Origin: a virus
Taxonomy: Duplodnaviria; Heunggongvirae; Uroviricota; Caudoviricetes
DNA length: 19,664 bases
Strand: one strand, 5' to 3'
IMG/VR virus record: IMGVR_UViG_2667527633_000005
Part shown: piece by piece, positions 1 through 19,664 of the stretch
How positions within the stretch are numbered: position 1 is the first letter of the stretch
How the letters are laid out: each line of letters starts with the position of its first letter
The notes under the pieces: generated by a model
Databases searched by the model: none
What the model was told of the DNA's origin: nothing
The model's input: the letters and a program-made list of their open reading frames with translations, nothing else
Position numbers and translations under genes: made by a program

Positions 1-177
1 CTACCNNNNNNNNNNTACTTTTGCGCCTCCCAGCCGGACCGGCGCTGCGGCGTAATACGCGGCAATTTCACCAATCCAGCCGGTCAGCCTTTCCCGCTGC
101 TCCTGACTGTTCGCGCCCAGAATAAAATCCATCGCTGACTGCGTATCCAGCTCACTCTCAATGGTGGCGGCATACAT
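1..177 (-). CDS. hypothetical protein, 5' portion only (runs off window start; N-run 6..15 inside)
   Basis: Minus-strand frame opening with ATG at 177..175 (MYAATIESELDTQSAMDFILGANSQEQRERLTGWIGEIAAYYAAAPVRLGG...). Absent from the ORF track because there is no stop in the window. No family recognised. Confidence 0.3.
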   Translation of the reverse strand: MYAATIESELDTQSAMDFILGANSQEQRERLTGWIGEIAAYYAAAPVRLGGAKVXXXX

Positions 178-257
178 CGCCTTTATGAAAAGACAGGAAA
201 AAATAAAATTTAAAAACAGTACATTACGAATGCTCAGACCTATCGTTTAAAGGAGTC

Positions 258-279
258 GCAATACACACTGCAATACACG
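258..279. repeat. left copy of 21-bp direct repeat gcaatacacaCtgcaatacac (two tandem GCAATACAC half-sites); candidate att/arm-type site at left island end
   Basis: Matches 10950..10970 (gcaatacacaTtgcaatacac) at 20 of 21 positions; a further GCAATACACA copy lies at 10920..10929 beside the integrase start. Confidence 0.45.
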
Positions 280-312
280 ATTATTTATAAGATGAGCGGC
301 ATCCGTCATAAA

Positions 313-551
313 GCTGGTGGATGCTTTTTCTATGCATATATGCACAGTTTTAGTGGGCGTTAATGTCGATATAGGGATCCCCATATCGAGATTGGATACC
401 TGGCTTTTTTCCGGTTAACCTTTAATCAGGCTGGTGGGCTTTACCTGTTTTGTATGAGTGGTCATCATGACCATGTCATAACAAAAACCCCATATTCGTG
501 GTTTTTCTGTGTCGGGCTATTCTGTCGTTGCTGTGCTGATTTGGCTGGTGG
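313..551 (+). other. cluster of three Chi octamers 5'-GCTGGTGG-3' in one orientation (313..320, 430..437, 544..551)
   Basis: Exact octamers read directly from the sequence within 240 bp of non-coding DNA; palindromes GTCGATATAGGGATCCCCATATCGA (367..392) and GGTCATCATGACC (461..473) lie between them. Confidence 0.75.
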
Positions 552-617
552 GCTGAATCATCATTACGGCGATGCAGCTATGTAGACGTTCCGGCCTCCT
601 CAAATTGAGGATTGTGG

Positions 618-778
618 AAGAATCAATGGGTTAGTCTTACTTTCCCGACATCCCCCAATGGGGGTTTTCGAAACAATCAATAGCTTAGGCTTACTTCCCC
701 GATTTCCTGCATTGCAGGTTTTCGAAATAATCAATGGGTTAGGCCATCGTGCAATTTTGCACTTTGCCAGCCAGCGCA
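618..778 (+). repeat. tandem ~55-bp repeat array (about 2.5 units), each unit with ATCAATGGGTTAG..CTTACTTCCCGA plus a short GC-rich hairpin followed by TTTTCGAAA
   Basis: Units begin near 622, 678 and 731. Hairpins: CCCCCaatGGGGG (about 652..668), CCTGCattGCAGG (706..718), GTGCAAttTTGCAC (759..772). A second repeat family GCCAGCGCAAT..CGCGTTATC occurs near 768..795 and 955..984. Confidence 0.6.
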
Positions 779-992
779 ATGTCGCGTTATCAGTCCTCAG
801 ATGTGAGGGATGTAGCCAGCTTTTCCCCCAGTGGGGGATATCCAGCACCGACGGCTTAACTGTGCGTGCCAGCACAAGGTAGCCTTGAACTACTTACTGC
901 ATCCCATCTTACAGGCCGTGCCTTCCTGCTTAACTTTTTGCAATGCAACAAGTCAGCCAGCGCAATTTTGCGTTATCGGGAATATCAGCAAG

Positions 993-1274
993 TTACCGCC
1001 GCAATCGTTCCGGCTTCTTCCACTGGTAAGTATTTTTCGCGCTCTCCCTCCGTTGTTGAGAACGGCGACGATATGCCAGCAACTCAAGGACTCTTGTTCG
1101 TATGTTGCGCATATCCACGCCGTTAAGCTCAATACCGTCACGGCGCATCACCTCAGCCACTACACGCACATAATTATCTGCGGTCACGCTGTCCGGCTGC
1201 GTGGCCTGTTCGTCATGCTGCTTGCTGATTCCACAAGCACGGCGGATTAATCGCAGTATTTCGGATTCAGTCAT
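993..1274 (-). CDS. hypothetical small protein (93 aa) with arginine-rich C-terminus
   Basis: ORF with ATG at 1274, directly downstream of the terS-like gene on the same strand; C-terminus RRRSQQRRESAK..KKPERLRR suggests nucleic-acid binding. Weak RBS, no family recognised. Confidence 0.4.
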   Translation of the reverse strand: MTESEILRLIRRACGISKQHDEQATQPDSVTADNYVRVVAEVMRRDGIELNGVDMRNIRTRVLELLAYRRRSQQRRESAKNTYQWKKPERLRR

Positions 1275-1356
1275 AGCGTACTACGTTACTTATCTTTATT
1301 CGGCTGCAACTTATCCGGTACGTTTCCGGCAGTTTCCATCAGATAATCGGACAGCA

Positions 1357-1827
1357 TCAGCGGTATGTTTTCGTCAAGTTTTGCGCATGCGTTACAGGCT
1401 CTGATAACTTCTTTTTCAGTCCATCCAGCATAGACGGCTTCATGTCGGGAAACTTCCTTGTCATGGCAAGCGGCAGGCTGTCCATGATTGAAGAAATCTG
1501 ACTCGCCAATTTTGAAAGCACGTATATACAAAACGCTGTATCAATAACGTCGCCGCGTTCGCGCTCGTTTTTAAGCTCCTGCGCCTCTGCCTGTGCTGTC
1601 AGCAATCTGATCCTGACTCGTAGGAGTTCATCATCATCAATCTCGCCTTTGTCGTCTGTAATCTGGTTAATTGCATTGCTAACCCGATTGTCTATTACGC
1701 TGGCAACATCATAAAACGCCTCGCGGCCTTTACGTTCAACGGGAGTCACTCCCCACTTGTCGAACGCTGTCGCACTTACACGGCAGCTTTGCGCCATGTT
1801 TTTTTTGTTCATCAGGTGCGATTTCAT
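1357..1827 (-). CDS. terminase small subunit, phage lambda Nu1-like
   Basis: LLTAQAEAQELKNERERGDVIDTAFCIYVLSKLASQISSIMDSLPLAMTRKFPDM aligns with lambda Nu1 (..RLTRAQADAQELKNARDSAEVVETAFCTFVLSRIAGEIASILDGLPLSVQRRFPEL) as I recall it. Start placed at ATG 1827 (GGGGA RBS 5 nt upstream); the track ORF begins at GTG 1839. Lies about 135 bp downstream of cosN, as in lambda. Confidence 0.85.
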   Translation of the reverse strand: MKSHLMNKKNMAQSCRVSATAFDKWGVTPVERKGREAFYDVASVIDNRVSNAINQITDDKGEIDDDELLRVRIRLLTAQAEAQELKNERERGDVIDTAFCIYVLSKLASQISSIMDSLPLAMTRKFPDMKPSMLDGLKKKLSEPVTHAQNLTKTYR

Positions 1828-1939
1828 CAATATCCCCACTTAAGTAATGTTTCAGGTTGGTGTATTGGCTTTATCTTTTCCTTTTTATTCATAGAGATAG
1901 AGCGAACAACAAAACCACCACCAGCACCCGAAAAAGGCT

Positions 1940-1990
1940 CATAAATAGCGAAAACCCGCGAGGTCGCCGCCCCGTAGCCTACCGGATCGC
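1940..1990 (-). other. lambda-type cohesive-end site (cosN core = reverse complement of 1961..1972, GGGCGGCGACCT, plus conserved flank)
   Basis: Minus strand reads ..ACG GGGCGGCGACCT CGCGGGTTTTCGCTATTTATGAg.., matching the lambda left-end/cosN sequence from memory; positioned immediately upstream of the Nu1-like gene. Confidence 0.8.
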
Positions 1991-2028
1991 CGGAAAGGAC
2001 CCGCCAGCCAGAACGGGCCCTAATTTCA

Positions 2029-2412
2029 TCAACCAATCAACTTATAGCGACCATCCCGTGCATTGCGACGTACACGCTCAATCTTGAGGCATAGCGCCGC
2101 ATCTGGCTTTTTTGGGACAGGTACGCGGCAATATTCAGAAGATCGAGGAATATTGTTTATCCAGTCGATCACTTCACTTAAATACCAGGCCTTACGCCCT
2201 TCCGTAACCTGCACACGCTCCGGGAACTCTCCACTAGCCTCAAGGTTTAGCAATGTGCGACGGCTAAGGGTAGTAAGTTCCATCACCTGATTCATATCAA
2301 CAAGGCGTTCACTTAAACGCATTTTGTCAGCAATAGCCTTTAATTCCTCTACTGCTGGATCCGGATACATCATTTCGGCAATTGGCTTAAGGTCATTGTA
2401 ATGATTCTGCAT
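2029..2412 (-). CDS. AlpA/excisionase-like HTH regulator (127 aa)
   Basis: Central segment MELTTLSRRTLLNLEASGEFPERVQVTEGRKAWYLSEVIDWI resembles the AlpA/Xis-type winged HTH; GGGGGA RBS 4 nt before ATG 2412; sits between the decoration gene and cos. Confidence 0.55.
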   Translation of the reverse strand: MQNHYNDLKPIAEMMYPDPAVEELKAIADKMRLSERLVDMNQVMELTTLSRRTLLNLEASGEFPERVQVTEGRKAWYLSEVIDWINNIPRSSEYCRVPVPKKPDAALCLKIERVRRNARDGRYKLIG

Positions 2413-2423
2413 TGTATCCCCCT

Positions 2424-2765
2424 TTACACACGAGCCAGCGGCTGAACAGAAATACCTGAGCCAACAAACGCGGCAACCTTTGCCGACAGTTCTTTTACAG
2501 ACTCAGGCCAGTTCAGAGCATCAACATTTAAAACACCTGTCTTATAAACCTGTGCCTGTGTTTTTTTCGCTGTGTCGATTTGTACAGCGGAAACATAAAC
2601 CGCTTTACCTACGCTCGAACCATCCCATACCACCAGTGCACCTGTTGCATCTTCCTGCATCAGTGGCGTAAATGCAGGAATTACCCCTTTATTAGCTGAA
2701 AATATCCCCAGCGTAGTCACCAGTGCTTCAGTGCCAGCCATGAGTTCAGTGTAATGAGTAGCCAT
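2424..2765 (-). CDS. head decoration protein, phage lambda gpD-like
   Basis: TPLMQEDATGALVVWDG..VYKTGVLNVDALNWPE..AAFVGSGISVQ parallels lambda gpD (TPLMLDTSSRKLVAWDG..FYKSGTFRYEDVLWPEA..TAFAGTAISIV, from memory); GGGGGAG RBS overlaps the stop of the upstream capsid gene. Confidence 0.8.
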   Translation of the reverse strand: MATHYTELMAGTEALVTTLGIFSANKGVIPAFTPLMQEDATGALVVWDGSSVGKAVYVSAVQIDTAKKTQAQVYKTGVLNVDALNWPESVKELSAKVAAFVGSGISVQPLARV

Positions 2766-2774
2766 TGCTCCCCC

Positions 2775-3815
2775 TTAGCCAATGCGAACGGTAACAAAAC
2801 GATTGATGCGGGCCGGTATTGGCTGTGGTGCTGAATGTGTCTGCACATATTCAATAGCCGGATCACCAGGCACAATATAGTTTTTCGGTGCAAGTTCGGC
2901 TTTAGTCAGCCCCATTCGGATTAGCTCCGGATCCTGAATACCGCCATAGGCGACAATCCCCTGAAGAGCCGTATTGCCAAGCACCATCAAATCAGGATCA
3001 AGGAAATGTTTTTCTGTTCCGTCCTCGTCGGTATAACGCCCGCTGTAAACAACAATCGCAACATCGCCCATATACCCTTTAAAACTCACCGAATCACCAA
3101 GGTCTTTAAGGGCCGTTTCCAGTTCGGAATTAGAACCACGACGGGTATCCAAAGCCTCTTTTATCGCTCTGAATGAACGGTATTTCTTCCATACATTACC
3201 ACCCATAATGATGATATTAGTGACGCCCTCACTAAATTCTGCGTAGCTCTCAATATCATCATTTGGATCAAAAGTTTCTTTATCCTTACCTGACCACTCA
3301 GTACCGCCAGACTGAGTGATGATATTTTGTGGTTTTATATTCCAGTCCAGCTCATAACGTTCAATACCATCGCCCTCAATGATATTTTTCCCCGTTGTGA
3401 TTGCCTGAACAGCAAGCCATTCAATACGTGCACGAATAGCTTTAGCCTGATTTACAATCGCCTGTTTAACTTTAATATTACGTGCCCCAAAAGCATTGTA
3501 TTGCTCAGGTGATACACCAGCAGGGCGCACAGCTAACTTATTTGGATCAATGCTGCTTTTCGGCTTCATATAGCCTGGACGAATTGTTTTTGATTCGTAC
3601 CCTTCGTCACGTGAAACTTTACTACCCACCATAGGAGAACAAAACGCTGCAATTGGGATATTTGGATCGTCGATTGTATCAAGAATAATATCGCGCGATT
3701 CAAACATTACCGAGCGAGTAAAAAACAAACTGGTAAACAACGCATTTAGTTGTTTTTGTACATCTACAGCATTAACCACCTGTACAAGCTGAGTAGGCGA
3801 ATATAAATCAACCAT
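2775..3815 (-). CDS. major capsid protein, phage lambda gpE-like
   Basis: Long collinear match to lambda gpE, e.g. NIITQSGGTEWSGKDKETFDPNDDIESYA..YRSFRAIKEALDTRRGSNSELETALKDLG..YMGDVAIVVYSG..MVLGNT. Start set at ATG 3815 (AAGAGG 6 nt upstream; aligns with the gpE N-terminus); the track ORF extends to 4028, but a stable hairpin at 3990..4020 argues against that extension. Confidence 0.85.
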   Translation of the reverse strand: MVDLYSPTQLVQVVNAVDVQKQLNALFTSLFFTRSVMFESRDIILDTIDDPNIPIAAFCSPMVGSKVSRDEGYESKTIRPGYMKPKSSIDPNKLAVRPAGVSPEQYNAFGARNIKVKQAIVNQAKAIRARIEWLAVQAITTGKNIIEGDGIERYELDWNIKPQNIITQSGGTEWSGKDKETFDPNDDIESYAEFSEGVTNIIIMGGNVWKKYRSFRAIKEALDTRRGSNSELETALKDLGDSVSFKGYMGDVAIVVYSGRYTDEDGTEKHFLDPDLMVLGNTALQGIVAYGGIQDPELIRMGLTKAELAPKNYIVPGDPAIEYVQTHSAPQPIPARINRFVTVRIG

Positions 3816-3989
3816 ACGCATCCTCTTTGCATTCATTAAAAATAATTGTGGATATATGCTACCACCGATATTTGTCATGCGAACACATGCAACCGAGTGC
3901 AATGTTGTATAAAGTTTTGGGGTGACAACTTCAGTGCGGACAATTAGTGTTAATATCTTCACTCCCTTTGGTCGGGATTTATGTAGCAT

Positions 3990-4020
3990 GCCGGAAAATT
4001 TATTTTTTCCGGCCTTTTTT
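3990..4020 (+). terminator. intrinsic-terminator-like hairpin (GCCGGAAAA-tttatt-TTTTCCGGC followed by a T-run), plus-strand orientation
   Basis: Perfect 9-bp stem 3990..3998/4005..4013 with T6 at 4015..4020, in the gap between the SSB-like stop (4032) and the capsid gene; on the minus strand it is a hairpin without a U-tract. Confidence 0.4.
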
Positions 4021-4031
4021 ATTGGCAATAT

Positions 4032-4481
4032 TTAAAACGGGATATCATCTCCCCATTGCTCATTATCTCCCACTGGTGGCTGGCTTCCTTGCTGATCTGC
4101 CTGTTGTTTTGCTCTGTTCAGTTCGTCAGTAGCCTGCCCCTGTTGGCCTTTTTTGCCGCCCGGTCGCGCCGTTCGCGCACTGATTACGCTGTCTGCGATA
4201 ACCTGCCAGCCCCGCCGCGTTTCGCCGTTCTGGCCTGTCCACTGGCTTACCTGCATGTTACCCGCCACGCTCACCAGTTCGCCTTTGTGGTGTTTTGCCA
4301 GTGCGTCGGCCTGTCTGCCAAACGCCAGGACGGATAACCACATCGTCGCCGTTCCGTCATCTGCCTGGCTGCACGGCAGGGGAACCGCCATACTCGCCAT
4401 CGCCATTTGTGTCCCTTTGCTGGTGGTCTTTAACTGCGGGTCAGCCACCAGCCGCCCGTAAGCCGCTATCTGTGCTGTCAT
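4032..4481 (-). CDS. single-stranded DNA-binding protein-like (C-terminal acidic DDIPF tail)
   Basis: Ends ..NEQWGDDIPF, the hallmark SSB C-terminal tail, preceded by a Gly/Gln-rich linker and an N-terminal domain compatible with an OB fold; overlaps the upstream ORF by 4 bp. Confidence 0.65.
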   Translation of the reverse strand: MTAQIAAYGRLVADPQLKTTSKGTQMAMASMAVPLPCSQADDGTATMWLSVLAFGRQADALAKHHKGELVSVAGNMQVSQWTGQNGETRRGWQVIADSVISARTARPGGKKGQQGQATDELNRAKQQADQQGSQPPVGDNEQWGDDIPF

Positions 4482-4792
4482 GCTGTCTGCTCTCCGGTTT
4501 TAACATTGATGGTTGTCACCTGTTCCGCTTCGGCAATCTCCCGTTCTGTCAGCGTGGCAAAGTTTGCCGCTGCTGTGGTCATGAATGCGCTTATCAGGTC
4601 GGGATGTTCCTTCGCGTATCCTGCCCGTGTGTGGTGGTCTATCGCTTTGATTGCCACCTTTAAGGAAAGCTCTGTCATGTCTAACGCTTTATATTTTGCC
4701 TGTGTTCTGTCTCTGCGAATTTTGGTCATTTGTCGCCCCTGATTCATGTTTTCGGCTGGCATGTTTATTAAGTGATTTTTATGTATGCGCAT
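4478..4792 (-). CDS. hypothetical protein (104 aa; start uncertain, several in-frame ATGs)
   Basis: ORF immediately downstream of the iteron origin and translationally coupled to the SSB-like gene; no family recognised. Confidence 0.45.
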   Translation of the reverse strand: MRIHKNHLINMPAENMNQGRQMTKIRRDRTQAKYKALDMTELSLKVAIKAIDHHTRAGYAKEHPDLISAFMTTAAANFATLTEREIAEAEQVTTINVKTGEQTA

Positions 4793-4843
4793 TTATTTTC
4801 ACCCCCCCCTCGTTTAAAAAGTTTTTAGTTGTGCCTCCCCCCC

Positions 4844-5061
4844 TCTACCCATCTACCCGAATGCTCATCATGTCAGTAATGGCGCGGCTTTCAGCGGGTA
4901 GATAGCTTTTTGACTCCTCTACCTGCCGTCTACCCTGCTACCTGAAACTGATAAAATCAGGTAGAAGAGGTAGAGAGCTTTTATTAGCCTTCTACCTAGC
5001 CCTATACCCACTTATCATGTTGAATAATATGCGTTTATTTTGTTCAGGTAGATGGGGTAGA
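4844..5061. repeat. iteron array (TCTACC forward, GGTAGA inverted; at least 10 copies) with adjacent AT-rich DNA: putative replication origin of the island
   Basis: TCTACC at 4844, 4852, 4918, 4929, 4991; GGTAGA at 4897, 4960, 4969, 5047, 5056 (pairs spaced 8-11 bp); AT-rich stretches at 5018..5045 and 5066..5090; immediately 3' of the primase/helicase gene. Confidence 0.6.
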
Positions 5062-5077
5062 TGGCTTTTACAAAAAA

Positions 5078-6832
5078 TTATAAAAACGCGTCGCAATCGT
5101 CTGTTGTAATTGCGTTGGTCTGCGTTACTCCCTTAACTTTTCGCGTAATATATTCATGCCCGTAAACTTTCGCCGCTGGCTTCATGGCCTTGCTGAACTC
5201 AGCCACGTTTAGCGGTTTGCTCCTGCCCGCGTATGCCATAAACGCCAGATAGACGCGGTAAAGGCTGTTCCTGGTCGTGTACTTCACTGAATCACCACCG
5301 CCACCCATCATCAGGCCGCGCGCTTCCTCCAGAAAATTCAGGAACTGGCAAAACTCAATAACCGGATCCGTCTGTTGCTTTATTGCCAGTGCTTCATCAC
5401 CGTCACGCTGTTCCAGTAGTAAAGCCCGTGCCTTCTCAGGGTCGGTAAAGTTCGCCAGCAATCGGCGGATAATAACGGGGATTTCAGCCGCAATCTTTTC
5501 CGGTAGCTCCCTGTCTTTTTCGGCCTCACTGACGATATTGTCGAAACGGAAAATCACGCGACGACGTGCCACACCTCCGGCCCGTTCGGTGAATATCATC
5601 GGGTTGTTGTTGGTCGCCAGCACCACCGCCCTGATTACCGCCGTGAAACGCTTTTCATATTTCGGGTTAATTTCCACGGGGTCGCCGCCTGTGATTTTCT
5701 TGATGCCCGTTCCTTCGCCTGTATATTTCGGCTGGTCAGCCAGGACGATAAGACGACTCCCGACAACCTGCGCACGTCCACCAGCATCATCAAGCGATGT
5801 CATTTCAGCGCTTACCGTGTTCTGTTTCCCTGCCAGAAGGCTGGCTATGTGTGTGAATGTACTTTTACCGCTCCCGCCGTCTCCGGTGGCCTCAATAAAC
5901 ATCTGCCAGTCGTACCGGTTCGCCATAATCATGTACAGCGCGGCACATATACGCATCATCTTGCGCGGGTCTTTTCCGGCTGCGTGCTCAAGCCATTTAT
6001 GAAAGTTTGGCGCGTTATCGCGGATGTTCTCCCCTGGTGCTGGTGGCGTGTACTCAATGCCGTTGTGCGTGGTGATCCAGTTCTCCGGCGTGTGCGGGGA
6101 AAATTCCCCCGTTTTCAGGTCAAGCGCACCATTGGCGAACGGCAGCAAATCGCCAGACGGCTCGCCCATTGGTTCGGCAATAACTTTTAACGCTTCCACG
6201 GCGTTATTGATTACGCGCTTGCTGAAAGTGGCCCTGTGCTCTGAATAGATCGCCACCATTTCGCGGCTAAGTTCCATTGTGCTGACCGGACACCATACCC
6301 CGCCGCGCCATACGTGAACGATTTCACTTTCAGGATGTACGCAAACGCCATCAAAGCGATCGGCAAGCAACTGCGCGCGCTCACTGTCCGCCATCTGCGA
6401 AAGTTGCGCCTTTTGCTTTACCGGAAGCTCAATGACCAGACCATCAGAAAGATTCTGGCGTTCACGGGCCAGATATTCGCGCCAGTTCTGCACCTCCTGG
6501 CCGTGCATACCCTCAGGATAAAAATTTGCATCCTGTACGCCTGCTGCCGCCAGCTTCTGACCAATCGCCTTTATCATTACAGGCGCAAGATATCCGGCCC
6601 TGTATATGCGTGCTGATTTTCGGCCTTCCGGCACAATTTGCAGATTATCCAGTTCGGATAGCTGCTGCTCCCCAAGCCACACAGGAGGCTCATTATCTCC
6701 GGCCATACGCGCATCATGTTCCTGCCATTGTTTCGCGTGTGCCCAGGCATCACTACCCGCAAAAATAATGACTTCTGTTCCTTTGTGTTTTATGCCGCGT
6801 GACTGCTGTTTTACGTTCGGTGCCAGTTTCAT
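5078..6832 (-). CDS. P4-family primase/helicase (Pri-Rep-like replication initiator)
   Basis: 584-aa ORF with Walker A IEATGDGGSGKSTFTHIASLLAGK and a C-terminal region typical of phage/plasmid P4-type primase (D5_N/SF3 helicase-like); the position (small ORFs, pri, then iteron ori) matches satellite replication modules. Confidence 0.9.
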   Translation of the reverse strand: MKLAPNVKQQSRGIKHKGTEVIIFAGSDAWAHAKQWQEHDARMAGDNEPPVWLGEQQLSELDNLQIVPEGRKSARIYRAGYLAPVMIKAIGQKLAAAGVQDANFYPEGMHGQEVQNWREYLARERQNLSDGLVIELPVKQKAQLSQMADSERAQLLADRFDGVCVHPESEIVHVWRGGVWCPVSTMELSREMVAIYSEHRATFSKRVINNAVEALKVIAEPMGEPSGDLLPFANGALDLKTGEFSPHTPENWITTHNGIEYTPPAPGENIRDNAPNFHKWLEHAAGKDPRKMMRICAALYMIMANRYDWQMFIEATGDGGSGKSTFTHIASLLAGKQNTVSAEMTSLDDAGGRAQVVGSRLIVLADQPKYTGEGTGIKKITGGDPVEINPKYEKRFTAVIRAVVLATNNNPMIFTERAGGVARRRVIFRFDNIVSEAEKDRELPEKIAAEIPVIIRRLLANFTDPEKARALLLEQRDGDEALAIKQQTDPVIEFCQFLNFLEEARGLMMGGGGDSVKYTTRNSLYRVYLAFMAYAGRSKPLNVAEFSKAMKPAAKVYGHEYITRKVKGVTQTNAITTDDCDAFL

Positions 6833-7128
6833 TTTTTACCTCTGAATCCGTTAATCATGGTTTTCATTTTCTGGATATTTCCCCACGCTTTTTCCCTGCT
6901 GATGGGCTTACTGCGGGGTGCGGCATATACCAGGGGAAAATCACGCCGGAACTGATAAACAGGCATCACGCAGTCATAGCTATACCCCTCACGGCGGTAA
7001 GTGATGCGCCGTTCTGCCACGCCTTTAATCGTTACCGTGCCGCCGTATTTATCGCGGTAAATATCGCCGTTCATAAATTCAGGTCGAGCGGGGCCGCTGG
7101 CAATAAAGCCAGAATTTTTCATTTCCAT
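6829..7128 (-). CDS. hypothetical protein (99 aa)
   Basis: ORF overlapping the primase start by 4 bp (coupled); no family recognised. Confidence 0.5.
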   Translation of the reverse strand: MEMKNSGFIASGPARPEFMNGDIYRDKYGGTVTIKGVAERRITYRREGYSYDCVMPVYQFRRDFPLVYAAPRSKPISREKAWGNIQKMKTMINGFRGKK

Positions 7129-7145
7129 ATTATTTATTCCTCGAC

Positions 7146-7367
7146 TTAACTCGACTTATTTGATAGCAGGGCACTATTTATTGCGTCATTGAGTTTTTCT
7201 GCTGATTCATCAATAAGTGACAACAGGCCATAAGCAATATTTGCATCTTCATTGTCATTTATGCAATCAAGCCACATATTTAATATTGCTTTTGCTGAAT
7301 TATTTAAAGTTAATGAACTTTCTGCACATGCTAACAATTTAAAAAAGACTTCCCGTTCTGTATTCAT
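7146..7367 (-). CDS. hypothetical protein (73 aa), encoded in a visibly AT-rich segment
   Basis: ORF in the same operon string; local base composition is much more AT-rich than the flanking genes. Confidence 0.4.
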   Translation of the reverse strand: MNTEREVFFKLLACAESSLTLNNSAKAILNMWLDCINDNEDANIAYGLLSLIDESAEKLNDAINSALLSNKSS

Positions 7368-7559
7368 TTAATCCCCCACCAGCTTACTTTCTTCCTCAAT
7401 CAAAAAACTAGCGACACTTCCCGAAAGACGCGCCAGTAGGCTCGCCAGTGCGGATATATCAGCATCTGTAATTTTGTTCGGGTATACCTCAAGAAGGCGG
7501 CAAATAATTTCTGTCTGGTGCGCACGTTCAGCGGCTTCGTGTAATGTAATTTCCTGCAT
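7368..7559 (-). CDS. hypothetical protein (63 aa)
   Basis: ORF abutting its neighbours with no gap (7367/7368; shares nt 7559 with the upstream ORF). Confidence 0.4.
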   Translation of the reverse strand: MQEITLHEAAERAHQTEIICRLLEVYPNKITDADISALASLLARLSGSVASFLIEEESKLVGD

Positions 7560-7744
7560 TAATGCACCTCTTTTAATTCATACACTGCTGAAATAATGAC
7601 TTGTGATAAGCCATATTCTGATGATTCGCTTCTCACCGCAGCAATAGCCGTCTGAACATTAACAGCCTTCACATTCTGAGCGATACCAATTGTGTGGCCT
7701 ATTGGGTTAACAGCTCGGGCAAATACACGGAAGGTTTTAAGCAT
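7559..7744 (-). CDS. hypothetical protein (61 aa), first gene of the leftward operon
   Basis: ATG at 7744 preceded by GGGAG (6-nt spacer); lies immediately downstream of the divergent control region. Confidence 0.45.
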   Translation of the reverse strand: MLKTFRVFARAVNPIGHTIGIAQNVKAVNVQTAIAAVRSESSEYGLSQVIISAVYELKEVH

Positions 7745-8025
7745 GACTCACTCCCTGGCGGATTTTTGCAGCGAATACAGCAACACAACCGGACGGGCAA
7801 CGGCTACGCGCTTCGCGTTCCGTCCAGGCGGTTACGTGGATGATTTGAGATTCTCCGGCACTCAGTGCCAGAAAACGCCACACAAAGGCCGTTTGTGTGT
7901 GTACAAGGTGTGGTATATGATTTACAGCAACCATAACGGCTCCTAGTTTACGTTGTTGGTTAGACGCCCCGTATGTGTTCCCAGCACTGCGGGGCGTTGC
8001 TCTTTGTATTTCAACAATCCTTTCG

Positions 8026-8103
8026 GTGTGTTTCATGTTATGAGCGCATGAAACACACGTCAAGGCTTTTTGTATTTCTTTTTTTGTGTATACTGAAACA
8101 CAC
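8026..8103. promoter_or_regulatory. operator-like sites in the divergent control region: GTGTGTTTCATG-N9-CATGAAACACAC (8026..8058) plus a third TGAAACACAC (8094..8103) overlapping a TATACT -10-like hexamer (8089..8094)
   Basis: Perfect 12-bp inverted repeat read directly; located 20-100 bp upstream of the RHH gene start (8125, AGGAG RBS) and within the 380-bp gap separating the two divergent transcription units. Confidence 0.5.
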
Positions 8104-8124
8104 CGATGATTAGGAGTTTCAGAA

Positions 8125-8430
8125 ATGGCAACGGCTAACAAAAACGCAAAATCACAACTGACAACTGTCAGAGTCCCACTAGATGTTATGCAAGGGATGG
8201 AATCCGTTAAGCTGGACGGTGAAAGCAATGCCGGATTTATCGTAACCGCCATGCGCGGAGAAATAGCCCGCCGCCAAGCAGAAGGCAGCGGAGAAAATCC
8301 CCTTGTGTCGTCACTGGATGCCCTGGCTAAGGTCGAACAAATCGGCATCAAAGCAGCCGAGGAGATCGGGCAACTCGTCACCGTCGCGCGTGAAGAACTC
8401 CAGCGACGCAAGGTCAAAGAGCATGAATAG
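8125..8430 (+). CDS. ribbon-helix-helix (CopG/Arc-like) DNA-binding protein; candidate island repressor
   Basis: N-terminal LTTVRVPLDVMQGMESVKLDGESNAGFIVTAMRGEI has the strand-helix-helix pattern of RHH regulators; strong AGGAG RBS; transcribed opposite to the main island operon. Confidence 0.55.
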   Translation: MATANKNAKSQLTTVRVPLDVMQGMESVKLDGESNAGFIVTAMRGEIARRQAEGSGENPLVSSLDALAKVEQIGIKAAEEIGQLVTVAREELQRRKVKEHE

Positions 8431-8487
8431 CCAATATCAGCGCCATAGTTTGAGGAACGCAGGCGCATTGCTTTACAGGACAGCACC

Positions 8488-8667
8488 ATGAGCGACACAG
8501 AATCAACCAAAACACCATCACCAACTCGTAAGAGACGACGCAAAAATATAGCGCATGAACATGAATCAGAAAGATTCGCACCTTGTTCGTTTGCTCTTGA
8601 GAAATTCCTTAAAGAGCACAGGAAAAAGCTCTCGTTGCAAACCTTGGAACGAACCAAATCTGACTGA
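8488..8667 (+). CDS. hypothetical small basic protein (59 aa)
   Basis: ATG 8488 to TGA 8665..8667 (MSDTESTKTPSPTRKRRRKNIAHEHESERF...), below the ORF-track length cut-off; follows the RHH gene and precedes a strong terminator. Confidence 0.4.
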   Translation: MSDTESTKTPSPTRKRRRKNIAHEHESERFAPCSFALEKFLKEHRKKLSLQTLERTKSD

Positions 8668-8733
8668 TCACATTGCCCACCAGCCGCAAATGTGGCATTG
8701 TTGGTGATGCTTTTGTTTTCCCTTGTTCCCACT

Positions 8734-8765
8734 GGCGACCCTTTTGCGGTCGCCTTTGTTTTGTC
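8734..8765 (+). terminator. rho-independent terminator (GGCGACC-cttttgc-GGTCGCC followed by TTTGTTTTGTC)
   Basis: 7-bp GC-rich stem with T-rich tail, read directly; placed between the convergent plus-strand pair and the Bro-N gene. Confidence 0.6.
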
Positions 8766-9342
8766 ACTGAATGCGGTTACCAAAGTAAAACTCAGGCTGA
8801 TATTCACGTATCAGCGTTTTTTCTTCTTCCTCCAGCTCACGCTTTTTGCGCTTACATGCCTGTAGCTCCCTCCCCTTCTCGCTGGCACTTATTTGATATT
8901 GCTCTTTACGGCGGGAAAAATCCTGTAATGCACCCCACGGGATACCATAAGTCCCCGTTTTTCTGATACCTGGTATCACATTTCTGAATACCCAGTTACT
9001 GAAACGATGAGCAAATGTGCCAGGCGTCGTTGCTTTGCGGCTGCGGGCTATTAGTTTGTAGAAACCTGACTCAGAGATAATTCTCATATTCTGATTTCCT
9101 CCTGGGGTGTAAGTTAAATTTACTCCCTTTTCATCATCATCAAGCATCTGCAACGCCGTACGCGAATTGGTTAGTTCCAGCGCAGCACAAACATCTTTTG
9201 CAACAAACCACGGATCGCCGTTCAGATACACCACACGAACGTTCACACTATCAAAGCGCAGAACGACGAGATCACGAATATCGCAGAATTTTTTCACTGG
9301 ACGAGCGTACCCCTTGCCCGTCACGGCAATATTTTTATTCAT
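8764..9342 (-). CDS. Bro-N domain protein (phage antirepressor-like) with coiled-coil C-terminus
   Basis: N-terminal region (..NGDPWFVAKDVCAALELTNSRTALQMLDDDEK..) is typical of Bro-N/AntA DNA-binding domains; C-terminus is charged and heptad-like (RELQACKRKKRELEEEEKTLIREY). Confidence 0.75.
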   Translation of the reverse strand: MNKNIAVTGKGYARPVKKFCDIRDLVVLRFDSVNVRVVYLNGDPWFVAKDVCAALELTNSRTALQMLDDDEKGVNLTYTPGGNQNMRIISESGFYKLIARSRKATTPGTFAHRFSNWVFRNVIPGIRKTGTYGIPWGALQDFSRRKEQYQISASEKGRELQACKRKKRELEEEEKTLIREYQPEFYFGNRIQ

Positions 9343-9362
9343 CGCGTTTTTACCTTATAGAC

Positions 9363-9385
9363 AAAAAACCCCTCGTGATGAGGGG
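9363..9385 (-). terminator. rho-independent terminator on minus strand (CCCCTC-gtgat-GAGGGG; U-tract from the A6 run 9363..9368)
   Basis: Hairpin 9369..9385 directly downstream of the alpA stop (9399), followed on the minus strand by six U. Confidence 0.5.
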
Positions 9386-9398
9386 CATTATTTACTGG

Positions 9399-9656
9399 TT
9401 ATTGCTGTTTTGTTTTTCCAGGTTTCCATCCAGGATGCCACTCACCACGGATCCATGCCTGAACCTCTGAAAGTCGATACCCTGCAGCACGTTCACCGAT
9501 CTTGATACGTCGCGGGAATTTACCTGCCTGCTCCATTTTCCAGCGTGTTGAGTTTGCCAGCGTGGTAAGTGCTATGCACTCTTTTTCACGAATGAACCGA
9601 TCAATGTCCTTCATTGTGCGCAAATCGTTTTCATCAACAAGAGAATAAATTGCCAT
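9399..9656 (-). CDS. alpA: AlpA-family transcriptional regulator / excisionase-like protein
   Basis: 85 aa; ..CIALTTLANSTRWKMEQAGKFPRRIKIGERAAGYRLSEVQAWI is typical of AlpA (prophage CP4-57 regulator family); start is 2 bp after the integrase stop. Confidence 0.85.
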   Translation of the reverse strand: MAIYSLVDENDLRTMKDIDRFIREKECIALTTLANSTRWKMEQAGKFPRRIKIGERAAGYRLSEVQAWIRGEWHPGWKPGKTKQQ

Positions 9657-9657
9657 A

Positions 9658-10899
9658 TCACACCACCTCTTTATTAAGCTCGATAACGTTGTTGTTAAAT
9701 CCTGCTATCGTATTAAGGTAATTAACCCACATATTAAGCACCTCAAGTTTTTTCTTTATATGCCTGCTTTTATTGTAAACACCAGCAACCCCTTTCACTT
9801 TATGACCTAAAAGAAGTTCGACAATATAAGGATCCGCCCCCATATCATTAAGCGTAGTGGAAAATGTGCGCCTGAAATCATGTATGCACCACAAGCCATT
9901 AGTATCATGACCAAGACGCCTGCATATTCTGTTTGCAGCCCCTGTTATTGTCGCCCTTTGCAAAGCACAACCGACAACATAACCGCGATTTTTTGTTTCT
10001 GCGTAAAGATTAACGATCCATTGTTTTATTCCGTCAGGAACAGGCCTTACTATAGCCTCCTTGTTTTTGCTGTGCTCTTTTGGGACTGTCCATACCCAGT
10101 TTTTTAAATCCCATTCGTCCCAGGTGGATAGCCTCGCCTCCTGCTGTCGGCAACCAAACACCAGGCAGATAACCATTATTCTTCGGTTATATATTGATGA
10201 CAGAGTTAGCAAATTATTACCGTAAGCATAAGACCATACATCAGCGGTTTCATTGATATTAAGAACGCGATCCCTTATACCGGATGAGCGCCCGACATAA
10301 CTTACGTTAATATCTCCAAAGGGATCGCACGCGATGTATTGCCTGACGCGACAAAAACGCAACGCCTGTTTGATATCAAGAAAAATTGCACCAGACATAA
10401 CAGGCGCATTTTTTTTGATCCTGTCAAAGACGGTAAGCCATGTGTGTAATTTGCACTGTTCTATAGCCATATCACCGATATAGGGGAAGATATGCTTTTC
10501 AAATCGTTTTATTAAATATTCATGCTCTTTTCTGGCTGTTGTGGCGTGATTGTCGTACCAGTAAAACAGCGCATCCCTTACGGTCACTGGTTGCATAGTT
10601 TTTTCGGCAGCAAGTTTTATTTGCCTGCGGGGGTCCAGATTTTCAGCCAGCCATTCACGGCACTGATCACGCATGCGCCTGGCCGTTGCAAGAGACATGT
10701 CAGGATAGCGACCAAGTGTAAGCCATACCGGAGGGGATTCCCTGCCACCAAGACGATAGTAAAAAACAAAGCTGATCCCCCCAACCATGCTTACACGCAC
10801 AGACAACCCGCGCCCATCCGCTATTGTTTTTTGTTTGTCCTGCCGTTTTCCGACAAGACTCTTTAACAGTTTGTCACTGAGTTTGTTTTCAATAGCCAT
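9658..10899 (-). CDS. int: tyrosine site-specific integrase, P4-type
   Basis: 413 aa; N-terminal arm-binding-like region (LSDKLLKSLVGKRQDKQKTIADGRGLSVRV..FYYRLGG); C-terminal catalytic motifs HDFRRT..LLGH..GVY; GAGGG RBS 7 nt before ATG 10899. Confidence 0.95.
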   Translation of the reverse strand: MAIENKLSDKLLKSLVGKRQDKQKTIADGRGLSVRVSMVGGISFVFYYRLGGRESPPVWLTLGRYPDMSLATARRMRDQCREWLAENLDPRRQIKLAAEKTMQPVTVRDALFYWYDNHATTARKEHEYLIKRFEKHIFPYIGDMAIEQCKLHTWLTVFDRIKKNAPVMSGAIFLDIKQALRFCRVRQYIACDPFGDINVSYVGRSSGIRDRVLNINETADVWSYAYGNNLLTLSSIYNRRIMVICLVFGCRQQEARLSTWDEWDLKNWVWTVPKEHSKNKEAIVRPVPDGIKQWIVNLYAETKNRGYVVGCALQRATITGAANRICRRLGHDTNGLWCIHDFRRTFSTTLNDMGADPYIVELLLGHKVKGVAGVYNKSRHIKKKLEVLNMWVNYLNTIAGFNNNVIELNKEVV

Positions 10900-10919
10900 T
10901 AAAAGCCCTCAAGAGATTT

Positions 10920-10970
10920 GCAATACACACCCATCCCGATCGCCAATTTGCAATACACATTGCAATACAC
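10920..10970. repeat. right copies of the GCAATACACA repeat (10920..10929; 21-mer gcaatacacaTtgcaatacac at 10950..10970); candidate attR/arm-type or AlpA/Int operator sites
   Basis: Direct repeat of 258..278 (20/21 identical); located in the integrase promoter region. Confidence 0.45.
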
Positions 10971-11174
10971 AAAACCGCGAAAAACTGGAAGGGTGATGAA
11001 CGGTCATCAAAAGCATGGAAAACGACATTCCAGACGCAGCAAGGGTTTCAGTGGAGTTGGCGAACGATGCGGGCAACTACGGTGAGATGATAGACATAAA
11101 TCGCCTTCACAATGGCGCTCTGCAGCTGCGTGTTCTGCAGCGTGTCGAGCATCTTCATCTGCTNNNNNNNNNNT

Positions 11175-11468
11175 GCCGGTTTTAAGGGGTTAATTTCTTC
11201 AAAAGTCAAATCTCGCCCGCAATGCTGTGACGATGACGCGATGATCATTTGTGGATGTATGGCTCGCCTGAAAAAAAACAACAGCGATTTGCATGATTTA
11301 TTGGTGGACTATTATGTCGGCGGCATGACTTTTATGGCGCTTGCACGTAAGCATGGGCGATCTGATTGTTGGGTTGGCAGGATGCTCCAGAAAGCTGAGG
11401 GCGTAGTGGAGGGCATGCTGATGGTGTTGGATCTCCGATTGGAGATGGATGCTGATTGTTCGAAATAA
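11175..11468 (+). CDS. phage antitermination protein Q-like, C-terminal portion (N-terminus lies across the N-run 11164..11173)
   Basis: ..[68 protein letters not shown]..: Cys cluster plus a sigma-region-4-like HTH, resembling small lambdoid Q proteins (DLP12 QuuD type, from memory). Context supports this: a terminator about 100 bp downstream and a lysis cassette further on. The track ORF's MALCSC.. N-terminus across the Ns is probably not real. Confidence 0.4.
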
Positions 11469-11566
11469 TTAAAAGAAAAGTTGCTGTCTGATTGTCATTA
11501 GTCTAACATTTTAAATGTTGGAATCGCAACGTAGTTATTATCATATAACAGCTTGTTTCCTGATTT

Positions 11567-11598
11567 AGCCAGCCTCCCCAAAGGCTGGTTTTTTTTCT
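11567..11598 (+). terminator. rho-independent terminator (CCAGCC-tccccaaa-GGCTGG + T8), tR'-like position downstream of the Q-like gene
   Basis: Hairpin 11569..11588 and T-run 11589..11598 read directly; a possible -35/-10 (TTGTCA ..TTAAAT) lies near 11495..11525. Confidence 0.55.
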
Positions 11599-11624
11599 AA
11601 TAAGTATCATTTCGGGTAGGGATT

Positions 11625-12149
11625 TTATTGTTTAACCCATAATAATTCATTGACATTGAATCCCAGCTTTTGAGCGGTTCGCACATAGTCTGCTTTTACT
11701 TTATCTGGAATAGTTGGGGTCCTTGCCAGAATCCATAGGTATTCTCTGTTCGGACCACTGACAAGAGCATACTTATACTCATCATCCAGTTTGATTACAT
11801 TATAGCCACCATAGAAGGGGCCAAAAAACGAAACCTTCAACGCTGCAGTTTTAGTATCTCCAGTAAAGTATGCTTTACCTTCGCTCTCGCTCCATTTATT
11901 TTTCGTTGGATCGTATCCACGGTTAAGTACACGAATCCCTCCGTCGTTCCGTTTTCCATAAGTAGCGCTGACCTGTTCCAGACCACGTTCGAACCGGTTC
12001 TCGAGGCGAGCTATTTCATACCATTTTCCGAGATAGCGGTTGGCGTCAAAATTTGTAATCGGCTGCACACCTTTAGGTGGTGTCGGGGCCTTACATGCTA
12101 TAAGAGTGAAAGAGAGTGCAATGCCAGTCAACACAGGCCATAACTTCAT
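11625..12149 (-). CDS. blc: outer-membrane lipoprotein lipocalin Blc
   Basis: Lipoprotein signal ..LTGIALSFTLIACKAP then NFDANRYLGKWYEIARLENRFERGLEQVSATY..GKAYFTGDTKTAALKVSFFGPFYGGYNVIKLD..YLWILARTPT, clearly Blc-like but only moderately similar to E. coli K-12 Blc; start set at ATG 12149 (AGGA RBS) rather than the track's 12209. Confidence 0.85.
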   Translation of the reverse strand: MKLWPVLTGIALSFTLIACKAPTPPKGVQPITNFDANRYLGKWYEIARLENRFERGLEQVSATYGKRNDGGIRVLNRGYDPTKNKWSESEGKAYFTGDTKTAALKVSFFGPFYGGYNVIKLDDEYKYALVSGPNREYLWILARTPTIPDKVKADYVRTAQKLGFNVNELLWVKQ

Positions 12150-12341
12150 AATAAATCCTGTACTTTTGATAGTTGAGGGTAAGTATGAAAGATAGATGAT
12201 TACGACCAATCACTTAAAGAACTTTTATACTATATTAGGAATAGTCCATAACAGAAAAATTGTCAGTGATGACGCCAGAAAGGCAATTTATTCCGTGCAC
12301 TACACAGTTTATCTGTTAATGAATTAGTCAAGGGGGAGGAT

Positions 12342-13301
12342 ATGATAAAAAAACCTGTGATTGGAATCAGCGGTTGTTTGGCCGGTTCTGCTGTTCGTTT
12401 TGATGGTGGTCACAAAAGAGCTGACTTTTTAATGGACAAATTAGTGGAATGGGTAACATTCAGACCAGTATGTCCGGAAATGGCTATAGGGCTGCCAGTT
12501 CCGCGTCCTGCTCTACGTCTTGTGCGCTCGACGCAAGGAAATATACGGATGTGTTTCAGCCACGACCAGAATGAGGATGTGACAGAGAGAATGACAGAGT
12601 TTAGTCGTTCTTATATGGACAAATTAAAGGATGTATCGGGGTTTGTGGTTTGTGCTAAATCTCCCAGCTGTGGCATGGAGCGCGTGCGTGTCTATGATGA
12701 AAATGGTAATCGAGGTCGTAAAGATGGAGTGGGACTATTTACGAGCACTTTGATGGAAAAGTTTTCTTGGCTACCGGTTGAAGAGGATGGGCGATTACAT
12801 GATCCAGTGCTTCGTGAGAATTTTGTTGAAAGAGTTTTTGCTTTGCATGAGCTCAATCACCTTTACAAGGAGAAATTATCAAGAAGAGAGTTATTAGCTT
12901 TTCATAGTCGTTATAAGCTTCAGTTGTTGGCGCATAGTCAGGCAGGCTATAAAGATATGGGACCATTTGTGGCTGCAATACACGAGTGGGCGGACCTTGA
13001 ATCATTCTTTGAGGTGTATCGTGATAAGCTGATGGCGATTCTCATAAAACCTGCATCACGTAAAAATCACACGAATGTGCTGATGCATATACAGGGGTAT
13101 TTTAGTAACTACTTAAGTACACGCCAGCGTAAAGAGTTGAGCGAGGTTATACTTAACTATCGTTCTGGCACATTGCCTCTTCTTGCGCCGTTGACTCTGC
13201 TGAAGCATTATCTGGGTGAGTATCCTAATGATTACTTGCTTACACAGAATTACTTCGATCCCTATCCGGAAGAACTGGCTTTAAGACTGATGGTGAATTA
13301 A
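12342..13301 (+). CDS. DUF523 (TudS-like) / DUF1722 fusion protein
   Basis: N-terminal domain with three spaced cysteines (GISGCLAG, PVCPE, SPSCG) as in DUF523 [4Fe-4S] proteins, C-terminal half YbgA/DUF1722-like; strong RBS AAGGGGGAGG; AT-rich gene. Confidence 0.6.
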   Translation: MIKKPVIGISGCLAGSAVRFDGGHKRADFLMDKLVEWVTFRPVCPEMAIGLPVPRPALRLVRSTQGNIRMCFSHDQNEDVTERMTEFSRSYMDKLKDVSGFVVCAKSPSCGMERVRVYDENGNRGRKDGVGLFTSTLMEKFSWLPVEEDGRLHDPVLRENFVERVFALHELNHLYKEKLSRRELLAFHSRYKLQLLAHSQAGYKDMGPFVAAIHEWADLESFFEVYRDKLMAILIKPASRKNHTNVLMHIQGYFSNYLSTRQRKELSEVILNYRSGTLPLLAPLTLLKHYLGEYPNDYLLTQNYFDPYPEELALRLMVN

Positions 13302-13780
13302 CTGTATGCGATATCATCTGAAAGTGATGAGTTCCTGCATGCAGGATATTTACAATCGTAAAAACTACACTATGATACCCATAGTGTCAGTTTGTATAAA
13401 AATCCTGTTCACGCTGAAGAAAATATTGAGATGCAATTTAATGTTGGTAAATATACCAGCCCCAAAATATTTTATTCAATCTGTTTTTATATAAAGATAT
13501 TTCAAGCGAATATTAAGAGCATATAATATTATTATTGCACGCAGCTATTATAATATAACAGATTAGTTTAATGATTTTTTGCGAGTTAAACACATGCTTT
13601 TATAGTTGTGATGCAATGAGATTTTCCTTATTGTTGAACTGGCGAATATTGATTACCCACCTATACTTACCTGGTGTAACCCCAATGATATCAGGTGGAT
13701 AATATGCCATACATATGTTCTATGGTGATGCCTCTAATTAGTTGAGTCTGATGTATAATACGGGCTTTTGAGGTTATCTC

Positions 13781-14053
13781 ATGGCCAGAGTTAATATTCA
13801 TTGTCCCCGTTGTCAGTCAGCTCAGGTTTACCGCCATGGTCAGAACCCTAAAGGCCGTGACAGATTTCGCTGCCGTGACTGCCACCGTGTGTTTCAGCTC
13901 ACTTATACTTATCAAGCACGTAAGCCGGGTATGAAAGAGCGGATAACTGAAATGGCCTTTAATGGTGCCGGGGTTCGCGATACCGCCAGGACACTGAAAA
14001 TTGGTATTAACACCGTCATCCGGACTTTAAAAAACTCGCGCCAAAGCGAATAA
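13781..14053 (+). CDS. insA: IS1 transposase InsA
   Basis: MARVNIHCPRCQSAQVYRHGQNPKGRDRFRCRDCHRVFQLTYTY.. has the same zinc-finger/HTH pattern as IS1 InsA ([45 protein letters not shown].., from memory). Confidence 0.85.
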   Translation: MARVNIHCPRCQSAQVYRHGQNPKGRDRFRCRDCHRVFQLTYTYQARKPGMKERITEMAFNGAGVRDTARTLKIGINTVIRTLKNSRQSE

Positions 14054-14439
14054 CTTCTTCGCCTGTTGCCCATGCTGATGTGGCGCTTATCTGCGAGCTT
14101 GATGAGCAATGGAGCTACGTTGGCAGTAAAGCCCGGCAACACTGACTCTGGTACGCGTACAACACCAAAACAGGCGGTGTACTGGCCTACACTTTTGGTC
14201 CCCGAACCGATCAAACGTGCCGGGAGCTACTGGCACTGCTTACACCCTTCAATATCGGCATGCTGACCAGCGATGACTGGGGCAGCTATGGCCGGGAGGT
14301 GCCGAAGAATAAGCATCTGACCGGCAAAATATTCACCCAACGCATTGAGCGTAATAATCTGACGCTACGCACCCGTATTAAGCGGTTGGCTCGTAAAACA
14401 ATCTGCTTCTCACGCTCAGTTGAGATCCACGAAAATTAA
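14029..14439 (+). CDS. insB: IS1 InsB segment (-1 frame; expressed as InsAB' by programmed frameshift at TTAAAAAAC 14027..14035)
   Basis: -1 frame encodes ..[73 protein letters not shown].., matching the IS1 InsB catalytic region; ends at TAA 14437..14439, earlier than canonical InsB. Confidence 0.7.
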
Positions 14440-14606
14440 TTCTTGAAGAGCGAATGGTGATGGCGGAAAGGTTATTAAGCTACAATTTATATTCTGTTGG
14501 GAAAGTTGCTGAGATATGCGGTTATGAAAATACGTCATATTTTGTAAGTGTTTTCAGAAGATATTTTGGTGTTCCTCCCCACAAATATTCATCAAGATTT
14601 TTTTAG
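14440..14606 (+). pseudogene. AraC-family regulator, C-terminal HTH remnant (5' part deleted at the IS junction)
   Basis: Frame encodes ..MAERLLSYNLYSVGKVAEICGYENTSYFVSVFRRYFGVPPHKYSSRFF*, the second HTH of AraC/XylS proteins; no N-terminal part upstream of the IS; left boundary approximate. Confidence 0.55.
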
Positions 14607-14684
14607 AAAAACACATGATGTAACGTGATGCGTTTTAATGATTTTGTAATTTTCGTATTTGATAATTTTATGATGCTTTCAGCT

Positions 14685-14716
14685 ACGCCAGAATAATCGC
14701 TGGCGTTTTTCTTTTT
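14685..14716 (+). terminator. rho-independent terminator (ACGCCAG-aataatcg-CTGGCGT + T-run)
   Basis: 7-bp stem 14685..14691/14700..14706 followed by TTTTTCTTTTT; downstream of the AraC remnant. Confidence 0.6.
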
Positions 14717-14812
14717 GAATAGATGTTCAGGCCTTACGCTAATGTAACTTCTATACCTTTCCCTCTTCGTTCCGAACCGTGTACACCATCCGTTATTTGC
14801 GGAGGTGAGGCT

Positions 14813-15028
14813 ATGAAATCCATGGACAAGTTAACAACGGGCATTGCCTACGGCACCTCCGCAGGCAGTGCTGGCTACTGGTTTTTACAGTGGCTTGATC
14901 AGGTCAGTCCATCACAGTGGGCTGCTATTGGTGTGCTGGGAAGTCTGGTTCTGGGCTTTCTGACTTACCTGACGAATCTGTACTTCAAAATAAGAGAAGA
15001 CAAGCGTAAAGCTGCGCGGGGAGAGTAA
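14813..15028 (+). CDS. class II holin, phage 21 S-type (dual-start MKSM motif)
   Basis: [71 protein letters not shown] is near-identical to S21/EssD-type holins from memory; GGAGGTGA RBS; the track ORF starts upstream at 14723. Confidence 0.9.
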
Positions 15029-15032
15029 TTCA

Positions 15033-15377
15033 ATGACTCAAAACTATGAACTGATTGTGAAAGGGATCCGCAATTTTGAGAATAAAGTTACGGTAACTTT
15101 AGCGTTACGGGACAAAAACCGCTTTGACGGTGAAATTTTTGACCTGGACATCTCGCTGGACCGTGTTGAAGGTGCCGCGCTGGAGTTTTATGAGGCAGCA
15201 GCCAGAAGGAGCATCAGACAGGTCTTCCTGGATGTTGCTGCCGGGTTATGTGAAGGGGATGAGCTGTCGCCGGAAAAGCGCCCCATAATTTTAGAGGCGC
15301 AGAATGTGTGGATAACCTACAAAGGAAAGCTACCGGGAAGAATTACTGGTTCTCTGAAGACTCCGCCGAAATGGTAA
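15033..15377 (+). CDS. hypothetical protein between holin and endolysin (possibly YdfR/DUF1327-like, from memory of Qin-type cassettes)
   Basis: 114-aa ORF starting 5 bp after the holin stop, same strand; family assignment is recollection only. Confidence 0.5.
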   Translation: MTQNYELIVKGIRNFENKVTVTLALRDKNRFDGEIFDLDISLDRVEGAALEFYEAAARRSIRQVFLDVAAGLCEGDELSPEKRPIILEAQNVWITYKGKLPGRITGSLKTPPKW

Positions 15378-15615
15378 TTTCACCAGCATATTTTTCTTCC
15401 AGTAATACCGCCAGCCACTTGAAAGAATTTTGTTGTTGCTGGGACCATTTGGGGTTGAGTGATTCAAGCTGGAGCGATGCCAGTGTTGGTTGCATTTGTT
15501 CCTTGGGAATTGAGAATGCCAGATATGAAAATGCGACAGTAAGGGCATTTACATCATCCCGAAGCTTGGAAATGCAGTCGAGCAACTCCTGTAGAGAAAT
15601 GGTGCTATTGTCCAT
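15343..15615 (-). CDS. hypothetical protein (90 aa), antisense between the holin-adjacent ORF and the endolysin
   Basis: ATG 15615 preceded by AGAGGA (6-7 nt spacer); reasonable composition; overlaps the 3' end of the 15033..15377 ORF by 35 bp. Competes with plus-strand ORF 15308..15640, which is Cys/Ser-rich and looks spurious. Confidence 0.35.
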   Translation of the reverse strand: MDNSTISLQELLDCISKLRDDVNALTVAFSYLAFSIPKEQMQPTLASLQLESLNPKWSQQQQNSFKWLAVLLEEKYAGEITISAESSENQ

Positions 15616-15720
15616 AAACAATCCTCTCTATTGTATTTAACTATTCCTTGCCTGATTCAACAGGCCGGGACAGATAAACATATCCAGGGTTCAGAAACCG
15701 ATAAATCCTGATAAATATCC

Positions 15721-16254
15721 ATGAACGTAAAAATCAGATACGGCCTGTCGGCTGCCGTTCTGGCACTGATTGCCGTCGGTGCGCCTGCGCCTGATATTCT
15801 CGACCAGTTTCTGAATGAAAAAGAAGGTAACCACACAACGGCATACCGCGATGGTTCCGGCATCTGGACCATCTGTCGGGGTGCCACGGTGGTGGATGGA
15901 AAACCCGTTTTTCCCGGTATGAAACTGTCGAAGGAAAAATGCGACCAGGTTAACGCCATTGAACGGGATAAGGCGCTGGCATGGGTGGAGCGCAATATTA
16001 AAGTGCCACTGACCGAACCACAGAAAGCGGGTATAGCGTCATTTTGTCCCTATAACATTGGCCCCGGTAAGTGTTTCCCGTCGACGTTTTATAAGCGGCT
16101 GAATGCCGGTGATCGTAAGGGTGCATGCGAGGCGATTCGCTGGTGGATAAAAGATGGTGGGCGCGATTGCCGCATACGTTCAAATAACTGCTATGGACAG
16201 GTTATTCGTCGTGACCAGGAAAGCGCATTAGCCTGTTGGGGGATAGATCAGTGA
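15721..16254 (+). CDS. SAR endolysin (phage 21 R / DLP12 RrrD-type lysozyme)
   Basis: N-terminal signal-anchor-release segment [13 protein letters not shown]; catalytic E-D-T region [20 protein letters not shown]; overall near-identity to RrrD-type lysozymes from memory. Confidence 0.9.
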
Positions 16255-16718
16255 GCAGAGTCGCCGCGATTATTTATGCTCTGGTTATCTGCATCATCGT
16301 CTGCCTGTCGTGGGCGGTCAATCATTACCGTGATAACGCCATCGCCTACAAAGAACAGCGTGATAAAAAAGTCAGTGAGCTGAAGCAGGCGACCGCCACC
16401 ATTACTGACATGCAGCAACGCCAGCGTGCTGCTGATGTACTCGATGCTAAATACACGAAGGAGTTGGCTGATGCGAAAGCTGAAAATGATGCTCTTCGGC
16501 GCAAGCTTGATAATGGTGGTCGGGTGCTCGTCAAAGGAAAATGCTCTGTGCCATCCTCAGCCGAAACCTCCAGCGCCTCCGGCATGGGCAATGATGCCAC
16601 CGTCGAACTCTCTCCAGTTGCTGGACGAAACGTTCTCGATATCCGGGACGGAATTATCCGCGACCAAACAGCACTGAGAACGCTTCAGGAATACATTAGG
16701 ACGCAATGCCTTCGATGA
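16251..16718 (+). CDS. rz: Rz i-spanin
   Basis: GTG 16251 overlaps the endolysin stop (GTGA); N-terminal [19 protein letters not shown], then a coiled-coil periplasmic domain (..[20 protein letters not shown]..) and C-terminal Cys; the track ORF starts at TTG 16236. Confidence 0.85.
16471..16677 (+). CDS. rz1: Rz1 o-spanin lipoprotein, embedded in the +1 frame of Rz
   Basis: [19 protein letters not shown] (lipobox VVGC) followed by a proline-rich segment [11 protein letters not shown]; fully inside Rz, the classic embedded arrangement. Confidence 0.75.
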
Positions 16719-16873
16719 TAGCGATAATTTTACTCATCATCCTTCACATCTGGCTCTGTAGNNNNNNNNNNCCTGTCACGCCCGGATTTTTTACAGGCGT
16801 TACCTCATTTTCATCTTTTTCATTCACTGCTCGCTGACGACAGTTACGGGCAGATTATCCATAAGGAACAGGT

Positions 16874-17509
16874 ATGAAATTACTCATCACAGCGGCGCTG
16901 GTCGCCAGTCTCAGCATTATCTCAGCGCCCCCGGTCCTCGCTGAAAATATCGTGGGTTCAGTCAGAACCTGGAAGTCCATGCAGGCAGATGGCTGGAAAT
17001 CCGCTGATGGATACGATGATAACCATATGCATAACGCACTCTATCAGGCGGTTGTACTCGACAATTATCCCTGGACGAATCACTTTTTTCTTCGCAGCAG
17101 AGATGGAGGCTCGCTTTATCTGGCAGACAAAAAATCCCTGACGGTCAGATACATTGATATAAAACCCCGTGACGAATATCCGCTACATCTCCGGATTATT
17201 TATCAGGGCAATAATGAAGGACAGGGCTGTTATTTCGCTGTCGTTGATGACCGGATGGCTAACTACTGGACAGCCGTTGAAGACAAGCTGCTCTACCAGT
17301 ATCCCGCCGTTGAAAATGTTGATGAAAAAGCGGCTGAACTCAAAAAACAGTTCACGCCGGAAGTCATGATGATGGTAAAGGACAATTGTGTTAACAAACG
17401 GCAGCAGGCAGCGCTTGCAGCCCGGCGTACTGAAAAAGACAGGGAACTGCAACAGTGGGTGGCACAGCAGAGTCTTGCTGAGCTATGCCGTCGTACCGGT
17501 AACTGCTGA
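16874..17509 (+). CDS. exported hypothetical protein (cleavable signal peptide)
   Basis: MKLLITAALVASLSIISAPPVLA-ENIVG.. signal peptide; 211 aa; AGGAACAGG RBS; no family recognised. Confidence 0.6.
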   Translation: MKLLITAALVASLSIISAPPVLAENIVGSVRTWKSMQADGWKSADGYDDNHMHNALYQAVVLDNYPWTNHFFLRSRDGGSLYLADKKSLTVRYIDIKPRDEYPLHLRIIYQGNNEGQGCYFAVVDDRMANYWTAVEDKLLYQYPAVENVDEKAAELKKQFTPEVMMMVKDNCVNKRQQAALAARRTEKDRELQQWVAQQSLAELCRRTGNC

Positions 17510-17547
17510 CGCAGTCAAAACGATATTATCAGCAAGGGATCAACGTC

Positions 17548-18003
17548 ATGAAAAAAACATACCCGCGTATTGTTGTCACTGTTCTGGCCGTTATCAGTGC
17601 TATCAGTGTTTCCGGTTGTGACAGCAAGGAAGATGCTGGCGTGAAAGCGATAGCCCGATTTAAGGACCTGACTCCACCACCGTTCAGCGATGTGGTGGCG
17701 CATAAATCCGACATCGTGCAGGAATGGGTAAAAAAGGATGCCTTCGGCACGCCGCAATACACGGTAATGAAAACCCGCCAGTCGCCGGAAGGCTGTGAGT
17801 CCGGCAGTTATTACTACATTGCCGATATGCAGCAGAAAACGGTGCAGCCGCTGATAGCCGCCCTGTGCCTTGCTGACAATATCGCCCTGAGCTTCCGGAT
17901 TGAGACCGACAGCTATACGGGTGAGAAATCGGTGGTGTATTCGCACGATGGCAAGGAAATGGGGAAACTCTACCTGCCGGAGAATCAGGAGAACAACCCA
18001 TGA
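17548..18003 (+). CDS. lipoprotein of unknown function
   Basis: MKKTYPRIVVTVLAVISAISVSGC.. with lipobox VSGC; 151 aa; AAGGGA RBS. Confidence 0.6.
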   Translation: MKKTYPRIVVTVLAVISAISVSGCDSKEDAGVKAIARFKDLTPPPFSDVVAHKSDIVQEWVKKDAFGTPQYTVMKTRQSPEGCESGSYYYIADMQQKTVQPLIAALCLADNIALSFRIETDSYTGEKSVVYSHDGKEMGKLYLPENQENNP

Positions 18004-18460
18004 GCCATAAGCTGAAAGGTGTCGTCTCTGCTGCAGCCCTGAATCTGTATTTACTGACACCGGCCCATGCTGATGTCTCTGGTGGTTTTCAGGGGCTATC
18101 AAAGGCGGCATTCCGGCCTACATCCGCGATGTAAAACACAACAACCCCTTCTGGTGTAACCAGTACAGGCTGGTGCGAAAGATGTGTGAAGTGGTCGCGC
18201 AATCGGAAAACGGGCGCGTCGCCATCGTCAGAATGGTCCCCACCGACTGGAAATGCCCCAACGGTATCTGGGGTGTGGTTGACCGTTCTGATGGTGATGC
18301 CATGGAGCTGGTCCCGGCGGCGAAAATGTCCCTGGAGCAGTACTGCAGCAAGGCATTCAGTGCAGGTTTTGTCAAACTGAAGAACAGGAAATCACTGGCC
18401 GATGTCGTGATGTACTACAACGGCAGGCCAGTCGATTCTTTCGAATACCTTGAAGAATGA
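18000..18460 (+). pseudogene. periplasmic protein gene disrupted by an apparent 1-nt frameshift (or homopolymer sequencing error)
   Basis: ATG 18000 gives signal peptide MSHKLKGVVSAAALNLYLLTPAHA then stops at 18132..18134; the -1 frame is open from 18074 to 18460 (..GAIKGGIPAYIRDVKHNNPFWC..EYLEE) and has no plausible start of its own until GTG 18173. The switch lies near the T4/G4 runs at about 18085..18095. Confidence 0.45.
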
Positions 18461-18526
18461 ACTAACCCCCGGCCTCCGGGAGACGCTTCCCGTATTCACT
18501 CAACAGAATAAAAAATAAGGAAAAGA

Positions 18527-19066
18527 ATGAACTGGCATTATGAGAAAAATGGCGTGCGTCATGACAATGTGACCGAAGCCGACATAACCGAACGCATTCA
18601 GCGCGGAGAGTTGAATGCATCAACGCTGGTATGGCAACAGGGAATGACAGAATGGCAGCCGCTGTCAGCTACACGGCTCGCAGAAGTGCTGAAACAAAGT
18701 GCGGTTCCCCCCGCGCTCCCCGGCCATCGTATCCCCGGTGGCGTGGTCTGGACGCTGGCTTTTGCTCCCCTGATTGGGTATGCCCTGGAAATATGGACTG
18801 CAGGGCTGAGCGGAATGGAATTTGAGGAAGCGTATGCCGCAGTAAGTGAAGGGCAATACTGGTTTATCACGCTGATACTGAATATTGCGCTGGGATATCT
18901 GGATGAACGGCGGCTCCGTAAATCCGGCGTGGATACCACCGCCTTTGGCTGGCTGGCCTGGCTGGTACCGTTTTATCTGTGGCGTCGGGCAAAGGCCCTC
19001 AGTCAGAAACCGGCTTACTTCTGGGTCTGGCTGGTCGCGCTGATACTGGTACTGCTGACTGGCTGA
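18527..19066 (+). CDS. DUF4339 (GYF-like N-terminal domain) membrane protein
   Basis: N-terminus MNWHYEKNGVRHDNVTEADITERIQRGELNASTLVWQQGMTEWQPL is the pattern I associate with DUF4339; C-terminal half has several hydrophobic helices (..WFITLILNIALGYL.., ..FWVWLVALILVLLTG). Confidence 0.55.
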   Translation: MNWHYEKNGVRHDNVTEADITERIQRGELNASTLVWQQGMTEWQPLSATRLAEVLKQSAVPPALPGHRIPGGVVWTLAFAPLIGYALEIWTAGLSGMEFEEAYAAVSEGQYWFITLILNIALGYLDERRLRKSGVDTTAFGWLAWLVPFYLWRRAKALSQKPAYFWVWLVALILVLLTG

Positions 19067-19160
19067 TGGTTATTCAGCAGAAGGAATGCTGAACATCACC
19101 GTTTAATTGCAATCGCTATTATCAACACATTAACAGTATTCATTACTTAAGGACAATATC

Positions 19161-19664
19161 ATGAGACTGTCTCACTGTATTCTCACCGCAGCCATACTGG
19201 CTTCCGCGTCAACAGCCCATGCCCTGCCCAATATGTGGACCAGCGGATTTGGTCAGGGCGTGACCGAATATATCATTACCAGCCCGGATAAGGTGGTATT
19301 TAATCTGAATTGTACTGGCAATCCGGATGCGCAGAATATTCTGCAACACAGCGTCTGGCTCACCCTGCCTGATGGCACTTCCGTCAATTCCAGCGATGAC
19401 GGAACAGAGATAACGGTCGTCATGGATAACAGCCAGTACCCCTTACCGTCATTCCTTGGCTGGCGAAACGGTGACAATGCCTGGGTGTCATTTATTAATG
19501 CGCTGAGTCAGGCTGCGAATTTTGATGTTTACGTCAACGATAAAAAAGTTGGCTCCTTTAGGGAAGGTGCGAATAAGCGGGGAAATTCTTCTCGGCTGAC
19601 TCAGTCATTTCATTTCTTCATNNNNNNNNNNCTATGTACAGGCTCCATCAAGGGTAAAGCGTGA
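19161..19664 (+). CDS. exported hypothetical protein (signal peptide); 3' region interrupted by N-run 19622..19631
   Basis: MRLSHCILTAAILASASTAHA-LPN.. signal peptide; the frame passes through the N-run, so the C-terminus and stop are unreliable. Confidence 0.45.
   Translation: MRLSHCILTAAILASASTAHALPNMWTSGFGQGVTEYIITSPDKVVFNLNCTGNPDAQNILQHSVWLTLPDGTSVNSSDDGTEITVVMDNSQYPLPSFLGWRNGDNAWVSFINALSQAANFDVYVNDKKVGSFREGANKRGNSSRLTQSFHFFXXXXLCTGSIKGKA

Follow-up and report, generated by a model that had tools for sequence, protein, structure and literature searches.

Gene content of the island

The window (the whole 19,664-nt stretch of the viral record IMGVR_UViG_2667527633_000005) contained an island at 184-11099, read on the minus strand and 10,916 bp long, or 10,924 bp with one copy of the att core. 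Every ORF of the island was searched with Pfam, and PHROGs was added for those that Pfam did not clearly assign. The gene list of an earlier, sequence-only reading (P4-type integrase, AlpA, Bro-N, primase, SSB, gpE, gpD, a second AlpA, and TerS) was thereby found to be real, with all of these genes on the minus strand. The P4-type tyrosine integrase, of the clade of helper-embedded phage-inducible chromosomal islands (helper-embedded PICIs, HE-PICIs), was encoded at 9658-10899 (Arm-DNA-bind_3, Phage_int_M, and Phage_integrase), AlpA (excisionase/activator family) at 9399-9656, and the Bro-N protein at 8764-9342. The integrase aligned with that of an E:Phage_cap_E:80 HE-PICI at 473 bits and 54% identity, compared with a cut-off of 400 bits in the published search for 11capE-clade integrases (PMC10111431), which would place it in that clade. 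The sole gene on the plus strand was a YlcI/YnfO-family gene at 8125-8430, known from RefSeq annotation. A DUF4222 protein, three small ORFs, and an Icd-like protein (7737-7934 in RefSeq) occupied 6829-7934 on the minus strand. A 356-aa ORF at 7737-8807 was rejected as a gene, since RefSeq places the Icd-like gene and the plus-strand YlcI/YnfO gene there.

A P4-family primase/helicase (D5_N, DUF5906, and TIGR01613) was located at 5078-6832 on the minus strand. As the sequence-only reading had noticed, an iteron replication origin lay directly 3' of it, with five copies of GGTAGA and five of TCTACC at 4844-5061; neither iteron was found elsewhere in the island. Further along the minus strand were an 83-aa protein (4478-4729; phrog_1231, RefSeq annotation), SSB (4032-4481), a gpE-like major capsid protein of 346 aa (2775-3815; PF03864, 2e-41), and a gpD-like head decoration protein of 113 aa (2424-2765; PF02924). 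These were followed by a second AlpA-family HTH protein of 127 aa (2029-2412; PF05930, phrog_2790, and PDB 8c3t at 7e-10), the cos region with a terminase gene, and, as the last gene of the island, a conserved 93-aa protein (993-1274; phrog_1561) with 76% identity to the protein that likewise comes last in EcCICFT073. By Pfam and PHROGs, the capsid, decoration, and TerS proteins were the only head-module homologues, with portal, protease, TerL, and head-tail connectors absent from the island, and no island ORF matched the sid, psu, delta, or epsilon families. The island displayed features of Gram-negative PICIs (Fillol-Salom 2018), namely int, alpA, and pri/rep with an origin directly 3', a length in the range of about 10-15 kb, and no lysis or tail genes.

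Ends of the island and insertion into a portal gene

The junctions were at 183/184 and 11099/11100, inside an 8-bp block, ATCGCCTT, present at 176-183 and 11100-11107. The attR copy of this block (176-183, minus strand) reads AAGGCGAT on the gene strand and is the same as that in Supp File 1 of PMC10111431, where group B_Phage_portal_2_241 is listed with the identity block aaggcgat together with its attL and attR; the window flanks agreed with these by eye. The sequence-only reading had found no portal in the window, but the two halves of one adjoin the island. The 3' half of a lambda gpB-type portal gene of the helper occupied 16-183 on the minus strand up to an N10 join at the contig end (translation ...KA|MYAATIESELDTQSAMDF...), and its counterpart in L001 covered PF05136 positions 235-354. 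The att core copy and the 5' half of the gene lay at 11100-11163 on the same strand, cut by another N10 join; here the translation ran ...QMKMLDTLQNTQLQSAIVKA, then through 17 island codons to a stop, and the N-terminal fragment in L001 covered PF05136 positions 2-237. The lambda B portal gene was thus split after codon 276 of 533, with the Pfam Phage_portal_2 match broken at profile position 235-237 (current model version), and the island carried in no replacement sequence.

When the two flanks were joined at the 8-bp block, the portal reading frame became intact again. The reconstructed attB matched uninterrupted portal genes at 100% identity, with at least 80% of its length covered in 3120 genomes. 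In about 3100 genomes the match to the left flank of the window ended precisely at position 183. Among 5426 complete E. coli genomes, 59 had the occupied junction. The uninterrupted portal sequence in so many genomes, together with the flank join, indicates that a satellite inserted into a helper, and since the island sits inside the portal gene, the portal, protease, terminase, and tail genes that it seemed to miss are those of the surrounding helper.

The 20/21-bp direct repeats at 258-278 and 10950-10970, which had been taken as the ends of the element, do exist, but they are internal to the true ends at 184 and 11099. The left repeat corresponded to a doubled motif, tcGTGTATTGCagtgTGTATTGCga, at 257-279 (minus strand; probable integrase arm sites), and the right one to a second doubled motif (10949-10971), which together with an extra half-site (10920-10928) spanned 10920-10971 on the minus strand. 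HE-PICIs are reported to have a specific attP motif, tgTGTATTGCantgTGTATTGCa, that is doubled and occurs twice in attP, ~81 bp upstream and ~132 bp downstream of its centre (PMC10111431). Similarly, the doubled TGTATTGC motif occurred twice in the island, its near edges about 78 and about 132-133 bp from the centres of the core copies, so that the motif matched tgTGTATTGCantgTGTATTGCa and its spacing was about as published.

The window is itself scaffolded, its pieces being linked by N10 runs (6-15, 11164-11173, 16762-16771, and 19622-19631), and because of the join at 11164-11173 the sequence to the right of 11173 is not the true flank. The helper context was therefore deduced from the complete genome NZ_AP045067, which matched at 99.96% identity over 11,149 nt, both flanks included. 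In this genome the island lies co-oriented in a nearly complete lambdoid prophage, flanked by Nu1-A-W-B' on one side and 'B-C-D-E-tail on the other, with int, alpA, and primase on the same strand as the Nu1-A-W-B and C-D-E genes of the helper. The exo gene of that helper has an internal stop, so the helper of the nearest genome may not be fully functional.

Identity of the island

HE-PICIs were described by Tommasini, Mageeney and Williams (2023, NAR Genom Bioinform; PMC10111431), with excision and replication data for 11capE. We found that two of the listed elements, CP011416.1/3698288-3709185 and CP006834.2/1830842-1841738, matched the island at 98.9% identity and 100% coverage. Members of group B:Phage_portal_2:241 had the same site, 8-bp block, length of ~10.9 kb, doubled attP motif, and Integration-Bro-Replication-Late layout as the island, and its members CP011416 and CP006834 showed only allelic differences from it. 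We are confident that the block at 184-11099 is an HE-PICI of this group, lying within the portal gene of a lambdoid helper prophage and in the same orientation as that gene. The view that it is a helper-dependent satellite of lambda-like phages held up: integration, replication, and cos/TerS modules of its own are present, whereas portal, protease, TerL, tail, and lysis genes are missing from it. The satellite is genuine, but its kind is already published; what had appeared to be an undescribed family is a catalogued HE-PICI (PMC10111431), and the layout is also that of EcCICFT073.

The matched stretch differed from the listed members by a 27-bp indel (10,713 versus 10,686 bp), most likely located in ssb, which encodes 149 aa in the island but 140 aa in L002. 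A frameshift in terS was private to this island and set it apart from the other copies of the group. Near-identical islands resided in helpers with a mutual identity of only 62% (E) and 52% (Nu1), and the published helper names (.R,.icd, and.PBP|ybhC) indicate differing chromosomal sites (PMC10111431). This spread of near-identical copies among divergent helpers indicates that the island family was recently mobile.

The cos site, TerS, and the capsid pair

An exact lambda cohesive end, GGGCGGCGACCT, was confirmed as cosN at 1961-1972 (minus strand). Adjacent to it, a cosQ-like block at 1973-2002 (GGGTCCTTTCCGGCGATCC..., minus strand) was conserved with both helpers and EcCICFT073, and a 66-bp stretch of the island was 95% identical to the cos of the helper. 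The following region (1828-1960, minus strand) was a private cosB, in which no lambda R-site core (CGTTTCC) was found, whereas the helper has such cores at +52, +113, and +153.

The Nu1-type small terminase gene (1286-1827, minus strand; PF07471 and phrog_57) encodes 180 aa when intact, and its product covered phrog_57 over its full length (positions 8-195 of 199). It aligned with the helper Nu1 across residues 6-167, with the C-terminal ...LDE-IP-LLS-Y... kept by eye. In lambda, the TerL-binding part of TerS is formed by the ~40 residues at its C terminus. The nearest relative of the island TerS was gp1 of phage N15 (47.6% identity, compared with about 36-38% for lambda Nu1), both with full-length homology and both, like terS, encoded after cos. 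Unlike these, the island TerS is encoded by a satellite without TerL, next to a cosB without lambda R sites. In this copy, a run at 1412-1416 had five T residues versus six in all 56 complete-genome copies compared, and the 1-nt deletion changes the last 41 residues of TerS, its presumed TerL-binding end. The frameshifted protein would lose this end, which may make the copy defective in packaging; alternatively, the base may have been miscalled.

The island gpE was 42% identical to the helper and lambda E, 55% to c1499 of EcCICFT073, and 99.7% to the copy in the E:80 HE-PICI, and had no match of at least 60% identity among 50,697 phage records. The island gpD was 38-45% identical to helper gpD and 54% to c1500 of EcCICFT073. 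Deletion of c1499 or c1500 in EcCICFT073 left transfer and interference unchanged, and all packaged DNA was phage-sized. The satellite gpE and gpD are probably accessory, for instance by co-assembly into, or modification of, helper shells, and the earlier proposal that the element supplies its own shell is not supported, given the deletions of these 55%- and 54%-identical homologues.

Comparison with known satellites

The founder group of HE-PICIs, 11capE/E:Phage_cap_E:80 (for example L007 in E. coli strain 104), had in common with the island the integrase clade, the YlcI/Icd/small-ORF/DUF4222/primase/SSB backbone, gpD and second AlpA genes of the same size and annotation, and co-oriented embedding in a late gene. 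The insertion target differed, being the capsid gene E in E:80 and the portal gene in the island. Downstream of the second AlpA, E:80 elements have a lambda-like cosB, a truncated Nu1 start, and HEPN/DUF262 cargo, whereas the island has a private cosB, a full terS, the 93-aa gene, and a repeat tail; 11capE is without terS (PMC10111431).

The late module was syntenic with that of EcCICFT073, the model E. coli cos PICI (Fillol-Salom 2018, 2019), in which capsid, decoration, one gene, cos, a wHTH packaging protein, and the 93-aa protein follow one another. The layout int-alpA-pri...capsid-decoration-cos was the same, and in both elements cosQ and cosN are common with lambda and cosB is private. 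EcCICFT073 is chromosomal (adjoining phoQ in CFT073) whereas the island is helper-embedded, and the gene preceding cos is unrelated. Moreover, EcCICFT073 hijacks the helper TerS with RppA (144 aa, without a TerL-binding end) whereas the island has a complete 180-aa TerS, which showed no similarity to RppA by BLASTP and no PDB sequence match to RppC. With a predicted 180-aa TerS after cos instead of a short Rpp (139-154 aa), packaging would not be of the Rpp type. A full-length TerS with a private cosB in place of the EcCICFT073 Rpp is the distinguishing mark of the group.

The int-alpA-primase front end is common to capsid-forming PICIs (cf-PICIs), P4-like satellites, and the island. Like cf-PICIs, the island carries head genes, but it lacks portal, protease, TerL, and head-tail connectors and so, judged by gene content, would not be a cf-PICI, which has a complete head module. 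The island resembles P4 in that its primase and integrase are of the P4 family, but its cos is of the lambda and not the P2 type, its helper is lambdoid, and sid, psu, and delta had no match in Pfam or PHROGs, so that the island would not be classed as a P4-like satellite either.

Alternative explanations

It is extremely improbable that the block is not a mobile element in its own right but an ordinary lambdoid prophage segment or a head module that was duplicated. It contains gpE, gpD, and Nu1 homologues, and portal, protease, TerL, gpD, gpE, and tail genes directly adjoin it. The sequence-only reading had regarded such contiguous portal, protease, TerL, and tail genes as the sign of a prophage segment; they are literally there, but the join of the flanks restores the portal, and their presence does not make the block part of the prophage. 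The interrupted portal ORF is intact in about 3120 genomes, and its frame is given back exactly when the island is removed at the 8-bp block. The island has its own integrase, AlpA, primase, and origin, and its E, D, and TerS are only 34-45% identical to those of the helper. Moreover, divergent helpers hold near-identical copies. It is also quite unlikely that this copy is an inert, decaying remnant in a defective prophage, with its mobility lost. The private terS frameshift, the exo pseudogene of the helper in the nearest genome, and the truncated look of many HE-PICI helpers (PMC10111431) would fit such decay. However, no other ORF is disrupted, and identity to a copy whose terS is undamaged reaches 99.96%. 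The frameshift, which falls within a homopolymer of a draft assembly, could be erroneous, and the family has recently spread among different helpers.

Capsid building, on the way towards cf-PICIs, is a further alternative, in line with the sequence-only reading, in which gpE and gpD would form satellite-specific, perhaps smaller, shells on the helper portal, protease, and scaffold, filled by the satellite's own TerS. Both genes are intact and conserved (99.7% between B:241 and E:80, 55% to EcCICFT073), and the absence of any phage relative of their lineage above 60% identity speaks for selection within satellites; the SaPIbov5 capsid homologue (Ccm) redirects head size, and PmCI172 makes small heads. 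The EcCICFT073 deletions and phage-sized DNA speak against it, as does the absence of scaffold, protease, and portal genes in the island, and we consider it unlikely. A broader joint reading is similarly doubtful: portal-embedded HE-PICIs may have swapped the Rpp hijack of helper TerS for a complete N15-like TerS and private cosB, and with satellite-lineage gpE and gpD might build or remodel their own shells, which would place them midway from classical cos PICIs to cf-PICIs, with dense Chi perhaps protecting the genome from RecBCD. If the TerS swap is true, packaging would require the helper TerL, not the helper TerS.

Proposed life cycle

For the island as a portal-embedded HE-PICI, an order of events can be proposed from the published 11capE time course and the biology of lambda and EcCICFT073. 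Induced excision from the helper with restoration of the late gene was experimentally shown for 11capE only, the E:80 founder and the subject of the published induction data, from which neither virions nor plaques were recovered (PMC10111431). Upon helper induction, the whole composite would be excised and replicated. Q-antiterminated helper late transcription through Nu1-A-W-B' would then enter int-alpA, leading to late excision of the satellite, and portal protein would be possible only afterwards. The satellite would replicate from its own origin. Its TerS would act on the private cosB and recruit the helper TerL through the conserved C-terminal end for cutting at the shared cosN. Heads made with helper portal, protease, and scaffold, and helper tails, would receive the satellite DNA, the most likely product being heads of phage size that each contain a rough 4-mer of it (43.7 kb).

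The non-coding 3' tail

The non-coding 3' tail contained three co-oriented Chi sites (GCTGGTGG, plus strand), which lay at 313, 430, and 544 and together spanned 313-551. Chi was strongly enriched in the island. In contrast to the Chi-dense island, the helper is Chi-free and encodes Gam. Three tandem 54-nt units at 591-752 each consisted of a hairpin with a variable stem followed by a conserved stretch, TTTCGAAAnAATCAAnGGGTTAG. In a covariation test of the hairpin, 100% of cells were paired and four of five pairs had compensatory changes, and none of 500 shuffles was as good. The 3' tail of EcCICFT073, like that of the island, has 54-nt modules and Chi sites.

Insertion of the island into a prophage portal gene

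The window was a chain of contigs joined by runs of ten N (6-15, 11164-11173, 16762-16771, and 19622-19631). The island was located on a piece of 11,148 bp (16-11163), and both ends of this piece read as the lambda gpB portal gene. On the minus strand, 11161-11102 translated as ...QMKMLDTLQNTQLQSAIVKA and ran on into the island for 17 codons up to a stop, and 177-16 translated as MYAATIESELDTQSAMDF... An 8-bp block, AAGGCGAT, was common to both junctions (176-183 and 11100-11107), and joining the flanks at this block produced a single open portal frame. The 224-nt rejoined sequence was 100% identical to unbroken 'phage portal protein' genes and was covered to at least 80% in 3120 of 5426 complete E. 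coli genomes. A left-junction probe reached 80% coverage or more in 59 genomes; in the other ~3100, as seen in the rows sampled, it matched through its portal half only. Since these matches stopped at window position 183, the element was defined as 184-11099 (10,924 bp with one copy of the core). The sequence-only reading had bounded the island by 20/21-bp direct repeats at 258-278 and 10950-10970. The repeats were present, but they were internal to the junctions at 183/184 and 11099/11100, and their role as att sites was ruled out by matches ending at 183 instead of 257.

We further compared the island with complete genomes. Its 11,149 nt including flanks were 99.96% identical to E. coli JNE23-011, where it was co-oriented within a nearly complete lambdoid prophage. 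The helper genes before the island were exo (with an internal stop), bet, gam, repressor, cro-like, O/P, Q, and lysis genes, then nohD(Nu1)-A-W-B', and those after it were 'B, an S49 protease, D, E, FI, the full tail cluster through J, lom, and stf, where B' and 'B are the two halves of the split portal gene. In EC28, a 98.9%-identical island was found in a different helper, whose E and Nu1 were 62% and 52% identical to those of the JNE23-011 helper. The portal, protease, large terminase (TerL), and tail genes reported as missing were thus indeed outside the island, but they were the helper's, immediately alongside. It had been proposed that such contiguous genes in the true genomic flanks would reveal an ordinary prophage segment. 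The genes were contiguous, yet a plain prophage segment was ruled out, in that the portal ORF was split by the island and its frame was restored on joining the flanks. An island at a tRNA site was likewise ruled out, as the tRNA scan found no tRNA. Membership tests excluded a cf-PICI, since capsid, decoration, and TerS homologues were the only parts of a head module that Pfam and PHROGs profiles found in the island, and a P4-like satellite, since no P4-specific families were hit, the cos was of lambda type, and the helper was lambdoid.

The island had looked free-standing because its contig broke in the portal gene on both sides. Such breaks are common where a draft assembly contains several lambdoid prophages. 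This constitutes an annotation trap, in that satellites in drafts lie on ~11-kb contigs broken in repeated prophage portal genes, and such contigs mimic free-standing islands bounded by internal arm repeats. The remainder of the window (11174-19664) was ruled out as the true right flank, since it followed an N10 join and was not collinear with the 99.96%-identical complete genome. It carried the C-terminal part of antiterminator Q, a Blc-type lipocalin (11625-12209), a TudS/DUF1722 protein (12342-13301), IS1 InsA, a P21-type holin, DUF1327, a lysozyme, and a GYF_2-domain protein. By these genes, the pieces resemble a lambdoid late/lysis region that carries moron genes, whether from another prophage or from the same one.

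Assignment to a published group of helper-embedded PICIs

Helper-embedded PICIs (HE-PICIs) are satellites integrated in, and co-oriented with, the late genes of lambdoid prophages (Tommasini, Mageeney, Williams, NAR Genom Bioinform 2023, PMC10111431). The supplement of that study describes group B_Phage_portal_2_241 with identity block 'aaggcgat', and by eye its attL/attR strings matched the window flanks. The listed members include CP011416.1/3698288-3709185 and CP006834.2/1830842-1841738, which were two of our database matches (98.9% identity, 100% coverage). The direct repeat mistaken for the island ends was the HE-PICI-specific attP motif tgTGTATTGCantgTGTATTGCa of the same study, positioned there ~81 bp upstream and ~132 bp downstream of the attP centre; in the island, ~78 and 133 bp separated the near edges of the motif from the centres of the core copies. 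Moreover, the Pfam portal profile (current model version) was interrupted at position 235-237, and the island integrase scored 473 bits against that of an E:Phage_cap_E:80 HE-PICI, the integrase search cut-off of PMC10111431 being 400 bits. The element is a catalogued HE-PICI; the 2023 study had already described its class and its site group and listed copies nearly identical to it. The sequence-only reading was right in kind in calling it a satellite, but an undescribed family it is not, since near-identical copies are listed in the PMC10111431 supplement. As a discovery the element adds little; the interest left lies in its TerS/cosB variant, the satellite gpE/gpD lineage, and the Chi and hairpin-repeat observations.

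Gene content of the island

Profile searches of the window ORFs recovered nearly all of the genes named earlier, each on the minus strand: a P4-type tyrosine integrase (9658-10899), AlpA (9399-9656), a Bro-N protein (8764-9342), a P4-family primase/helicase (5078-6832; D5_N, DUF5906, TIGR01613), an SSB (4032-4481), a gpE-type major capsid protein (2775-3815; PF03864, 2e-41), a gpD-type decoration protein (2424-2765), a second AlpA-family protein (2029-2412), and a Nu1-type small terminase (TerS; 1286-1827). The exact 12-nt lambda cohesive end (cosN) was also found, at 1961-1972. The intergenic stretch 3' of the primase gene contained five GGTAGA and five TCTACC hexamers, with none elsewhere in the island, and this confinement indicated that the iteron origin suggested there is real. 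The sole opposite-strand gene of the island was of the YlcI/YnfO family (8125-8430, plus strand); a shorter member of this family was located in the helper (18707-18901 of comparison locus L001), just upstream of the helper cos/Nu1. Rfam gave no match over the whole window at the gathering threshold or over 16-11163 at E<=1, so no C4/isrK/CI-type immunity RNA was detectable by Rfam models. PADLOC found no defence genes among ten island proteins (Bro-N, second AlpA, DUF4222, Icd-like, YlcI/YnfO, and five of unknown function).

Lineage of the satellite capsid genes

The E:80 (11capE-type) element of E. coli strain 104 had a common backbone with the island; gpE was 99.7% identical between the two, and gpD and the second AlpA agreed in size and annotation. 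The late module of EcCICFT073, the model E. coli cos PICI, was syntenic (capsid c1499, decoration c1500, one gene, cos, RppA (c1503), and a 93-aa protein) but more distant, with 55%, 54%, and 76% identity for the capsid, decoration, and 93-aa proteins respectively. By this comparison, the gene set is already known from the E:80 HE-PICI and EcCICFT073. The island gpE was only 42% identical to helper or lambda E, and had no match above 60% among 50,697 phage records. Its distance from phage E and closeness to satellite capsids indicate that the capsid genes are an old satellite lineage, and not a recent capture. It had also been proposed that gpE and gpD supply the satellite's own shell, for which we found no evidence: deletion of c1499 or c1500 from EcCICFT073 leaves transfer and interference unchanged with no phenotype found, and the DNA packaged in that system is all phage-sized.

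Packaging module

The cosQ, cosN, and next ~22 bp were conserved with both helpers and EcCICFT073. The cosB region of the island contained no lambda R-site cores, whereas the helper has them at +52, +113, and +153. EcCICFT073 encodes RppA where the island encodes a full-length TerS of 180 aa. RppA has 144 aa and an N-terminal wHTH related to Nu1, lacks the TerL-binding end, and captures the helper TerS. The island TerS, in contrast, matched nearly all of phrog_57 (positions 8-195 of 199), and among phage proteins it was closest to N15 gp1 (47.6% identity). It aligned with Nu1 to near the C-terminus, and by eye the ...LDE-IP-LLS-Y... end was kept; in lambda, it is the final ~40 residues of TerS that bind TerL. 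A PDB sequence search with TerS matched neither the lambda Nu1 N-domain nor RppC, in that its N-terminal DNA-binding part was too diverged for sequence methods. We infer that the satellite TerS would read a private cosB and recruit the helper TerL directly. 11capE is without terS (PMC10111431), and its relative in strain 104 differed from the island in having a lambda-like cosB and a truncated Nu1 start in place of a full terS. The TerS/cosB module is, on this sequence evidence, a variant within a known kind. With a full TerS and its own cosB, the portal group differs from the studied models.

In the strain 104 locus, the region after the second AlpA (21480-21940) contained R sites in its lambda-like cosB and an ORF of 64 aa whose start resembles Nu1 (MEVNK...), and the cosN position read GGGCGTCAGGCGCGCAG, differing from the lambda sequence. 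A HEPN/DUF262 pair followed on the opposite strand and looks like defence cargo.

The window copy of terS had five T in a homopolymer run (1412-1416) instead of the six of the reference. This 1-nt deletion swapped the last 41 TerS residues, the presumed TerL-binding end, for 17 unrelated ones, and the longer run was found in 56/56 complete-genome copies. Either the assembly is wrong at this run, or the copy has a private allele that is probably defective in packaging.

Proposed cycle of the satellite

The portal gene was interrupted without replacement sequence, and the island was co-oriented with the helper late operon and carried its own int/alpA, replication, and cos/TerS modules. The following steps were inferred from the published 11capE time course (PMC10111431) and lambda biology. 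The composite of helper and satellite would excise and replicate, and Q-antiterminated late transcription would then run through B' into int-alpA. Late excision of the satellite would restore the portal gene, after which the satellite would replicate from its own origin, and its TerS together with the helper TerL would package it into helper-built heads. Four island copies amount to 43.7 kb, which falls inside the lambda packaging range of ~38-51 kb. The published composites, at 56-60 kb (PMC10111431), exceed this range, so that the helper would be unpackageable until the satellite leaves.

Chi sites and 3'-tail repeats

The 10.9 kb of the island contained 10 Chi sites (GCTGGTGG), five per strand: 313, 430, 544, 4419, and 6039 on the plus strand, the first three co-oriented in the 3' tail, and 1918, 4445, 5778, 7376, and 8677 on the minus strand. 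Shuffles predicted ~0.6 sites per 19.7 kb, and none of 200 reached the 11 seen in the window. The E. coli average is about one per 4.6 kb, against which the Poisson probability of the island count was ~2e-4. Chi was absent from ~39 kb of helper around the island, as it was from a second helper (13.8 kb) and the CFT073 helper (37.5 kb). An O157 PICI had 10 in 9.5 kb, and the E:80 HE-PICI only 3 in 11.3 kb. Chi richness may protect the gam-less satellite from RecBCD, and a Chi-rich satellite in a Chi-free helper offers a testable lead on RecBCD survival without Gam. Among titles and abstracts on Chi and PICIs or satellites, nothing evidently addressed Chi enrichment in PICIs.

The non-coding 3' tail contained 54-nt units, each a hairpin with a variable stem of 5-6 bp followed by the conserved stretch TTTCGAAAnAATCAAnGGGTTAG. 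Such periodic units were found in three E. coli PICIs, namely the island, the O157 PICI, and EcCICFT073 (window 591-752, and 9000-9305 and 3659-3850 of comparison loci L004 and L006). The stem was 100% paired with compensatory changes at 4/5 pairs, and 0/500 shuffles were as good; Rfam had no match to the repeats (16-11163, E<=1). On the plus strand, the unit reads as a hairpin and TTTT, and looks like a terminator. One 50-nt unit was also found inside antirepressor genes of Stx phages. A second module of PICI tails consisted of the palindrome CGATATgGGGATCCCCATATCG, then CCTGGCTTTTTTCCGG, then a Chi site, with one occurrence each in the island and EcCICFT073 and two in the O157 PICI (window 360-440; L004 9312-9460; L006 ~3990-4010, reverse strand).

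Follow-up and report, generated by a model that had tools for sequence, protein, structure and literature searches.

Organization of the locus

The window analysed here, a 19,664-nucleotide stretch of viral DNA, is a series of contigs with ten-N spacers between them (at 6-15, 11164-11173, 16762-16771 and 19622-19631); one of the contigs carries a satellite element flanked on both sides by pieces of a prophage portal gene. Since the whole island lies on that single contig (16-11163), its two ends are truly linked. The principal features are the following.

16..183, minus strand: C-terminal (3') part of the split prophage portal gene, with the contig cut at 16 (identity to lambda gene B)
184..11094, minus strand: body of the satellite (HE-PICI), from Pfam and PGAP annotation and flank comparison
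9399..9656, minus strand: AlpA-family regulator or excisionase, a rival candidate for binding the repeats (Pfam Phage_AlpA, 5.4e-14)
9658..10899, minus strand: tyrosine integrase of 413 amino acids with an N-terminal arm-binding domain (Pfam Arm-DNA-bind_3, 3e-17; Phage_integrase, 1.7e-14)
11095..11163, minus strand: N-terminal (5') part of the same split gene, with the contig cut at 11163 (match to lambda gene B)

The genes of the satellite follow one another on the minus strand in the order int, alpA, Bro-N, icd-like, primase, SSB, gpE-like capsid, gpD-like decoration, AlpA-like HTH and Nu1-like terS; the corresponding Pfam assignments (Int, AlpA, Bro-N, D5_N primase, SSB, Phage_cap_E, HDPD and Nu1-like terS, in that order) are in agreement with the PGAP names. 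Residues 7-94 of the integrase correspond to a separate N-terminal arm domain (PF13356, Arm-DNA-bind_3, E = 3e-17). A search of the island contig against Rfam at E <= 0.1 returned no match, and ARAGORN found no tRNA or tmRNA in the window, which bears out an earlier statement, in the initial annotation of this DNA, that neither end of the island carries a tRNA.

Boundaries and target of the element

Comparison with the uninterrupted portal gene of phage lambda (gene B) demonstrated that window positions 16-183 are 100% identical to that gene, that positions 11095-11163 match it at 68 of 69 bases, and that the left- and right-flank matches share 13 nt in lambda coordinates. The junctions are thereby placed at 183/184 and 11094/11095, and an imperfect 13-nt duplication is found at both (171-183 and 11095-11107).

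171..183, no strand assigned: att core copy at the left junction, CATACATCGCCTT, with the identity block ATCGCCTT at 176-183
11095..11107, no strand assigned: att core copy at the right junction, CATAAATCGCCTT, with the identity block ATCGCCTT at 11100-11107

The left identity block is the published AAGGCGAT (aaggcgat) of the site group B:Phage_portal_2:241, and the two blocks are separated, start to start, by 10,924 bp; attL and attR of the element Eco10269.11.B_Phage_portal_2_241, together with its identity block aaggcgat, are letter-identical to those of the window. A crossover placed within AAGGCGAT in silico would restore the lambda B sequence exactly. By this comparison, a 10.9-kb island splits the portal gene of a lambdoid prophage (the cognate of lambda B) at about codons 275-277 of 533, and its true junctions lie outside the repeats described below, 75 bases beyond the left one and 124 bases beyond the right one. 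The portal gene had been missed as the actual target in the initial annotation.

In complete genomes of E. coli (L001 and L002), the portal gene is found as two pseudogene halves around the same island, annotated by PGAP as 'phage portal protein, missing N-terminus' and 'phage portal protein, missing C-terminus' and situated between the W/terminase and the protease/capsid genes. Judged from these alignments, the element is a helper-embedded PICI (HE-PICI) of site group B:Phage_portal_2:241, and thus belongs to a described class of satellite that keeps a helper late gene off until excision. It lies inside one of its helper prophage's late genes and is co-oriented with that gene, int and the portal gene both being on the minus strand; its integrase can be assigned to the HE-PICI clade with a defined site-group att, as indicated by the att identity and by relatives at 69-88% identity, all of which are located in a split portal gene at the same portal site; its genes follow the four-zone layout of int-alpA, a Bro zone, a primase replication zone and a late zone; and doubled TGTATTGC copies end at -77.5 bp and start at +132.5 bp relative to the attP centre, where about -81 and +132 bp are expected of the class. 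In the study describing this class, excision was shown experimentally only for the capsid-E element 11capE (PMC10111431). For the present element the circular-form junction is predicted to be CATAAAGGCGATTTATG, and the excised circle would contain ...TTTTCATAAAGGCGATTTATGTCTATC... at that point.

The terminal repeats and their conservation

Five copies of GCAATACACA, all on the plus strand, are found near the ends of the island, at 258, 270 (with one mismatch, GCAATACACG), 10920, 10950 and 10962, such that gcaatacacaCtgcaatacac occupies 258-278, gcaatacacaTtgcaatacac occupies 10950-10970, and an extra GCAATACACA lies at 10920-10929. These letters and positions, the extra copy included, are exactly those first reported, and the copies far exceed chance expectation: eight matches with at most one mismatch occur in the window against 1.75 expected (five of the eight being the island-end copies), and none of 200 dinucleotide shuffles reached that number. 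A repeat finder recovered the 21-nt pair at 95% identity (family D13). The pattern spanned by the repeats is GCAATACACAyTGCAATACAC.

257..279, minus strand: int-distal doubled motif (candidate arm sites), reading cgTGTATTGCagtgTGTATTGCg; two half-sites 12 bp apart
10920..10929, minus strand: fifth, single copy, TGTGTATTGC on this strand
10949..10971, minus strand: int-proximal doubled motif (candidate arm sites), reading tgTGTATTGCaatgTGTATTGCa
10994..11009, no strand assigned: palindrome TGATGA-ACGG-TCATCA, conserved and situated between core and proximal pair

In the orientation of int, the distal pair ends 77.5 bp upstream of the attP centre and the proximal pair starts 132.5 bp downstream of it; the distal pair recurs at the same distance in the relatives L004 and L007, in which the spacing to the attP centre is that of the window. 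The upstream distance compares with a published value of 81+/-2 bp, a gap of ~3 bp that may reflect the definition of the centre and of the motif ends. From the second half-site of the proximal pair to the start of the fifth copy is 30 bp, and about 20 nt separate the end of that copy from the int ATG. The fifth copy is found in the window, L004, L005 and L007, is degenerate in L056 (GTGTATTGTA), and is absent from other HE-PICI groups, where int begins 13-22 nt past the pair; on the sequences compared, it is specific to the portal-241 subclade.

Relatives were gathered by protein search, contig look-ups and a motif scan. Each complete element (from E. coli, Edwardsiella and a metagenome) harbors exactly five co-oriented copies of GTGTATTGC, with none elsewhere in about 20 kb. 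In an alignment of four lineages with diverging flanks, all 27 motif columns are invariant, those of the proximal pair among them, as against 46 of the 191 other columns (Fisher p = 3e-15); the ATGAC..GTTCAT of the palindrome is likewise invariant. The motif thus stays constant while the surrounding arm DNA diverges, and its variants are GGTGTATCACT in the hpt PICI and GGGGGCAT in P4.

A search of genome contigs for related loci with the Int protein alone gave no match. Scanning those contigs for TGTATTGCNNTGTGTATTGC returned 51 stretches, 13 of them from Enterobacterales, of which eight have an Int homologue right after the motif and four resemble a distal arm. The rest come from unrelated phyla, are without Int and include some simple tandem repeats; they were taken as chance, since by estimate about 17 chance matches are expected (18 fixed bases, 596 Gb, two strands). 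The P0005 locus was recovered in the scan as L056 and L009. A DNA search confined to E. coli proved useless for footprinting because it offered no intermediate diversity, with 65 genomes at >=95% identity and the other 70 giving short matches only, at 70-78%.

Candidate binders of the repeats

The initial annotation had offered two readings of the repeats, as a duplication of the att core or as arm-type binding sites. The second is favored by the presence of the motif on both arms, by its invariance and by the Arm-DNA-bind_3 domain of the integrase, whereas the first is contradicted by the position of the lambda gene B junctions; the accompanying statement that the repeats bracket the mobile unit holds approximately, except that they lie inside it. 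They are therefore most likely arm-type sites of Int, as predicted from a repeated non-core motif that sits on both attP arms at fixed distances, is conserved amid diverging arm DNA, and changes with the integrase lineage. They are the 'doubled motif' in the attP arms of portal-gene HE-PICI, with each copy probably serving as a half-site for an Int arm domain.

In lambda and P4, Int assembles an intasome by binding both arm and core sites, and Int arm sites occur on both arms whereas sites for recombination directionality factors (such as lambda Xis) usually occur on one. By the same logic, recombination here would take place at the short core AAGGCGAT within a near-palindromic attP core (CATAAA-GGCGA-TTTATG). 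The circular form would carry two half-sites of TGTGTATTGC in tandem, with a period of 12 bp, some 78 bp upstream of the core and a second, co-oriented pair 132 bp downstream of it, followed in this subclade by the fifth copy just before int; integration separates the attP arms, and one pair would consequently come to lie inside each end of the island. An Int tetramer may then engage the half-sites through its N-terminal arm domains and the core through its C-terminal domains, forming the intasome.

When occupied, the three int-proximal copies might in addition damp int expression, or int may instead be read through from the helper late operon. Such autoregulation is speculative because no sigma-70-like promoter is found upstream of int: a consensus scan of 10800-11163 for promoters and terminators yielded none, including between the core and int, where the initial annotation had placed the extra copy in a presumed integrase promoter region. 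Inspection by eye of the stretch from the core to the proximal pair for an IHF consensus (WATCAANNNNTTR) gave a perfect match in L064 and L060, a match with two mismatches in the window, and none in L004 and L007.

Comparison of protein domains adds a weak argument for Int as the binder. Among HE-PICI groups with different targets and the same motif, Int residues 1-95 are 61-70% identical and the remainder 37-52%; the argument is weak because the N-domain of the hpt PICI, which has a different motif, is still 59% identical.

An alternative, which appears unlikely, is that the repeats bind not Int but the island's AlpA, acting as an excisionase (recombination directionality factor), as a transcription activator, or both. 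The alpA gene directly follows int, the int-alpA unit begins shortly after the proximal copies, and AlpA was named as an alternative binder and called tightly conserved in HE-PICIs (PMC10111431). However, the motif is not tracked by AlpA identity, which ranges across elements from 40 to 78%: Xenorhabdus and Arsenophonus elements with the exact motif show 40-49%, and L011 retains the motif at 40%, whereas the hpt PICI L062, at 48%, has another motif. The presence of repeats at fixed distances on both arms is also at odds with the one-arm placement normal for directionality factors, and four paired half-sites fit an Int tetramer.

It is still less probable, indeed rather improbable, that the repeats are operators for transcription only (of int-alpA, or for a helper or host factor) with no role in recombination. 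In its favor, three copies separate the core from the int start codon, the last of them stopping about 20 nt short of the ATG, and the equivalent region of P4 and of KplE1 controls int expression; but this view leaves unexplained the other pair, which sits some 10.7 kb from int at the opposite end of the island and keeps a fixed spacing to the core in all lineages, and the scan showed nothing promoter-like close to the proximal copies. Finally, the notion that these near-identical 21-nt direct repeats near both ends are the crossover site, marking the exact ends of the island, is almost certainly wrong: the comparison with the empty site, set beforehand by the initial annotation as able to refute it, finds lambda portal identity up to 183 and again from 11095, with a 13-nt duplication of its own, against repeats at 258-279 and 10920-10971 (75 and 124 bp inside); the published identity block of the site group is AAGGCGAT; and the same motif accompanies quite different target cores, namely TTACCAA in terminase (L066), ATTAAGGATTAT in another portal site (the L064 group) and a capsid E site (L060).

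Comparison with known systems

The repeats themselves are already known, having been published as the HE-PICI doubled motif: tgTGTATTGCantgTGTATTGCa, which occurs as two doubled copies in the same orientation, each at a set distance from the attP centre (81+/-2 bp upstream for one, 132+/-2 bp downstream for the other), with integrase arm domains, AlpA or an unspecified protein as the candidate binder (Tommasini, Mageeney & Williams 2023, NAR Genom Bioinform 5:lqad036; PMC10111431). The window shares with that description the motif, the co-oriented doublets, their spacing, the identity block AAGGCGAT, the attL and attR letters, the order of the genes and the element's orientation inside the portal gene; nothing essential differs apart from the fifth single copy before int, seen in the window's subclade and missing from the paper's text. 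While that motif was called unique to HE-PICIs, the same layout with another sequence is found in an hpt-site cf-PICI and in P4. For the repeats alone, little is therefore gained over the 2023 description; the additions are the subclade-specific fifth copy and the same architecture with other repeats in those two systems, along with corrected island boundaries and the identification of the helper prophage portal gene as the target.

In satellite P4 (NC_001609), the core is flanked on both sides by doubled 12-nt 'attP arm sequence repeats' that stand in tandem and, as in the window, share one orientation; these repeats were reportedly described by Pierson and Kahn in 1987. The int-side pair is about 122 bp away from the centre of the core and sits just ahead of the int ATG, and an extra single copy occurs at the start of int, as in the window, although the P4 copy is inverted. 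The P4 integrase belongs to the same Pfam arm-domain family but is only 22% identical to the window Int; its repeat (GGGGGCAT) is unrelated to TGTATTGC, and its target is a tRNA-Leu gene as opposed to a phage late gene. P4 Int represses its own promoter (PMC7286903).

Two co-oriented arm doublets of 12-bp period, the int-side one about 120-137 bp from the core and the other about 65-80 bp from it, might represent an attP scaffold ancestral to the whole P4/PICI clade of satellite integrases, with a repeat sequence that co-evolves with the Int N-domain (GGGGGCAT in P4, GGTGTATCACT in hpt cf-PICI and TGTGTATTGCA in HE-PICI), a suggestion to which slightly less than an even chance is given. If true, core specificity alone would be free to drift while the arm scaffold stayed fixed, a possible reason for the repeated retargeting to new phage late genes, and the portal-241 subclade would have gained its fifth copy as a further operator of int.

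In KplE1 (CPS-53), with its IntS/TorI system, the int-proximal att arm carries Int sites directly upstream of int, as in the window, and the IntS arm sites overlap PintS (PMC2951348); that system has a mapped sigma-70 promoter and directionality-factor sites, whereas the scan of 10800-11163 showed no sigma-70-like promoter. Its arm-site motif contains TAAA, and its target is a tRNA-Arg gene. The arm-type sites of lambda Int (P1, P2 and P'1-P'3) follow the same heterobivalent logic, in which arm sites on both sides of a core are bridged by one protein (summarised in PMC2951348). The window differs from lambda in its arm-domain family (PF13356), and in the sequence, number and spacing of its sites; and while lambda is itself the prophage, the island described here is the guest of a lambda-like one.

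Integration into a prophage portal gene

The three repeats described in the initial annotation read as reported (gcaatacacaCtgcaatacac at 258-278, gcaatacacaTtgcaatacac at 10950-10970 and an extra GCAATACACA at 10920-10929), and its statement that no tRNA is present holds, in that ARAGORN detects none in the window. At one mismatch or fewer the 10-mer matches the window eight times (1.75 expected), and eight or more matches occurred in 0 of 200 shuffles of the window. Five of the eight are the island-end copies; these, and the block of exact identity at the junctions, are:

258, + strand, 10-mer copy
270, + strand, 10-mer copy (final base G)
10920, + strand, 10-mer copy
10950, + strand, 10-mer copy
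10962, + strand, 10-mer copy
176-183 and 11100-11107, exact identity block ATCGCCTT (AAGGCGAT in gene orientation)

The repeats had been proposed to represent either the att core duplication or arm-type binding sites, and comparison with uninterrupted lambda gene B refuted the former by placing the junctions outside them. Gene B is 100% identical to positions 16-183 and matches 68 of 69 bases at 11095-11163; these left and right matches have 13 lambda positions in common (J02459 3658-3670), so that the duplicated core corresponds to CATACATCGCCTT (171-183) and CATAAATCGCCTT (11095-11107). The GCAATACACA repeats lie 75 bp inward of the left junction and 124-175 bp inward of the right, and were rejected as the att core on that basis. 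The identity block corresponds to codons 275-277 (K-A-M) of the 533-codon prophage portal gene, which is identified as the target of the island; the single mismatch (C/A) falls on the side predicted for a crossover within AAGGCGAT, an exchange that would regenerate the exact lambda sequence. The reconstructed attP core of the element (CATAAA-GGCGA-TTTATG), set beside that of a metagenomic relative (CATAAA-AGCCA-TTTATG), indicates that inverted hexamers are retained and that the centre tracks whichever synonymous codons the local portal gene uses.

Runs of ten Ns (6-15, 11164-11173, 16762-16771 and 19622-19631) link draft contigs end to end in the window. A single contig (16-11163) carries the island and both of its ends and is broken within the portal gene at either side, probably reflecting repetition of that gene among the lambdoid prophages of the genome; the DNA past 11173 does not physically adjoin the island. 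The gene content of the other contigs (11174-19621), consisting of lambdoid-prophage and accessory genes, is nothing unusual: a lipocalin (Blc-like), a 2-thiouracil desulfurase/DUF1722 protein, IS1 InsA, a P21-type holin, DUF1327, a phage lysozyme and a GYF_2 protein, together with an ORF beginning near 11260 that looks like a putative Q-type antiterminator.

The satellite and its helper

The gene set between the repeats is that of a PICI-type phage satellite:

9658-10899, - strand, tyrosine integrase with an Arm-DNA-bind_3 N-domain
9399-9656, - strand, AlpA
between the repeats, - strand, Bro-N protein and Icd-like gene
between the repeats, - strand, D5_N/P4-type primase and SSB
between the repeats, - strand, second AlpA-like HTH
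2775-4028, - strand, lambda-gpE-like capsid
2424-2765, - strand, gpD-like decoration protein
1357-1839, - strand, Nu1-like small terminase (its Pfam match, residues 69-148 against 79-158, covers the C-terminal part of the profile only)

Portal, protease and large terminase genes are lacking, so that the satellite relies on the same prophage that it deprives of an intact portal gene. The same island is found in approximately 53-65 of 5,426 complete E. coli genomes, in which PGAP represents the phage portal protein by one pseudogene half on either side of the island, within an otherwise ordinary lambdoid head cluster (Nu1, A, W, portal, protease, D, E).

Directly upstream of the island's Nu1-like terS, 77 nt (1928-2004) display 91% identity to the stretch that directly precedes nohD/Nu1 in the helper prophage (positions 20705-20781 of an E. 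coli locus, L002); judging from this match, these 77 nt probably duplicate the helper's cos region and would thereby enable packaging of the satellite. At 591-752, three tandem 54-nt units each contain a different 13-nt palindrome (CCTCAAATTGAGG, CCCCCAATGGGGG and CCTGCATTGCAGG), which indicates that the stems are maintained by compensatory change; the RNA fold z-score is -2.66, no match to these units was found in Rfam, and the hpt-site cf-PICI (L065) has a comparable hairpin-rich stretch at its far end.

Conservation of a published motif

A 2023 study described helper-embedded PICIs (HE-PICIs), 491 satellites whose integrases form a single clade and which occupy 14 sites in lambda-cognate late genes (Tommasini, Mageeney & Williams 2023; PMC10111431), and reported the motif tgTGTATTGCantgTGTATTGCa as a doublet on each side of the attP centre, the two being co-oriented and lying 81+/-2 bp upstream and 132+/-2 bp downstream. 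The repeats of the initial annotation are the opposite-strand reading of that motif. For site group B:Phage_portal_2:241 (portal-241) the published identity block is aaggcgat (PMC10111431); attL and attR of the entry Eco10269.11.B_Phage_portal_2_241 are letter-identical to the window, and the entry Eta10.10 is the Edwardsiella locus compared here. The repeats, target and conserved spacing are therefore already known, as an instance of that published feature in the same sequences.

Integrases 88% (Edwardsiella tarda), 77% (Serratia quinivorans) and 69% (metagenome) identical to that of the window all come after Nu1-A-W and a portal N-fragment of approximately 290 residues, and an Erwinia endophytica element (integrase 70% identical) has the same AAGGCGAT core at both sides. 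GTGTATTGC (in int orientation) occurs in exactly five copies per complete element, three ahead of int (spacing 12, 30) and two, spaced by 12, at the opposite end of the element, and nowhere else in approximately 20 kb. Across the int-proximal arms of four lineages, 27 of 27 motif columns are invariant versus 46 of 191 others (Fisher p = 3e-15), and the core-to-motif stretch is free of indels. Measured from the centre of the identity block, the start of the proximal doublet is 132.5 bp downstream in 3/3 complete elements, and the end of the distal doublet is 77.5-78.5 bp upstream. Only the portal-241 subclade has the fifth, single copy (10920-10929); in other HE-PICI groups, 13-22 nt separate the doublet from the int start codon.

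The stretch from the att core to the proximal doublet contains a palindrome, TGATGA-ACGG-TCATCA (10994-11009), which is kept (ATGAC..GTTCAT) in all four portal-241 lineages amid diverging surroundings and may serve as a binding site for an accessory factor such as AlpA or IHF.

The protein reading the motif

The four half-sites were suggested to bind the arm domains of an Int tetramer, or AlpA, or an unknown protein (PMC10111431). The motif is present on both attP arms, like Int arm-type sites, which supports the arm-site reading of the initial annotation. Among HE-PICIs with other targets and the same motif, Int residues 1-95 are 61-70% identical to the window Int and the remainder 37-52%, which indicates that conservation is concentrated in the arm domain and that the core-reading part has diverged. 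While each argument is weak singly, these sequence comparisons lead us to favour Int as the likely binder. That AlpA reads the motif appears improbable. Its identity (40-78%) does not track the motif, being 40% where the motif is exact, in a Xenorhabdus element, and 48% where the motif is a different one, in the hpt-site PICI; furthermore, directionality-factor sites usually occupy one arm only, as established for lambda Xis and extended here to the present case, whereas the motif occupies both.

P4 Int represses its own promoter (PMC7286903) and the KplE1 IntS arm sites overlap PintS (PMC2951348), which by analogy makes autoregulation of int through the three proximal copies plausible. Against this, the interval from the core to int yielded no sigma-70-like promoter. 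Alternatively, int may be transcribed from the helper's late operon, as proposed for HE-PICIs (PMC10111431).

Comparison with other satellites

The doubled motif was called unique to HE-PICIs (PMC10111431). Beyond that account, in addition to the fifth portal-241 copy, the doubled layout is also found in the hpt-site capsid-forming PICI and in P4. The former (E. coli hpt locus, L062/L065; Int 45% identical) displays the same doubled, 12-bp-period layout with a different repeat, GGTGTATCACT: cGGTGTATCACT is doubled at approximately +137 bp, and cCGTATATCACTcGGTGTATCACT lies at approximately -75 bp, relative to the core ATGAAACATAyTGTAGAAG. P4 (L068), whose Int is only 22% identical to that of the window, shares the doubled 12-bp-period layout, with annotated doubled 12-nt 'attP arm sequence repeats' of the GGGGGCAT type approximately 64 bp from the core on one side and approximately 122 bp on the int side, and an extra copy over the int ATG. 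It thus appears that the doubled arm-repeat architecture extends across the clade and that its repeat sequence changes together with the integrase.

What the first reader, a model, noticed from the sequence alone, without database searches (positions are those of the whole stretch)
313..551. Three Chi sites (GCTGGTGG) in the same orientation within 240 bp near the island end
Seen: exact Chi octamers at 313..320, 430..437 and 544..551, with further plus-strand copies at 4419..4426 and 6039..6046 and three minus-strand copies (1918..1925, 5778..5785, 8677..8684), i.e. about 8 per 10.7 kb. Established: Chi attenuates RecBCD nuclease approaching from its 3' side and is rare or absent in lambda. 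Inference: a RecBCD entering the linear, cos-cut island at the terS-side end would travel leftward and meet this triplet in the active orientation after about 1.4 kb; this could protect injected satellite DNA or promote RecA-dependent rescue.
Basis: partly seen in the sequence, partly recalled or inferred. Interest (0 to 1): 0.6.

Follow-up and report, generated by a model that had tools for sequence, protein, structure and literature searches.

The report
Chi-site cluster in a phage satellite
An 11-kb phage satellite of E. coli carries three correctly spelled RecBCD "Chi" signals side by side in a non-coding spacer near its end, as part of a several-fold Chi enrichment shared by related satellites, which suggests these elements rely on the host's own DNA-repair enzyme rather than blocking it.

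Summary
Exact GCTGGTGG lies at 313, 430 and 544 on the + strand.

Bases 184-11107 are a 10.9-kb PICI-type satellite. It splits the portal gene of a lambda-like prophage and has a lambda-identical cosN at 1961-1972.

The island holds 10 Chi (0.9/kb). The host has 0.20/kb, the flanking prophage none and satellite P4 none. Chi is the commonest octamer in the island and in 44 dereplicated relatives.

The triplet lies in the non-coding spacer between the packaging genes and att. The middle site sits in a conserved ~100-bp block present in 964 of 5,426 E. coli genomes. That block is always in the same orientation, across at least three satellite families.

In 27 dereplicated islands this spacer holds 32 Chi facing cos and 8 facing away. 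All 24 one-mismatch variants together give only 5.

No Gam, Red or RecT-like gene was found.

Best reading: these are selected RecBCD control sites, as in Rec-less lambdoid phages and P1. However, the cluster is placed and oriented for RecBCD coming from the terS-side cos end, the opposite of the phage pattern. The function is inferred, not shown.

The parts
313..320 (+). Chi-A, exact GCTGGTGG, inside a hairpin GCATCC...GGATGC followed by TTTTT
   Evidence: The context (C/T)ATCCGTCATAAA-Chi-ATG recurs in several islands with different downstream sequence. Its 3' flank CTTT/TTTT is a disfavoured context for nicking.
430..437 (+). Chi-B, exact GCTGGTGG, within the invariant AATCAGGCTGGTGG
   Evidence: Invariant in all roughly 14 distinct variants of the block.
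544..551 (+). Chi-C, exact GCTGGTGG
   Evidence: Present in a subset of islands. The upstream context differs between window-type and L124-type islands, yet GC+TGGTGG is kept. In a Salmonella island a different Chi lies 9 nt away in the homologous stretch.
355..445 (.). Conserved non-coding block: palindrome 367-388, hairpin 398-415, TAA-N5-AATCAG-Chi-NN-TTTAC
   Evidence: Alignment; 34 copies; found in 964 of 5,426 E. coli genomes. In the annotated loci it lies about 200 bp inside att at the end distal to int.
176..183 (.). Left copy of the proposed att core ATCGCCTT (junction with the C-terminal part of the portal gene)
   Evidence: The 8-bp repeat was found by reading the two junctions; it is shorter than the 9-nt cut-off of the repeat scan.
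11100..11107 (.). Right copy of the proposed att core ATCGCCTT (junction with the N-terminal part of the portal gene)
   Evidence: Same basis as the left copy.
591..752 (+). Three tandem 54-nt units, each a hairpin with a covarying stem plus a conserved tail; they lie between the Chi cluster and the last gene
993..1274 (-). Conserved 93-aa gene of unknown function (phrog_1561), always next to the Chi-bearing spacer
1286..1827 (-). Small terminase with a Nu1 C-terminal domain; in this window it is frameshifted by a 1-nt deletion near 1412
1918..1925 (-). Chi 36 bp inside the terS-side end. It is a lineage-specific variant of a GGTGGTGGTGG motif and is in the wrong orientation for RecBCD entering at that end.
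1961..1972 (-). cosN, identical to the lambda cohesive end; 1928-2004 is 91% identical to lambdoid cos regions
4419..4426 (+). Chi inside the SSB gene, antisense to it; half of a back-to-back pair
   Evidence: The pair is conserved across relatives.
4445..4452 (-). Chi inside the SSB gene, on the sense strand. It is the first site met by RecBCD entering at the other (right) cos end, about 2.5 kb in.
5778..5785 (-). Chi in the primase gene, sense strand
6039..6046 (+). Chi in the primase gene, antisense strand
7376..7383 (-). Chi in a small gene of unknown function, sense strand
8677..8684 (-). Intergenic Chi between the YlcI-like and BRO-N genes
4830..5075 (.). Probable replication origin: about 12 (G/A)GGTAGA iterons and an AT-rich stretch just downstream of the primase gene
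9658..10899 (-). Tyrosine integrase, at the other end of the island

Best explanation
The three octamers are working Chi sites kept by selection. They belong to a Chi-rich design shared by E. coli and Salmonella PICI satellites, which carry no recognisable recombinase or RecBCD inhibitor.

How it would work:
- The cluster lies in the non-coding spacer between the packaging genes and att.
- It faces cos, so it acts on RecBCD travelling in the direction cos -> terS -> att. That means RecBCD entering at the terS-side cohesive end, or running along a concatemer tail in the direction of packaging.
- Within 1.4-1.65 kb such an enzyme would meet three chances to be switched from degradation to RecA loading.
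- This would spare the att-int-regulation-replication part of the island. It would also give a RecA-coated 3' end that can invade another copy.
- The outcome would be circles, multimers or recombination-primed rolling-circle replication. A lambda-type cos system needs such forms for packaging.
- Five further sites on the other strand would serve RecBCD entering from the opposite end.

Shown: the sites, their enrichment, their exactness, their conservation, their orientation, and the lack of a recognisable Rec module.

Inferred: that RecBCD reads them in vivo, at which stage of the life cycle, and what the benefit is.
For: Enrichment:
- 11 Chi in the window against 0.6 expected.
- 10 in the 10.9-kb island against 0.20/kb in the host; no host window exceeds 7.
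- No Chi in about 12 kb of flanking lambda-like prophage.

Exact octamer favoured:
- Chi is the commonest octamer in the island (10, next 7). In 44 dereplicated relatives it has 406 copies; the next, with 195, overlaps it by 7 nt. Terminal one-mismatch variants have 15-29 copies.
- Observed/expected under a trinucleotide model is 406/26 for the satellites and 40/17 for the host.
- The sites occur in 198 distinct 28-nt contexts with no extended consensus.

The spacer itself:
- In 27 dereplicated islands (18.8 kb of spacer) there are 32 Chi facing cos and 8 facing away.
- All 24 one-mismatch neighbours together give 5.
- Chi is the octamer found in the most segments, 22 of 27.
- At least five different sequence contexts carry it.
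- A Salmonella island lacks the block but has three cos-facing Chi in this spacer.

Gene content: no Gam, Red, RecT, Erf or Abc hit in PHROGs or Pfam.

Precedent: Rec-less lambdoid phages and P1 are Chi-rich, with Chi as their top octamer, and use RecBCD.

Contrast: P4 has no Chi in 11.6 kb. From my own knowledge, P4 is packaged by the P2 terminase from monomeric circles.
Against: - There is no functional data.
- The orientation bias in the spacer comes mostly from Chi-B, which sits in a block whose neighbouring bases are just as invariant. Outside the block the counts are 14 against 8.
- The 3' flanks of Chi-A (CTTT, with TTTT from nt 5) and Chi-B (TTTA) are poor contexts for nicking at Chi.
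- In lambda, terminase holds the terS-side end and RecBCD enters from the other end. Chi-rich lambdoid phages cluster their sites at that other end. So it is unclear when the terS-side end is exposed.
- Helpers that make Gam would silence RecBCD in the donor cell.
- The island as a whole has no strand bias (5:5).
- The relatives are not phylogenetically independent, and IMG/VR contig ends may include some host DNA.
Confidence: 0.5

Rival explanations
1. The conserved block is a cis-acting site for something else: a DNA-bending or excision protein such as IHF or an AlpA-type factor, or a structured DNA or RNA element. The middle Chi is conserved only because it lies inside that site. The two outer sites are passengers in a mosaic non-coding module.
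For: - AATCAG, TTTAC, the hairpin 398-415 and the palindrome 367-388 are as invariant as the octamer.
- AATCAG-GCTG-GTG resembles the IHF consensus WATCAR-N4-TTR, preceded by a T-tract (my reading of the sequence, not tested).
- In the annotated loci the block keeps a roughly fixed distance of about 200 bp from att.
- The 3' flanks are not optimal for Chi nicking.
- Without the block Chi, the orientation bias is only 14:8.
Against: - The four 'free' positions of an IHF-type site (GCTG) are also invariant.
- Chi recurs in the same spacer in at least five unrelated contexts, and in a Salmonella island that lacks the block.
- Exact Chi outnumbers all one-mismatch neighbours 32 to 5.
- The whole island family is Chi-rich far from the block.
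- The palindrome varies without compensation, and no Rfam family, promoter or terminator fits.
Confidence: 0.2
2. The cluster protects the linear, cos-ended island just after injection into a new cell, before the ends join, by stopping RecBCD that loads on the terS-side end.
For: - The geometry fits: 1.41 kb from that end, in the active orientation.
- The opposite end has its first correctly oriented site 2.5 kb in.
- A recipient without a helper has active RecBCD, and the satellite has no inhibitor.
Against: - Lambda has identical cohesive ends and no Chi. From my own knowledge, it plates equally on recBCD+ cells.
- Also from my own knowledge, the terS-side end is packaged first and so enters last, when the ends can anneal at once.
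- A fragment trimmed of cos and terS cannot circularise by its cohesive ends and would need a homologous partner.
Confidence: 0.15
3. The sites mark the island as 'self'. They shorten RecBCD degradation tracks and thereby limit RecBCD-dependent spacer capture by CRISPR or other end-sensing defences. They do not promote recombination.
For: - It uses the same recognition step, so it is compatible with the enrichment and the exactness of the octamer.
- The link between RecBCD products and CRISPR adaptation is noted in a review.
Against: It does not explain the fixed position and orientation next to att, or the contrast with P4. Nothing here bears on it directly.
Confidence: 0.08
4. There is no selection. 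The Chi sites come from chance, from host-like composition gained during long residence in the chromosome, or from captured host DNA.
For: - Zheng et al. 2025 argue, without measuring it, that cryptic prophages should accumulate Chi as the rest of the chromosome does.
- A same-strand triplet within 404 bp exists in only 200 kb of host DNA.
Against: - Density is 4-5 times that of the host, and about 10 times in the non-coding spacer, where codon usage cannot act.
- Observed/expected is about 15 under a trinucleotide model, against 2.3 for the host.
- One-mismatch variants are rare.
- The adjacent prophage has none.
- The spacer has no match to host genes; its matches are to other islands.
Confidence: 0.04

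Closest known systems
Rec-module-less, Chi-rich lambdoid phages (LLS class; Zheng et al. 2025, PMC12315714; Bobay et al. 2013, PMC3784561)
   Same: No recombinase or RecBCD inhibitor. Chi is far above host density and is the commonest octamer. Lambda-type cos, so concatemers are needed. Chi is clustered towards one genome end.
   Different: This is an 11-kb satellite, not a phage. Density is higher (0.9/kb against 0.54/kb). There is no overall strand bias (5:5 against 20:3). The cluster lies near the terS (left) end and faces RecBCD entering there; LLS clusters its sites at the right end, facing the other way. One site sits in a conserved non-coding block.
Phage P1 (50 Chi in 94.8 kb; needs RecA and RecBCD to cyclise; as summarised in PMC12315714)
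   Same: A mobile element that uses host RecBCD and Chi on injected or replicating linear DNA. Chi is its commonest octamer.
   Different: P1 is a headful-packaging phage with terminal redundancy. The satellite has cohesive ends and could circularise without recombination.
[quoted passage not shown]
   Same: A properly oriented Chi rescues growth or concatemer accumulation when RecBCD is not inhibited. The effect depends on orientation relative to cos or to the rolling direction.
   Different: Those are laboratory constructs with single sites. Here there is a natural, conserved, triple cluster.
cos-type E. coli PICIs such as EcCICFT073 (Fillol-Salom et al. 2019, PMC6739421)
   Same: Integrase, AlpA, primase-replicase with ori, lambda-like cosQ/cosN with an island-specific cosB, and redirection of the helper terminase.
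   Different: This island has its own Nu1-like TerS, major capsid and decoration genes rather than Rpp. The paper mentions neither RecBCD nor gam (zero occurrences), and no paper in the library links Chi to PICIs.
Satellite P4
   Same: An 11-kb satellite with a primase-helicase, an integrase and cohesive ends. It has a repeat-rich cis region next to att (crr).
   Different: P4 has no Chi at all. From my own knowledge, it is packaged from monomeric circles by the P2 terminase.

Membership tests
Chi site of enterobacterial RecBCD | Exact octamer 5'-GCTGGTGG-3' | tested here: met
Chi site of enterobacterial RecBCD | Resides in a host whose RecBCD reads this octamer | tested here: met
   The island and its relatives are found in E. 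coli, and one in Salmonella. That these enzymes read GCTGGTGG is established knowledge.
Chi site of enterobacterial RecBCD | Oriented so that RecBCD from an available double-strand end approaches from the 3' side | tested here: inconclusive
   The orientation is correct for the terS-side cos end. Whether that end is ever free is unknown; in lambda it is the terminase-bound end.
Chi site of enterobacterial RecBCD | Favourable 3' flank (A or G at nt 4-7) | tested here: not met
   Chi-A has CTTT, Chi-B has TTTA, and only Chi-C (GAAT) is fair. This is a modifier of activity, not a requirement.
Chi site of enterobacterial RecBCD | RecBCD- and RecA-dependent hotspot or protective activity | not testable with these tools
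   This needs genetics or biochemistry.
Chi-rich, Rec-less lambdoid phage class (LLS class) | No recombination module and no RecBCD inhibitor | tested here: met
   No such hit in PHROGs or Pfam. Several small proteins of unknown function remain; the 93-aa one has no fold match.
Chi-rich, Rec-less lambdoid phage class (LLS class) | Chi density above the host's, and Chi the commonest octamer | tested here: met
Chi-rich, Rec-less lambdoid phage class (LLS class) | Strong bias to the strand active for RecBCD entering the right end, with clustering at that end | tested here: not met
   The island has 5:5. The cluster is near the left (terS) end on the other strand.
Chi-rich, Rec-less lambdoid phage class (LLS class) | Is an autonomous lambdoid phage | tested here: not met
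   It is 10.9 kb with no tail, lysis, portal or large-terminase genes.
Phage-inducible chromosomal island (PICI) | Integrase, AlpA-type regulator, primase-replicase with an adjacent iteron ori, a packaging module with cos/terS, a size of about 10-15 kb, and no lysis or tail genes | tested here: met
Phage-inducible chromosomal island (PICI) | Induced and packaged by a helper phage | not testable with these tools
   Only indirect hints: a lambda-identical cosN, a Nu1 C-terminal domain in TerS, and insertion in a lambda-like prophage.

The most novel reading that the evidence does not exclude
PICI satellites carry a dedicated, conserved 'RecBCD gate': a non-coding Chi cluster anchored in a ~100-bp block next to att. 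It is oriented for RecBCD running from the terS-side cos end or along a concatemer tail. It would turn the host nuclease into the satellite's recombinase and replication primer. This polarity is opposite to that of Chi-rich helper-type phages, so it could let satellites multiply and be packaged when the helper does not, or cannot, inhibit RecBCD.
Probability: 0.3. Interest if true: 0.7.

Novelty: new variant of a known kind. Interest (0 to 1): 0.55.

Why it matters
Satellites are usually described as stealing helper-phage proteins. A several-fold, octamer-exact Chi enrichment would show that they also depend on a host repair enzyme.

It extends the rule "no recombination module means many Chi sites" from phages to their parasites.

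It offers a simple handle, three point mutations, to test whether RecBCD helps or hinders the spread of islands that carry virulence and defence genes.

The reversed polarity of the cluster raises a direct question: which DNA end of a satellite is exposed in the cell?

Tried and rejected
- A scan of viral contigs for three Chi at this spacing gave at least 120 hits. Most were unrelated and many were low in GC, with many copies on one strand; only one hit was this island. The pattern is not specific.
- A scan of species-representative genomes for the block, leaving Chi out of the pattern, gave one chance match. The exact block is nearly confined to E. coli.
- Rfam found nothing at gathering or permissive thresholds.
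- The promoter and terminator scan found only a terminator-like hairpin around Chi-A.
- Small ORFs in the spacer, including a 125-aa one annotated in L124, are not conserved in frame. I treated the spacer as non-coding.
- An extended Chi motif (GGCTGGTGGGC) suggested by two copies did not hold over 198 contexts.
- I rejected the idea that the spacer is the replication origin, with the cluster guarding the start of a rolling-circle tail. A typical iteron origin lies next to the primase gene.
- A search for distant homologues of the 93-aa neighbour returned only relatives of 82% identity or more. Its model has no fold match and is not Gam-like.
- DNA folding of 290-600 was not exceptional, z = -1.8.

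Full report
**1. Observation**

GCTGGTGG occurs exactly at 313-320, 430-437 and 544-551 on the + strand. The window holds 11 copies, against 0.60 expected from dinucleotide-preserving shuffles (largest 4).

The window is composite. Runs of N at 6-15 and 11164-11173 separate pieces. Only 16-11163 is contiguous with the finding.

**2. What the region is**

Bases 16-11163 match E. coli chromosomes at 99-99.9% identity. In annotated genomes this stretch is a roughly 10.9-kb element that splits the portal gene of a lambda/DLP12-like prophage.

An 8-bp ATCGCCTT copy at each junction (176-183 and 11100-11107) is my proposed att core. It is shorter than the 9-nt cut-off of the repeat scan, so it comes from reading the two junction sequences.

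Gene content, all on the - strand except one:
- integrase, an AlpA-type regulator, BRO-N, and an Icd-like protein
- several small proteins of unknown function, and DUF4222
- a D5/P4-alpha-like primase
- SSB
- a lambda-E-like major capsid protein and a decoration protein
- a second AlpA-like protein
- a small terminase whose C-terminal half is the Nu1 domain
- a 93-aa protein of unknown function

An iteron-rich, AT-rich origin lies just downstream of the primase gene.

The lambda cohesive-end sequence GGGCGGCGACCT is at 1961-1972 on the - strand, and 1928-2004 is 91% identical to lambdoid cos regions. Homology stops where an island-specific cosB would begin.

This is a cos-type phage-inducible chromosomal island (PICI).

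**3. Where the triplet sits**

The stretch 184-992 has no annotated gene, no conserved ORF, no Rfam match and no convincing promoter. It holds three features:
- the three Chi sites;
- three tandem 54-nt hairpin units at 591-752;
- a conserved block around the middle Chi.

Read in the direction of transcription and packaging, the order is: cos - terS - 93-aa gene - hairpin units - Chi-C - Chi-B - Chi-A - att - int.

A + strand Chi is read by RecBCD moving towards lower coordinates. That is from the terS-side cos end towards att, and the first site is 1.41 kb in.

**4. Is it more than chance or host background?**

| Sequence | Chi density or count | Source |
|---|---|---|
| Island (10.9 kb) | 10 Chi, 0.92/kb | |
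| Host, 200 kb from a strain with the near-identical island | 0.20/kb | |
| Host, maximum in 316 island-sized windows | 7 | |
| E. coli K-12, published | 1,008 in 4.6 Mb | |
| About 12 kb of flanking prophage | 0 | |
| Satellite P4 (11.6 kb) | 0 | |

Poisson P(>=10) at the host rate is about 1e-4.

Chi is the commonest octamer in the island (10 copies, next 7). In 44 dereplicated relatives from IMG/VR it has 406 copies. The next octamer has 195 and overlaps Chi by 7 nt, and terminal one-mismatch variants have 15-29 copies.

Against a trinucleotide Markov model, observed/expected is 406/26 for the satellites and 40/17 for the host.

Five of the ten island sites lie in the roughly 22% of the island that is non-coding.

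**5. Conservation**

The middle Chi lies in a block of this form: palindrome CGATATGGGGATCCCCATATCG, a short hairpin (ACCTGGC-T6-CCGGT, or the variant ACCGGAA-T5-TTCCGGT), then TAA-N5-AATCAGGCTGGTGG-NN-TTTAC.

- The block occurs in 964 of 5,426 complete E. coli genomes, at up to five places per genome.
- In every annotated locus examined it lies about 200 bp inside att, at the end distal to int and downstream of the 93-aa gene.
- Those loci cover at least three satellite families. They include capsid-forming islands of the HK97/HNH type and islands at four other insertion sites.
- I searched for the block with a pattern that left Chi out. Every true copy had AATCAGGCTGGTGG.

Chi-A and Chi-C are present only in subsets.

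In the 700 bp downstream of the 93-aa gene in 27 dereplicated islands (18.8 kb):
- there are 32 Chi facing cos and 8 facing away (binomial p = 2e-4, not corrected for relatedness);
- the 24 one-mismatch neighbours together occur 5 times on that strand;
- Chi is the octamer present in the most segments, 22 of 27.

The cos-facing sites occur in at least five sequence contexts.

A Salmonella island lacks the block but has three cos-facing Chi in this spacer. One of them lies 9 nt from the position of Chi-C, within otherwise homologous sequence.

Across all sites there is no extended consensus beyond the octamer.

**6. Cautions**

- Eighteen of the 32 cos-facing sites are the block site. Without them the bias is 14:8.
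- Bases flanking Chi-B are as invariant as Chi itself, so a second constraint is likely.
- The 3' flanks of Chi-A and Chi-B are poor for nicking at Chi by the criteria of Taylor et al. 2016.
- The site at 1918, 36 bp from cosN, is a lineage-specific variant of a GGTGGTGGTGG motif.

**7. Mechanism**

No Gam, Red, RecT, Erf or Abc homologue was found. The 93-aa protein gives an all-helical model with no fold match.

Zheng et al. 2025 showed three things about lambdoid phages without a recombination module. They are Chi-rich. Chi is their commonest octamer, as in P1. The one phage they tested, LLS, grows better with RecBCD, and they predict the same for the other 71 such genomes. They propose that Chi-stimulated recombination makes the concatemers needed for packaging.

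The satellite fits this rule and exceeds those densities. P4 has no Chi; from my own knowledge it is packaged from monomeric circles.

I therefore take the sites to be selected RecBCD control sites.

The difference is polarity. In those phages the sites cluster at the right end and face RecBCD entering there, because terminase holds the left end. In the satellite the non-coding cluster is near the left (terS) end and faces RecBCD entering at that end. The five sites on the other strand are dispersed in the right 60% of the packaged genome, apart from the one next to cos.

RecBCD could run in that direction from any of these:
- a released left end;
- the free end of a rolling-circle tail that rolls in the direction of transcription;
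- the injected molecule before it circularises.

The last case is the least needed, since lambda with the same ends has no Chi.

The 3' end left at the cluster points back towards terS and cos. If it invaded another copy it would first re-copy the degraded part and could go on as a rolling circle. These steps are inference.

**8. Literature**

Full-text searches combining Chi or RecBCD with PICI, satellite or pathogenicity island found only general reviews. The main paper on cos PICI packaging has no occurrence of RecBCD or gam among the terms I searched.

**9. Verdict**

This is a new variant of a known kind. It is of moderate interest and directly testable.

Noticed in passing
window 6-15 and 11164-11173: Runs of ten N. 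The window is stitched from separate pieces, so 11174-19664 (lambda Q / Blc-like region) need not be next to the island.
   Followed up: partly
window 1-183 and 11100-11163; L001, L234: The satellite is inserted in the portal gene of a lambda/DLP12-like prophage, in the same orientation as the prophage late operon. The prophage's portal gene is split while the island is in place.
   Followed up: partly
window about 1412 (terS, 1286-1827, - strand): A one-base deletion in a T-run, relative to 99%-identical islands, frameshifts the small terminase. It may be a sequencing error or a real defect.
   Followed up: partly
window 591-752 (and 768-791, 954-977): Tandem 54-nt units, each a hairpin whose stem changes with compensation (CCTCAAATTGAGG, CCCCCAATGGGGG, CCTGCATTGCAGG ...), followed by TTTCGAAAnnATCAAyGGGTTAGGC. 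There are 22 distinct units in eight islands. Function unknown.
   Followed up: partly
window 4830-5075: About twelve (G/A)GGTAGA iterons in both orientations, plus an AT-rich stretch, just downstream of the primase gene. This is the likely origin of replication.
   Followed up: partly
L201, L132, L174, L166 and ten other loci: Many related islands carry a second, inverted copy of the cosN sequence 740-870 bp downstream of cos. This recalls the cos1/cos2 pair of EcCICFT073. The window's island has only one.
   Followed up: no
window 4419-4452: A back-to-back pair of Chi sites 26 bp apart at the 5' end of the SSB gene, about 400 bp from the origin. It is conserved across most relatives.
   Followed up: no
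window 993-1274 (- strand): A 93-aa basic, all-helical protein (phrog_1561) always adjoins the Chi-bearing spacer in all satellite families seen. It has no Pfam, PDB sequence or fold match.
   Followed up: partly
L021, L026, L029, L094, L120 (viral contigs): Unrelated viral contigs with 20-25 copies of GCTGGTGG on one strand within about 10 kb, some at low GC. They may be coding repeats or other Chi-rich phages.
   Followed up: no
L235 (phage P4, NC_001609): P4 has no Chi site in 11.6 kb. Its repeat-rich crr region lies next to attP, a position like that of the hairpin-repeat spacer here.
   Followed up: partly

Follow-up and report, generated by a model that had tools for sequence, protein, structure and literature searches.

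A lambda-type cos site and an N15-like small terminase gene in a helper-embedded PICI-type satellite of Escherichia coli

TerS-encoding PICIs of Escherichia coli have already been published, and the literature on them covers their existence and the low-frequency transfer of two (PMC6092414). EcCIIHE3034, one of the two TerS-encoding PICIs in that 2018 study, was recorded with its TerS and its low-frequency transfer, without analysis of cos or of TerS mechanism (PMC6092414). The small terminase is a core PICI component in SatelliteFinder (PMC10085698). Rpp is the only packaging-redirection route worked out for cos-type Gram-negative islands. Rpp proteins are 139–154 aa in length, lack a TerL-binding tail, and work only in a hetero-complex with the helper TerS (PMC6739421, PMC9026076). 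The EcCICFT073 satellite carries RppA and a site, cos1, whose cosQ and cosN resemble those of lambda and whose cosB is of a non-lambda type (PMC6739421, PMC9026076). Pac-type staphylococcal SaPIs use a satellite small terminase with a helper large terminase to package satellite DNA. Helper-embedded satellites such as 11capE are inserted within a prophage late gene (bioRxiv 10.1101/2022.07.18.500453).

The locus described here was found in a virus record of 19,664 nucleotides, referred to as the window. The window is a draft scaffold linked by runs of N at 6..15 and 11164..11173. The contig between these runs is an ~11-kb E. coli PICI-type satellite of the helper-embedded kind, and its features are listed in Table 1. 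Over 11,150 bp it shares 98.9% identity with part of E. coli APEC O2-211, the closest complete genome. The satellite has an integrase, an AlpA, a primase module and a short late zone, and its length falls in the ~10–15-kb class of PICI and helper-embedded satellites. A DUF4222 gene is also present, listed between the Bro-N and D5-type primase genes. All genes lie on the minus strand and are unidirectional. No tail, lysis or large-terminase genes were found among the genes of 17..11163.

Table 1. Coordinates of the satellite and of its packaging region in the window. Positions (bp) in the first column are counted from the first cohesive-end base.
Feature	Window position	Strand	Basis or remark
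Whole satellite contig	17..11163	-	98.9% identity to APEC O2-211 segment; Pfam
Portal-gene fragments	17..186 and 11069..11163		both contig ends
Integrase	9658..10899	-	Pfam
AlpA	9399..9656	-	Pfam
Bro-N	8764..9342	-	Pfam
D5-type primase	5078..6832	-	Pfam
SSB	4032..4481	-	Pfam
Lambda E-like major capsid gene (late module)	2775..3815	-	Pfam Phage_cap_E
D-like decoration gene (late module)	2424..2765	-	Pfam HDPD
AlpA-type helix-turn-helix gene, 127 aa, directly upstream of cos	2029..2412	-	Pfam Phage_AlpA; PHROG 2790
cosQ heptamer GGGTCCT, bp -30..-24 (upstream of cohesive end)	1996..2002	-	7/7 against lambda, same spacing
cosN cohesive-end 12-mer GGGCGGCGACCT	1961..1972	-	12/12 against lambda
cosN right flank, bp 13-34, CGCGGGTTTTCGCTATTTATGA	1939..1960	-	22/22 against lambda
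Conserved cosB block 1, bp 48-68, GCTGGTGGTGGTTTTGTTGTT	1905..1925	-	diversity 0.064
Conserved cosB block 2, bp 109-122, TACACCAACCTGAA	1851..1864	-	diversity 0.029, nearly invariant
terS, Nu1 family, N15-like, frameshifted in window	1286..1827	-	Pfam Phage_Nu1; alignments
A5 run (A6 in relatives), 1-bp deletion breaking terS	1412..1416	-	alignment with relatives
Conserved 93-aa ORF downstream of terS	993..1274	-	PHROG 1561, E 1e-55; synteny

In APEC O2-211 the satellite interrupts a lambda-like prophage within its portal gene. It lies downstream of the prophage cos, Nu1, terminase large subunit and W, and runs in the same direction as the prophage late genes. The portal fragments at the contig ends of the window match this arrangement, and the contig breaks hide the window junctions. 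The Nu1 of the APEC O2-211 prophage is identical to that of lambda; the prophage also carries a TerL gene and shares its cohesive end with the satellite. Close relatives are integrated at the chromosomal sites cspD-clpS and roxA-phoQ, and others are inserted in a prophage capsid E gene. The rest of the window holds a lipocalin, YbgA, IS1, a lysis cassette and prophage debris. These lie on other contigs and thus give no linkage information for the satellite. The ORF at 18527..19066 was considered as a helper Nu1 and rejected, as it encodes a GYF_2-domain protein. Rfam gave no matches on the whole window, and a scan of 1200..2500 found no promoter-like sites and no terminator at cos.

The module belongs to the described kind. 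EcCIIHE3034 arranges its genes identically (int, alpA, primase, SSB, capsid, decoration, HTH, cos, terS, 93-aa ORF), and shares cosQ, cosN and the GGTGGTGGTTTTGTT and ACACCAACCTGAA blocks with the present satellite. The two TerS proteins are 81% identical overall and nearly identical in the DNA-binding domain. Unlike the present satellite, it is located at the chromosomal cspD-clpS site, not in a prophage portal gene, and its terS is intact. EcCICFT073 is syntenic, has its specificity gene directly downstream of cos, and likewise keeps what TerL needs while the DNA selector is changed (PMC6739421, PMC9026076). The 93-aa ORF is also found downstream of its rppA. The EcCICFT073 cosB core is ACCACCACC; in the island it is found reverse-complemented, as GGTGGTGGT, and displaced by a few bp. 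Insertion within a prophage late gene is shared with 11capE. However, 11capE was described without terS and is presumed to use helper cos machinery (bioRxiv 10.1101/2022.07.18.500453), whereas the island has its own terS and a non-helper cosB. SaPIs differ further, being headful/pac with an unrelated TerS family, and have no cos, shared nicking site or cohesive ends.

The cos region was compared without gaps to the ends of the lambda record NC_001416. On the minus strand, the 34 bases of 1972..1939 reproduce the left end of lambda NC_001416 without a mismatch, and this 34-mer occurs once in the window. In a shuffle control, 0 of 200 sequences had any match at ≤3 mismatches. An earlier note on this DNA had claimed a lambda cosN with adjacent left-end sequence at this place, a decay of similarity across cosB, and a TerS start at 1827, and all three hold. 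The match is longer than the note stated because cosQ is also covered: bp -30..+34 are 60/64 identical to lambda overall, and the cosQ-cosN spacer is 19/23 identical. Identity is 49/111 across the cosB interval (bp 35–145, up to the terS ATG) and 9/30 upstream of cosQ. The start annotated for relatives in RefSeq corresponds to the ATG at 1827. The note had also placed cos as in lambda relative to terS. The order cosQ-cosN-cosB-terS is indeed that of lambda, but the ATG is at bp 146 rather than at bp 191. By blastn against 50,697 phage records, 1927..2004 is ~91% identical to lambdoid cos regions, and a 65–78-bp cos core occurs in ~4,190 of 5,426 complete E. coli genomes. None of the lambda R sequences (R3-I1-R2-R1 cosB) is found in the island cosB, which has family-specific conserved blocks instead. 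No IHF consensus was recognized in cosB by eye.

Conservation was assessed in 84 family members, comprising 80 IMG/VR loci and 4 complete genomes, as pairwise diversity across 60 unique family sequences. Third codon positions were used as a neutral proxy and have diversities of 0.18–0.30; spacers have 0.22–0.37. Diversity is 0.024 in cosQ versus 0.32 in the adjoining spacer. It is 0.054 in the left part of cosN, 0.25 in the variable bp 6–12, and 0.046 in bp 13–36. The terS ATG lies at bp 146, counted from the first cohesive-end base, in 82 of 84 members. By these measures the constant parts of the family are cosQ, the left half and the right flank of cosN, cosB, and the spacing. Conservation of the cosB blocks goes along with that of the TerS DNA-binding domain across the 84 members, and the same co-conservation is seen in 60%-identity relatives from Citrobacter and Enterobacter.

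Block 1 of cosB contrasts with its flank, bp 37–47, where diversity is 0.23 against 0.064 in the block. The conserved sequence of this block across the family is GGTGGTGGTTTTGTT. In the 60%-identity Enterobacter and Citrobacter relatives its core is kept as GGTGGTGGTGTTGTT, while the surrounding non-coding sequence has diverged. Block 1 matches the N15 R3 element GAGGTTGTTGTT at 9/12 positions (shuffle p ~0.09), and the R3 elements of lambda and N15 occupy the same position as this block (PMC9026076). Block 1 is likely an R3-equivalent TerS-binding site, judged by conservation, position and resemblance. Block 2 is kept as CAATACACCCACTTGA in Citrobacter relatives. The distance from block 1 to block 2 is 59 bp centre-to-centre, equal by hand count to that of lambda R3-R2, and block 2 may be an inverted second TerS site. 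The relation of the two blocks is not significant (shuffle test, p ~0.8), so block 2 is named only a conserved element with lambda-like spacing. No inverted or direct repeats were found in cosB with a 6-nt seed. A lambda-like R3/R2 pair is not claimed, given the non-significant resemblance of the blocks and the p of ~0.09 for the N15 R3 match. The cosB of N15 has a single R3 that resembles block 1 (PMC9026076), and a second conserved block is present in the island but not in N15.

The window terS encodes 156 aa in frame 1, with a stop at 1357..1359, and sequence homologous to the C-terminal tail follows in the -1 frame as far as 1286. The window protein matches Pfam Phage_Nu1 (PF07471) with 77.8 bits (cut-off 30) over residues 69–148. 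The restored gene, ending at 1286, encodes 180 aa and is labelled "terminase small subunit" in RefSeq records of relatives; TerS is 180 aa in 79 of 80 IMG/VR loci. For an intact 180-aa relative, the match to PHROG 57 ("terminase small subunit") has E 5e-51 and spans residues 1–176. The intact TerS aligns over all three Nu1 domains and is ~38% identical to lambda Nu1. Its closest phage homologue is N15 gp1 (~48% identity, E 3e-57). Residues 5–50 align with the N15 and lambda DNA-binding domains. This region is N15-like, NKKNMAQSCRVSATAFDKWGVTPVERKGRE, and has the short wing and the AFDKWGV recognition-helix region of N15 gp1. The central region is very like lambda Nu1 (AQAEAQELKN, TAFC..VLS..A..I.SI.D.LPL). 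The tail LDENIPLMLSDYL aligns with lambda LDELIPGLLSEYI and has a 12-residue extension. By alignment and profile match, the intact gene product is a full three-domain Nu1-family small terminase of N15 type.

A PDB sequence search with the window protein returned noise only, and a 4-sequence profile reached lambda TerS 6hn7_B at a non-significant E of 0.89. An AlphaFold2 model from a 27-sequence alignment is of low confidence (pLDDT 56), and the order of its secondary structure fits the expected fold. The best Foldseek match of this low-confidence model, a viral packaging-motor entry, is not significant (E 0.03), nor are its matches to MerR/excisionase-type winged helices; these matches agree with the expected fold and do not prove it. 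A scan of the genome contigs with the TerS alignment found nothing. Diversities at codon positions one, two and three are 0.021, 0.033 and 0.18 in the DNA-binding domain and 0.109, 0.12 and 0.302 in the C-terminal third. The DNA-binding domain is thus nearly invariant and the C-terminal third more variable, and these values indicate that the DNA-binding domain is under purifying selection. The neighbours of terS are the 93-aa ORF and then the island end; there is no adjacent terL, unlike in phages. N15, a complete phage, has terL beside terS, and its ATG is at bp 89 from the cohesive end versus 146 in the island.

The private TerS of the earlier note, which overlooked the frame break at the A5 run, is incomplete as written in the window. 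Beyond residue 138 the original frame is left, and the predicted TerL-binding tail is lost. All 56 complete genomes with this allele segment carry A6. The truncated protein is also encoded in NCBI draft assemblies that form a series within one accession block (GCA_0014130xx-0014138xx). Occurrence in drafts and in 0 of 56 complete genomes points to a homopolymer error or a lineage-specific defect, and the window terS is probably mis-assembled or defective. With its tail lost, the window copy as written could not recruit TerL on its own.

Cohesive ends vary within the family, and 7 variants were tallied among the 84 members. The lambda 12-mer GGGCGGCGACCT is the majority variant (64/84), followed by GGGCGTCAGGCG (n=9), GGGCGGAAGGCG (n=4), GGGCGGCAGACG (n=3), and others. 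A Citrobacter relative has AGGCGGCAGCGT. The GGGCGTCAGGCG end is likewise found in lambda-like phages whose cosB and Nu1 are of lambda type and whose TerL has 641 aa. A rule that the island end always matches that of the embedding prophage was tried and rejected. It is true for APEC O2-211, where both share the lambda end, and false for WP8-S17-ESBL-12, where the island has GGGCGTCAGGCG and the embedding prophage has GGGCGGCGACCT. The embedding prophage therefore need not be a matching helper, or TerL tolerates the difference. From the 64/84 count and this mismatched pair, an exact lambda cosN is typical of the family and not obligatory.

We consider it probable, at about 70%, that the locus is the packaging module of a helper-embedded PICI-type satellite, with its own TerS and its own cosB, that uses the helper TerL. 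DNA binding, TerL recruitment and packaging are inferred from identity, homology, synteny and conservation. In the proposed mechanism, the retained cosQ, cosN and cosN right flank would serve the needs of a lambda-like large terminase and of termination, and the lambda TerS-binding R sequences would be replaced by the satellite blocks at bp 48–68 and 109–122. After helper induction, the N-terminal winged-helix domain of the satellite TerS would bind its own cosB, and the conserved C-terminal tail would recruit the helper TerL (gpA-like). TerL would then nick cosN and package satellite concatemers into helper-built heads, with about four 11-kb units per lambda-sized head, and packaging would terminate at cosQ/cosN. 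Concatemer packaging to fill the head has been proposed for EcCICFT073 (PMC6092414). An additional role in interference is plausible. The earlier note read the locus as a layout for self-specific packaging by a hijacked helper TerL, and this is partly supported. The shared nicking site, the diverged cosB and the Nu1-type TerS of the island agree with it, and so do the joint conservation of cosB and the TerS DNA-binding domain, the absence of this TerS lineage from 50,697 phage records, the lambda/N15-like tail of the intact protein, and the embedding of the APEC O2-211 copy in a prophage with the same cohesive end. The support is limited by the frameshift in the window terS, the N15-like character of the TerS and its likely R3, the exact lambda end in only 64/84 members, and the one island mismatched to its host prophage.

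An unlikely alternative is that the island TerS acts as Rpp does. It would form mixed oligomers with the helper Nu1, redirect them to the island cosB and poison helper packaging, and TerL would be supplied partly or wholly through the helper TerS. This mode is kept in play because the central domain, the oligomerization region, is so lambda-like; it is the part of the protein most similar to lambda Nu1. Rpp acts by hetero-dimerizing with TerS (PMC6739421). The terS gene also occupies the exact place of rppA in EcCICFT073, and the tail-less 156-aa window allele is about as long as an Rpp. However, there is no detectable sequence similarity to RppA (no BLASTP alignment of island TerS at E ≤ 100), and RppC was not retrieved in PDB searches with island TerS. 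The C-terminal tail is full-length in 79/80 loci and 56/56 complete genomes, which would not be expected of a protein that leaves the recruitment of TerL to the helper.

It is quite improbable that cos and terS were recently captured from an N15-like or lambdoid phage and still match the cosB and TerS of some helpers. The island would then be a good substrate as it stands, with no self-specific packaging enforced. Capture of late genes from helpers is a known trait of satellites (bioRxiv 10.1101/2022.07.18.500453), the TerS has its closest phage relative in N15 gp1, and the two best matches to the N15 R3 motif (9/12) are the two conserved cosB blocks. Against this, no TerS at ≥60% identity was found in 50,697 phage records, the best being N15 at 47.6%, and every genomic context inspected for this TerS lineage is that of a satellite rather than a phage. 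Of 5,426 complete E. coli genomes, 761 contain ≥80% of the 801-bp cos+terS segment. The 60%-identity TerS tier in Enterobacter and Citrobacter has the same capsid, decoration, AlpA, cos and terS module, in some cases embedded in prophage capsid genes. This gene order is constant in relatives, with the AlpA-type HTH gene a steady partner. The prophages that host the island have a lambda-type Nu1 and lambda R sequences, and the N15 cohesive end GGGCGGCGTCCG is absent from the 7 variants of the 84 members. The note's description of the TerS as private needs qualification in view of the N15-like character of the TerS and of the likely R3. That the cos site and the frameshifted terS are functionless relics of a degraded prophage, as the frameshift and the prophage debris on other contigs of the draft scaffold might suggest, is highly improbable, given a full satellite gene set, 98.9% identity of the element to intact copies, clear constraint on both the non-coding blocks and the coding sequence across the family, and a frameshift absent from all complete genomes checked (0/56).

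Within the preferred reading of a satellite with its own TerS and cosB, a further and more tentative proposal, which we consider doubtful, is that the N15-like TerS/cosB pair is a satellite-only specificity class that works with a lambda-type TerL whatever the cohesive end. The combination of cosB and a rigid 146-bp frame with at least 7 ends, one of them host-mismatched, is compatible with this proposal. If it is true, a lambda-like TerL would choose its nick site mainly through the geometry of TerS and cosB together with the left half of cosN, and the complete cosN sequence would not decide the choice. Rpp proteins could then be tail-less descendants or functional analogues of satellite TerS, and the truncated allele of the window would mimic the tail-loss step toward Rpp.

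The window itself is an ordinary member of a described family. Added here are the layout of the cos site, the affinity to N15, the restriction of this TerS lineage to satellites, the variation of the cohesive end uncoupled from cosB, and the frameshift in the window copy. E. coli satellites of this family are common and carry accessory and defence genes. A module with its own TerS and its own cosB would be an alternative to the Rpp route that retains the helper's cutting and termination signals. The division of work between TerS-cosB anchoring and cosN recognition was raised explicitly by Murialdo and Feiss (PMC9026076), and the conservation map, with its constrained bases, fixed spacing and variable cohesive end, provides targets for addressing it.

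In Rpp-type islands, satellites with an Rpp protein in the place of terS, the conserved core of cosB is exactly the reverse complement of its counterpart in the TerS-type window island, and the two lie at nearly equal distance from cosN. The window core, GGTGGTGGT, occupies bp 51–59 counted from the first cohesive-end base (window 1914..1922), and the Rpp-type core, ACCACCACC, occupies bp 55–63 (~13613..13621 in the related locus L009). Within the satellite family, at least seven cohesive-end variants are found with a constant cosB (related loci L199, E. coli WP8-S17-ESBL-12, at 1943 and 17058, and L021–L100). Roughly half of the related islands have an additional, inverted cos 3′ of terS (L007 11883, L009 14309, L095 6734, and L004 10964, all on the minus strand, and ~40 more), often with a phage-like cosB or another cohesive end, e.g., GGGCGGGAGCAT. 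It is similar to cos2 of EcCICFT073. The window island and its nearest relatives have only a single cos.

The window terS has five A residues at 1412..1416 (minus strand), where all complete-genome relatives have six, and the resulting frameshift shortens the protein to 156 aa. Rpp proteins are 139–154 aa, and the frameshifted TerS is thus at most two residues outside that range. An identical truncated TerS is also encoded in one block of NCBI draft assemblies (GCA_0014130xx-0014138xx).

An AlpA-type regulator upstream of cos is a constant member of the capsid, decoration, AlpA, cos, and terS module from E. coli through Citrobacter and Enterobacter, and is replaced by an unrelated 137-aa protein in Rpp-type and some TerS-type islands. 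The mechanically called capsid ORF (window 2775..4028, minus strand) encodes 417 aa from a TTG start. Its upstream 71 codons are probably untranslated because the capsid is annotated in relatives as 346 aa, with a start at 3815. At the integration end, TTGCAATACAC occurs three times at window ~10919..10971, just upstream of the integrase gene, and an extra 21-nt copy lies at 258..278, near the opposite island end. These repeats, which we compare with the "doubled motif" in attP regions described by Tommasini et al. (bioRxiv 10.1101/2022.07.18.500453), may be integrase arm-type sites.

Runs of 10 N are present at window 6..15 and 11164..11173. The window was scaffolded from three or more contigs, and gene neighborhood across the runs is therefore not real linkage. 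Genes on the other contigs are listed in the table. No further cos or Nu1 gene beyond the satellite's own was found in the window.

Coordinates of the upstream regulator, genes on the other contigs, and cargo loci in relatives
Feature	Sequence	Coordinates	Remarks
Second AlpA-type regulator, 127 aa	window	2029..2412	minus strand; directly upstream of cos
Lipocalin gene	window	within 11625..19664	other contigs
YbgA-family gene	window	within 11625..19664	other contigs
IS1 insA	window	13781..14053	other contigs
P21-type holin	window	14723..15028	other contigs
Lysozyme	window	15721..16254	other contigs
Rz	window	16236..16718	other contigs
GYF_2-domain protein	window	18527..19066	other contigs
Cargo locus	L199	9985..10860	
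Cargo locus	L199	18435..19196	
Cargo locus	L192	6559..7916	

Variable cargo in relatives is located beside the integration module and just 3′ of terS (L199 and another related locus, L192), and includes a TIR-domain protein, an abortive-infection family protein, and FRG and DUF3892 proteins. These sites look like defense-gene hot spots.

Follow-up and report, generated by a model that had tools for sequence, protein, structure and literature searches.

The window, the whole stretch of 19,664 nt analysed here (Caudoviricetes, IMG/VR record IMGVR_UViG_2667527633_000005), contains an island of 10,924 bp between att cores at 171-184 and 11095-11108 and, within it, a pair of lambda-type head genes termed E' and D'. 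The initial annotation had given the island about 10.7 kb; the figure needed correction, while the point that such an element lies far below a lambda headful stands. The features are as follows.

171-184, minus strand: attR core, AAGGCGATGTATG(+1), placed by sequence and portal frame; from this core the helper portal gene continues with its 3' portion
258-278, minus strand: HE-PICI doubled motif (TGTATTGC x2), attR side, repeat family D9, 81-101 bp from the core centre at ~177
993-1274, minus strand: conserved ORF of 93 aa, the last late-zone gene (PHROG 1561, 1e-55; 76% identity to the last EcCICFT073 gene)
1285-1827, minus strand: Nu1-type small terminase TerS' (PF07471, 1e-21; PHROG 57, 7e-42)
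1939-2006, minus strand: cos site, 68 nt that differ little from the cos of the helper prophage (aligned to loci L001 and L002)
2029-2412, minus strand: AlpA-like HTH protein, 127 aa (PF05930, 1e-8; PHROG 2790, 2e-48)
2424-2765, minus strand: D', decoration (cement) protein of the gpD/SHP type, 113 aa, translationally coupled to E'
2775-3815, minus strand: E', major capsid protein of the lambda gpE type with HK97 fold, 346 aa, full length, of a satellite-specific clade
4032-4481, minus strand: single-strand DNA-binding protein (PF00436, 6e-16), directly upstream of E'
5078-6832, minus strand: primase/replicase (D5_N, DUF5906, Pox_D5)
9399-9656, minus strand: AlpA regulator/excisionase (annotated in H1; homologues adjoin int in L005, L006 and L009)
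9658-10899, minus strand: tyrosine integrase (Pfam PF13356, PF00589, PF22022)
10950-10970, minus strand: HE-PICI doubled motif, attL side, ~131 bp from the core centre at ~11101
11095-11108, minus strand: attL core, GAAGGCGATTTATG; the helper portal gene's 5' portion stops at this core

E' is a gpE-type capsid protein by family and fold, and its assembly into a shell is predicted from these. The Pfam family Phage_cap_E (PF03864) matches with E=1e-41 and 143 bits (cut-off 22.9), residues 12-343 aligning to positions 4-327 of the 329 in the profile, and PHROG 29, 'major head protein', matches at 2e-89. The PDB sequences retrieved are lambda gpE (7VI9) at 5e-77 and, at 3e-121, 3BQW, a crystal structure that shows the EcCICFT073 c1499 protein and no capsid assembly. 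The AF2 model has a pLDDT of 81.8, with low confidence at the tip of the E-loop (residues 56-73), and shows the N-arm, E-loop, P-domain with spine helix and A-domain of the HK97 fold. It superposes over its full length on 3BQW (TM 0.91) and on lambda gpE (TM 0.83-0.87 against 7SJ5 and 7VI9) with no domain gained or lost; the comparison with gpE that had been suggested at the outset thus returns the same fold. D' is a member of the HDPD family by profile (PF02924, E=4e-15, 56.4 bits, cut-off 29.1) and by similarity to the structures of phage 21 SHP (1TD0, 4e-16) and lambda gpD (1C5E/7VII, 8e-12). It also belongs to PHROG 49, 'head decoration' (6e-26), and is predicted to bind as trimers at three-fold sites. 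The E-like and D-like identities first assigned to the two genes therefore hold.

The two genes share a reading frame and 9 nt separate the E' stop from the D' start. The junction reads ...GGC TAA GGGGGAGCA ATG..., so that the Shine-Dalgarno sequence of D', AAGGGGGAG, starts within the E' stop, the overlap reported earlier being read directly from the letters. The junction of D' with the next gene is alike (TAA AGGGGGATACA ATG), making the AlpA-like HTH gene the third of an E'-D'-HTH run with the same stop/Shine-Dalgarno/start arrangement; this gene also directly follows D' in L003-L006 and L011. Among relatives the E'-D' spacing ranges from -1 to 14 nt and the frame is variable, with tight translational coupling kept. 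A fusion protein of 463 aa (P0005) exists, and a read-through E'-D' fusion was rejected as a conserved feature because frame and spacing differ among relatives. Both CDSs also appear in the RefSeq annotation of an E. coli locus with 99.9% identity, and the gene pair is not a chance feature.

The island is a Gram-negative PICI, of the HE-PICI group, in the portal gene (B) of a lambdoid prophage, a class assignment that rests on gene content, helper induction and transfer having been shown for relatives only. The att cores divide the reading frame of the portal gene, whose two halves are annotated in H1, and in the 99.9%-identical locus of E. coli JNE23-011 (NZ_AP045067.1) the island has Nu1-A-W upstream and C-D-E-FI-tail genes downstream. 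It has the size (10-20 kb), unidirectional int, alpA, pri-rep and late/packaging zone by which Gram-negative PICIs are recognized (Fillol-Salom et al. 2018), and the satellite context claimed for the two head genes is borne out by this gene set and by the att cores in the portal gene. By the definition of Tommasini, Mageeney & Williams (2023; PMC10111431), HE-PICIs have two copies of a doubled TGTATTGC motif, one ~81 bp upstream of the attP centre and the other ~132 bp downstream. Like them, the island here carries the motif at the published spacings, lies in and is co-oriented with a lambdoid late gene, and is laid out in four zones, of which the late one includes a capsid gene. The type element 11capE lies in helper gene E and is said to be without terS, whereas the present island occupies portal gene B and encodes a Nu1-like TerS'. 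Among the island ORFs there are no lysis or tail genes and no portal, protease/scaffold, head-tail connector or large terminase genes; a tblastn search of the island found no gpC/Nu3-like scaffold, and an Rfam scan of it gave no match. Since the island has none of its own, helper portal, protease/scaffold, large terminase and tails would be needed, and since it is co-oriented with the portal gene, helper late transcription should pass through E'-D'.

The cos site contains the exact lambda cosN 12-mer GGGCGGCGACCT at 1961-1972, and the cosB region downstream of it has diverged from that of the helper. The TerS' gene has lost 1 nt in a run of A near 1411-1416 and is left as ORFs 1357-1827 and 1286-1531; by alignment the intact protein in E. 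coli JNE23-011 has 181 aa. Because of the frameshift this copy of the island may not be fully functional, although the deletion could also be a homopolymer sequencing error.

E' belongs to a clade found only in satellites, which includes c1499 of the model island EcCICFT073. Identity is at least 50% within the clade, ~42% to phage gpE and 42-43% to the helper gpE of the same prophage, and only a 3-4-aa insertion in the N-arm and 16 clade-fixed substitutions distinguish the satellite from the phage clade. The gene order is E'-D' in every satellite examined and C-D-E(-FI) in every phage context examined; D precedes E in all those retrieved (L001, L002, L007, L009 and L012), which confirms the inversion that had been noticed in the window. 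The int...E'-D' layout recurs at loci in E. coli, Kluyvera, Superficieibacter, Cedecea, Kosakonia, Edwardsiella, Lelliottia and Salmonella, and at most of these loci alpA and a D5-type primase were detected too. The pair is intact in every satellite locus examined, in at least eight enterobacterial genera. The identities of E' and D' drop together across loci, indicating inheritance as a unit. Both are under strong purifying selection, equally strong across contexts, with dN/dS of 0.02-0.08 for E' and 0.07-0.12 for D' at saturated synonymous sites.

The pair is also widespread. Clusters of E' proteins at 99% identity hold more than 1,900 member sequences, with representatives of 346 aa, and of 5426 complete E. 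coli genomes 758 have a DNA match to a 1.7-kb E'-D' query, 395 of them over at least 80% of its length. A capsid gene is present in 21 of the 29 reference Gram-negative PICIs (Tommasini et al., PMC10111431), so that the expectation that a lambda-type pair would be unusual in such an element is not upheld. A genome-collection scan with the single protein yielded four loci, and the wider gene context comes from protein look-ups. The close relatives L005 and L006 are islands within the helper E gene, with fragments of helper D and E on their flanks, and the Lelliottia PICI L010 is chromosomal, adjoins fis and keeps the E'-D' pair. A Lelliottia PICI carries an E'-D'-gpC-like protease run and c1501 of EcCICFT073 resembles the Nu3-like C-terminal end of gpC, neighbours that support a genuine head-building role for the E'-D' module.

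EcCICFT073 is the best-studied relative. It shares with the island here the E' and D' families, the satellite clade, the E'-then-D' order, and the position of the pair after the replication module and before a packaging-specificity gene and a homologous last ORF. The differences are that the E' and D' proteins of the window are only 54-55% identical to c1499 and c1500 (54% for D' against c1500), that EcCICFT073 is chromosomal whereas the present island sits in a prophage portal gene, that D' is followed there by the Nu3-like c1501 and here by the AlpA-like HTH gene, and that EcCICFT073 uses RppA whereas the island here has a cos site and a full Nu1-type TerS'. No homology to c1501 or RppA was found among the post-D' genes of the window; E'-D' and the last ORF are common to both islands, the genes between are not. 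Redirection of capsid size by EcCICFT073 was proposed and tested in 2018, and all DNA that had been packaged was of phage size (PMC6092414; PMC6739421; reviewed in PMC6893505). Deletion of c1499 or c1500 left transfer and lambda interference unchanged (PMC6092414). In the standard marked EcCICFT073, c1499 is replaced by cat and transfer still reaches 1e5-1e6 per ml. In these tests transfer was by the resident CFT073 prophages, DNA size and interference were determined with lambda, and for the c1499-replaced island transfer was also measured with lambda and phi80. When the late-zone genes were overexpressed one by one, only c1503 (RppA) inhibited lambda, the others causing no loss of plaquing by lambda, phi80 or HK97. 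No later functional assignment of the capsid and decoration genes of PICIs was found in the literature.

Other head-protein systems place the pair further. Lambda gpE and gpD and phage 21 SHP have the same folds and families as E' and D'. Compared with gpE and gpD, E' is ~42% and D' ~38% identical and the gene order is swapped; the N-terminal segment of D' differs from that of gpD and SHP and is shorter, and, unlike lambda, the island has no adjoining portal, protease/scaffold or FI genes. Ccm of SaPIbov5 resembles E' in being a paralogue of the helper coat protein, with HK97 fold, that a cos-packaged satellite encodes (PMC6893505). It is 23% identical to the helper coat and turns the head from prolate to small and isometric; when it is lost, phage titres recover by 1e6-1e7 (PMC6893505). 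Unlike Ccm, the EcCICFT073 homologue of E' changes neither size nor interference, and the review describes no decoration-protein partner for Ccm (PMC6893505), whereas E' has D'. The cf-PICIs (e.g., EcCIEDL933) resemble the present island in their int, alpA and rep backbone and in having capsid genes in clades apart from those of phages. They carry, however, a complete set of genes for head and packaging (capsid, protease, portal, connectors, HNH, TerS, TerL), whereas the island here encodes shell, cement and TerS' only and does not belong among them.

The leading reading, tentative and given somewhat under an even chance, is that E' and D' are accessory structural subunits that would enter heads of normal size filled with about four island copies. 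It draws on the identity, fold, clade, gene order, selection and cos/att anatomy observed here, and on the phage-sized DNA and dispensability known from the relative EcCICFT073 only. The helper-type cosN would be cut by the helper TerL, with the Nu1-like TerS' of the island directing packaging at a private cosB. With lambda-type packaging the distance between cos sites has to be roughly 38-51 kb. One T=7 head of normal size would accordingly be filled by about four copies of the island, which come to 43.7 kb (4 x 10.9 kb, or 90% of the lambda length). It had been argued that a cos element of this size cannot fill a lambda head as a monomer, and we agree; multimers in helper-sized heads, the first of two routes proposed, accord with the phage-sized packaged DNA of EcCICFT073, the closest relative studied. 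E' would form its own capsomers, locked by cognate D' trimers, and these may enter the heads beside or in place of helper gpE and gpD. At ~42% identity to the helper gpE, co-assembly of E' in one lattice is uncertain. The gpD protein attaches to shells only once they are expanded and filled with DNA, and is required only beyond ~82% filling; the retention of D' thus argues that E' lattices would really be filled with DNA. The pair would then be a non-essential supplement or back-up supply of shell subunits and not a size determinant, and since EcCICFT073 with c1499 replaced by cat transfers with no phenotype, its structural contribution would be invisible in the laboratory.

The second route, in which E', together with D', builds small shells of T=3 or T=4 on the portal and scaffold of the helper, with room for one or two copies of the island and none for the helper genome, appears very unlikely. 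It has precedents in the SaPIbov5 capsid paralogue, which does redirect size (PMC6893505), and in the Pasteurella island PmCI172, which makes small heads and encodes a capsid homologue (PMC6092414; PMC6893505). Against these precedents stand the phage-sized DNA of EcCICFT073, the lack of effect of the c1499 and c1500 deletions and the acceptance of large-capsid packaging in reviews. From end to end the E' model superposes on gpE and 3BQW and neither gains nor lacks an element, and its 42% identity to (hence divergence from) the helper gpE is the same as between T=7 lambdoid phages. The Ccm-like redirection first envisaged for the pair thus failed in EcCICFT073, with just the outcomes that the initial annotation had named as its refutation; this is a refutation by homology only, given proteins 54-55% identical, a Nu1-type TerS in place of Rpp, and tests made with CFT073 prophages, lambda and phi80 and not with the native helper. 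Shells built of satellite subunits alone, a homotypic E' lattice with cognate D' on helper portal and scaffold, are unlikely in this TerS'-bearing, helper-embedded lineage. If they were made, the island would stand between classical PICIs and cf-PICIs as a 'half capsid-forming' PICI, and shells assembled with the native helper might deviate from the helper's own heads in their size, stability or choice of terminase. Similarly unlikely is the idea, taken from Tommasini et al. (PMC10111431), that E' (with D') replaces the helper E gene broken by the island until excision and is carried along when islands move to other sites such as gene B. The helper E gene is the commonest HE-PICI site, the one most often used by islands of this integrase clade, and L005 and L006 lie inside it, so a back-up role suits those islands better than the one in the window, which interrupts the portal and not E, and E'/D' cannot replace a portal. 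Moreover, the chromosomal PICIs EcCICFT073 and Lelliottia L010 keep E'-D' too, selection on the pair is equally strong across contexts, and the knock-out is tolerated in EcCICFT073.

A role outside packaging, for which the missing transfer phenotype of EcCICFT073 leaves room, would have E'/D' act as a decoy or poison that disturbs head assembly of competitor phages other than the helper, or that masks or triggers capsid-sensing host defences. Anti-phage functions are common in PICIs, yet this reading is quite improbable: overexpression of single EcCICFT073 late-zone genes (except c1503) brought no drop in plaquing by lambda, phi80 or HK97, interference was not relieved by deletion of c1499 or c1500, and a cognate cement protein, with a protease/scaffold in some islands, would be hard to explain for a decoy. 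That the pair is a relic, captured from phage head genes and now decaying without a function, fits the deletion without phenotype in EcCICFT073 and is hardly credible. It is contradicted by the selection analysis (dN/dS of 0.02-0.12 overall, synonymous sites saturated), by full-length intact ORFs in at least eight genera, by protein clusters of more than 1,900 sequences whose representatives have 346 aa, and by the conserved tight translational coupling.

Taken as a whole, the initial annotation was right on gene identities, satellite context, swapped order and the impossibility of filling a head with a monomer, and was not sustained on size redirection and on rarity. Lambda-type capsid and decoration genes in Gram-negative PICIs, the capsid-shrinking idea and its negative test are already published, so the island does not represent a new kind of system. 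The puzzle is an E'-D' pair without a laboratory phenotype that is nevertheless intact, kept by purifying selection, always swapped in order and of a lineage apart from phages. Presence of E'/D' in virions would tell how far classical PICIs have gone toward capsid-forming PICIs and bears on whether satellites hedge against loss of helper head genes.

As for expression of the pair, the coding strand from ssb to E' gave no site resembling a sigma-70 promoter, and a hairpin in this gap (3990-4013) has its T-run on the opposite strand. A dedicated promoter and terminator framing E'-D' were accordingly rejected, the data being consistent with read-through or activator-dependent expression.

On the minus strand of the window, an ORF for a gpE-type major capsid protein (E′) is followed by one for a gpD/SHP-type decoration protein (D′), with an HTH gene and cos beyond:

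2775-3815, minus strand: E′, 346 aa; Pfam Phage_cap_E over the whole profile (1e-41) and PHROG 29 'major head protein' (2e-89)
2424-2765, minus strand: D′, 113 aa; Pfam HDPD (4e-15) and PHROG 49 'head decoration' (6e-26)
2029-2412, minus strand: AlpA-like HTH gene after D′, the D′/HTH junction laid out like E′/D′ (stop/Shine-Dalgarno/start)
1961-1972, minus strand: cosN, the exact lambda 12-mer, between the HTH gene and terS′

The E′/D′ junction of the window reads GGC-TAA-GGGGGAGCA-ATG, so the Shine-Dalgarno sequence of D′ begins within the E′ stop codon. The initial annotation of an E-like gene followed by a D-like gene, coordinates included, is borne out by the Pfam and PHROG matches, this junction and RefSeq, which annotates the same CDSs in an E. 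coli locus of 99.9% identity. The two genes share one frame in the window, with TAA and nine nucleotides between them (2766-2777). A database protein of 463 aa (P0005, 85% identical to E′) carries both Pfam domains and has exactly the length predicted for an E′-D′ fusion, which suggests a lost stop codon. The frame match looks incidental because the frame relation varies among relatives, where the E′-D′ spacing is always tight (-1 to 14 nt).

The window joins several draft contigs through runs of ten N (6-15, 11164-11173, 16762-16771 and 19622-19631), and the island sits on the contig at 16-11163, where its annotated genes are all on the minus strand except a YlcI-like ORF (8125-8430). In E. 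coli JNE23-011 an identical island lies within a lambdoid prophage and splits the portal gene into two halves; Nu1-A-W precede it and the C-D-E-FI-tail genes come after, every one in the same orientation. The portal reading frame of the window breaks off at 11095-11108 (GAAGGCGATTTATG) and is taken up again at 171-184 (AAAGGCGATGTATG), giving an island size of 10,924 bp. Two copies of a doubled TGTATTGC motif (258-278 and 10950-10970) have spacings that match those diagnostic of helper-embedded PICIs (Tommasini et al., PMC10111431). The island genes run integrase, AlpA, Bro-N, small ORFs, D5-type primase, SSB, E′, D′, HTH, cos, a Nu1-like small terminase (TerS′) and a conserved 93-aa ORF. By Pfam, PHROG and annotation, the island lacks genes for a portal, a protease/scaffold, TerL, tails and lysis. 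Three tandem 54-nt repeats (591-752, 65-72% identical) between the last ORF and attR each contain a short palindrome (CCTCAAATTGAGG, CCCCCAATGGGGG, CCTGCATTGCAGG) followed by an AATCAATGGGTTAG-like sequence, and may be protein-binding iterons. Sequence beyond 11173, not physically established as adjacent to the island, includes a lipocalin, a YbgA-like gene, IS1 InsA and a holin/lysozyme/Rz lysis cassette.

The element is supported as a cos-packaged, helper-embedded PICI. Its cosN lies within a 68-nt stretch (1939-2006) almost identical to the cos of the helper prophage; downstream, at the expected cosB, the sequence diverges and is unrelated. A helper-like cosN, a diverged cosB and TerS′ together indicate that the island borrows the helper TerL, whereas the small terminase and cosB are its own. 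Lambda-type packaging requires cos sites spaced by about 78-105% of the genome length, so island DNA can fill a lambda-type head only as a multimer; four copies come to 43.7 kb, or ~90% of lambda length. The linear packaged form would begin with terS′ and end with E′-D′-HTH. The 181-aa terS′ gene (1285-1827, minus strand) is split into two overlapping ORFs, 1357-1827 and 1286-1531, by a one-base deletion in the A-run 1411-1416, which is A5 in the window and A6 in E. coli JNE23-011. Either the frameshift is genuine and inactivating, hitting the C-terminal, TerL-binding end, or the draft assembly contains a homopolymer sequencing error.

A search of the protein collection with E′ was bimodal, with one group at 50-99% identity and another at 38-43%, and clustering splits the two cleanly. 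Members of the more distant group lie in phage head modules of order portal-C-D-E-FI. The closer group includes c1499 of EcCICFT073, the model PICI of E. coli CFT073; every member whose context was read lies in a satellite with an int...E′-D′ layout, and alpA plus a D5-type primase was detected in most of these contexts. The satellites come from E. coli, Kluyvera, Superficieibacter, Cedecea and Kosakonia, from Edwardsiella (also inside a portal gene), Lelliottia (chromosomal) and Salmonella (within a P2-like tail cluster), and two of them (L005 and L006) have integrated into the E gene of the helper itself. Since satellites carry E′-D′ whereas phages carry D-E, the swapped order is a shared trait of a satellite-only lineage. 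That it is a peculiarity of the window is ruled out by its presence in all satellite contexts read. Identities of E′ and D′ drop in parallel across loci, indicating joint inheritance as a selected pair; dN/dS ranges over 0.02-0.08 in E′ and 0.07-0.12 in D′, and synonymous sites are saturated.

Tommasini et al. (PMC10111431) described an island with two captured helper segments in reverse order; in the phage these segments abut at the integration site. Speculatively, such a reversal is the outcome expected from capture of both flanks via a circular intermediate, and the same route may have placed E before D. The order E′-D′-C′ of the Lelliottia island is the complete reverse of the phage C-D-E; it is not obtainable by a single rotation and suggests, again speculatively, that genes were added step by step on the right side of the late zone.

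The E′-D′ pair in PICIs is already known. EcCICFT073 encodes a capsid protein (c1499) and a head decoration protein (c1500) (Fillol-Salom et al. 2018, PMC6092414), and capsid genes occur in 21 of 29 reference Gram-negative PICIs (Tommasini et al., PMC10111431). An analogy with Ccm, the SaPIbov5 paralogue that redirects capsid size, was explicitly raised and tested for c1499/c1500: DNA extracted from EcCICFT073 particles was all phage-sized, deletion of c1499 or c1500 left transfer unchanged (3.8e3 and 8.7e3 against 8e3 per ml for the parent), and neither deletion restored lambda plaquing (PMC6092414). The standard marked EcCICFT073 has cat in place of c1499, and its transfer with phage 4 and phi80 runs at 1e5-1e6 per ml; its authors found no phenotype for c1499 (PMC6092414). 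Packaging into phage-sized capsids was restated in 2019, and c1503 (RppA) proved to be the sole gene whose individual expression blocks lambda (Fillol-Salom et al. 2019, PMC6739421). A review discusses the capsid-paralogue idea for PmCI172 and has EcCICFT073 packaged into large capsids (Dokland 2019, PMC6893505). Literature searches found no later paper giving PICI capsid or decoration genes a function. The residual interest lies in the strong, unexplained conservation of two genes for which no phenotype is known.

In sequence, the solved structure closest to E′ is that of EcCICFT073 c1499 itself, determined by crystallography (3BQW, E=3e-121), followed by lambda gpE (7VI9, 5e-77); those closest to D′ are phage 21 SHP (1TD0) and lambda gpD. 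An AlphaFold model of E′ (pLDDT 81.8, pTM 0.81) superposes on 3BQW with TM 0.91 and on lambda gpE with TM 0.83-0.87. A 3-4-residue N-arm insertion, an additional residue in the E-loop and 16 fixed substitutions are all that separates the satellite clade from the phage clade; the substitutions cluster at the E-loop base, the spine helix and the C-terminal P-domain strands. In lambda these regions surround the three-fold sites bound by gpD, and the placement of the substitutions fits co-adaptation of E′ with D′. Compared with 3BQW and lambda gpE, the predicted structure holds no hint of a different triangulation number.

Size redirection by E′/D′ is very unlikely, being contradicted in the closest studied relative, EcCICFT073, although that result was obtained on another pair, 54% identical to the window pair, and with helpers other than that of the window island. 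Of the earlier interpretation, the gene identities stand on their profile matches and the multimer alternative agrees with the phage-sized DNA of EcCICFT073; it is the redirection that fails against the c1499/c1500 deletions without effect. A back-up role, suggested for islands interrupting helper late genes (Tommasini et al., PMC10111431), would fit L005 and L006, but as pure replacement of an interrupted helper E gene it is unlikely, since it fits neither the chromosomal islands nor the portal-embedded island of the window. A decoy or antagonistic role is argued against by over-expression and deletion data and is quite unlikely, and a relic, contradicted by the selection analysis, is scarcely credible.

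The island has the orientation of the late operon that holds it, so helper late transcription should run through E′-D′. The cognate cement protein is always kept alongside E′, and in some relatives D′ still has beside it a gpC-like protease (L010, Lelliottia) or a Nu3-like remnant (c1501). Proteins of the gpD type bind only expanded, well-filled shells. Together these points lead E′/D′ to be taken as working head components, which would enter normal-size heads assembled on the helper portal and scaffold and would act as a supplement or hedge, not a size switch, a reading that is plausible but tentative.

In islands of the window type from five genera (E. coli and L003-L006, the latter with HTH proteins 64-71% identical to one another), D′ is directly followed by the AlpA-like HTH gene, and an AlpA-family gene likewise follows D′ in the Salmonella island L011. 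In the window the gene adjoins cos, directly upstream, and its product could be a packaging or late-gene regulator. The PICI of Lelliottia sp. SL45, adjoining fis, encodes E′ and D′, next a gpC-like protease of S49 type, full length and sharing 50-57% identity with phage gpC, and after it an RppA homologue (L010:9001-12337), as well as a head-tail connector-like gene (PF05521) near alpA. In EcCICFT073 the ORF after the decoration gene (c1501, L002:2084-2497) has no Pfam match; it is similar to the Nu3-scaffold-like part at the very C-terminus of head proteases of the gpC type (BLASTP 2e-7, residues 414-487 of 495; PHROG 53 positions 495-567 of 583, E=1e-8); judged from these matches, EcCICFT073 may encode shell, cement and a scaffold-like fragment. 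No counterpart of c1501 was found in the window island. A 4432-bp metagenome scaffold (L012) carries a chimeric capsid gene (2801-3829, protein P0043) whose 5′ two-thirds are almost identical to a lambda-like helper gpE, with three mismatches in the first 660 nt, and whose 3′ 377 nt are identical to the E′ of the window. Phage C and D lie upstream of it and a satellite D′ and HTH gene after it, the crossover falling at a 16-nt stretch common to both capsid genes (TGGATACCCGTCGTGG); the chimeric gene is a true recombinant between helper and satellite or else an artefact of assembly.

Follow-up and report, generated by a model that had tools for sequence, protein, structure and literature searches.

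An iteron array downstream of pri as the probable replication origin of an EcCICFT073-type Gram-negative PICI, with a layout resembling phage P4 ori

The window, that is, the whole 19,664-bp stretch of DNA that was analyzed, contains an array of short repeats at 4844–5061, directly 3′ of the initiator/helicase gene pri. With a probability that we put at about 0.9, this array is the vegetative replication origin of an EcCICFT073-type Gram-negative PICI. The feature is a close allele of the one experimentally tested Gram-negative PICI origin, and the class itself is already known: its position and iteron architecture were published in 2018 (PMC6092414). The new part is modest and comprises the apparent homology of the repeat unit to that of phage P4, the co-variation of iterons and initiator domain in natural recombinants, modules whose order can be swapped, and two further invariant elements that are not iterons.

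Iteron array and its two modules

The window has 12 copies of the hexamer GGTAGA/TCTACC, 10 of them within 4844–5061, five per strand, just as the sequence-only reading of this DNA had described. On the plus strand, TCTACC starts at 4844, 4852, 4918, 4929, and 4991, and GGTAGA at 4897, 4960, 4969, 5047, and 5056. Two further copies with one mismatch (GCTACC at 4937 and TATACC at 5003) stand in register with the other iterons. The start-to-start distances inside the iteron pairs are 8, 11, 9, and 9 bp, which agrees with the 8–11 bp proposed earlier, and the alignment of the copies gives an extended consensus of roughly C-N-TCTACC-Y. The other two hexamers of the window, at 17292 and 17969, are both outside the island. 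Neither orientation of the motif was found elsewhere in the island, including every other intergenic region, so the island has a single 218-bp array without a second cluster. When all hexamers were counted on both strands in 218-bp spans, the largest cluster had 10 copies in the window but 4–6 in sequences simulated 200 times with a first-order Markov model. The Poisson probability of such a cluster was about 1.6e-9 after correction for every hexamer and every start position.

The array begins 17 bp past the pri stop codon. The 285-bp gap assigned to this place by the sequence-only reading does hold the array, but its far border, an ORF start at 4792, is less likely than a start at 4729, which is favored because phrog_1231 aligns to residues 22–103 and the RefSeq annotation agrees. 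With this start the non-coding gap spans 4730–5077 (348 bp). The AT-rich DNA and C-runs reported for the gap were also recovered: C8 at 4802–4809, C7 at 4837–4843, and stretches of 18%–26% GC (5009–5046, 26%; 4943–4959, 24%; 4810–4826, 18%). No DnaA box was found in 4730–5077 with one mismatch allowed, a scan of 4400–5300 revealed neither a sigma-70-like promoter nor a terminator, and no Rfam family matched anywhere in the island at the gathering threshold.

The array consists of two units in inverted orientation, with the center of dyad near 4951. Module A, proximal to pri, starts with an iteron pair (5047–5061, minus strand), two TCTACC copies on the pri-coding strand 9 bp apart, which is kept in 11 of 11 representatives of the relatives described below. 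It is followed by a 38-bp AT-rich spacer (5009–5046), the candidate site of first melting and the counterpart of the AT-rich spacer in P4 ori. Next come the inverted iterons (4991–5008, minus strand), read on the coding strand as GGTAGA at 4991–4996 and a degenerate GGTATA at 5003–5008, and then a distal pair of coding-strand TCTACC (4960–4974, minus strand), represented by three copies in EcCICFT073 and in the Shigella locus L002. A central AT-rich spacer (4943–4959) with the inverted repeats I1, I2, and I9 forms the dyad center between the modules. Module B opens with a triple of inverted iterons (4918–4942, minus strand), whose coding-strand starts are 4942 (degenerate GGTAGC), 4934, and 4923; the distances of 8 and 11 bp inside this triple correspond to those of 10 and 11 bp in P4 ori. 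A single iteron of opposite orientation (4897–4902, minus strand), a spacer with 54% GC, and a terminal pair with iterons 8 bp apart (4844–4857, minus strand) complete the module. The inverted arrangement of the units explains both the inverted repeats found in the array and its stable fold as single-stranded DNA (z = −4.3). We take this fold to be a consequence of the inverted iterons, and it lends no support to a hairpin origin.

Two elements of this region are not iterons. The spacer of module B contains CTGAAAGCCGCGCCATTACTG (4874–4894, minus strand), which is near-invariant among representatives whose other spacers diverge; a spacer that is both GC-rich and invariant suggests a second function. 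Beyond module B lies the invariant A5-C-T5 element AAAAACTTTTTAAACGA (4810–4826, minus strand), followed by a G8 homopolymer on the coding strand (4802–4809, minus strand). Module B is always followed by AAAACTTTTTAAACGA on the coding strand, even where the order of the modules is swapped, and the invariant stretch between the array and the next ORF consists of AAAACTTTTTAAACGA, the G-run, and TAAAAATAAA. The elements at 4874–4894 and 4810–4826 may be sites for a host factor or for priming, or promoter elements. The G-run between the origin and the next gene is variable in length, with 6–10 G among loci with identical Pri and 5 G in most other alleles; the variation could be sequencing noise, or the run could be prone to slippage and perhaps influence a promoter or ribosome-binding site downstream.

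The modules appear to be separable units, since their order is swapped in three relatives (L067, L069, and L078). There, in the 310 nt that follow the stop codon, the triple/single/pair unit comes first and is followed, after about 90 bp, by the pair/AT-rich/single/triple unit.

Pri, the island, and the tested EcCICFT073 allele

The pri gene (pri-rep; 5078–6832, minus strand) encodes a 584-aa initiator/SF3 helicase assigned to NCBIfam TIGR01613, “phage/plasmid primase, P4 family.” It contains the Pfam domains D5_N, DUF5906, and Pox_D5, the last of them at the cut-off score, and residues 190–432 match an SF3 primase-helicase structure (PDB 7OLA, E 3.7e-15). The helicase half of the earlier designation of this gene as a primase/helicase is borne out by these domains; the primase half is not, since in an alignment with P4 alpha and the Morganella locus L004 Pri lacks about 190 columns and, with them, the zinc-ribbon/Toprim primase domain that both possess. 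At the C-terminus, residues 488–576 (5105–5371, minus strand) match the origin-binding domain of P4 alpha (PDB 1KA8) in a phmmer search with an E value of 8e-6. Judging from this match, the C-terminus of Pri is homologous to that domain and is the presumed reader of the iterons. Residues 1–152 (6377–6832) have no match in Pfam or NCBIfam and match only phrog_2850, a family of unknown function. This N-terminal domain behaves as a shuffled module, since one relative (L073) carries the window-type domain on a different helicase. In a search for homologous proteins, the matches listed were all near-identical proteins of E. coli and Shigella.

The genes of the island are on the minus strand and encode an integrase (9658–10899), AlpA (9399–9656), a Bro-N protein (8764–9342), an Icd-like protein, a DUF4222 protein (6829–7128), and Pri, followed after the gap by an 83-aa protein, SSB (4032–4481), a lambda-E-type capsid protein (2775–4028), a decoration protein, an HTH protein (2029–2412), and TerS (1357–1839, phrog_57). 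Gram-negative PICIs have their genes in this order. Of the features by which origins of this group are recognized, the array 3′ of pri, the int-alpA-pri order, iteron groups with AT-rich spacers, and homology to EcCICFT073 were found. An exact lambda cosN, GGGCGGCGACCT, is present at 1961–1972 (minus strand), between the HTH gene and terS, and is probably the packaging site of the island. The DUF4222 gene overlaps the start codon of pri by 4 nt and occupies the position that ORF106 (DUF5375) has upstream of alpha in P4. In P4, ORF106 is the regulator cnr, which binds to the origin-binding domain of alpha; that the DUF4222 protein might have a comparable role in copy control is speculation.

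The island is about 10.9 kbp in size (window ~186–11095) and corresponds to positions 10487–21396 of NZ_AP045067 (L001, E. coli JNE23-011). There it splits the portal gene of a lambdoid prophage, in the same orientation, into fragments at L001 9704–10486 and 21397–22230. This split of a portal gene by an island on the same strand identifies a helper-embedded PICI as described by Mageeney et al. (2023; PMC10111431), whose list of integration sites includes B:Phage_portal_2 and who note an ori downstream of pri without dissecting it. The left flank of the window (16–1400) matches the portal fragment at 100%. The flank on the int side is rearranged at about 11175, where some 80 bp of a portal fragment are followed by genes of the opposite strand (~11175–19664), including a Q antiterminator fragment, lipocalin, YbgA, IS1 InsA (13781–14053), a P21-type holin, lysozyme, and Rz. 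This junction was not found in 5426 complete E. coli genomes, and with such a rearranged junction excision could probably not restore the interrupted portal gene here. Of the 5426 complete E. coli genomes, 442 (~8%) have a match to the 451-bp segment that surrounds the array, always in the chromosome.

The sequence of EcCICFT073 was taken from the CFT073 chromosome (L087). Its Pri-Rep is 98% identical to Pri of the window (571 of 584 residues), and the gaps between pri and the next gene are 82% identical and have the TCTACC iterons and the invariant flanking motifs in common. The proposal of an iteron origin 3′ of the primase/helicase gene is supported by this likeness, and the replication test for which the sequence-only reading had asked has, in effect, essentially been done on this sister allele. 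A thermosensitive plasmid carrying pri-ori of EcCICFT073 makes colonies at the restrictive temperature, the Δpri-ori plasmid makes none, and with the pri-Δori plasmid colony numbers were “significantly reduced” but not reported as abolished (Fillol-Salom et al. 2018, ISME J, PMC6092414). According to the published primers as mapped here, the Δori clone ends 4 nt past the pri stop (L087 12000, window 5074) and the wild-type clone at about L087 12307 (window ~4770). The segment missing from the Δori clone is thus L087 12001–~12307, equivalent to window ~5073–4770, so that the array lies inside the ori as delimited by experiment.

The two alleles share gene order, Pri, iterons, and the arrangement of two iteron sets around AT-rich DNA, but differ in detail. 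The distal group of module A has two copies in the window and three in EcCICFT073, the triple of module B has three copies in the window and two in EcCICFT073, and the G-run comprises 8 residues versus 5. The window island carries terS and is located inside a prophage portal gene, whereas EcCICFT073 occupies a chromosomal site adjoining phoQ.

Relationship to phage P4 and iteron type among relatives

The GenBank annotation (NC_001609) and PDB 1KA8 served as sources on P4. The annotation places type-1 repeats both in ori (9310–9413, within ori 9086–9809) and in crr (4291–4590), the latter directly 3′ of alpha. The layouts can be compared in a simple notation, in which F is an iteron in forward orientation on the helicase-coding strand, R is an inverted one, and numbers are start-to-start distances in bp. 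In P4 ori, the alpha-coding strand gives FF(10)-45-R-20-F(11)F(10)F, module A of EcCICFT073 and of the Shigella locus L002 reads FF(9)-46-R-22-F(11)F(9)F, and module B of the window, on the other strand, reads FF(8)-45-R-21-F(11)F(8)F′. P4 and the window therefore have in common the unit of two direct iterons, about 45 bp, one inverted iteron, about 20 bp, and three direct iterons. They also share the C-terminal origin-binding domain, a helicase of the D5/P4 family, and an iteron cluster directly 3′ of the helicase gene, which in P4 is crr. Pri shares 42% of its helicase residues and 31% of its origin-binding-domain residues with P4 alpha. Moreover, P4 crr units contain the CTGAAA motif of the CTGAAAGCCGCGCCATTACTG element and end in an A-run/T-run, AAAAAAAACTTTTTT, like the A5-C-T5 element. 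In other respects P4 differs from the window. Its type-1 iteron is TGTTCACC instead of the TCTACC core, its ori and crr lie about 4.7 kb apart and are both required in cis, whereas the window has one compact array, and its alpha protein possesses the N-terminal zinc-ribbon and Toprim primase domain that is missing in Pri.

SaPI origins are reported to have sets of iterons on either side of AT-rich DNA located 3′ of rep (Ubeda et al. 2007, as summarized in PMC6092414). The window resembles them in the position after the initiator gene, in the two iteron sets around AT-rich DNA, and in a self-loading SF3-type helicase as the initiator; the iteron sequences, however, are unrelated and the host belongs to a different phylum. 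As a refinement of the earlier comparison, the closest mechanistic relative would be P4 alpha with its ori and crr, rather than the SaPI origins. A plasmid-type RepA/Pi iteron origin, with direct repeats of 17–22 bp and DnaA boxes, was rejected as a model since the core of the array is a hexamer in both orientations without a DnaA box.

The relatives examined were 80 IMG/VR loci and 3 genomes. Every locus with at least 70% Pri identity had 9–12 TCTACC/GGTAGA copies in the 450 nt past the stop codon, with variable bases flanking the core. Among 11 representatives with mutual identity below 93%, the iteron core columns were 94% conserved compared with 72% in the rest of the gap (Mann-Whitney p = 1e-12). 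Loci with 53%–55% Pri identity kept the layout but used other iterons, either TGTTCAC(C), the type-1 iteron of P4, or TGTTCAT. Iterons CTGTTCAC(C) were found in L003 (Serratia), L073, and L078, and GTGTTCAT in L004 (Morganella) and L080.

Comparison of the proteins by domain points to the origin-binding domain as the determinant of iteron type. Relative to L003, L078, and L080, the window shows 62%–64% identity in the helicase but only 32%–36% in the origin-binding domain. Conversely, the origin-binding domains of the TGTTCA type are 39%–76% identical to each other even where the helicases share only 42%–52%. Two recombinants are especially informative. L167 combines a helicase 81% identical to the TGTTCAT lineage with an origin-binding domain 51%–64% identical to the TCTACC clade, and has one TCTACC unit. 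In L073, whose iterons are TGTTCACC, a P4-like helicase and a P4-like origin-binding domain are joined to an N-terminal domain that hardly differs from those of the window and CFT073. At the level of sequence comparison, these two natural recombinants show that the iteron type follows the origin-binding domain and not the helicase or the N-terminal domain. At a fine scale this rule is not one-to-one, since in the TGTTCAT clade the iteron variant GTATAC poorly tracks the substitutions of the origin-binding domain.

When L084 and L088–L124 were compared with L080 and L125–L147, which have near-identical helicases, many arrays were found to carry GGTATACAT at 6–7 positions in place of GGTGTTCAT, plus 0–3 iterons of the old type. 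One variant of the origin-binding domain occurs with both types of array, so that the initiator may accept either type, or recombination may be going on among the arrays. The pair L080 and L084 (identical helicase, 90% identical origin-binding domain, change from GTGTTCAT to GGTATACAT) was considered as a natural experiment and discarded, because the same domain variant is accompanied by TGTTCAT-only arrays in L125, L129, L130, L142, and L147. No iteron array was found in the 330 nt past the gene in L152 and L157–L163, which are contigs of 14–98 kb (mostly phage-sized, 32–98 kb) encoding a homologue with a different N-terminus; an origin, if any, must lie elsewhere in them.

Proposed initiation, alternatives, and significance

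The following scheme of initiation is consistent with these data. After induction and excision, the P4-alpha-like winged-helix origin-binding domain at the C-terminus of Pri would bind the (C)TCTACC(Y) iterons. The unit to be recognized would comprise two iterons 9 bp apart, a gap of about 45 bp, one inverted iteron, a gap of about 21 bp, and two or three iterons, and it is present in two inverted copies. Pri would assemble and oligomerize on both clusters, melt the AT-rich spacers 5009–5046 and 4943–4959, which are the predicted melting sites, and load itself as the replicative helicase without DnaA. In a putative division of labor, module A would act like P4 ori and module B like P4 crr. We lean, if only slightly, toward a broader evolutionary interpretation, in which the PICI origin represents the P4 ori unit duplicated in compact, inverted form, with an ori-like module A and a crr-like module B that can be separated. 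P4-like satellites and Gram-negative PICIs would then share an ancestral initiator/origin cassette, whose specificity was reset from TGTTCAC to TCTACC by exchange of the origin-binding domain of about 90 aa together with the iterons.

Other explanations of the array were weighed. P4 keeps crr, and not ori, directly 3′ of alpha, with ori about 4.7 kb away, and module B contains the CTGAAA and A-run/T-run motifs of P4 crr units; the array might accordingly be only a crr-like cis enhancer, a second cluster of initiator-binding sites, while replication starts elsewhere in the island. This is unlikely, since pri and the gap alone were sufficient for plasmid replication in EcCICFT073 (PMC6092414). 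In addition, module A has the exact layout of P4 ori with its AT-rich spacer, and the lack of another TCTACC/GGTAGA cluster in the island argues against a second P4-style origin. The same lack speaks against an operator shared with other promoters. It is still less likely that the repeats are binding sites for AlpA, the HTH protein (2029–2412), or an autoregulating Pri, controlling the SSB, capsid, and terS genes. Such a role would fit the location of the array between two blocks of genes, the invariant stretch from AAAACTTTTTAAACGA to TAAAAATAAA ahead of the next ORF, and the G-run whose length varies as in some phase-variable promoters. However, the scan of 4400–5300 gave no promoter or terminator, the iteron type tracks the origin-binding domain of the adjacent helicase in the recombinants, and deletion of the region impairs replication of EcCICFT073 (PMC6092414). 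A regulatory role may nevertheless exist alongside the origin function.

Binding of the small terminase to the repeats as part of a cos or pac packaging signal is very improbable. Although the island encodes its own TerS, and lambda cosB likewise has repeated sites in both orientations, the exact lambda cosN adjoins terS on its upstream side, some 3 kb away from the repeats, which therefore are not cos; besides, the same array occurs in EcCICFT073, which according to the literature is devoid of terS. Chance or low-complexity repetition without function can practically be dismissed. Nothing more than the shortness of the motif speaks for it, while the corrected probability is on the order of 1e-9, clusters of even 7 copies were absent from all 200 simulations, the core stays conserved between drifting flanks, and the layout recurs with different iterons in other genera.

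Interpreted as the origin of an EcCICFT073-type PICI, the array matters little as a discovery, since its function has already been demonstrated for an allele with a 98% identical initiator. It is of value for annotation, being a stretch of DNA present in about 8% of complete E. coli genomes that RefSeq leaves unannotated. The P4-type unit, the co-variation of origin-binding domain and iterons, and the swappable modules provide natural specificity variants for studying how a self-loading SF3 helicase reads its origin. The same variants could be used to address the question of how co-resident satellites avoid cross-talk.

Follow-up and report, generated by a model that had tools for sequence, protein, structure and literature searches.

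The stretch of viral DNA analysed here (the window; 19,664 nt, IMG/VR record IMGVR_UViG_2667527633_000005) carries on its minus strand four very small ORFs that lead directly into a primase gene. All four start with ATG and, in reading order, they are orf61 (7559–7744, 61 aa, mildly basic), orf63 (7368–7559, 63 aa, acidic with a net charge of −6), orf73 (7146–7367, 73 aa, acidic, also −6) and orf99 (6829–7128, 99 aa, strongly basic with a net charge of +11 and a pI of 10.1). The sequence-only reading had described them as tightly coupled, and their junctions bear this out: orf61 and orf63 overlap by 1 nt (TAATG), orf63 and orf73 abut with zero spacing (TAAATG), orf99 overlaps the primase gene by 4 nt (ATGA), and a 17-nt gap separates orf73 from orf99. 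A Shine-Dalgarno-like purine run lies 6–10 nt 5′ of each of the four. The replication primase, Pri (5078–6832, minus strand, 584 aa), has D5_N and DUF5906 matches with a P4-family primase C-terminal domain, and is 98% identical to EcCICFT073 Pri and 40% identical to P4 alpha across 434 aa. Just 3′ of pri, CTACCY iterons are clustered at the replication origin (4845–5060), where 11 of the 17 CTACCY sites of the window lie within 216 bp; this arrangement matches the PICI origin layout described in PMC6092414.

The run does not begin at the divergent promoter, as had been thought, because a fifth ORF comes first. It is an Icd-like gene (7737–7934, minus strand, 65 aa) that scores 63.7 bits with NCBIfam NF033153, whose cut-off is 25. 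The operon in fact starts with this gene, which shares 8 nt with orf61 (ATGCTTAA), is 97% identical to ECs1577 and has a dN/dS of 0.12–0.29. The gene order is Icd-like, orf61, orf63, orf73, orf99, Pri and the iteron origin. On the operon strand we found only one site that resembles a promoter, and from orf61 to pri there is no strong terminator; the genes are probably co-transcribed. A terminator-like hairpin within the Icd-like gene (7879–7899) was discarded, as it shows no covariation and is broken in two islands.

The four ORFs and pri are part of an element that also encodes int, alpA, BRO-N, SSB, capsid, decoration and TerS genes, the divergent ylcI gene and the Icd-like gene. Judged by its gene content, this element is an EcCI-type Gram-negative PICI of E. 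coli. It has int, alpA, a pri/rep gene and an iteron origin 3′ of pri, features by which Gram-negative PICIs are recognized. Its only late genes are the capsid, decoration and TerS-like genes, and like other PICIs it has no tail or lysis genes. Positions 17–11163 of the window are 98.7% identical to an element of ~10.8 kb in CP028192, the closest relative. In that genome the element splits a prophage portal gene into two fragments (4601–5374 and 16220–17101 of L001), the relevant genes are on one strand, and the ~10.8 kb between the fragments falls in the ~10–15 kb size range of PICIs. At both of its ends, the segment of the window aligns to these portal fragments. The same configuration has been reported for helper-embedded PICIs (PMC10111431). 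One of these, Eco567.11capE, resembles the element here in being ~11 kb long, having its own capsid gene and lying within a late lambdoid prophage gene, although its target is the capsid gene and that of the nearest relative of the window is the portal gene. The small ORFs of helper-embedded PICIs were left uncharacterized in that study.

We compared the layout with Sakai Sp7/OI-51 (EcCIEDL933 type), EcCICFT073, eight further E. coli islands, one Shigella island and one E. albertii island. All 13 islands examined have an Icd-like gene, one to four small ORFs, an rgdR gene (the family of orf99, see below) and a replicase gene whose start overlaps rgdR by 4 nt. EcCICFT073, the prototype Gram-negative PICI, and EcCIEDL933/Sp7, the prototype capsid-forming PICI, share the order seen here: alpA, divergent ylcI/ynfO, Icd-like, small ORFs, rgdR, replicase, origin and SSB. 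They are also the only two for which helper-phage-dependent induction and transfer have been demonstrated. EcCICFT073 has four small ORFs whose families differ in part from those of the window, and Sp7 has a DUF927-type replicase where the window has Pri. The window island is a mosaic, with an Sp7-like Icd-like/orf61 end (both genes 97% identical to those of Sp7), a CFT073-like rgdR/pri end and a private orf73 allele between them. Of 5426 complete E. coli genomes, 1318 carry DNA of the conserved ends of the operon. The operon is of a known kind and what is new here is the combination of alleles, which is an ordinary one.

Upstream, the intergenic region (7935–8124) holds a promoter-like site with repeats (8023–8106, minus strand; TTGACG-17-TAACAT at 8063–8035). 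The 10-mer TGAAACACAC is present there in three copies, at 8026–8035 (inverted), 8049–8058 and 8094–8103, and two of the copies extend into a 13-nt inverted repeat (8023–8035/8094–8106). In six other islands, too, three sites align with these positions; their sequence is particular to each island, except that two of the islands share one. The 5′ leader of the operon mRNA would contain a GC-rich hairpin (7966–7996, minus strand), which is found in 9 of 10 aligned islands and has compensatory changes in 2 of its 11 pairs. On the other side is a divergent gene of the YlcI/YnfO family (8125–8430, plus strand, 101 aa; NCBIfam NF041551, E 1.6e-17). The sequence of its N-terminal strand varies among islands in parallel with the operator-like repeats, and we infer that YlcI/YnfO is a candidate island-specific repressor. 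The existence of a Gram-negative PICI repressor was called "unclear" in PMC6092414.

ORFs this short could be untranslated chance reading frames, at least some of them, and a database of 5.8 billion sequences contains only 10 protein clusters close to orf61. We consider this extremely unlikely. The frames are kept at 49–55% amino-acid identity with identical lengths, the Shine-Dalgarno motifs and start/stop overlaps are conserved, and RefSeq calls the ORFs as CDS in the related genomes examined. Third codon positions hold most of the differences; for orf61 against its divergent homologue in E. albertii, one of two loci from a species-wide survey of related loci, the differences by codon position are 19/22/42. 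Every pair for which dN/dS could be computed gave a value below 1: 0.30 for orf63, 0.26–0.50 for the RgdR family and 0.16–0.71 for the family of orf73 (0.16–0.33 among moderately diverged pairs). These codon-level comparisons support coding for all four ORFs. A lack of conservation in related islands was to count against the sequence-only reading, but the ORFs are kept there with substitution patterns of the coding type.

The sequence-only reading recognized no family for any of them, but each has one. The protein from orf99 matches DUF4222, and orf61, orf63 and orf73 match PHROG families 3672, 1478 and 2196 (E 1e-28 to 9e-46). For orf63 the match to phrog_1478 has an E of 2.5e-34, and the protein is 78% identical to ECs1579 and 55% identical to a 76-aa ORF of CFT073. 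It has 42 protein clusters, of which those with a named source are from Escherichia or Shigella, and its DNA was found in 282 genomes. The predicted β-β-α-β fold of orf61 is generic, and a fold search of BFVD with it gave only uncharacterized phage proteins, all with E above 1e-3. Pairwise hhalign among the small-ORF families gave probabilities of at most 1.5%, a weak test as the profiles are shallow. Since orf61, orf63 and orf73 have no characterized homologue, any roles we give them are guesses.

The AT-rich patch that had been pointed out at orf73 is real: GC is 0.32 (0.23 at third positions) against 0.41–0.53 in the neighbouring genes, and only 2% of 222-nt windows across the whole stretch are equally AT-rich. 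The suggestion that it is a separately acquired insert did not hold up. As a recently acquired foreign gene, orf73 would explain the drop from the GC of about 0.5 in the flanking genes, the small number of genomes with DNA of this allele (130 of 5426, against 1318 for the anchors) and the outcome of a phmmer search of 1.8 billion representative proteins, which returned orf73 alone plus repetitive low-complexity proteins. However, orf73 matches phrog_2196 (E 1e-28) and so do the genes in the same slot of other islands; a phrog_2196 gene is directly 5′ of rgdR in 11 of the 13 islands, with a GC of 0.32–0.41 in all 11. There are no flanking repeats or extra junction sequence around orf73, and its spacing to orf63 is zero. 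It is 33% identical to ECs1580. What sets this island apart is its allele, through mosaic recombination, and not that it has the gene; as synteny contradicts a foreign insert we regard one as very unlikely. By its family match and position, orf73 is a conserved operon member with a very divergent allele, and AT-richness is a trait of the family in that slot.

By homology, orf99 is a member of the already studied regulator family RgdR. It matches Pfam PF13973 (DUF4222) over residues 16–67 at E 3.7e-23, scoring 81.3 bits where the cut-off is 27. Like RgdR itself (ECs1581, from O-island 51/Sp7 of E. coli O157:H7) and the CFT073 orthologue c1493, it is 99 aa long, is the last small gene, overlaps the replicase start and keeps K35 and the invariant G21-D22. 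It is 72% identical to each of the two over 99 of 99 residues, with divergence in the N-terminal 19 residues and at positions 70–83. There are 384 related protein clusters and, among the 120 listed, nearly all are 99 aa. The RGD tripeptide that gave the family its name is absent from orf99, which has NGD at residues 20–22. Residue 20 is R, N or P across the islands while G21 and D22 are invariant, so the RGD motif defines the O157 allele and not the Pfam family. RgdR homologues are pleiotropic regulators of host transcription that activate LEE1/T3S, repress motility and bind DNA non-specifically, and an R20N change in ECs1581 reduces T3S activation (PMC3378721). Because orf99 naturally carries N20, its host-regulatory activity may differ. 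The predicted structure of orf99 is a Tudor/SH3-like beta-barrel with a basic C-terminal helix, a generic fold that we liken to bacterial Tudor-like RNA-polymerase-interacting domains (the UvrD/PcrA C-terminal domain and the CarD RID) and to KOW domains. A sequence search of PDB with orf99 gave no match.

In the literature RgdR is treated as an accessory virulence regulator, and it is not known to act in the PICI life cycle or in helper interference. We found no tested function in the PICI papers examined for the small genes of the operon beyond that of RgdR on LEE and motility; the Mol Cell 2019 PICI paper does not mention rgdR or the c1489–c1493 locus tags, and the cf-PICI preprint mentions neither rgdR nor "small ORFs". 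An RgdR family member is directly before the replicase in 13 of 13 islands, whatever the replicase type, which points to a possible core satellite function. The RgdR allele of an island follows neither its replicase type (Pri, DUF927 or RepA) nor its phrog_2196 allele, and this argues against specific RgdR-replicase or RgdR-orf73 partnerships.

The comparison with P4 that the sequence-only reading drew is sound for position and fails for homology. The left operon of P4 (kil/"cI" region, epsilon, orf151, cnr, alpha) also has small regulatory or helper-directed genes before a P4-family primase, and the 40% identity between the primases is in their C-terminal part. However, blastp of P4 epsilon, ORF151, cnr and the "cI" ORF against the four ORFs gave no significant similarity. 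We looked at cnr as an RgdR homologue from its same place before alpha, but it is DUF5375 with no blastp match. The N-terminus of P4 ORF151 is 29% identical to the DUF4222 core over 48 aa, which is not significant (E 0.25, no Pfam match). P1 and P4 have a C4/CI-type antisense RNA in this setting; we rejected one beside the Icd-like gene, as Rfam gave no match at the gathering score anywhere in the window, nor any at E ≤5 in 6700–9700.

We think it likely that the four ORFs are genes 2–5 of the early operon that carries the replication module in an EcCI-type Gram-negative PICI, for which we propose the following mechanism and roles. The operon would be read from the sigma-70-like promoter in the 7935–8124 intergenic region, which bears three island-specific operator-like repeats and faces the divergent YlcI/YnfO gene. 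A helper phage would induce the island through AlpA to give a single polycistronic mRNA; in EcCICFT073, over-expression of AlpA leads to pri-dependent replication (PMC6092414). The overlapping stop and start codons would link synthesis of the small proteins and of the primase by translational coupling. By homology, orf99 would bind DNA non-specifically and modulate host transcription, and orf73 would be its conserved acidic companion, as phrog_2196 is nearly always beside rgdR. The genes orf61 and orf63 would be the variable, satellite-specific part of the cassette, with products that most likely bind host or helper proteins.

From the Icd-like gene to rgdR, the islands differ in the genes that they carry, with several unrelated families, tandem paralogues and fusions, which is compatible with fast-evolving accessory functions. 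It is possible, though we would not favour it, that the small ORFs are cargo effectors for helper manipulation or anti-defence, each binding and disabling a protein of the helper phage or of host immunity. The high variability between the conserved anchors (1–4 ORFs) fits this, as does the tiny size and mostly acidic character of the proteins, which is that of many phage inhibitor proteins. In addition, tblastn with orf99 and orf61 found no match in 50,697 phage records, so these families were not found in bona fide phages, a result that equally fits the satellite-specific genes of our preferred reading. Yet a PADLOC search at E up to 1 assigned no defence family to any of the four ORFs or to the Icd-like protein, orf99 has no sequence match among solved structures, and the fold similarities are generic. 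Unlike cargo, RgdR and the orf73 family occur in nearly all islands at a fixed position, and the known activity of RgdR is on host transcription.

The Icd-like gene at the head of the operon raises another reading, which we judge unlikely: an abortive-infection or superinfection-exclusion module, in which a phage protein acts as the trigger and the Icd-like protein, the small proteins and runaway replication arrest the cell. A prophage locus of ECOR61 with six linked genes, including an Icd-like gene and a DNA primase, causes programmed cell death when the phage accessory gene orf24 is expressed, and this is abolished without the Icd-like gene (Silas et al., bioRxiv 10.1101/2023.04.06.535777). 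Uncontrolled replication of EcCICFT073 upon AlpA over-expression also lowers viability (PMC6092414). However, in ECOR61 the Icd-like protein is extended at its N-terminus by a long segment absent from the window protein, the PADLOC result goes against a defence module as well, and the arrest of growth may be no more than a consequence of inducing the satellite.

The early replication-module operon, our preferred reading, can be taken further, in a form that we offer as speculation and ourselves hold to be rather doubtful. The interval from the Icd-like gene to rgdR could be a dedicated hotspot in which enterobacterial satellites shuffle tiny satellite-specific effectors (orf61, orf63, phrog_340/2512/5146) acting on host or helper targets, and phrog_2196 and RgdR could be a near-universal acidic/basic pair forming a core takeover module, with the Tudor-like barrel of RgdR docking on RNA polymerase, and not a virulence accessory. 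In parallel, YlcI/YnfO with its island-specific triple operators could be the Gram-negative PICI repressor.

Should RgdR serve a core function in the satellite, O-island 51 would owe its virulence phenotypes to satellite biology, as a by-product. Candidates for binding host or helper proteins come from the variable small ORFs, a compact set that is open to testing, and the pattern of operators and YlcI is a concrete candidate for how these islands may be silenced.

The four tiny ORFs belong to a real and conserved early operon of a phage-inducible chromosomal island (PICI), which ends in rgdR and pri and whose identity is largely known. All four are on the minus strand with ATG starts: orf61 (7559-7744, 61 aa), orf63 (7368-7559, 63 aa), orf73 (7146-7367, 73 aa) and orf99 (6829-7128, 99 aa), with the primase gene pri (5078-6832, 584 aa) downstream of orf99. 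The orf61/orf63 junction is a 1-nt overlap (TAATG), orf63 and orf73 abut directly (TAAATG), orf73 and orf99 are separated by a 17-nt gap, orf99 overlaps pri by 4 nt (ATGA), and each of the four has a Shine-Dalgarno-like purine run upstream. The sequence-only reading was therefore right that the four are coupled and lead into pri, but the run does not start at the divergent promoter, since another ORF (7737-7934, 65 aa) precedes it. This first gene of the operon scores 63.7 bits (cut-off 25) against the NCBIfam Icd-like host cell division inhibitor model and overlaps orf61 by 8 nt, ATGCTTAA. The same reading had recognised no family among the four. We found that orf99 clearly belongs to DUF4222 (Pfam E 3.7e-23) and assigned orf61, orf63 and orf73 to PHROGs 3672, 1478 and 2196, respectively, which are families without annotated function. 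Both orf63 and orf73 are acidic (net charge -6 each), orf61 is mildly basic and orf99 is strongly basic (+11).

Runs of ten N occur at 6-15, 11164-11173, 16762-16771 and 19622-19631. They show that the window is a concatenation of separately derived pieces, in which 16-11163 is the sole satellite piece. The remaining pieces hold chromosomal genes (lipocalin, 2-thiouracil desulfurase/DUF1722) and lambdoid lysis genes. The satellite piece shares 98.7% identity with an element of ~10.8 kb in E. coli CFSAN018748; there the element interrupts the portal gene of a lambdoid prophage. It encodes int, alpA, BRO-N, a YlcI/YnfO gene in divergent orientation, the Icd-like gene, the four small ORFs and pri, followed by a small ORF and SSB, major capsid, decoration, HTH and TerS-like genes. 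Portal-gene halves flank the satellite in the window (17-177 and about 11048-11163) and in the reference locus from CP028192 (4601-5374 and 16220-17101), so it is a helper-embedded PICI that targets the portal gene, whereas in the published helper-embedded example the target is a capsid gene. A PICI-type iteron origin lies directly downstream of pri, where the 216 bp at 4845-5060, ahead of the next ORF, contain 11 of the 17 CTACCY hexamers of the window, in both orientations. By the definition of Fillol-Salom et al. (PMC6092414), the element is an EcCI-type Gram-negative PICI, and its arrangement is the helper-embedded one of Mageeney et al. (PMC10111431). There is also a second AlpA-like HTH protein (127 aa, 2029-2412) within the packaging module, reminiscent of the additional alpA copy reported in EcCIMP1.

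RgdR (ECs1581) is a 99-aa protein from O-island 51 / Sp7 of E. coli O157:H7 that activates LEE1 and type III secretion, represses motility and binds DNA without sequence specificity (PMC3378721). Its activity requires residue 20 and K35, and an R20N change in ECs1581 lowers the activation of type III secretion (PMC3378721). In NCBI's pipeline annotation, the O157 allele is called 'prophage regulator RgdR'. Judged by its sequence, orf99 is an RgdR-family protein: it aligns end to end with both ECs1581 and the CFT073 orthologue c1493, at 72% identity in each case, and it retains K35 and the invariant G21-D22. Residue 20 is N in orf99 and R, N or P among relatives. An AlphaFold model built from a 61-sequence alignment (mean pLDDT 73, core 88-90) predicts a disordered N-terminus, a small five-stranded barrel (23-68) and a basic C-terminal helix (78-96).

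We compared the window with 12 islands: Sakai Sp7 (EcCIEDL933 type), EcCICFT073, eight further E. coli islands chosen at spread points down the similarity ranking, one from Shigella and one from E. albertii. All 13 have a common frame of Icd-like gene, one to four small ORFs, DUF4222 gene and replicase, and in 13/13 the DUF4222 stop overlaps the replicase start by 4 nt. The ATGA at 6829-6832 of the window is matched by the same junction in 12/12 other islands, and it is kept across the annotated replicase types, which are a primase family protein (D5_N + DUF5906 in the window), a DUF927 protein and a RepA helicase; the Shigella and E. albertii replicases are ORF calls of this analysis, without annotation. 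The conserved RgdR C-terminus FRGKK encodes the ribosome-binding site of the replicase, and given this and the shared overlap, recombination may use the junction as a boundary between modules. Among the islands compared, RgdR alleles did not co-vary with replicase type or with the phrog_2196 allele, which argues against tight, specific partnerships of RgdR with either protein.

The middle of the operon is far more variable. By megablast, most related genomes matched at the rgdR and Icd-like ends alone, with the middle replaced: any part of the 1122-bp query was matched in 1318 of 5426 complete E. coli genomes (mostly these two ends), orf61 DNA in 386, orf63 in 282 and orf73 in 130. Elsewhere the variable slot (L007 3032-3478, L012 3258-3623, L013 2926-3144) holds tandem paralogues, fusions and chimeras of the phrog_2512, 5146 and 340 families, which indicates that recombination inside the cassette is frequent. 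Profile-profile comparison found no relationship between the small-ORF families. In L007, L008 and L010, an Ash-family or N-terminally extended Icd-like pseudogene lies just upstream and replaces ylcI.

All four ORFs are kept in related islands, with dN/dS below 1 for the computed pairs, and they carry RefSeq CDS annotations in the related genomes examined. The dN/dS was 0.30 for orf63 against ECs1579, 0.16-0.33 for moderately diverged pairs of the orf73 family, 0.26-0.50 for RgdR and 0.12-0.29 for the Icd-like gene. Protein-database relatives of orf61 are near-identical only (10 clusters). However, the E. albertii island has a 61-aa homologue with 49% identity and no indels, in the same slot and with the same ATGCTTAA overlap, and the two differ at 19, 22 and 42 sites in codon positions 1, 2 and 3.

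The AT-rich patch at 7146-7367 was confirmed (GC 0.32, GC3 0.23; 2% of 222-nt windows are equally AT-rich), but reading it as a separately acquired insert was wrong. Clustering and PHROG scans place orf73 in phrog_2196, the family of the slot directly upstream of rgdR, which fills that slot in 10/11 clustered islands and the Shigella locus (11/13). The family has a GC of 0.32-0.41 in 11/11 islands, with most other operon genes at 0.42-0.58, and there is no extra junction sequence at the orf73 flanks. Because the slot is conserved, the low GC is family-wide and the junctions are clean, an insert is unsupported, and allelic replacement within a conserved slot seems the better fit. What is unusual in the window is the orf73 allele, which is 33% identical to ECs1580 and matched only itself in a phmmer search of 1.8 billion representative proteins. 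At the DNA level, the section from the Icd-like gene through orf61 into the first part of orf63 is ~95% identical to Sp7, rgdR and pri are ~91% identical to CFT073, and neither of these has a close counterpart of the region around orf73; by these identities the window's island is a mosaic.

The operon strand has a single promoter-like site, TTGACG-17-TAACAT (8063-8035), and a 10-mer (TGAAACACAC and its complement) occurs three times around it, at 8023-8106. In six other islands (including L003, L009, L011, L012 and L014) three sites align with these positions, each island having its own sequence there. YlcI/YnfO, encoded divergently at 8125-8430, varies in its N-terminal strand in parallel with the sites, and CFT073 and strain PKF11 have identical YlcI and identical sites. 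This parallel variation suggests a candidate island-specific repressor-operator pair; whether Gram-negative PICIs have a repressor at all has been called unclear (PMC6092414). The 5' leader of the Icd-like gene (minus-strand transcript) has a GC-rich hairpin without a U-tract (7966-7996), kept in 9/10 islands with compensatory changes at 2/11 pairs. The operon is presumably switched on at island induction, because AlpA over-expression triggers pri-dependent replication of EcCICFT073 (PMC6092414).

The operon is of the same PICI early operon kind as those of EcCICFT073 and EcCIEDL933, whereas its likeness to the P4 left operon is in layout only. The proposed equivalence with P4 holds for that layout and for the C-terminal part of Pri (40% identical to P4 alpha), but not for P4 cnr, epsilon and ORF151, for which we found no relationship to the window ORFs, and Rfam detected no C4/CI RNA in the window. 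The small ORFs had been put forward as helper-manipulation or anti-defence candidates; PADLOC gave no match for them, nor did tblastn of orf99 and orf61 against 50,697 phage records. A functional precedent is the published ECOR61 cell-death locus of Silas et al., a six-gene prophage locus centred on an Icd-like protein with a primase, which is reported to kill the cell upon phage accessory gene expression; the likeness is in this gene content.

Nothing points to a new kind of system. The most interesting loose ends are RgdR and its acidic neighbour as possible core satellite factors, the binding partners of the variable small proteins, and YlcI/YnfO as a candidate PICI repressor.

Follow-up and report, generated by a model that had tools for sequence, protein, structure and literature searches.

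A candidate ribbon-helix-helix repressor module, antisense to a long open frame, in the control region of a Gram-negative PICI

The window, by which is meant the whole stretch of 19,664 nucleotides analysed here (IMG/VR record IMGVR_UViG_2667527633_000005), contains between positions 16 and 11163 an island that is a Gram-negative PICI, carrying int, alpA, bro and primase genes. Islands of this class are recognized by an integrase, AlpA and a replicase of the primase type that all point the same way within ~10-15 kb; Pfam matches were obtained for int, Phage_AlpA and the D5_N/DUF5906/Pox_D5 domains of a co-oriented D5-type primase, and also for Bro-N and DUF4222. The gene order agrees with the four-zone plan described for Gram-negative PICIs (PMC10111431), for relatives of which, rather than for this particular island, induction and packaging by helper phages are established (PMC6092414; PMC10111431). 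In another genome, an island identical to that of the window splits a prophage portal gene. The satellite activator alpA (9399..9656, minus strand; Pfam Phage_AlpA, 5.4e-14; function according to PMC6092414) is followed by a gene for an anti-repressor-like Bro-N protein (8764..9342, minus strand; Pfam Bro-N, 4.9e-20; phrog_2593 anti-repressor, 3.8e-85), which has the same orientation as alpA and int, and transcription from the alpA side heads towards and through the switch region discussed here. The prototype island EcCICFT073 has the layout of this island and contains the same module, and 1863 of 5426 complete E. coli genomes contain sequence similar to it. For comparison, a genome-wide scan yielded 12 loci, to which more were added through exact-protein look-ups and E. 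coli matches, giving a set of up to 21 loci from seven genera that are partly related to one another. Annotation of the module is inconsistent among deposited islands: those of O157:H7 are given a minus-strand pseudogene, and the Arc-like gene found there is omitted.

At the center of the region, on the plus strand, is an open reading frame (8125..8430) that is a real gene and encodes a 101-residue protein of the YlcI/YnfO family, a candidate repressor. As the preliminary description proposed, the protein has the marks of a ribbon-helix-helix (RHH) factor. The gene is preceded by a Shine-Dalgarno sequence, AGGAG (8112..8116, plus strand; identity 0.97 in class-A loci), and residues 9-50 match the NCBIfam model YlcI_YnfO_N (NF041551; 1.6e-17, 63.3 bits against a cutoff of 30), with a further match to phrog_949, which is common to YlcI and YnfO. 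The predicted structure consists of an N-terminal RHH domain at approximately residues 9-55, whose strand-helix-helix arrangement superposes on RHH domains of known structure, and, C-terminal to it, a long helix at residues 59-100. Among curated RHH sequence models, no Pfam match to the window protein was obtained at E <= 0.01; PSK_trans_fac appears below threshold in 15 of 20 members of the family, and the allele of O157, an Arc-like protein of 57 residues, reaches Pfam Arc with an E value of 0.038 (14.3 bits against a cutoff of 20.4). A Foldseek search of the PDB gave no significant match, with Arc and MatP appearing only at E > 6, and a tblastn search of 50,697 phage records with the RHH protein gave none. 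A helix-hairpin-helix in residues 45-86, suggested by a PDB profile search (Hef, E 0.005), was dropped because the AF2 model has a single long helix there. Because the plus and minus frames have their third codon positions in register, dN/dS is unable to separate the overlapping frames, and third-position synonymy was compared instead: changes at these positions are synonymous in 93% of cases in the plus frame versus 78% in the minus frame, the pairwise counts not being independent.

Upstream of the RHH gene is an array of short repeats. The preliminary description had pointed to three copies of a repeat, and exact copies of TGAAACACAC do lie at 8026-8035 (minus), 8049-8058 (plus) and 8094-8103 (plus), the first two composing an inverted repeat, GTGTGTTTCATG-N9-CATGAAACACAC, at 8026-8058. 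When one mismatch is allowed, the window has five matches (1.48 expected), and a stretch of 80 bp holds three of these. A fourth, degenerate half-site at 8071-8079 had been missed, and with it the half-sites number four, recur every ~22-23 bp and are fixed at -98, -76, -54 and -31 relative to the RHH ATG. They form two pairs. Operator O1 (8027..8057), made of TGTGTTTCA (8027-8035) and TGAAACACA (8049-8057), flanks the -10 element of a leftward promoter, and in class A, across four genera, its half-sites have identities of 0.99 and 0.92 versus 0.71 for the spacer. Operator O2 (8071..8102), made of the degenerate TGTATTTCT (8071-8079) and a second TGAAACACA (8094-8102), flanks the -10 element of the RHH gene, and several specificity classes have its half-sites in the same places, -54 and -31 relative to the ATG. 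A possible fifth half-site, TGTATTTCA (8005..8013), ~22 bp to the left of O1, is weak and absent from some classes. The leftward promoter, P_left (8035..8063, minus strand), did not figure in the preliminary description; it was found by a promoter scan and is sigma-70-like, with a -35 element (TTGACG, 8063-8058), a 17-bp spacer, a -10 element (TAACAT, 8040-8035) and a predicted transcription start near 8028, and its -35 (GTCAAG on the plus strand) is kept in nearly all loci. The rightward promoter, P_right, has a conserved -10 box, TATACT (8089..8094, plus strand), which abuts the third repeat just ahead of the RHH gene, as had been reported, and reads TATAAT in Xenorhabdus and Photorhabdus; its sequence contains no recognizable -35. 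The repeats are very probably operators of the RHH protein.

The stretch from 7745 to 8124, originally taken for a 380-bp non-coding gap, turns out to be nothing of the kind: it contains an Icd-like (P4 Kil-like) gene (7737..7934, minus strand) and part of a 356-codon minus-strand frame, and the plus-strand-noncoding stretch extends only over 7935-8124 (190 bp). The Icd-like gene matches NCBIfam phage_ICD_like (1.2e-17), is annotated by PGAP in an identical island, and has a Shine-Dalgarno sequence (AGGAG, 7944-7940) ahead of its start codon (7934-7932); a frame test favored its frame by 26 to 0, in pairwise counts that are not independent. In tblastn searches of the 50,697 phage records, its product had one matching record, probably a satellite itself. 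Transcription from P_left would reach it first, and it shares 8 nt with the open reading frame that follows (7559-7744); the frames from here to the primase overlap or abut in the manner of an operon. The long, eta-like open frame (7737..8807, minus strand) shares the reading frame of the Icd-like gene; it crosses the leader, both promoters and the operators, and is antisense to the RHH gene, to the downstream ORF59 and to their terminator. In 15 of 20 loci it is free of stops over the 185 nt that precede the RHH ATG; the two remaining minus frames contain on average 5.45 and 4.75 stops there and are open in no locus. The long frame stays open even over the swapped Arc-like cassette. It is broken in L007 and L011 and ends just before the Icd-like ATG in L002, L003 and L020. 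In most loci, the start of the long frame coincides with, or is close to, the stop of the preceding gene in the same orientation; in the window the frame is not in phase with bro, and its early starts are confined to GTG (8807) and TTG (8783), both within the last part of bro. Its translation is rich in Cys, Ser, Arg and Leu, and matches a protein family only at the Icd-like end. A frame that stays open through two promoters while lying antisense to two genes would be an unusually clear case of selection acting on translatability and not on protein sequence.

Between the Icd-like gene and O1 is a conserved, terminator-like RNA hairpin on the plus strand (7963..8012), in which a stem (7963-7971/7990-7998) encloses an inner stem and is followed by a T-rich tail whose T-tract is imperfect. 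In 15 of 15 loci the better fold is that of the plus strand, pairing is retained in 96% of pairing cells on the plus strand versus 83% on the minus strand, and G-U pairs number 26 versus 0. Double changes affect 10 of 19 pairs, and none of 500 shuffles matched the observed score. Possibly, an antisense RNA that covers the Icd-like start has this hairpin as its 3′ end. Such a candidate cis-antisense RNA of ~85 nt (7927..8012, plus strand), its 5′ end placed by inference, would span the Icd-like start codon and Shine-Dalgarno sequence; the 87-nt stretch has a predicted folding energy of -33.6 kcal/mol (z = -3.8) and presents the anti-SD in a loop. A conserved -10-like motif, TGgTATGAT or TGGTATAAT (7916-7921 in the window), directly precedes the complement of the start codon, and this candidate antisense promoter overlaps conserved codons of the Icd-like gene. 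The preliminary description had noted two hairpins in the region, and both are present: the one given as 7961-7996 is really at 7963-7998, and the other, a terminator-like element (7879..7899, minus strand; tail GCGTTTTCTG), lies inside the Icd-like ORF, occurs in an E. coli subgroup (the window, L016, L018 and L025) and is not clear in other genera.

Downstream of the RHH gene is ORF59 (8488..8667, plus strand; phrog_21027, 5e-15), which encodes a basic protein of 59 residues (K+R 15 versus D+E 9) with the arginine-rich patch TRKRRRK. As described earlier, the frame is open and conserved: the ATG is retained, indels are in frame, and the third-position changes that are synonymous in just one of the two frames number 16 for its own frame and 5 for the opposite one, counts that are not independent. 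All 29 of its homologue clusters are from Escherichia, and the RHH gene is not followed by it in Xenorhabdus, Photorhabdus, Enterobacter, Serratia, Erwinia and Phytobacter. The same ORF59 accompanies, unchanged, three unrelated or truncated RHH proteins. Searches for toxin and defense families gave no Pfam, NCBIfam or PADLOC match for ORF59, nor did PADLOC find a defense-system match among seven local proteins. ORF59 is probably coding, and is an accessory gene of Escherichia only. The unit formed by the RHH gene and ORF59 ends at a conserved intrinsic terminator (8734..8764, plus strand), the strong terminator of the earlier account, with a stem at 8734-8754, a T-tail to ~8764 and compensatory stem changes in L016, L018 and L022. 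This terminator is one-directional, there being no T-run on the minus strand.

The relationship between the RHH protein and the repeats is best seen in their variation across islands. Among 21 loci from seven genera, which fall into nine classes, the half-site sequence changes together with the N-terminal strand of the RHH protein at fixed positions. The strand QLTTVRVP is found with the half-site TGTGTTTCA, QSLTARIP with TGTCTTACA, KQISIRIP with TGTGATTCA, QMKNIRFP with GTATGTACA, QQLNARFP with TGGTATTCA, QLKNIRIP with TGTATTTAA, QTVAARVP with GTGTTAAACAC and QALKARVP with GTGTGGCCCAC, while the unrelated Arc-like 57-residue protein is accompanied by GGTAATTACC. Variation between classes involves the DNA-contacting strand together with the operator, most other regions of the protein being conserved, and this joint variation suggests that the class differences reflect changed DNA specificity. 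L023 and EcCICFT073 have identical AlpA-like proteins (WP_000953274.1) and integrases (WP_000085269.1) and differ in the RHH protein and the repeats, and the window and L025 have in common the hairpin and the N-terminal two-thirds of the Icd-like protein and again differ in the RHH protein and repeats. Repressor and operator adjoin one another, and so would travel as a unit no matter which factor recognizes the sites. We take the covariation as strong indirect evidence that the RHH protein binds the repeats, represses P_left and autoregulates, and, along with operator placement, it lends support to the earlier suggestion of a repressor facing the main operon.

From the genes, sites, covariation, open frame and RNA structure, all obtained by sequence analysis, we infer a switch that would involve DNA binding, repression, read-through, a need for translation and an antisense RNA. 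The best explanation, and in our estimate a fairly probable one, is that the region is the immunity region of a Gram-negative PICI, with a protein repressor cassette in place of a CI RNA. The YlcI/YnfO-family protein of 101 residues would be an RHH repressor that assembles, probably, via its long C-terminal helix and occupies the four 9-bp half-sites, approximately two helical turns apart. At the O1 pair it would shut P_left, and thereby the Icd-like division inhibitor, the small ORFs, the DUF4222 gene and the primase, and at the O2 pair, one half-site of which is weakened, it would cover the -10 of its own promoter, resulting in negative autoregulation. The replication genes of the resting island would thus be silent, and the antisense RNA could provide a second lock on translation of the Icd-like gene. 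Overexpression of AlpA with no helper phage is reported to cause excision and uncontrolled replication of EcCICFT073 (PMC6092414), from which it follows that the repressor can be overridden from upstream and that helper-mediated anti-repression is not required. On this reading, induction would not require destruction of the repressor: AlpA-activated transcription or, in the embedded state, helper late transcription would enter from the int/alpA side, pass the one-directional terminator, run antisense through the repressor gene and continue into the replication genes. The long minus frame would be kept open so that this transcript is translated all the way and shielded from premature termination, as in P4 eta, the translation of which is the basis for this read-through logic (PMC10111431).

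Other explanations have to be set against this one. In the preliminary description, the RHH protein was likened to Stl, a master repressor induced by anti-repression, and was seen as one that a helper protein could inactivate. As with stl in SaPIs, the gene has the int side on one flank and the replication operon, which it faces, on the other; the helper-encoded inducer of alpA has yet to be found (PMC6092414), and the many specificity classes could track different helpers. However, the module-bearing EcCICFT073 is induced by AlpA alone (PMC6092414), which leaves inactivation by a helper protein without support; class variation falls in the DNA-contacting strand and the operator with most other protein parts conserved, and the open frame and one-directional terminator fit read-through from upstream, making an Stl-type arrangement quite unlikely. 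A related reading would reduce the RHH protein and the antisense RNA to a local safety catch that only quiets the Icd-like gene, the replication genes being driven from the alpA promoter only. That the Icd-like gene is the first after P_left, that the candidate antisense RNA targets its start region only, and that AlpA is required for induction (PMC6092414) would all fit; nevertheless, the ORFs from the Icd-like gene to the primase overlap or abut as one operon, the counterpart promoter in P4, PLE, drives the replication genes (PMC10111431), and the diversity of specificity classes resembles immunity types rather than a housekeeping lock, and we regard the safety catch as unlikely.

The remaining readings concern the identity of the genes themselves. 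The RHH protein might be the autoregulating antitoxin of a type II toxin-antitoxin pair with ORF59 as its toxin; the roles of toxin or co-repressor once offered for ORF59 appear unlikely, given its restriction to Escherichia, its absence beside the RHH gene in six other genera, its constancy when the RHH protein is swapped and the lack of a toxin or defense family match in Pfam, NCBIfam and PADLOC. No conserved cognate toxin gene was found next to the supposed antitoxin, and O1 would control the divergent operon too, not just the RHH promoter, so that a pair of this kind is very improbable. Just as little credence is given to the proposal that the plus-strand ORFs are shadows, with only the eta-like minus ORF real and the repeats bound by AlpA, Bro-N or a host protein. 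The coincidence of plus and minus third codon positions is indeed the phase in which shadow ORFs arise, and in O157 islands PGAP places a minus-strand pseudogene and no RHH gene. Against this, silent third positions favor the plus frames of both genes, the minus translation, of skewed composition, belongs to no family outside the Icd-like end, the plus ORF has relatives in NCBIfam and PHROGs, encodes an RHH-like fold and is preceded by a conserved Shine-Dalgarno sequence and a conserved -10, and islands whose AlpA and integrase are identical have different repeats.

The repressor cassette, then, is probably what keeps a phage satellite common in E. coli switched off, a role not recognized before; later satellite work has centered on the activator AlpA and RNA immunity (PMC10111431), and no functional assignment of the module was found in the literature searched. 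Tentatively, and with rather less assurance, the observations can be drawn together into a layered switch that would be undescribed: interchangeable RHH cassettes, of at least nine classes in 21 loci, would act as satellite immunity groups alongside a cis-antisense RNA, and would lie antisense to an eta-like frame kept translatable so that AlpA-driven or helper late transcription can override both locks without inactivating the repressor. If the protein is a repressor, it would explain the silence of the satellite and possible mutual exclusion, and the classes would constitute a natural set of orthogonal repressor-operator pairs.

Among known proteins, the closest likeness is to YlcI (DLP12) and YnfO (Qin) of E. 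coli K-12, which have the N-terminal domain in common with the window protein (NF041551, phrog_949). These are short, uncharacterized proteins of lambdoid prophages, with no role, operator or satellite context in the literature searched, which likewise contained no functional description of YlcI/YnfO or of a PICI with an RHH, CopG, Arc or Mnt protein. At the level of the whole region, the closest likeness is to the Bro zone of Gram-negative PICIs (PMC10111431) and to eta/kil of P4, whose counterpart it is by position and in part by sequence. Both P4 and the island have the same order of int, alpA/vis, a long ORF starting at the end of the upstream gene or close to it, a nested Icd-like (Kil) end, small ORFs and primase, and in both a promoter lies inside the long ORF and the frame is open across the control region. 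The features of the P4 type, a long ORF that starts at the end of the vis/alpA-side gene or close to it, with a nested, in-frame Icd-like end, were found here, and phage_ICD_like is matched at the C-terminus of P4 eta (1.4e-20) and of the long ORFs of EcCICFT073 (3e-18) and O157 (8.9e-17). BLASTP gave no alignment between the Icd-like protein of the window and the annotated P4 "cI" ORF, and the relation is through the NCBIfam domain. The island differs from P4 in that the corresponding slot is occupied, on the opposite strand, by a protein repressor gene with its operators and terminator. A P4-like CI RNA was considered for the window and rejected, since Rfam scores both RNAs clearly inside P4 eta (C4, the family of CI, 74.9 bits; isrK, that of its target seqA, 60.8 bits) and found neither C4/CI nor isrK/seqA in the window at the gathering score, in 7500-8900 at E <= 10, or in 13 related loci; its other results were a chance snoR86 match in the searches of the window and, in the 13 loci, only isrN, tRNA and an int-alpA RNA elsewhere.

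The module also resembles Stl of SaPIs and Rpr of Gram-positive PICIs in its position between the integrase side and the replication module, its divergent orientation and its presumed silencing job, whereas Stl and Rpr have a helix-turn-helix fold, their repression being relieved by anti-repressors from the helper, and the window protein is of the RHH type. A further parallel is with the immI region of phage P22, in which the RHH repressors Mnt and Arc are associated with the divergent promoters Pmnt and Pant and with the sar antisense RNA. In both, a small RHH repressor is divergent from a silenced operon and its operators overlap back-to-back promoters; sar would have its parallel in the candidate antisense RNA over the ribosome-binding site of the first gene, one allele of the cassette is Arc-like, and the predicted long C-terminal helix of the window protein could act as the tetramerization helix of Mnt does. 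The window protein, unlike those of immI, has no detectable Arc/Mnt Pfam membership, and the spacing of its half-sites is ~22-23 bp, not approximately one turn. Its target operon also differs, encoding the replication genes of a satellite, and the repressor gene lies antisense within a long open frame.

Five co-oriented minus-strand genes in the window are matched by Pfam: a tyrosine integrase (9658-10899), AlpA (9399-9656), a Bro-N protein (8764-9342), DUF4222 (6829-7128) and a D5-type primase (5078-6832). Many E. coli genomes carry islands 99-100% identical to positions 16-11163. A run of ten N (11164-11173) joins two contigs. The right-hand part (11174-19664) has no relation to the island and carries a lambdoid lysis cassette, IS1 InsA, a blc-like lipocalin and a 2-thiouracil desulfurase-like gene. 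The segment to the right of int (10900-11163) is one that we take, from position alone, to be probably a portal fragment; immediately upstream of the int start (10899) are three direct copies of TTGCAATACACA (10917-10971), possibly integrase arm-type or AlpA sites. The int-alpA RNA of Rfam is matched in Photorhabdus and Xenorhabdus islands (L003, 7326-7394; L004, 4504-4572), and an Rfam search of the window gave no match to it. In NZ_CP028192 an identical island sits inside a prophage portal gene and divides it in two (L001, 1030-1803 and 12649-13530), which corresponds to the “helper-embedded PICI” configuration (PMC10111431). The same work divides the PICI plan into four zones, Integration, Bro, Replication and Late (PMC10111431), and the switch region belongs to the Bro zone.

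The 380-bp gap in this region was originally taken to be non-coding, which is incorrect. It contains an Icd-like gene on the minus strand (7737-7934), annotated by PGAP in an identical island and matched by NCBIfam (1.2e-17), which is preceded by AGGAG (7944-7940) and overlaps the next ORF (7559-7744) by 8 nt; only 7935-8124 is without a conventional gene. The remaining elements of the preliminary description are present, namely the inverted repeat (8026-8058), a third repeat copy, TGAAACACAC (8094-8103), TATACT (8089-8094), two ORFs (8125-8430 and 8488-8667), and the terminator (8734-8754 plus T-tail). Overall, its observations are confirmed in part and its interpretation is partly supported. 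Given the Icd-like gene, a terminator-like minus-strand hairpin (7879-7899, tail GCGTTTTCTG) lies within coding sequence, 35 nt into the ORF. This hairpin was seen in the E. coli subgroup only and, if Icd-like translation were blocked, could halt transcription ahead of the replication genes.

The 101-aa product of 8125-8430 matches the YlcI/YnfO N-terminal model (NCBIfam) and, over its full length, phrog_6522; it matched no Pfam family, the RHH-clan matches being sub-threshold. Homologues are spread across Enterobacterales, with high conservation in the last two-thirds of the protein and discrete variants at residues ~11-18. In an AF2 model (pLDDT 80) the N-terminus is extended and is followed by two helices (19-28 and 35-55) and one long helix (59-100); a Foldseek search returned nothing significant. 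We adopt the RHH fold, with moderate confidence. Searching solved structures with a profile also gave a weak helix-hairpin-helix likeness to Hef/XPF at residues 45-86 (E 0.005), where AF2 predicts a single long helix; this segment is absent from short RHH alleles.

Four 9-bp half-sites of alternating orientation reside at -98, -76, -54 and -31 from the RHH ATG. A promoter scan places the leftward promoter at -35 TTGACG (8063-8058) and -10 TAACAT (8040-8035), such that the -10 is bracketed by the O1 pair (8027-8035 and 8049-8057). Likewise, TATACT of the rightward promoter is bracketed by the O2 pair (8071-8079, degenerate, TGTATTTCT; and 8094-8102), and a possible fifth half-site (8005-8013) is weak. 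In the class shared by E. coli, Xenorhabdus, Photorhabdus and Serratia, identity is 0.92-0.99 in the half-sites, compared with 0.71 in the O1 spacer.

Among 21 loci from seven genera, the repeat sequence shifts with the N-terminal strand of the protein, while promoter elements and site positions are constant. The strand QLTTVRVP accompanies TGTGTTTCA, QSLTARIP TGTCTTACA, KQISIRIP TGTGATTCA, QMKNIRFP GTATGTACA, QQLNARFP / QQINARFP TGGTATTCA / TGGGATTCA, and QLKNIRIP TGTATTTAA. Short 59-aa forms, which are without the long helix, have compact palindromes (GTGTTAAACAC with QTVAARVP; GTGTGGCCCAC with QALKARVP). In the prototype island EcCICFT073 the corresponding slot is filled by such a short allele with an ORF59 homologue (L028, 7243-7653; NC_004431, 1380242-1380652), and the island has its own repeats, GTGTGGCCCAC. 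O157:H7 islands encode an Arc-like protein of 57 aa that is unrelated and comes with GGTAATTACC palindromes; in JEONG-1266 (L025, 2829-3002) this gene occupies the slot but is unannotated, and PGAP instead gives a minus-strand “Icd-like, incomplete” pseudogene across it. Between the window and L025 the Icd-like protein is shared over its N-terminal two-thirds, as is the hairpin, but the cassette differs; in L023 and EcCICFT073 the AlpA-like and integrase proteins are identical, yet the RHH proteins and the repeats differ. Such covariation is what specificity swaps between repressor-operator pairs would be expected to produce, and it argues against AlpA as the repeat binder, although the evidence is indirect because protein and sites lie next to each other and would move as one unit.

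Downstream, ORF59 (8488-8667) is probably coding. It is confined to Escherichia and independent of the RHH allele, and on these grounds the suggestion that it is a toxin is not convincing. Its start (8488-8530) encodes an arginine-rich patch, TRKRRRKN, reminiscent of the arginine-rich motifs with which phage N proteins bind RNA. The stretch from the RHH stop to the ORF59 start contains a GC hairpin (GCGCC...GGCGC, then ATTGCTTT; 8440-8466) whose stem is longer in related loci L016, L018, L023 and L025; possibly it acts as a partial terminator and so sets the RHH:ORF59 product ratio.

Opposite these genes runs a 356-codon minus-strand frame (7737-8807), in frame with the Icd-like gene, that spans the leader and both promoters and lies antisense to the terminator and the two plus-strand genes. 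Over the 185 nt that precede the RHH ATG it has no stops in 15 of 20 loci, whereas stops average 5.45 and 4.75 in the other two minus frames, neither of which is open in any locus. The frame also remains open across the swapped Arc-like cassette, and in EcCICFT073 it comprises 434 codons on the strand opposite the RHH allele, starts 38 nt after alpA, and plausibly has a Bro-like N-terminus. The window translation is rich in Cys, Ser, Arg and Leu, with family matches via the Icd-like end only. Since plus and minus third codon positions coincide, dN/dS is unable to separate the frames, and third-position synonymy in both frames was compared in its place. Such changes in the RHH gene are 93% synonymous in the plus frame versus 78% in the minus (n=1721 pairwise differences); in ORF59, 16 are synonymous only in plus and 5 only in minus; and the Icd-like control gave 26:0 for the minus frame. 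We conclude from these patterns that the plus genes encode selected proteins and that the minus frame is selected mainly for staying open.

For the stem at 7963-7998, the plus strand gives a more stable fold than the minus in 15 of 15 loci, with pairing in 96% versus 83% of cells and 26 versus 0 G-U pairs. Double changes occur in 10 of its 19 pairs, and the observed score was reached by 0 of 500 shuffles. The stem is followed by a T-rich tail; a small second hairpin has an anti-Shine-Dalgarno sequence in its loop, and a conserved -10-like motif (TGgTATGAT; TGGTATAAT in locus L024) lies ahead of the complement of the Icd-like start codon. Folding of the 87-nt stretch gives -33.6 kcal/mol (z = -3.8). 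A candidate antisense RNA of ~85 nt is a reasonable hypothesis with about an even chance, although its promoter motif overlaps conserved codons.

It had been proposed that a helper-phage protein could inactivate the RHH repressor. In EcCICFT073, alpA is induced by helper phage and AlpA activates its own promoter; without a helper, AlpA overexpression alone leads to excision and uncontrolled replication, dependent on pri and int (PMC6092414). Because EcCICFT073 contains the RHH-ORF57 module, such inactivation is not required. Probably, transcription from the alpA side traverses the terminator (8734-8754), whose T-run is on the plus strand only, disturbs expression of the repressor gene, which is convergent to it, and continues into the replication genes, and translation of the open frame would shield this transcript.

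The eta ORF of P4 (8168-8812 of NC_001609) overlaps the vis end and, like the long frame of the window, ends in a phage_ICD_like domain (1.4e-20). Inside eta, Rfam matches C4 (CI RNA) and isrK (seqA), and an Rfam search of the window and related loci found neither. In P4, a constitutive promoter within eta is restrained by CI RNA, Kil is a nested short form of eta, and translation of full-length eta, which occurs only when the late promoter upstream is used, prevents termination (PMC10111431). The skeletons are alike, but the island has a protein repressor cassette where P4 has an RNA, and the switch is best classed as a variant P4-type immunity region using an RHH repressor. The switch is real, and it is widespread: 1863 of 5426 E. 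coli genomes contain sequence similar to it. A functional assignment was not found in the literature searched. Its closest functional parallel is Mnt/Pant of P22.

Follow-up and report, generated by a model that had tools for sequence, protein, structure and literature searches.

The bro gene and the island that houses it

Positions 8764..9342 of the window, that is, the whole 19,664-nucleotide stretch analysed, contain bro, a minus-strand gene that opens with ATG at 9342, ends with the stop codon at 8766-8764 and encodes a protein of 192 aa. The gene lies within an island (176..11107) inserted in a lambdoid portal gene, in which we annotated the following features:

176..183, unstranded: att identity block ATCGCCTT (reverse complement of aaggcgat), terS-distal end, exact 8-mer
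7737..7946, minus strand: Icd-like ORF, first in the replication/late operon and divergent from ylcI (NCBIfam NF033153, 1.4e-17)
8125-8430, plus strand: YlcI/YnfO-family protein, 101 aa (NCBIfam NF041551, 1.6e-17)
8488-8667, plus strand: 59-aa ORF in a convergent unit with ylcI (PHROG)
8764..9342, minus strand: bro, Bro-N protein of 192 aa (ORF list, Pfam, PHROG, RefSeq identity)
9399..9656, minus strand: AlpA-family regulator/excisionase, 85 aa (Pfam Phage_AlpA, 5.4e-14)
9658..10899, minus strand: tyrosine integrase, 413 aa (Pfam Arm-DNA-bind_3, 3e-17, and Phage_integrase, 1.7e-14; PHROG 1)
11100..11107, unstranded: att identity block ATCGCCTT, int-proximal end, exact 8-mer

The island is a known E. 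coli helper-embedded PICI, belonging to site group B:Phage_portal_2:241 of Tommasini et al. 2023 (PMC10111431). The att blocks, the split portal gene and the matching group block all place it there: 'aaggcgat' is the identity block given for HE-PICI group B_Phage_portal_2_241 (PMC10111431), and portal-gene fragments lie on both sides, one at 16..183 (minus strand) and the other reaching 11163, where the sequence piece stops in an N run. The identical island is carried by prophages of E. coli EC93 and APEC O2-211; in EC93 it is flanked by split portal pseudogenes on both sides, and Nu1/A/W lie upstream of the portal fragments around identical islands. The island has the same orientation as the portal gene that it interrupts. 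The helper that carries the identical island has a Q-type antiterminator gene, quuD, and a Q-type antiterminator also occurs in the window's second piece.

The gene order is int, alpA, bro, ylcI/icd, DUF4222, primase, ssb, capsid and terS, with the integration zone (int, AlpA) on one side of bro and the replication zone (primase, SSB) on the other. This is the placement of the 'Bro zone' that Tommasini, Mageeney and Williams 2023 described after int/alpA in Gram-negative PICIs and HE-PICIs (PMC10111431). The convergent ylcI/59-aa ORF pair (8125..8667) is matched by PHROG 6522 and 21027 and is annotated alike in relatives, and a promoter-like site for the Icd-like ORF lies at 8063-8035 on the minus strand.

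The initial annotation described a 192-aa protein with an N-terminal Bro-N-like domain at this locus, and both the reading frame and the domain are confirmed. Pfam Bro-N (PF02498) matches residues 34-124 with E=4.9e-20 over profile positions 1-96 of 96, and the score of 72.4 bits, against a curated gathering cut-off of 25.6 bits, supports family membership across the whole domain. Failure of the domain in a profile search had been named as grounds for abandoning the proposal, and with this result those grounds do not arise. At E<=0.01 the Pfam scan returned Bro-N only, and no nuclease, enzymatic or membrane domain; a sequence search of solved structures gave chance-level TonB matches only. PHROG 2593 'anti-repressor' matches Bro with E=3.8e-85. 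A word-indexed search retrieved 1707 homologues at E<=1e-3, and the Bro-N domain is common to 24,598 clusters at 50% identity. RefSeq WP_001038675.1, 'BRO-N domain-containing protein', is 100% identical to Bro, at the DNA level too, and occurs in many E. coli genomes; hundreds of genomes keep the bro reading frame intact. bro is a real gene, and it is already known: the genomic pattern and the protein had both been recorded before, in print and in RefSeq, respectively.

Cassette edges and slot occupancy

Terminators mark the two edges of the Bro cassette:

8734..8754, plus strand: terminator of the convergent ylcI-orf59 unit, right edge of the cassette (scan, Bro-less relatives)
9368..9386, minus strand: intrinsic-terminator hairpin and U-run in the alpA/bro gap, left edge of the cassette (scan, RNA fold)

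The 56 nt between alpA and bro hold only the terminator and a ribosome-binding site. The hairpin at 9386-9368 reads GCCCCUC-AUCAC-GAGGGGU, is followed by UUUUUG and folds at -16.1 kcal/mol (z=-2.0). The initial annotation had placed bro downstream of alpA beyond a weak terminator; the position is correct, whereas 'weak' does not describe a hairpin of regular intrinsic-terminator shape that is conserved. It is kept 5' of every E. coli bro cassette examined, its stem preserved by compensatory changes (CCCCTC/GAGGGG versus CCCCGC/GCGGGG), and the T-run and ribosome-binding site are identical in bro cassettes that stand behind unrelated alpA genes. At the other edge, homology with the Bro-less PICIs L059 and L060 resumes at 8762, right after the bro stop codon, so that in these elements alpA is followed by the ylcI-orf59 hairpin. 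The cassette comprises the terminator, the ribosome-binding site and bro. In other genera the bro orthologue has no terminator and is translationally close to an upstream ORF; terminator gating is therefore not universal.

A crude scan, of a kind that would miss activator-dependent promoters, found no sigma-70 consensus upstream of bro or int. The LexA scan (CTGT-N8-ACAG, one mismatch allowed) counted 7 matches over the window, where 6.0 would be expected, and no SOS box lies near 9343-9700, upstream of bro, or upstream of int.

The occupancy of the slot varies among relatives. It is empty in L059, L060 and L077, contains a pseudogene in EcCICFT073 and L075, holds an AntA/AntB protein with no tail in common with Bro in L076, and is occupied by another gene in L061. 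Lambda and phi80 both induce and transfer EcCICFT073, the model PICI, and AlpA alone induces it (PMC6092414). bro is an optional, swappable cassette that is dispensable in working relatives; its dispensability in EcCICFT073 is silent on the role of an intact bro where one is present.

The cassette also travels independently of its neighbours. L062 carries a Bro allele 95.8% identical to that of the island, yet its integrase is only 23% identical, its replicase is different and it has no matching alpA or ylcI. One Bro allele pairs with several ylcI/icd types, and which allele is present bears no fixed relation to the int, alpA, ylcI, icd and primase modules of the island.

Among the sampled E. 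coli loci, nearly all that are Bro-positive lie within portal or TerL genes and the Bro-less ylcI-positive ones are chromosomal, in two samples that were ascertained differently. Restriction of bro to helper-embedded satellites was rejected as a general rule, because bro orthologues lie beside ordinary chromosomal genes in six other genera (Providencia, Erwinia, Leclercia, Serratia, Klebsiella and Proteus).

Bro-N fold, alleles and the charged tail

The structure of Bro was modelled with AlphaFold2 (AF2) on a 40-sequence alignment. Bro begins with a disordered N-terminus, followed by the Bro-N domain (residues ~25-129) and a single long helix (136-181) rich in charged residues. Three regions were delimited:

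8956..9270, minus strand: Bro-N domain, residues ~25-129, predicted APSES/winged-helix-like fold
9073..9186, minus strand: hypervariable patch, residues 53-90 (column entropy and AF2 secondary structure)
8782..8937, minus strand: C-terminal charged helix, residues 136-187 (AF2, invariant columns, orthologue alignment)

The nearest folds to the Bro-N model are the baculoviral Bro-type N-domain and the APSES, Dachshund and DdrC DNA-binding domains, and the predicted fold falls within the Bro-N/KilA-N/APSES DNA-binding class. Bro-N is treated as a DNA-binding module in the literature (PMC10111431; PMC9043618), and the bro product is a probable DNA-binding protein.

Variation among 119 E. coli Bro variants is concentrated in a single patch. 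Column entropy in residues 53-90 is 0.56-0.91 bits, compared with at most 0.33 bits in all other 10-residue blocks and 0.01-0.21 bits in residues 91-192. The patch contains a predicted helix (60-65) and a predicted beta-hairpin (72-89), so that the alleles vary almost solely within what would be the recognition helix and wing; residues 53-90 are likely the specificity determinant of Bro.

The charged tail noted in the initial annotation was recovered as a predicted helix, continuous over residues 136-181 (pLDDT 66-77) and followed by a short one at 183-187; K/R/D/E make up 47% of residues 136-181. The family-invariant residues L139, Y149, A153, L160, C163, K167, L170, E174, L177 and Y181 appear, in our reading, to follow a 3-4 heptad spacing. 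The helix probably mediates dimerisation or partner binding. The tail is kept from Escherichia to Providencia and Aeromonas (14 genera-level orthologues aligned) and is specific to this family, since phage Bro-N proteins align over residues 24-133 only, without the tail. A tail-only query for fusions to other N-domains, run with a word index of limited sensitivity, returned four fragments, all of the same Bro family.

Candidate roles and known systems

Our preferred reading, held tentatively and rated a little under an even chance, is that bro encodes an accessory, terminator-gated, sequence-specific DNA-binding regulator that acts in trans on the helper or on a rival phage. Bro-N would read DNA through its APSES/winged-helix-like fold, with the recognition helix and wing swapped as alleles. 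Because no promoter specific to bro can be recognised and the terminator shields the gene from transcription of int-alpA, Bro would be made mainly on read-through. Two routes can be envisaged: Q-modified RNA polymerase could bring terminator-resistant helper late transcription into the island via the interrupted portal gene, a read-through into such embedded islands that was proposed by Tommasini et al. (PMC10111431), or transcription strongly boosted by AlpA could pass the terminator. By either route the helper would already be lytic when Bro is made; since the island is co-oriented within the helper late operon and a terminator precedes bro, expression most plausibly follows helper derepression. 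The uncoupling of the Bro allele from the island modules indicates that the target probably lies outside the island. The candidate target is DNA of the helper or of a competing phage, where Bro would modulate gene expression, and host DNA is less likely. The analysis shows the gene, its domain and fold similarity, the edges of the cassette, its dispensability in relatives, the conserved terminator and the allele pattern, whereas DNA binding, the timing of expression and an external target are what we infer for Bro; a protein–protein mode is also conceivable, as Bro-N is widely labelled antirepressor and some Bro-N proteins lie in genuine immI loci.

The initial annotation had proposed that the island may use Bro to induce or derepress a resident lambdoid helper, or to interfere with its regulation. 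A helper-directed regulatory role is plausible; the specific derepressor or antirepressor claim has nothing behind it beyond a database label, and the 'antirepressor' name is guilt by association. In the derepressor proposal, which we consider unlikely, Bro would bind the CI-type repressor of a resident lambdoid prophage, either the helper or another one, and trigger or lock in induction, like P4 epsilon with P2 or P22 Ant with C2. PHROG and many source annotations do name the family 'anti-repressor', the terminator shielding would suit a product that is harmful if leaky, and a satellite entering a lysogen would gain by helper induction, for which P4 is the precedent. In addition, Bro-N is 55% identical over residues 24-133 to that of Kapi1 gp065 and 56% identical to that of the PhiR12_5 'antirepressor protein'. 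However, these phage proteins have 304-314 aa and a C-terminal P22_AR_C domain, an extra domain found in the phage proteins that share Bro-N at 55-60% identity in immI-type antirepressor loci, whereas Bro has a 60-aa helical tail and its gene lies behind alpA and a terminator. The Kapi1 gene is directly behind two annotated Arc-family genes, and the PhiR12 gene, annotated as an antirepressor, lies within a small insert that separates tail genes L and K and whose other small ORFs are unannotated.

Bro has no P22_AR_C, ANT/KilAC or AntA domain, and bro shows neither a recognisable promoter of its own, tightly regulated as in immI/P22-type Ant loci, nor the upstream Arc/Mnt-type repressor genes of such loci; the sole candidate small regulator nearby, the YlcI-like protein, is encoded downstream and convergently. 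AriS-like proteins and Phi11 Gp07 share an N-terminal Bro-N (or the interchangeable AntA/pRha) with Bro and are annotated as antirepressors, but their activities, SOS inhibition (PMC9043618) and growth inhibition (PMC5944126), respectively, lie in the C-terminal ANT/KilAC and not in the N-terminal domain; Bro, without that C-terminal domain, falls outside their class. With no LexA box upstream, bro also falls outside the LexA-controlled antirepressors of the 186 Tum/Gifsy type. Working relatives manage without bro, and an embedded bro would be transcribed with the late genes of the helper or after them, at a stage that derepression has already preceded.

P4 epsilon, the 'helper derepression protein' that the initial annotation took as its analogy, is likewise encoded by a satellite, and its gene lies in an early/regulatory region beyond the AlpA homologue ORF88/Vis, on the downstream side. 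Epsilon has 95 aa and its own family, PF25738 'Derepression' (9e-51); Bro has no PF25738 match and an hhalign probability of 0.1% with epsilon, and a Pfam scan of the island's small ORFs found no PF25738 member.

Bro might instead inhibit growth of the host or a phage, as a Kil-like toxin, an abortive defence or a superinfection exclusion factor, which is improbable. Its swappable slot by int/alpA is a frequent place for satellite cargo, no gene has yet been assigned to helper interference in EcCICFT073-type PICIs (PMC6092414), and over-expression of a Bro domain alone caused transient growth inhibition in E. coli, although the Phi11 growth effect resides mainly in the KilA-C domain that is missing from Bro (PMC5944126). 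A defence-system reading was rejected, since bro and its small neighbours gave 0 matches among 5027 PADLOC defence models (PADLOC-DB 2.0). Bro also has no enzymatic or membrane domain. The P4 positional analogue eta/kil is toxic according to Tommasini et al. (PMC10111431), but Bro shows no similarity to the P4 eta/cI ORF, which matches Phage_ASH and has an hhalign probability of 0.1% with Bro. A P4-like immunity RNA in the Bro zone was also rejected, with no C4/isrK or other Rfam match (gathering or E<=1); the locus thus shows neither part of a P4-type immunity region (eta/kil and CI RNA).

A role inside the island, in which Bro would antagonise the YlcI/YnfO-like protein or activate the icd-primase-capsid operon once AlpA is on, is very improbable. 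bro does lie between alpA and the divergent ylcI/icd control region, a ylcI-type gene always comes next after the Bro slot in E. coli, and a Bro-N protein beside a putative ribbon-helix-helix protein would recall the arc/mnt-ant layout. That nature of the YlcI-like protein is itself only putative, with no Pfam or PDB sequence match and a single-sequence AF2 pLDDT below 50 for residues 1-37. Against such a role, Bro alleles do not go with particular types of replicase, ylcI, icd or alpA, relatives that share the ylcI/icd module have nothing in the slot, and EcCICFT073, which AlpA alone induces, has only a Bro remnant.

Least probable of all is a selfish passenger with no satellite–helper role, kept by recombination and derived from homing-endonuclease-associated modules: in published accounts Bro-network genes swap domains and are associated with homing endonucleases, the mosaic cassette moves between unrelated island backbones and decayed copies exist, but the full-length architecture of Bro, tail included, persists throughout Enterobacterales and Aeromonas with many positions invariant, bro is intact in hundreds of genomes, and Bro has no nuclease domain.

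The trans-acting regulator remains our preferred reading. A more ambitious version casts the Bro cassette as the missing factor by which enterobacterial PICIs would control their helpers in trans. In it, Bro would be an allele-switchable DNA reader or true antirepressor, produced only when Q-antiterminated late transcription of the helper, or strong AlpA transcription, overrides the conserved terminator, and would reprogramme transcription of the helper or of rival co-resident prophages. This version is doubtful, with somewhat better than an outside chance; if it were true, the hypervariable helix/wing alleles would correspond to different targets among phages. E. coli commonly harbours Gram-negative PICIs, whose interference with helper phages is strong, and the tested helper-interference candidate genes of EcCICFT073 were ruled out (PMC6092414). 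No other part of these satellites is as dynamic as the Bro zone, and binding of Bro to helper DNA or repressor, if true, would provide the first molecular handle on signalling from an enterobacterial satellite to a lambdoid helper.

Among known systems, the baculovirus BRO/Orf22 N-domain and the fungal APSES (Mbp1) DNA-binding domains share only 8-17% identity with Bro, are joined to other C-terminal parts and belong to a eukaryotic-virus or fungal context. The PLE protein CapR of Vibrio cholerae is a satellite DNA-binding protein that represses a helper gene (PMC8096241) and, like Bro, belongs to the wider Bro/KilA/T5orf172 network, providing a precedent for the action of a satellite Bro-zone protein; it is related to the DNA-binding regions of T5orf172/GIY-YIG homing endonucleases rather than to Pfam Bro-N. 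The satellites of Tommasini et al. (PMC10111431) are the same element type with the same order of int, AlpA, Bro-network gene, and replication and late zones. The Bro peptide GGNQNMRIISESGFYKLIARSRKATTPGTFAHRFSNWVFRNVIP corresponds exactly to catalogued segments b10.7-b10.9 (Supplementary File 2, PMC10111431), and nothing structural differs from the present island; no function is given there for the Bro-zone protein. To that account the present analysis adds the cassette edges, the conservation of the terminator, the allele pattern and the dispensability of bro.

Layout and identity of the island

The window was found to be stitched from pieces parted by N runs at 6-15 and 11165-11174. The first piece (16..11163) is 99-100% identical to E. 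coli chromosomes and contains the island, with the att 8-mer ATCGCCTT at 176 and 11100. The minus-strand order is a portal fragment, the att block, int, alpA, a hairpin with a T-run, and bro.

Features of the window
10899-9658, minus: int
9656-9399, minus: alpA
9386-9368, minus: hairpin and T-run in the alpA-bro gap
8764..9342, minus: bro, product of 192 aa
8125-8430, plus: YlcI/YnfO-family gene (ylcI), convergent with bro; NCBIfam NF041551, 1.6e-17
8488-8667, plus: 59-aa ORF (orf59), convergent with bro
8734-8754, plus: terminator of the ylcI-orf59 unit
Divergent from the ylcI unit, minus: operon of Icd-like ORF, small ORFs, DUF4222, D5-type primase, SSB, major capsid, head decoration, second AlpA-like gene and TerS
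2029-2412, minus: second AlpA-like gene, 127 aa; PHROG 2790, 2.2e-48
11112-11468, plus: Q-like antiterminator fragment, broken by the N run
11625-12209, minus: lipocalin
12342-13301, second piece: 2-thiouracil desulfurase/DUF1722 gene
13781-14053, second piece: IS1 InsA
Also in the second piece: S21-type holin, DUF1327, lysozyme, Rz and GYF_2 protein

An identical island in E. coli EC93 interrupts a lambdoid portal gene, with quuD, lysis genes, nohD, terL and W upstream of the split portal and protease, decoration and capsid genes downstream. The island is the helper-embedded phage-inducible chromosomal island (HE-PICI) published by Tommasini, Mageeney and Williams (PMC10111431); their supplement assigns to group B_Phage_portal_2_241 an identity block, 'aaggcgat', whose reverse complement is the island's att block. 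The same work divides Gram-negative PICIs into Integration, Bro, Replication and Late zones (PMC10111431), and its Bro-segment catalogue holds the conserved core segment of Bro verbatim (b10.7-b10.9). A 2026 survey of Enterobacter satellites likewise places BRO or AntA/AntB proteins, YlcI/YnfO and Icd beside int/alpA. The co-location of a Bro-N gene with int/alpA, noted in the initial annotation, is therefore real, yet previously described; the literature and RefSeq already hold the protein, this type of island and its int/alpA/Bro order.

The decamer TGCAATACAC occurs in three copies just upstream of int (10919-10970) and once near the opposite island end (269-278); integrase probably binds these copies as arm-type sites. 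In the non-coding stretch that separates the last island ORF from the att site, a 54-bp tandem repeat (621-744; 2.3 copies, 80% matches) is a possible packaging or replication site. The second AlpA-like gene lies between the head-decoration gene and terS, remote from the integration module, and the satellite has its own capsid and decoration genes.

The second piece (11175-19664) carries a lambdoid late region, read on the plus strand. It may represent the same helper prophage's upstream portion, set in opposite orientation. The EC93 prophage around the identical island resembles DLP12 (quuD, essD, rrrD, rzpD, nohD); its major capsid gene (23612-24579 of the EC93 locus) has an internal stop, and this 'helper' may be defective.

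The ylcI gene and the icd-primase-capsid operon are divergent, and a 3.45-kb stretch around ylcI (7500-10950) has at least a partial match in 1426 of 5426 E. coli genomes. Gram-negative PICIs have no known master repressor (PMC6092414), and the YlcI/YnfO-family protein looks like a candidate. By eye, its N-terminus resembles a ribbon-helix-helix motif; Pfam and PDB sequence searches returned no match, and a single-sequence AlphaFold2 model was unreliable over residues 1-37. The EC93 helper has its own ylcI gene adjoining nohD. Within the Icd-like ORF, a hairpin with a T-run (7879-7899, minus) comes shortly downstream of a promoter-like site (8063-8035); by analogy, it recalls how the P4 early operon is controlled through transcription termination. 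Searches for C4/isrK or another Rfam family gave no match at either threshold.

The Bro protein and its predicted structure

Profile searches confirmed the Bro-N domain proposed in the initial annotation: the full Pfam profile matched residues 34-124 (E=4.9e-20; 72 bits, cut-off 25.6), and PHROG 2593 'anti-repressor' matched at E=3.8e-85, with no match in NCBIfam or PADLOC. The bro DNA is 100% identical to that encoding WP_001038675.1 ('BRO-N domain-containing protein') in many complete E. coli genomes, and some version of bro was present in 298 of 5426 genomes.

An AlphaFold2 model built from an alignment of 40 diverse family members (mean pLDDT 70.7) leaves residues 1-23 disordered, folds residues 25-129 into a compact alpha/beta domain and, after a short linker, continues as a single long helix (136-181). 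This helix, with 47% charged residues and heptad-like spacing of the family's invariant residues, bears out the charged tail also claimed at the outset, and Bro may oligomerise through it. Beyond the matches to the domain, a structure search returned coiled coils aligned to the tail. The predicted fold agrees with the prevailing understanding that Bro-N is a DNA-binding module akin to KilA-N/APSES (cited in PMC9043618, PMC5944126). Matches in BFVD were Bro-N proteins from phages and from large DNA viruses, adding no functional information.

An optional cassette, probably terminator-gated

In the related E. coli PICIs L059, L060 and L077, nothing fills the slot that separates alpA from the ylcI unit; L075 and EcCICFT073 have a pseudogene there, L076 an AntA/AntB protein and L061 an unrelated ORF on the reverse strand. 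In the empty-slot islands, the shared terminator stands immediately 3' of alpA and homology to the window restarts at 8762, straight after the bro stop codon. The Bro-N domain of EcCICFT073 is reduced to a degenerate 51-residue trace; at 7001-7600 of the E. coli CFT073 locus, this remnant and a shortened 59-aa YlcI/YnfO gene occupy the position equivalent to bro/ylcI. Even so, AlpA induces EcCICFT073, and lambda and phi80 mobilise it at high frequency (PMC6092414). Bro is thus an optional cassette outside the core excision, replication and packaging circuit, and results with that model say nothing on intact Bro cassettes.

All E. coli cassettes examined begin alike, with a G+C hairpin, a T-run, a conserved spacer containing GAGG/AAGG, and ATG. 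The stem carries compensatory changes between variants, and this start unit is kept even behind unrelated alpA genes. A crude scan found no sigma-70-like promoter upstream of bro or int, and no LexA box is present. A second hairpin within the bro 3' end (8796-8815, both strands; T-run on the plus strand) could serve as a back-up terminator against convergent ylcI-orf59 transcription running into bro.

The island is oriented like the interrupted late gene, and helper late transcription has been proposed to enter the satellite, with SOS sensed by the helper's own cI (PMC10111431). The helper around the identical island has a Q gene, and a fragment of one also lies in the second piece of the window. 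Intrinsic terminators do not stop lambda-type Q-modified polymerase. In the simplest reading, bro would stay off during quiescence and be expressed when the helper has already entered late lytic development; very strong AlpA transcription would be an alternative trigger.

Function of Bro and comparison with known systems

Column entropy across 119 E. coli Bro variants peaked in residues 53-90 (0.56-0.91 bits per 10-residue block); all other blocks were at or below 0.33 bits, and residues 91-192 stayed at 0.01-0.21 per block. In the AlphaFold2 model, the hypervariable patch forms a short helix (60-65) and a beta-hairpin (72-89), which would correspond to the DNA-reading elements of winged-helix/APSES-type domains. 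The Bro allele is uncoupled from the remainder of the island: L062 encodes a 95.8% identical Bro beside a 23% identical integrase and a different replicase, with no matching alpA or ylcI, and one other allele was found with several ylcI/icd types. This uncoupling argues for a target beyond the island's own modules. The best-supported reading, held tentatively at somewhat under even odds, is that Bro is an accessory regulator that binds helper or rival-phage DNA in trans and with sequence specificity, its expression being gated by the terminator.

The initial annotation had instead proposed a helper derepressor, which we now consider unlikely. The family name, the P4 precedent and the occurrence of Bro-N in proteins at, or annotated as, phage antirepressor loci speak for it, and a terminator would suit a dangerous product. 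However, Bro lacks every domain that accompanies Bro-N at those loci, and activity in two dissected relatives maps to an ANT/KilAC domain at the C-terminus (PMC9043618, PMC5944126). Bro is also unrelated to P4 epsilon and to the P4 eta/cI ORF, bro is dispensable, and its presumed late expression would fit poorly. A growth-inhibitory or exclusion factor is less probable still, an island-internal regulator, against which the uncoupled alleles count, slightly more remote, and a largely selfish passenger the least credible.

Added here are the precise limits of the cassette, the conservation of its terminator, the confinement of hypervariability to one patch, the independence of bro from island modules and its decay in the model PICI; they yield a concrete, testable hypothesis and should not surprise a specialist.

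Among 50,697 phage records, 1162 matched Bro, only four with at least 80% query coverage, all from Paenibacillus phages (38-40% identity). Enterobacterial phage proteins align solely over residues 24-133 (55-60% identity). Two were inspected: Kapi1 gp065, whose gene immediately follows a pair of Arc-family genes in a P22-like phage, and a PhiR12 protein that bears the annotation antirepressor and comes from a small insert among tail genes. They are 304-314 aa long and end in a P22_AR_C domain, whereas Bro has its helical tail in that place. At full length, Bro-N plus tail forms a distinct family of 185-205 aa in Enterobacterales and Aeromonas, only a handful of the 24,598 Bro-N clusters at 50% identity, and the tail is kept throughout. 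Orthologues from Providencia, Erwinia, Leclercia, Yersinia, Serratia, Klebsiella, Raoultella and Proteus are found 2-3 kb downstream of an integrase, in islands that also encode homologues of primase, SSB or Icd. Outside Escherichia, the orthologue is not preceded by a terminator and lies close behind an upstream ORF. For Bro as a DNA-binding regulator, the nearest working precedent is CapR of PLE (PMC8096241).
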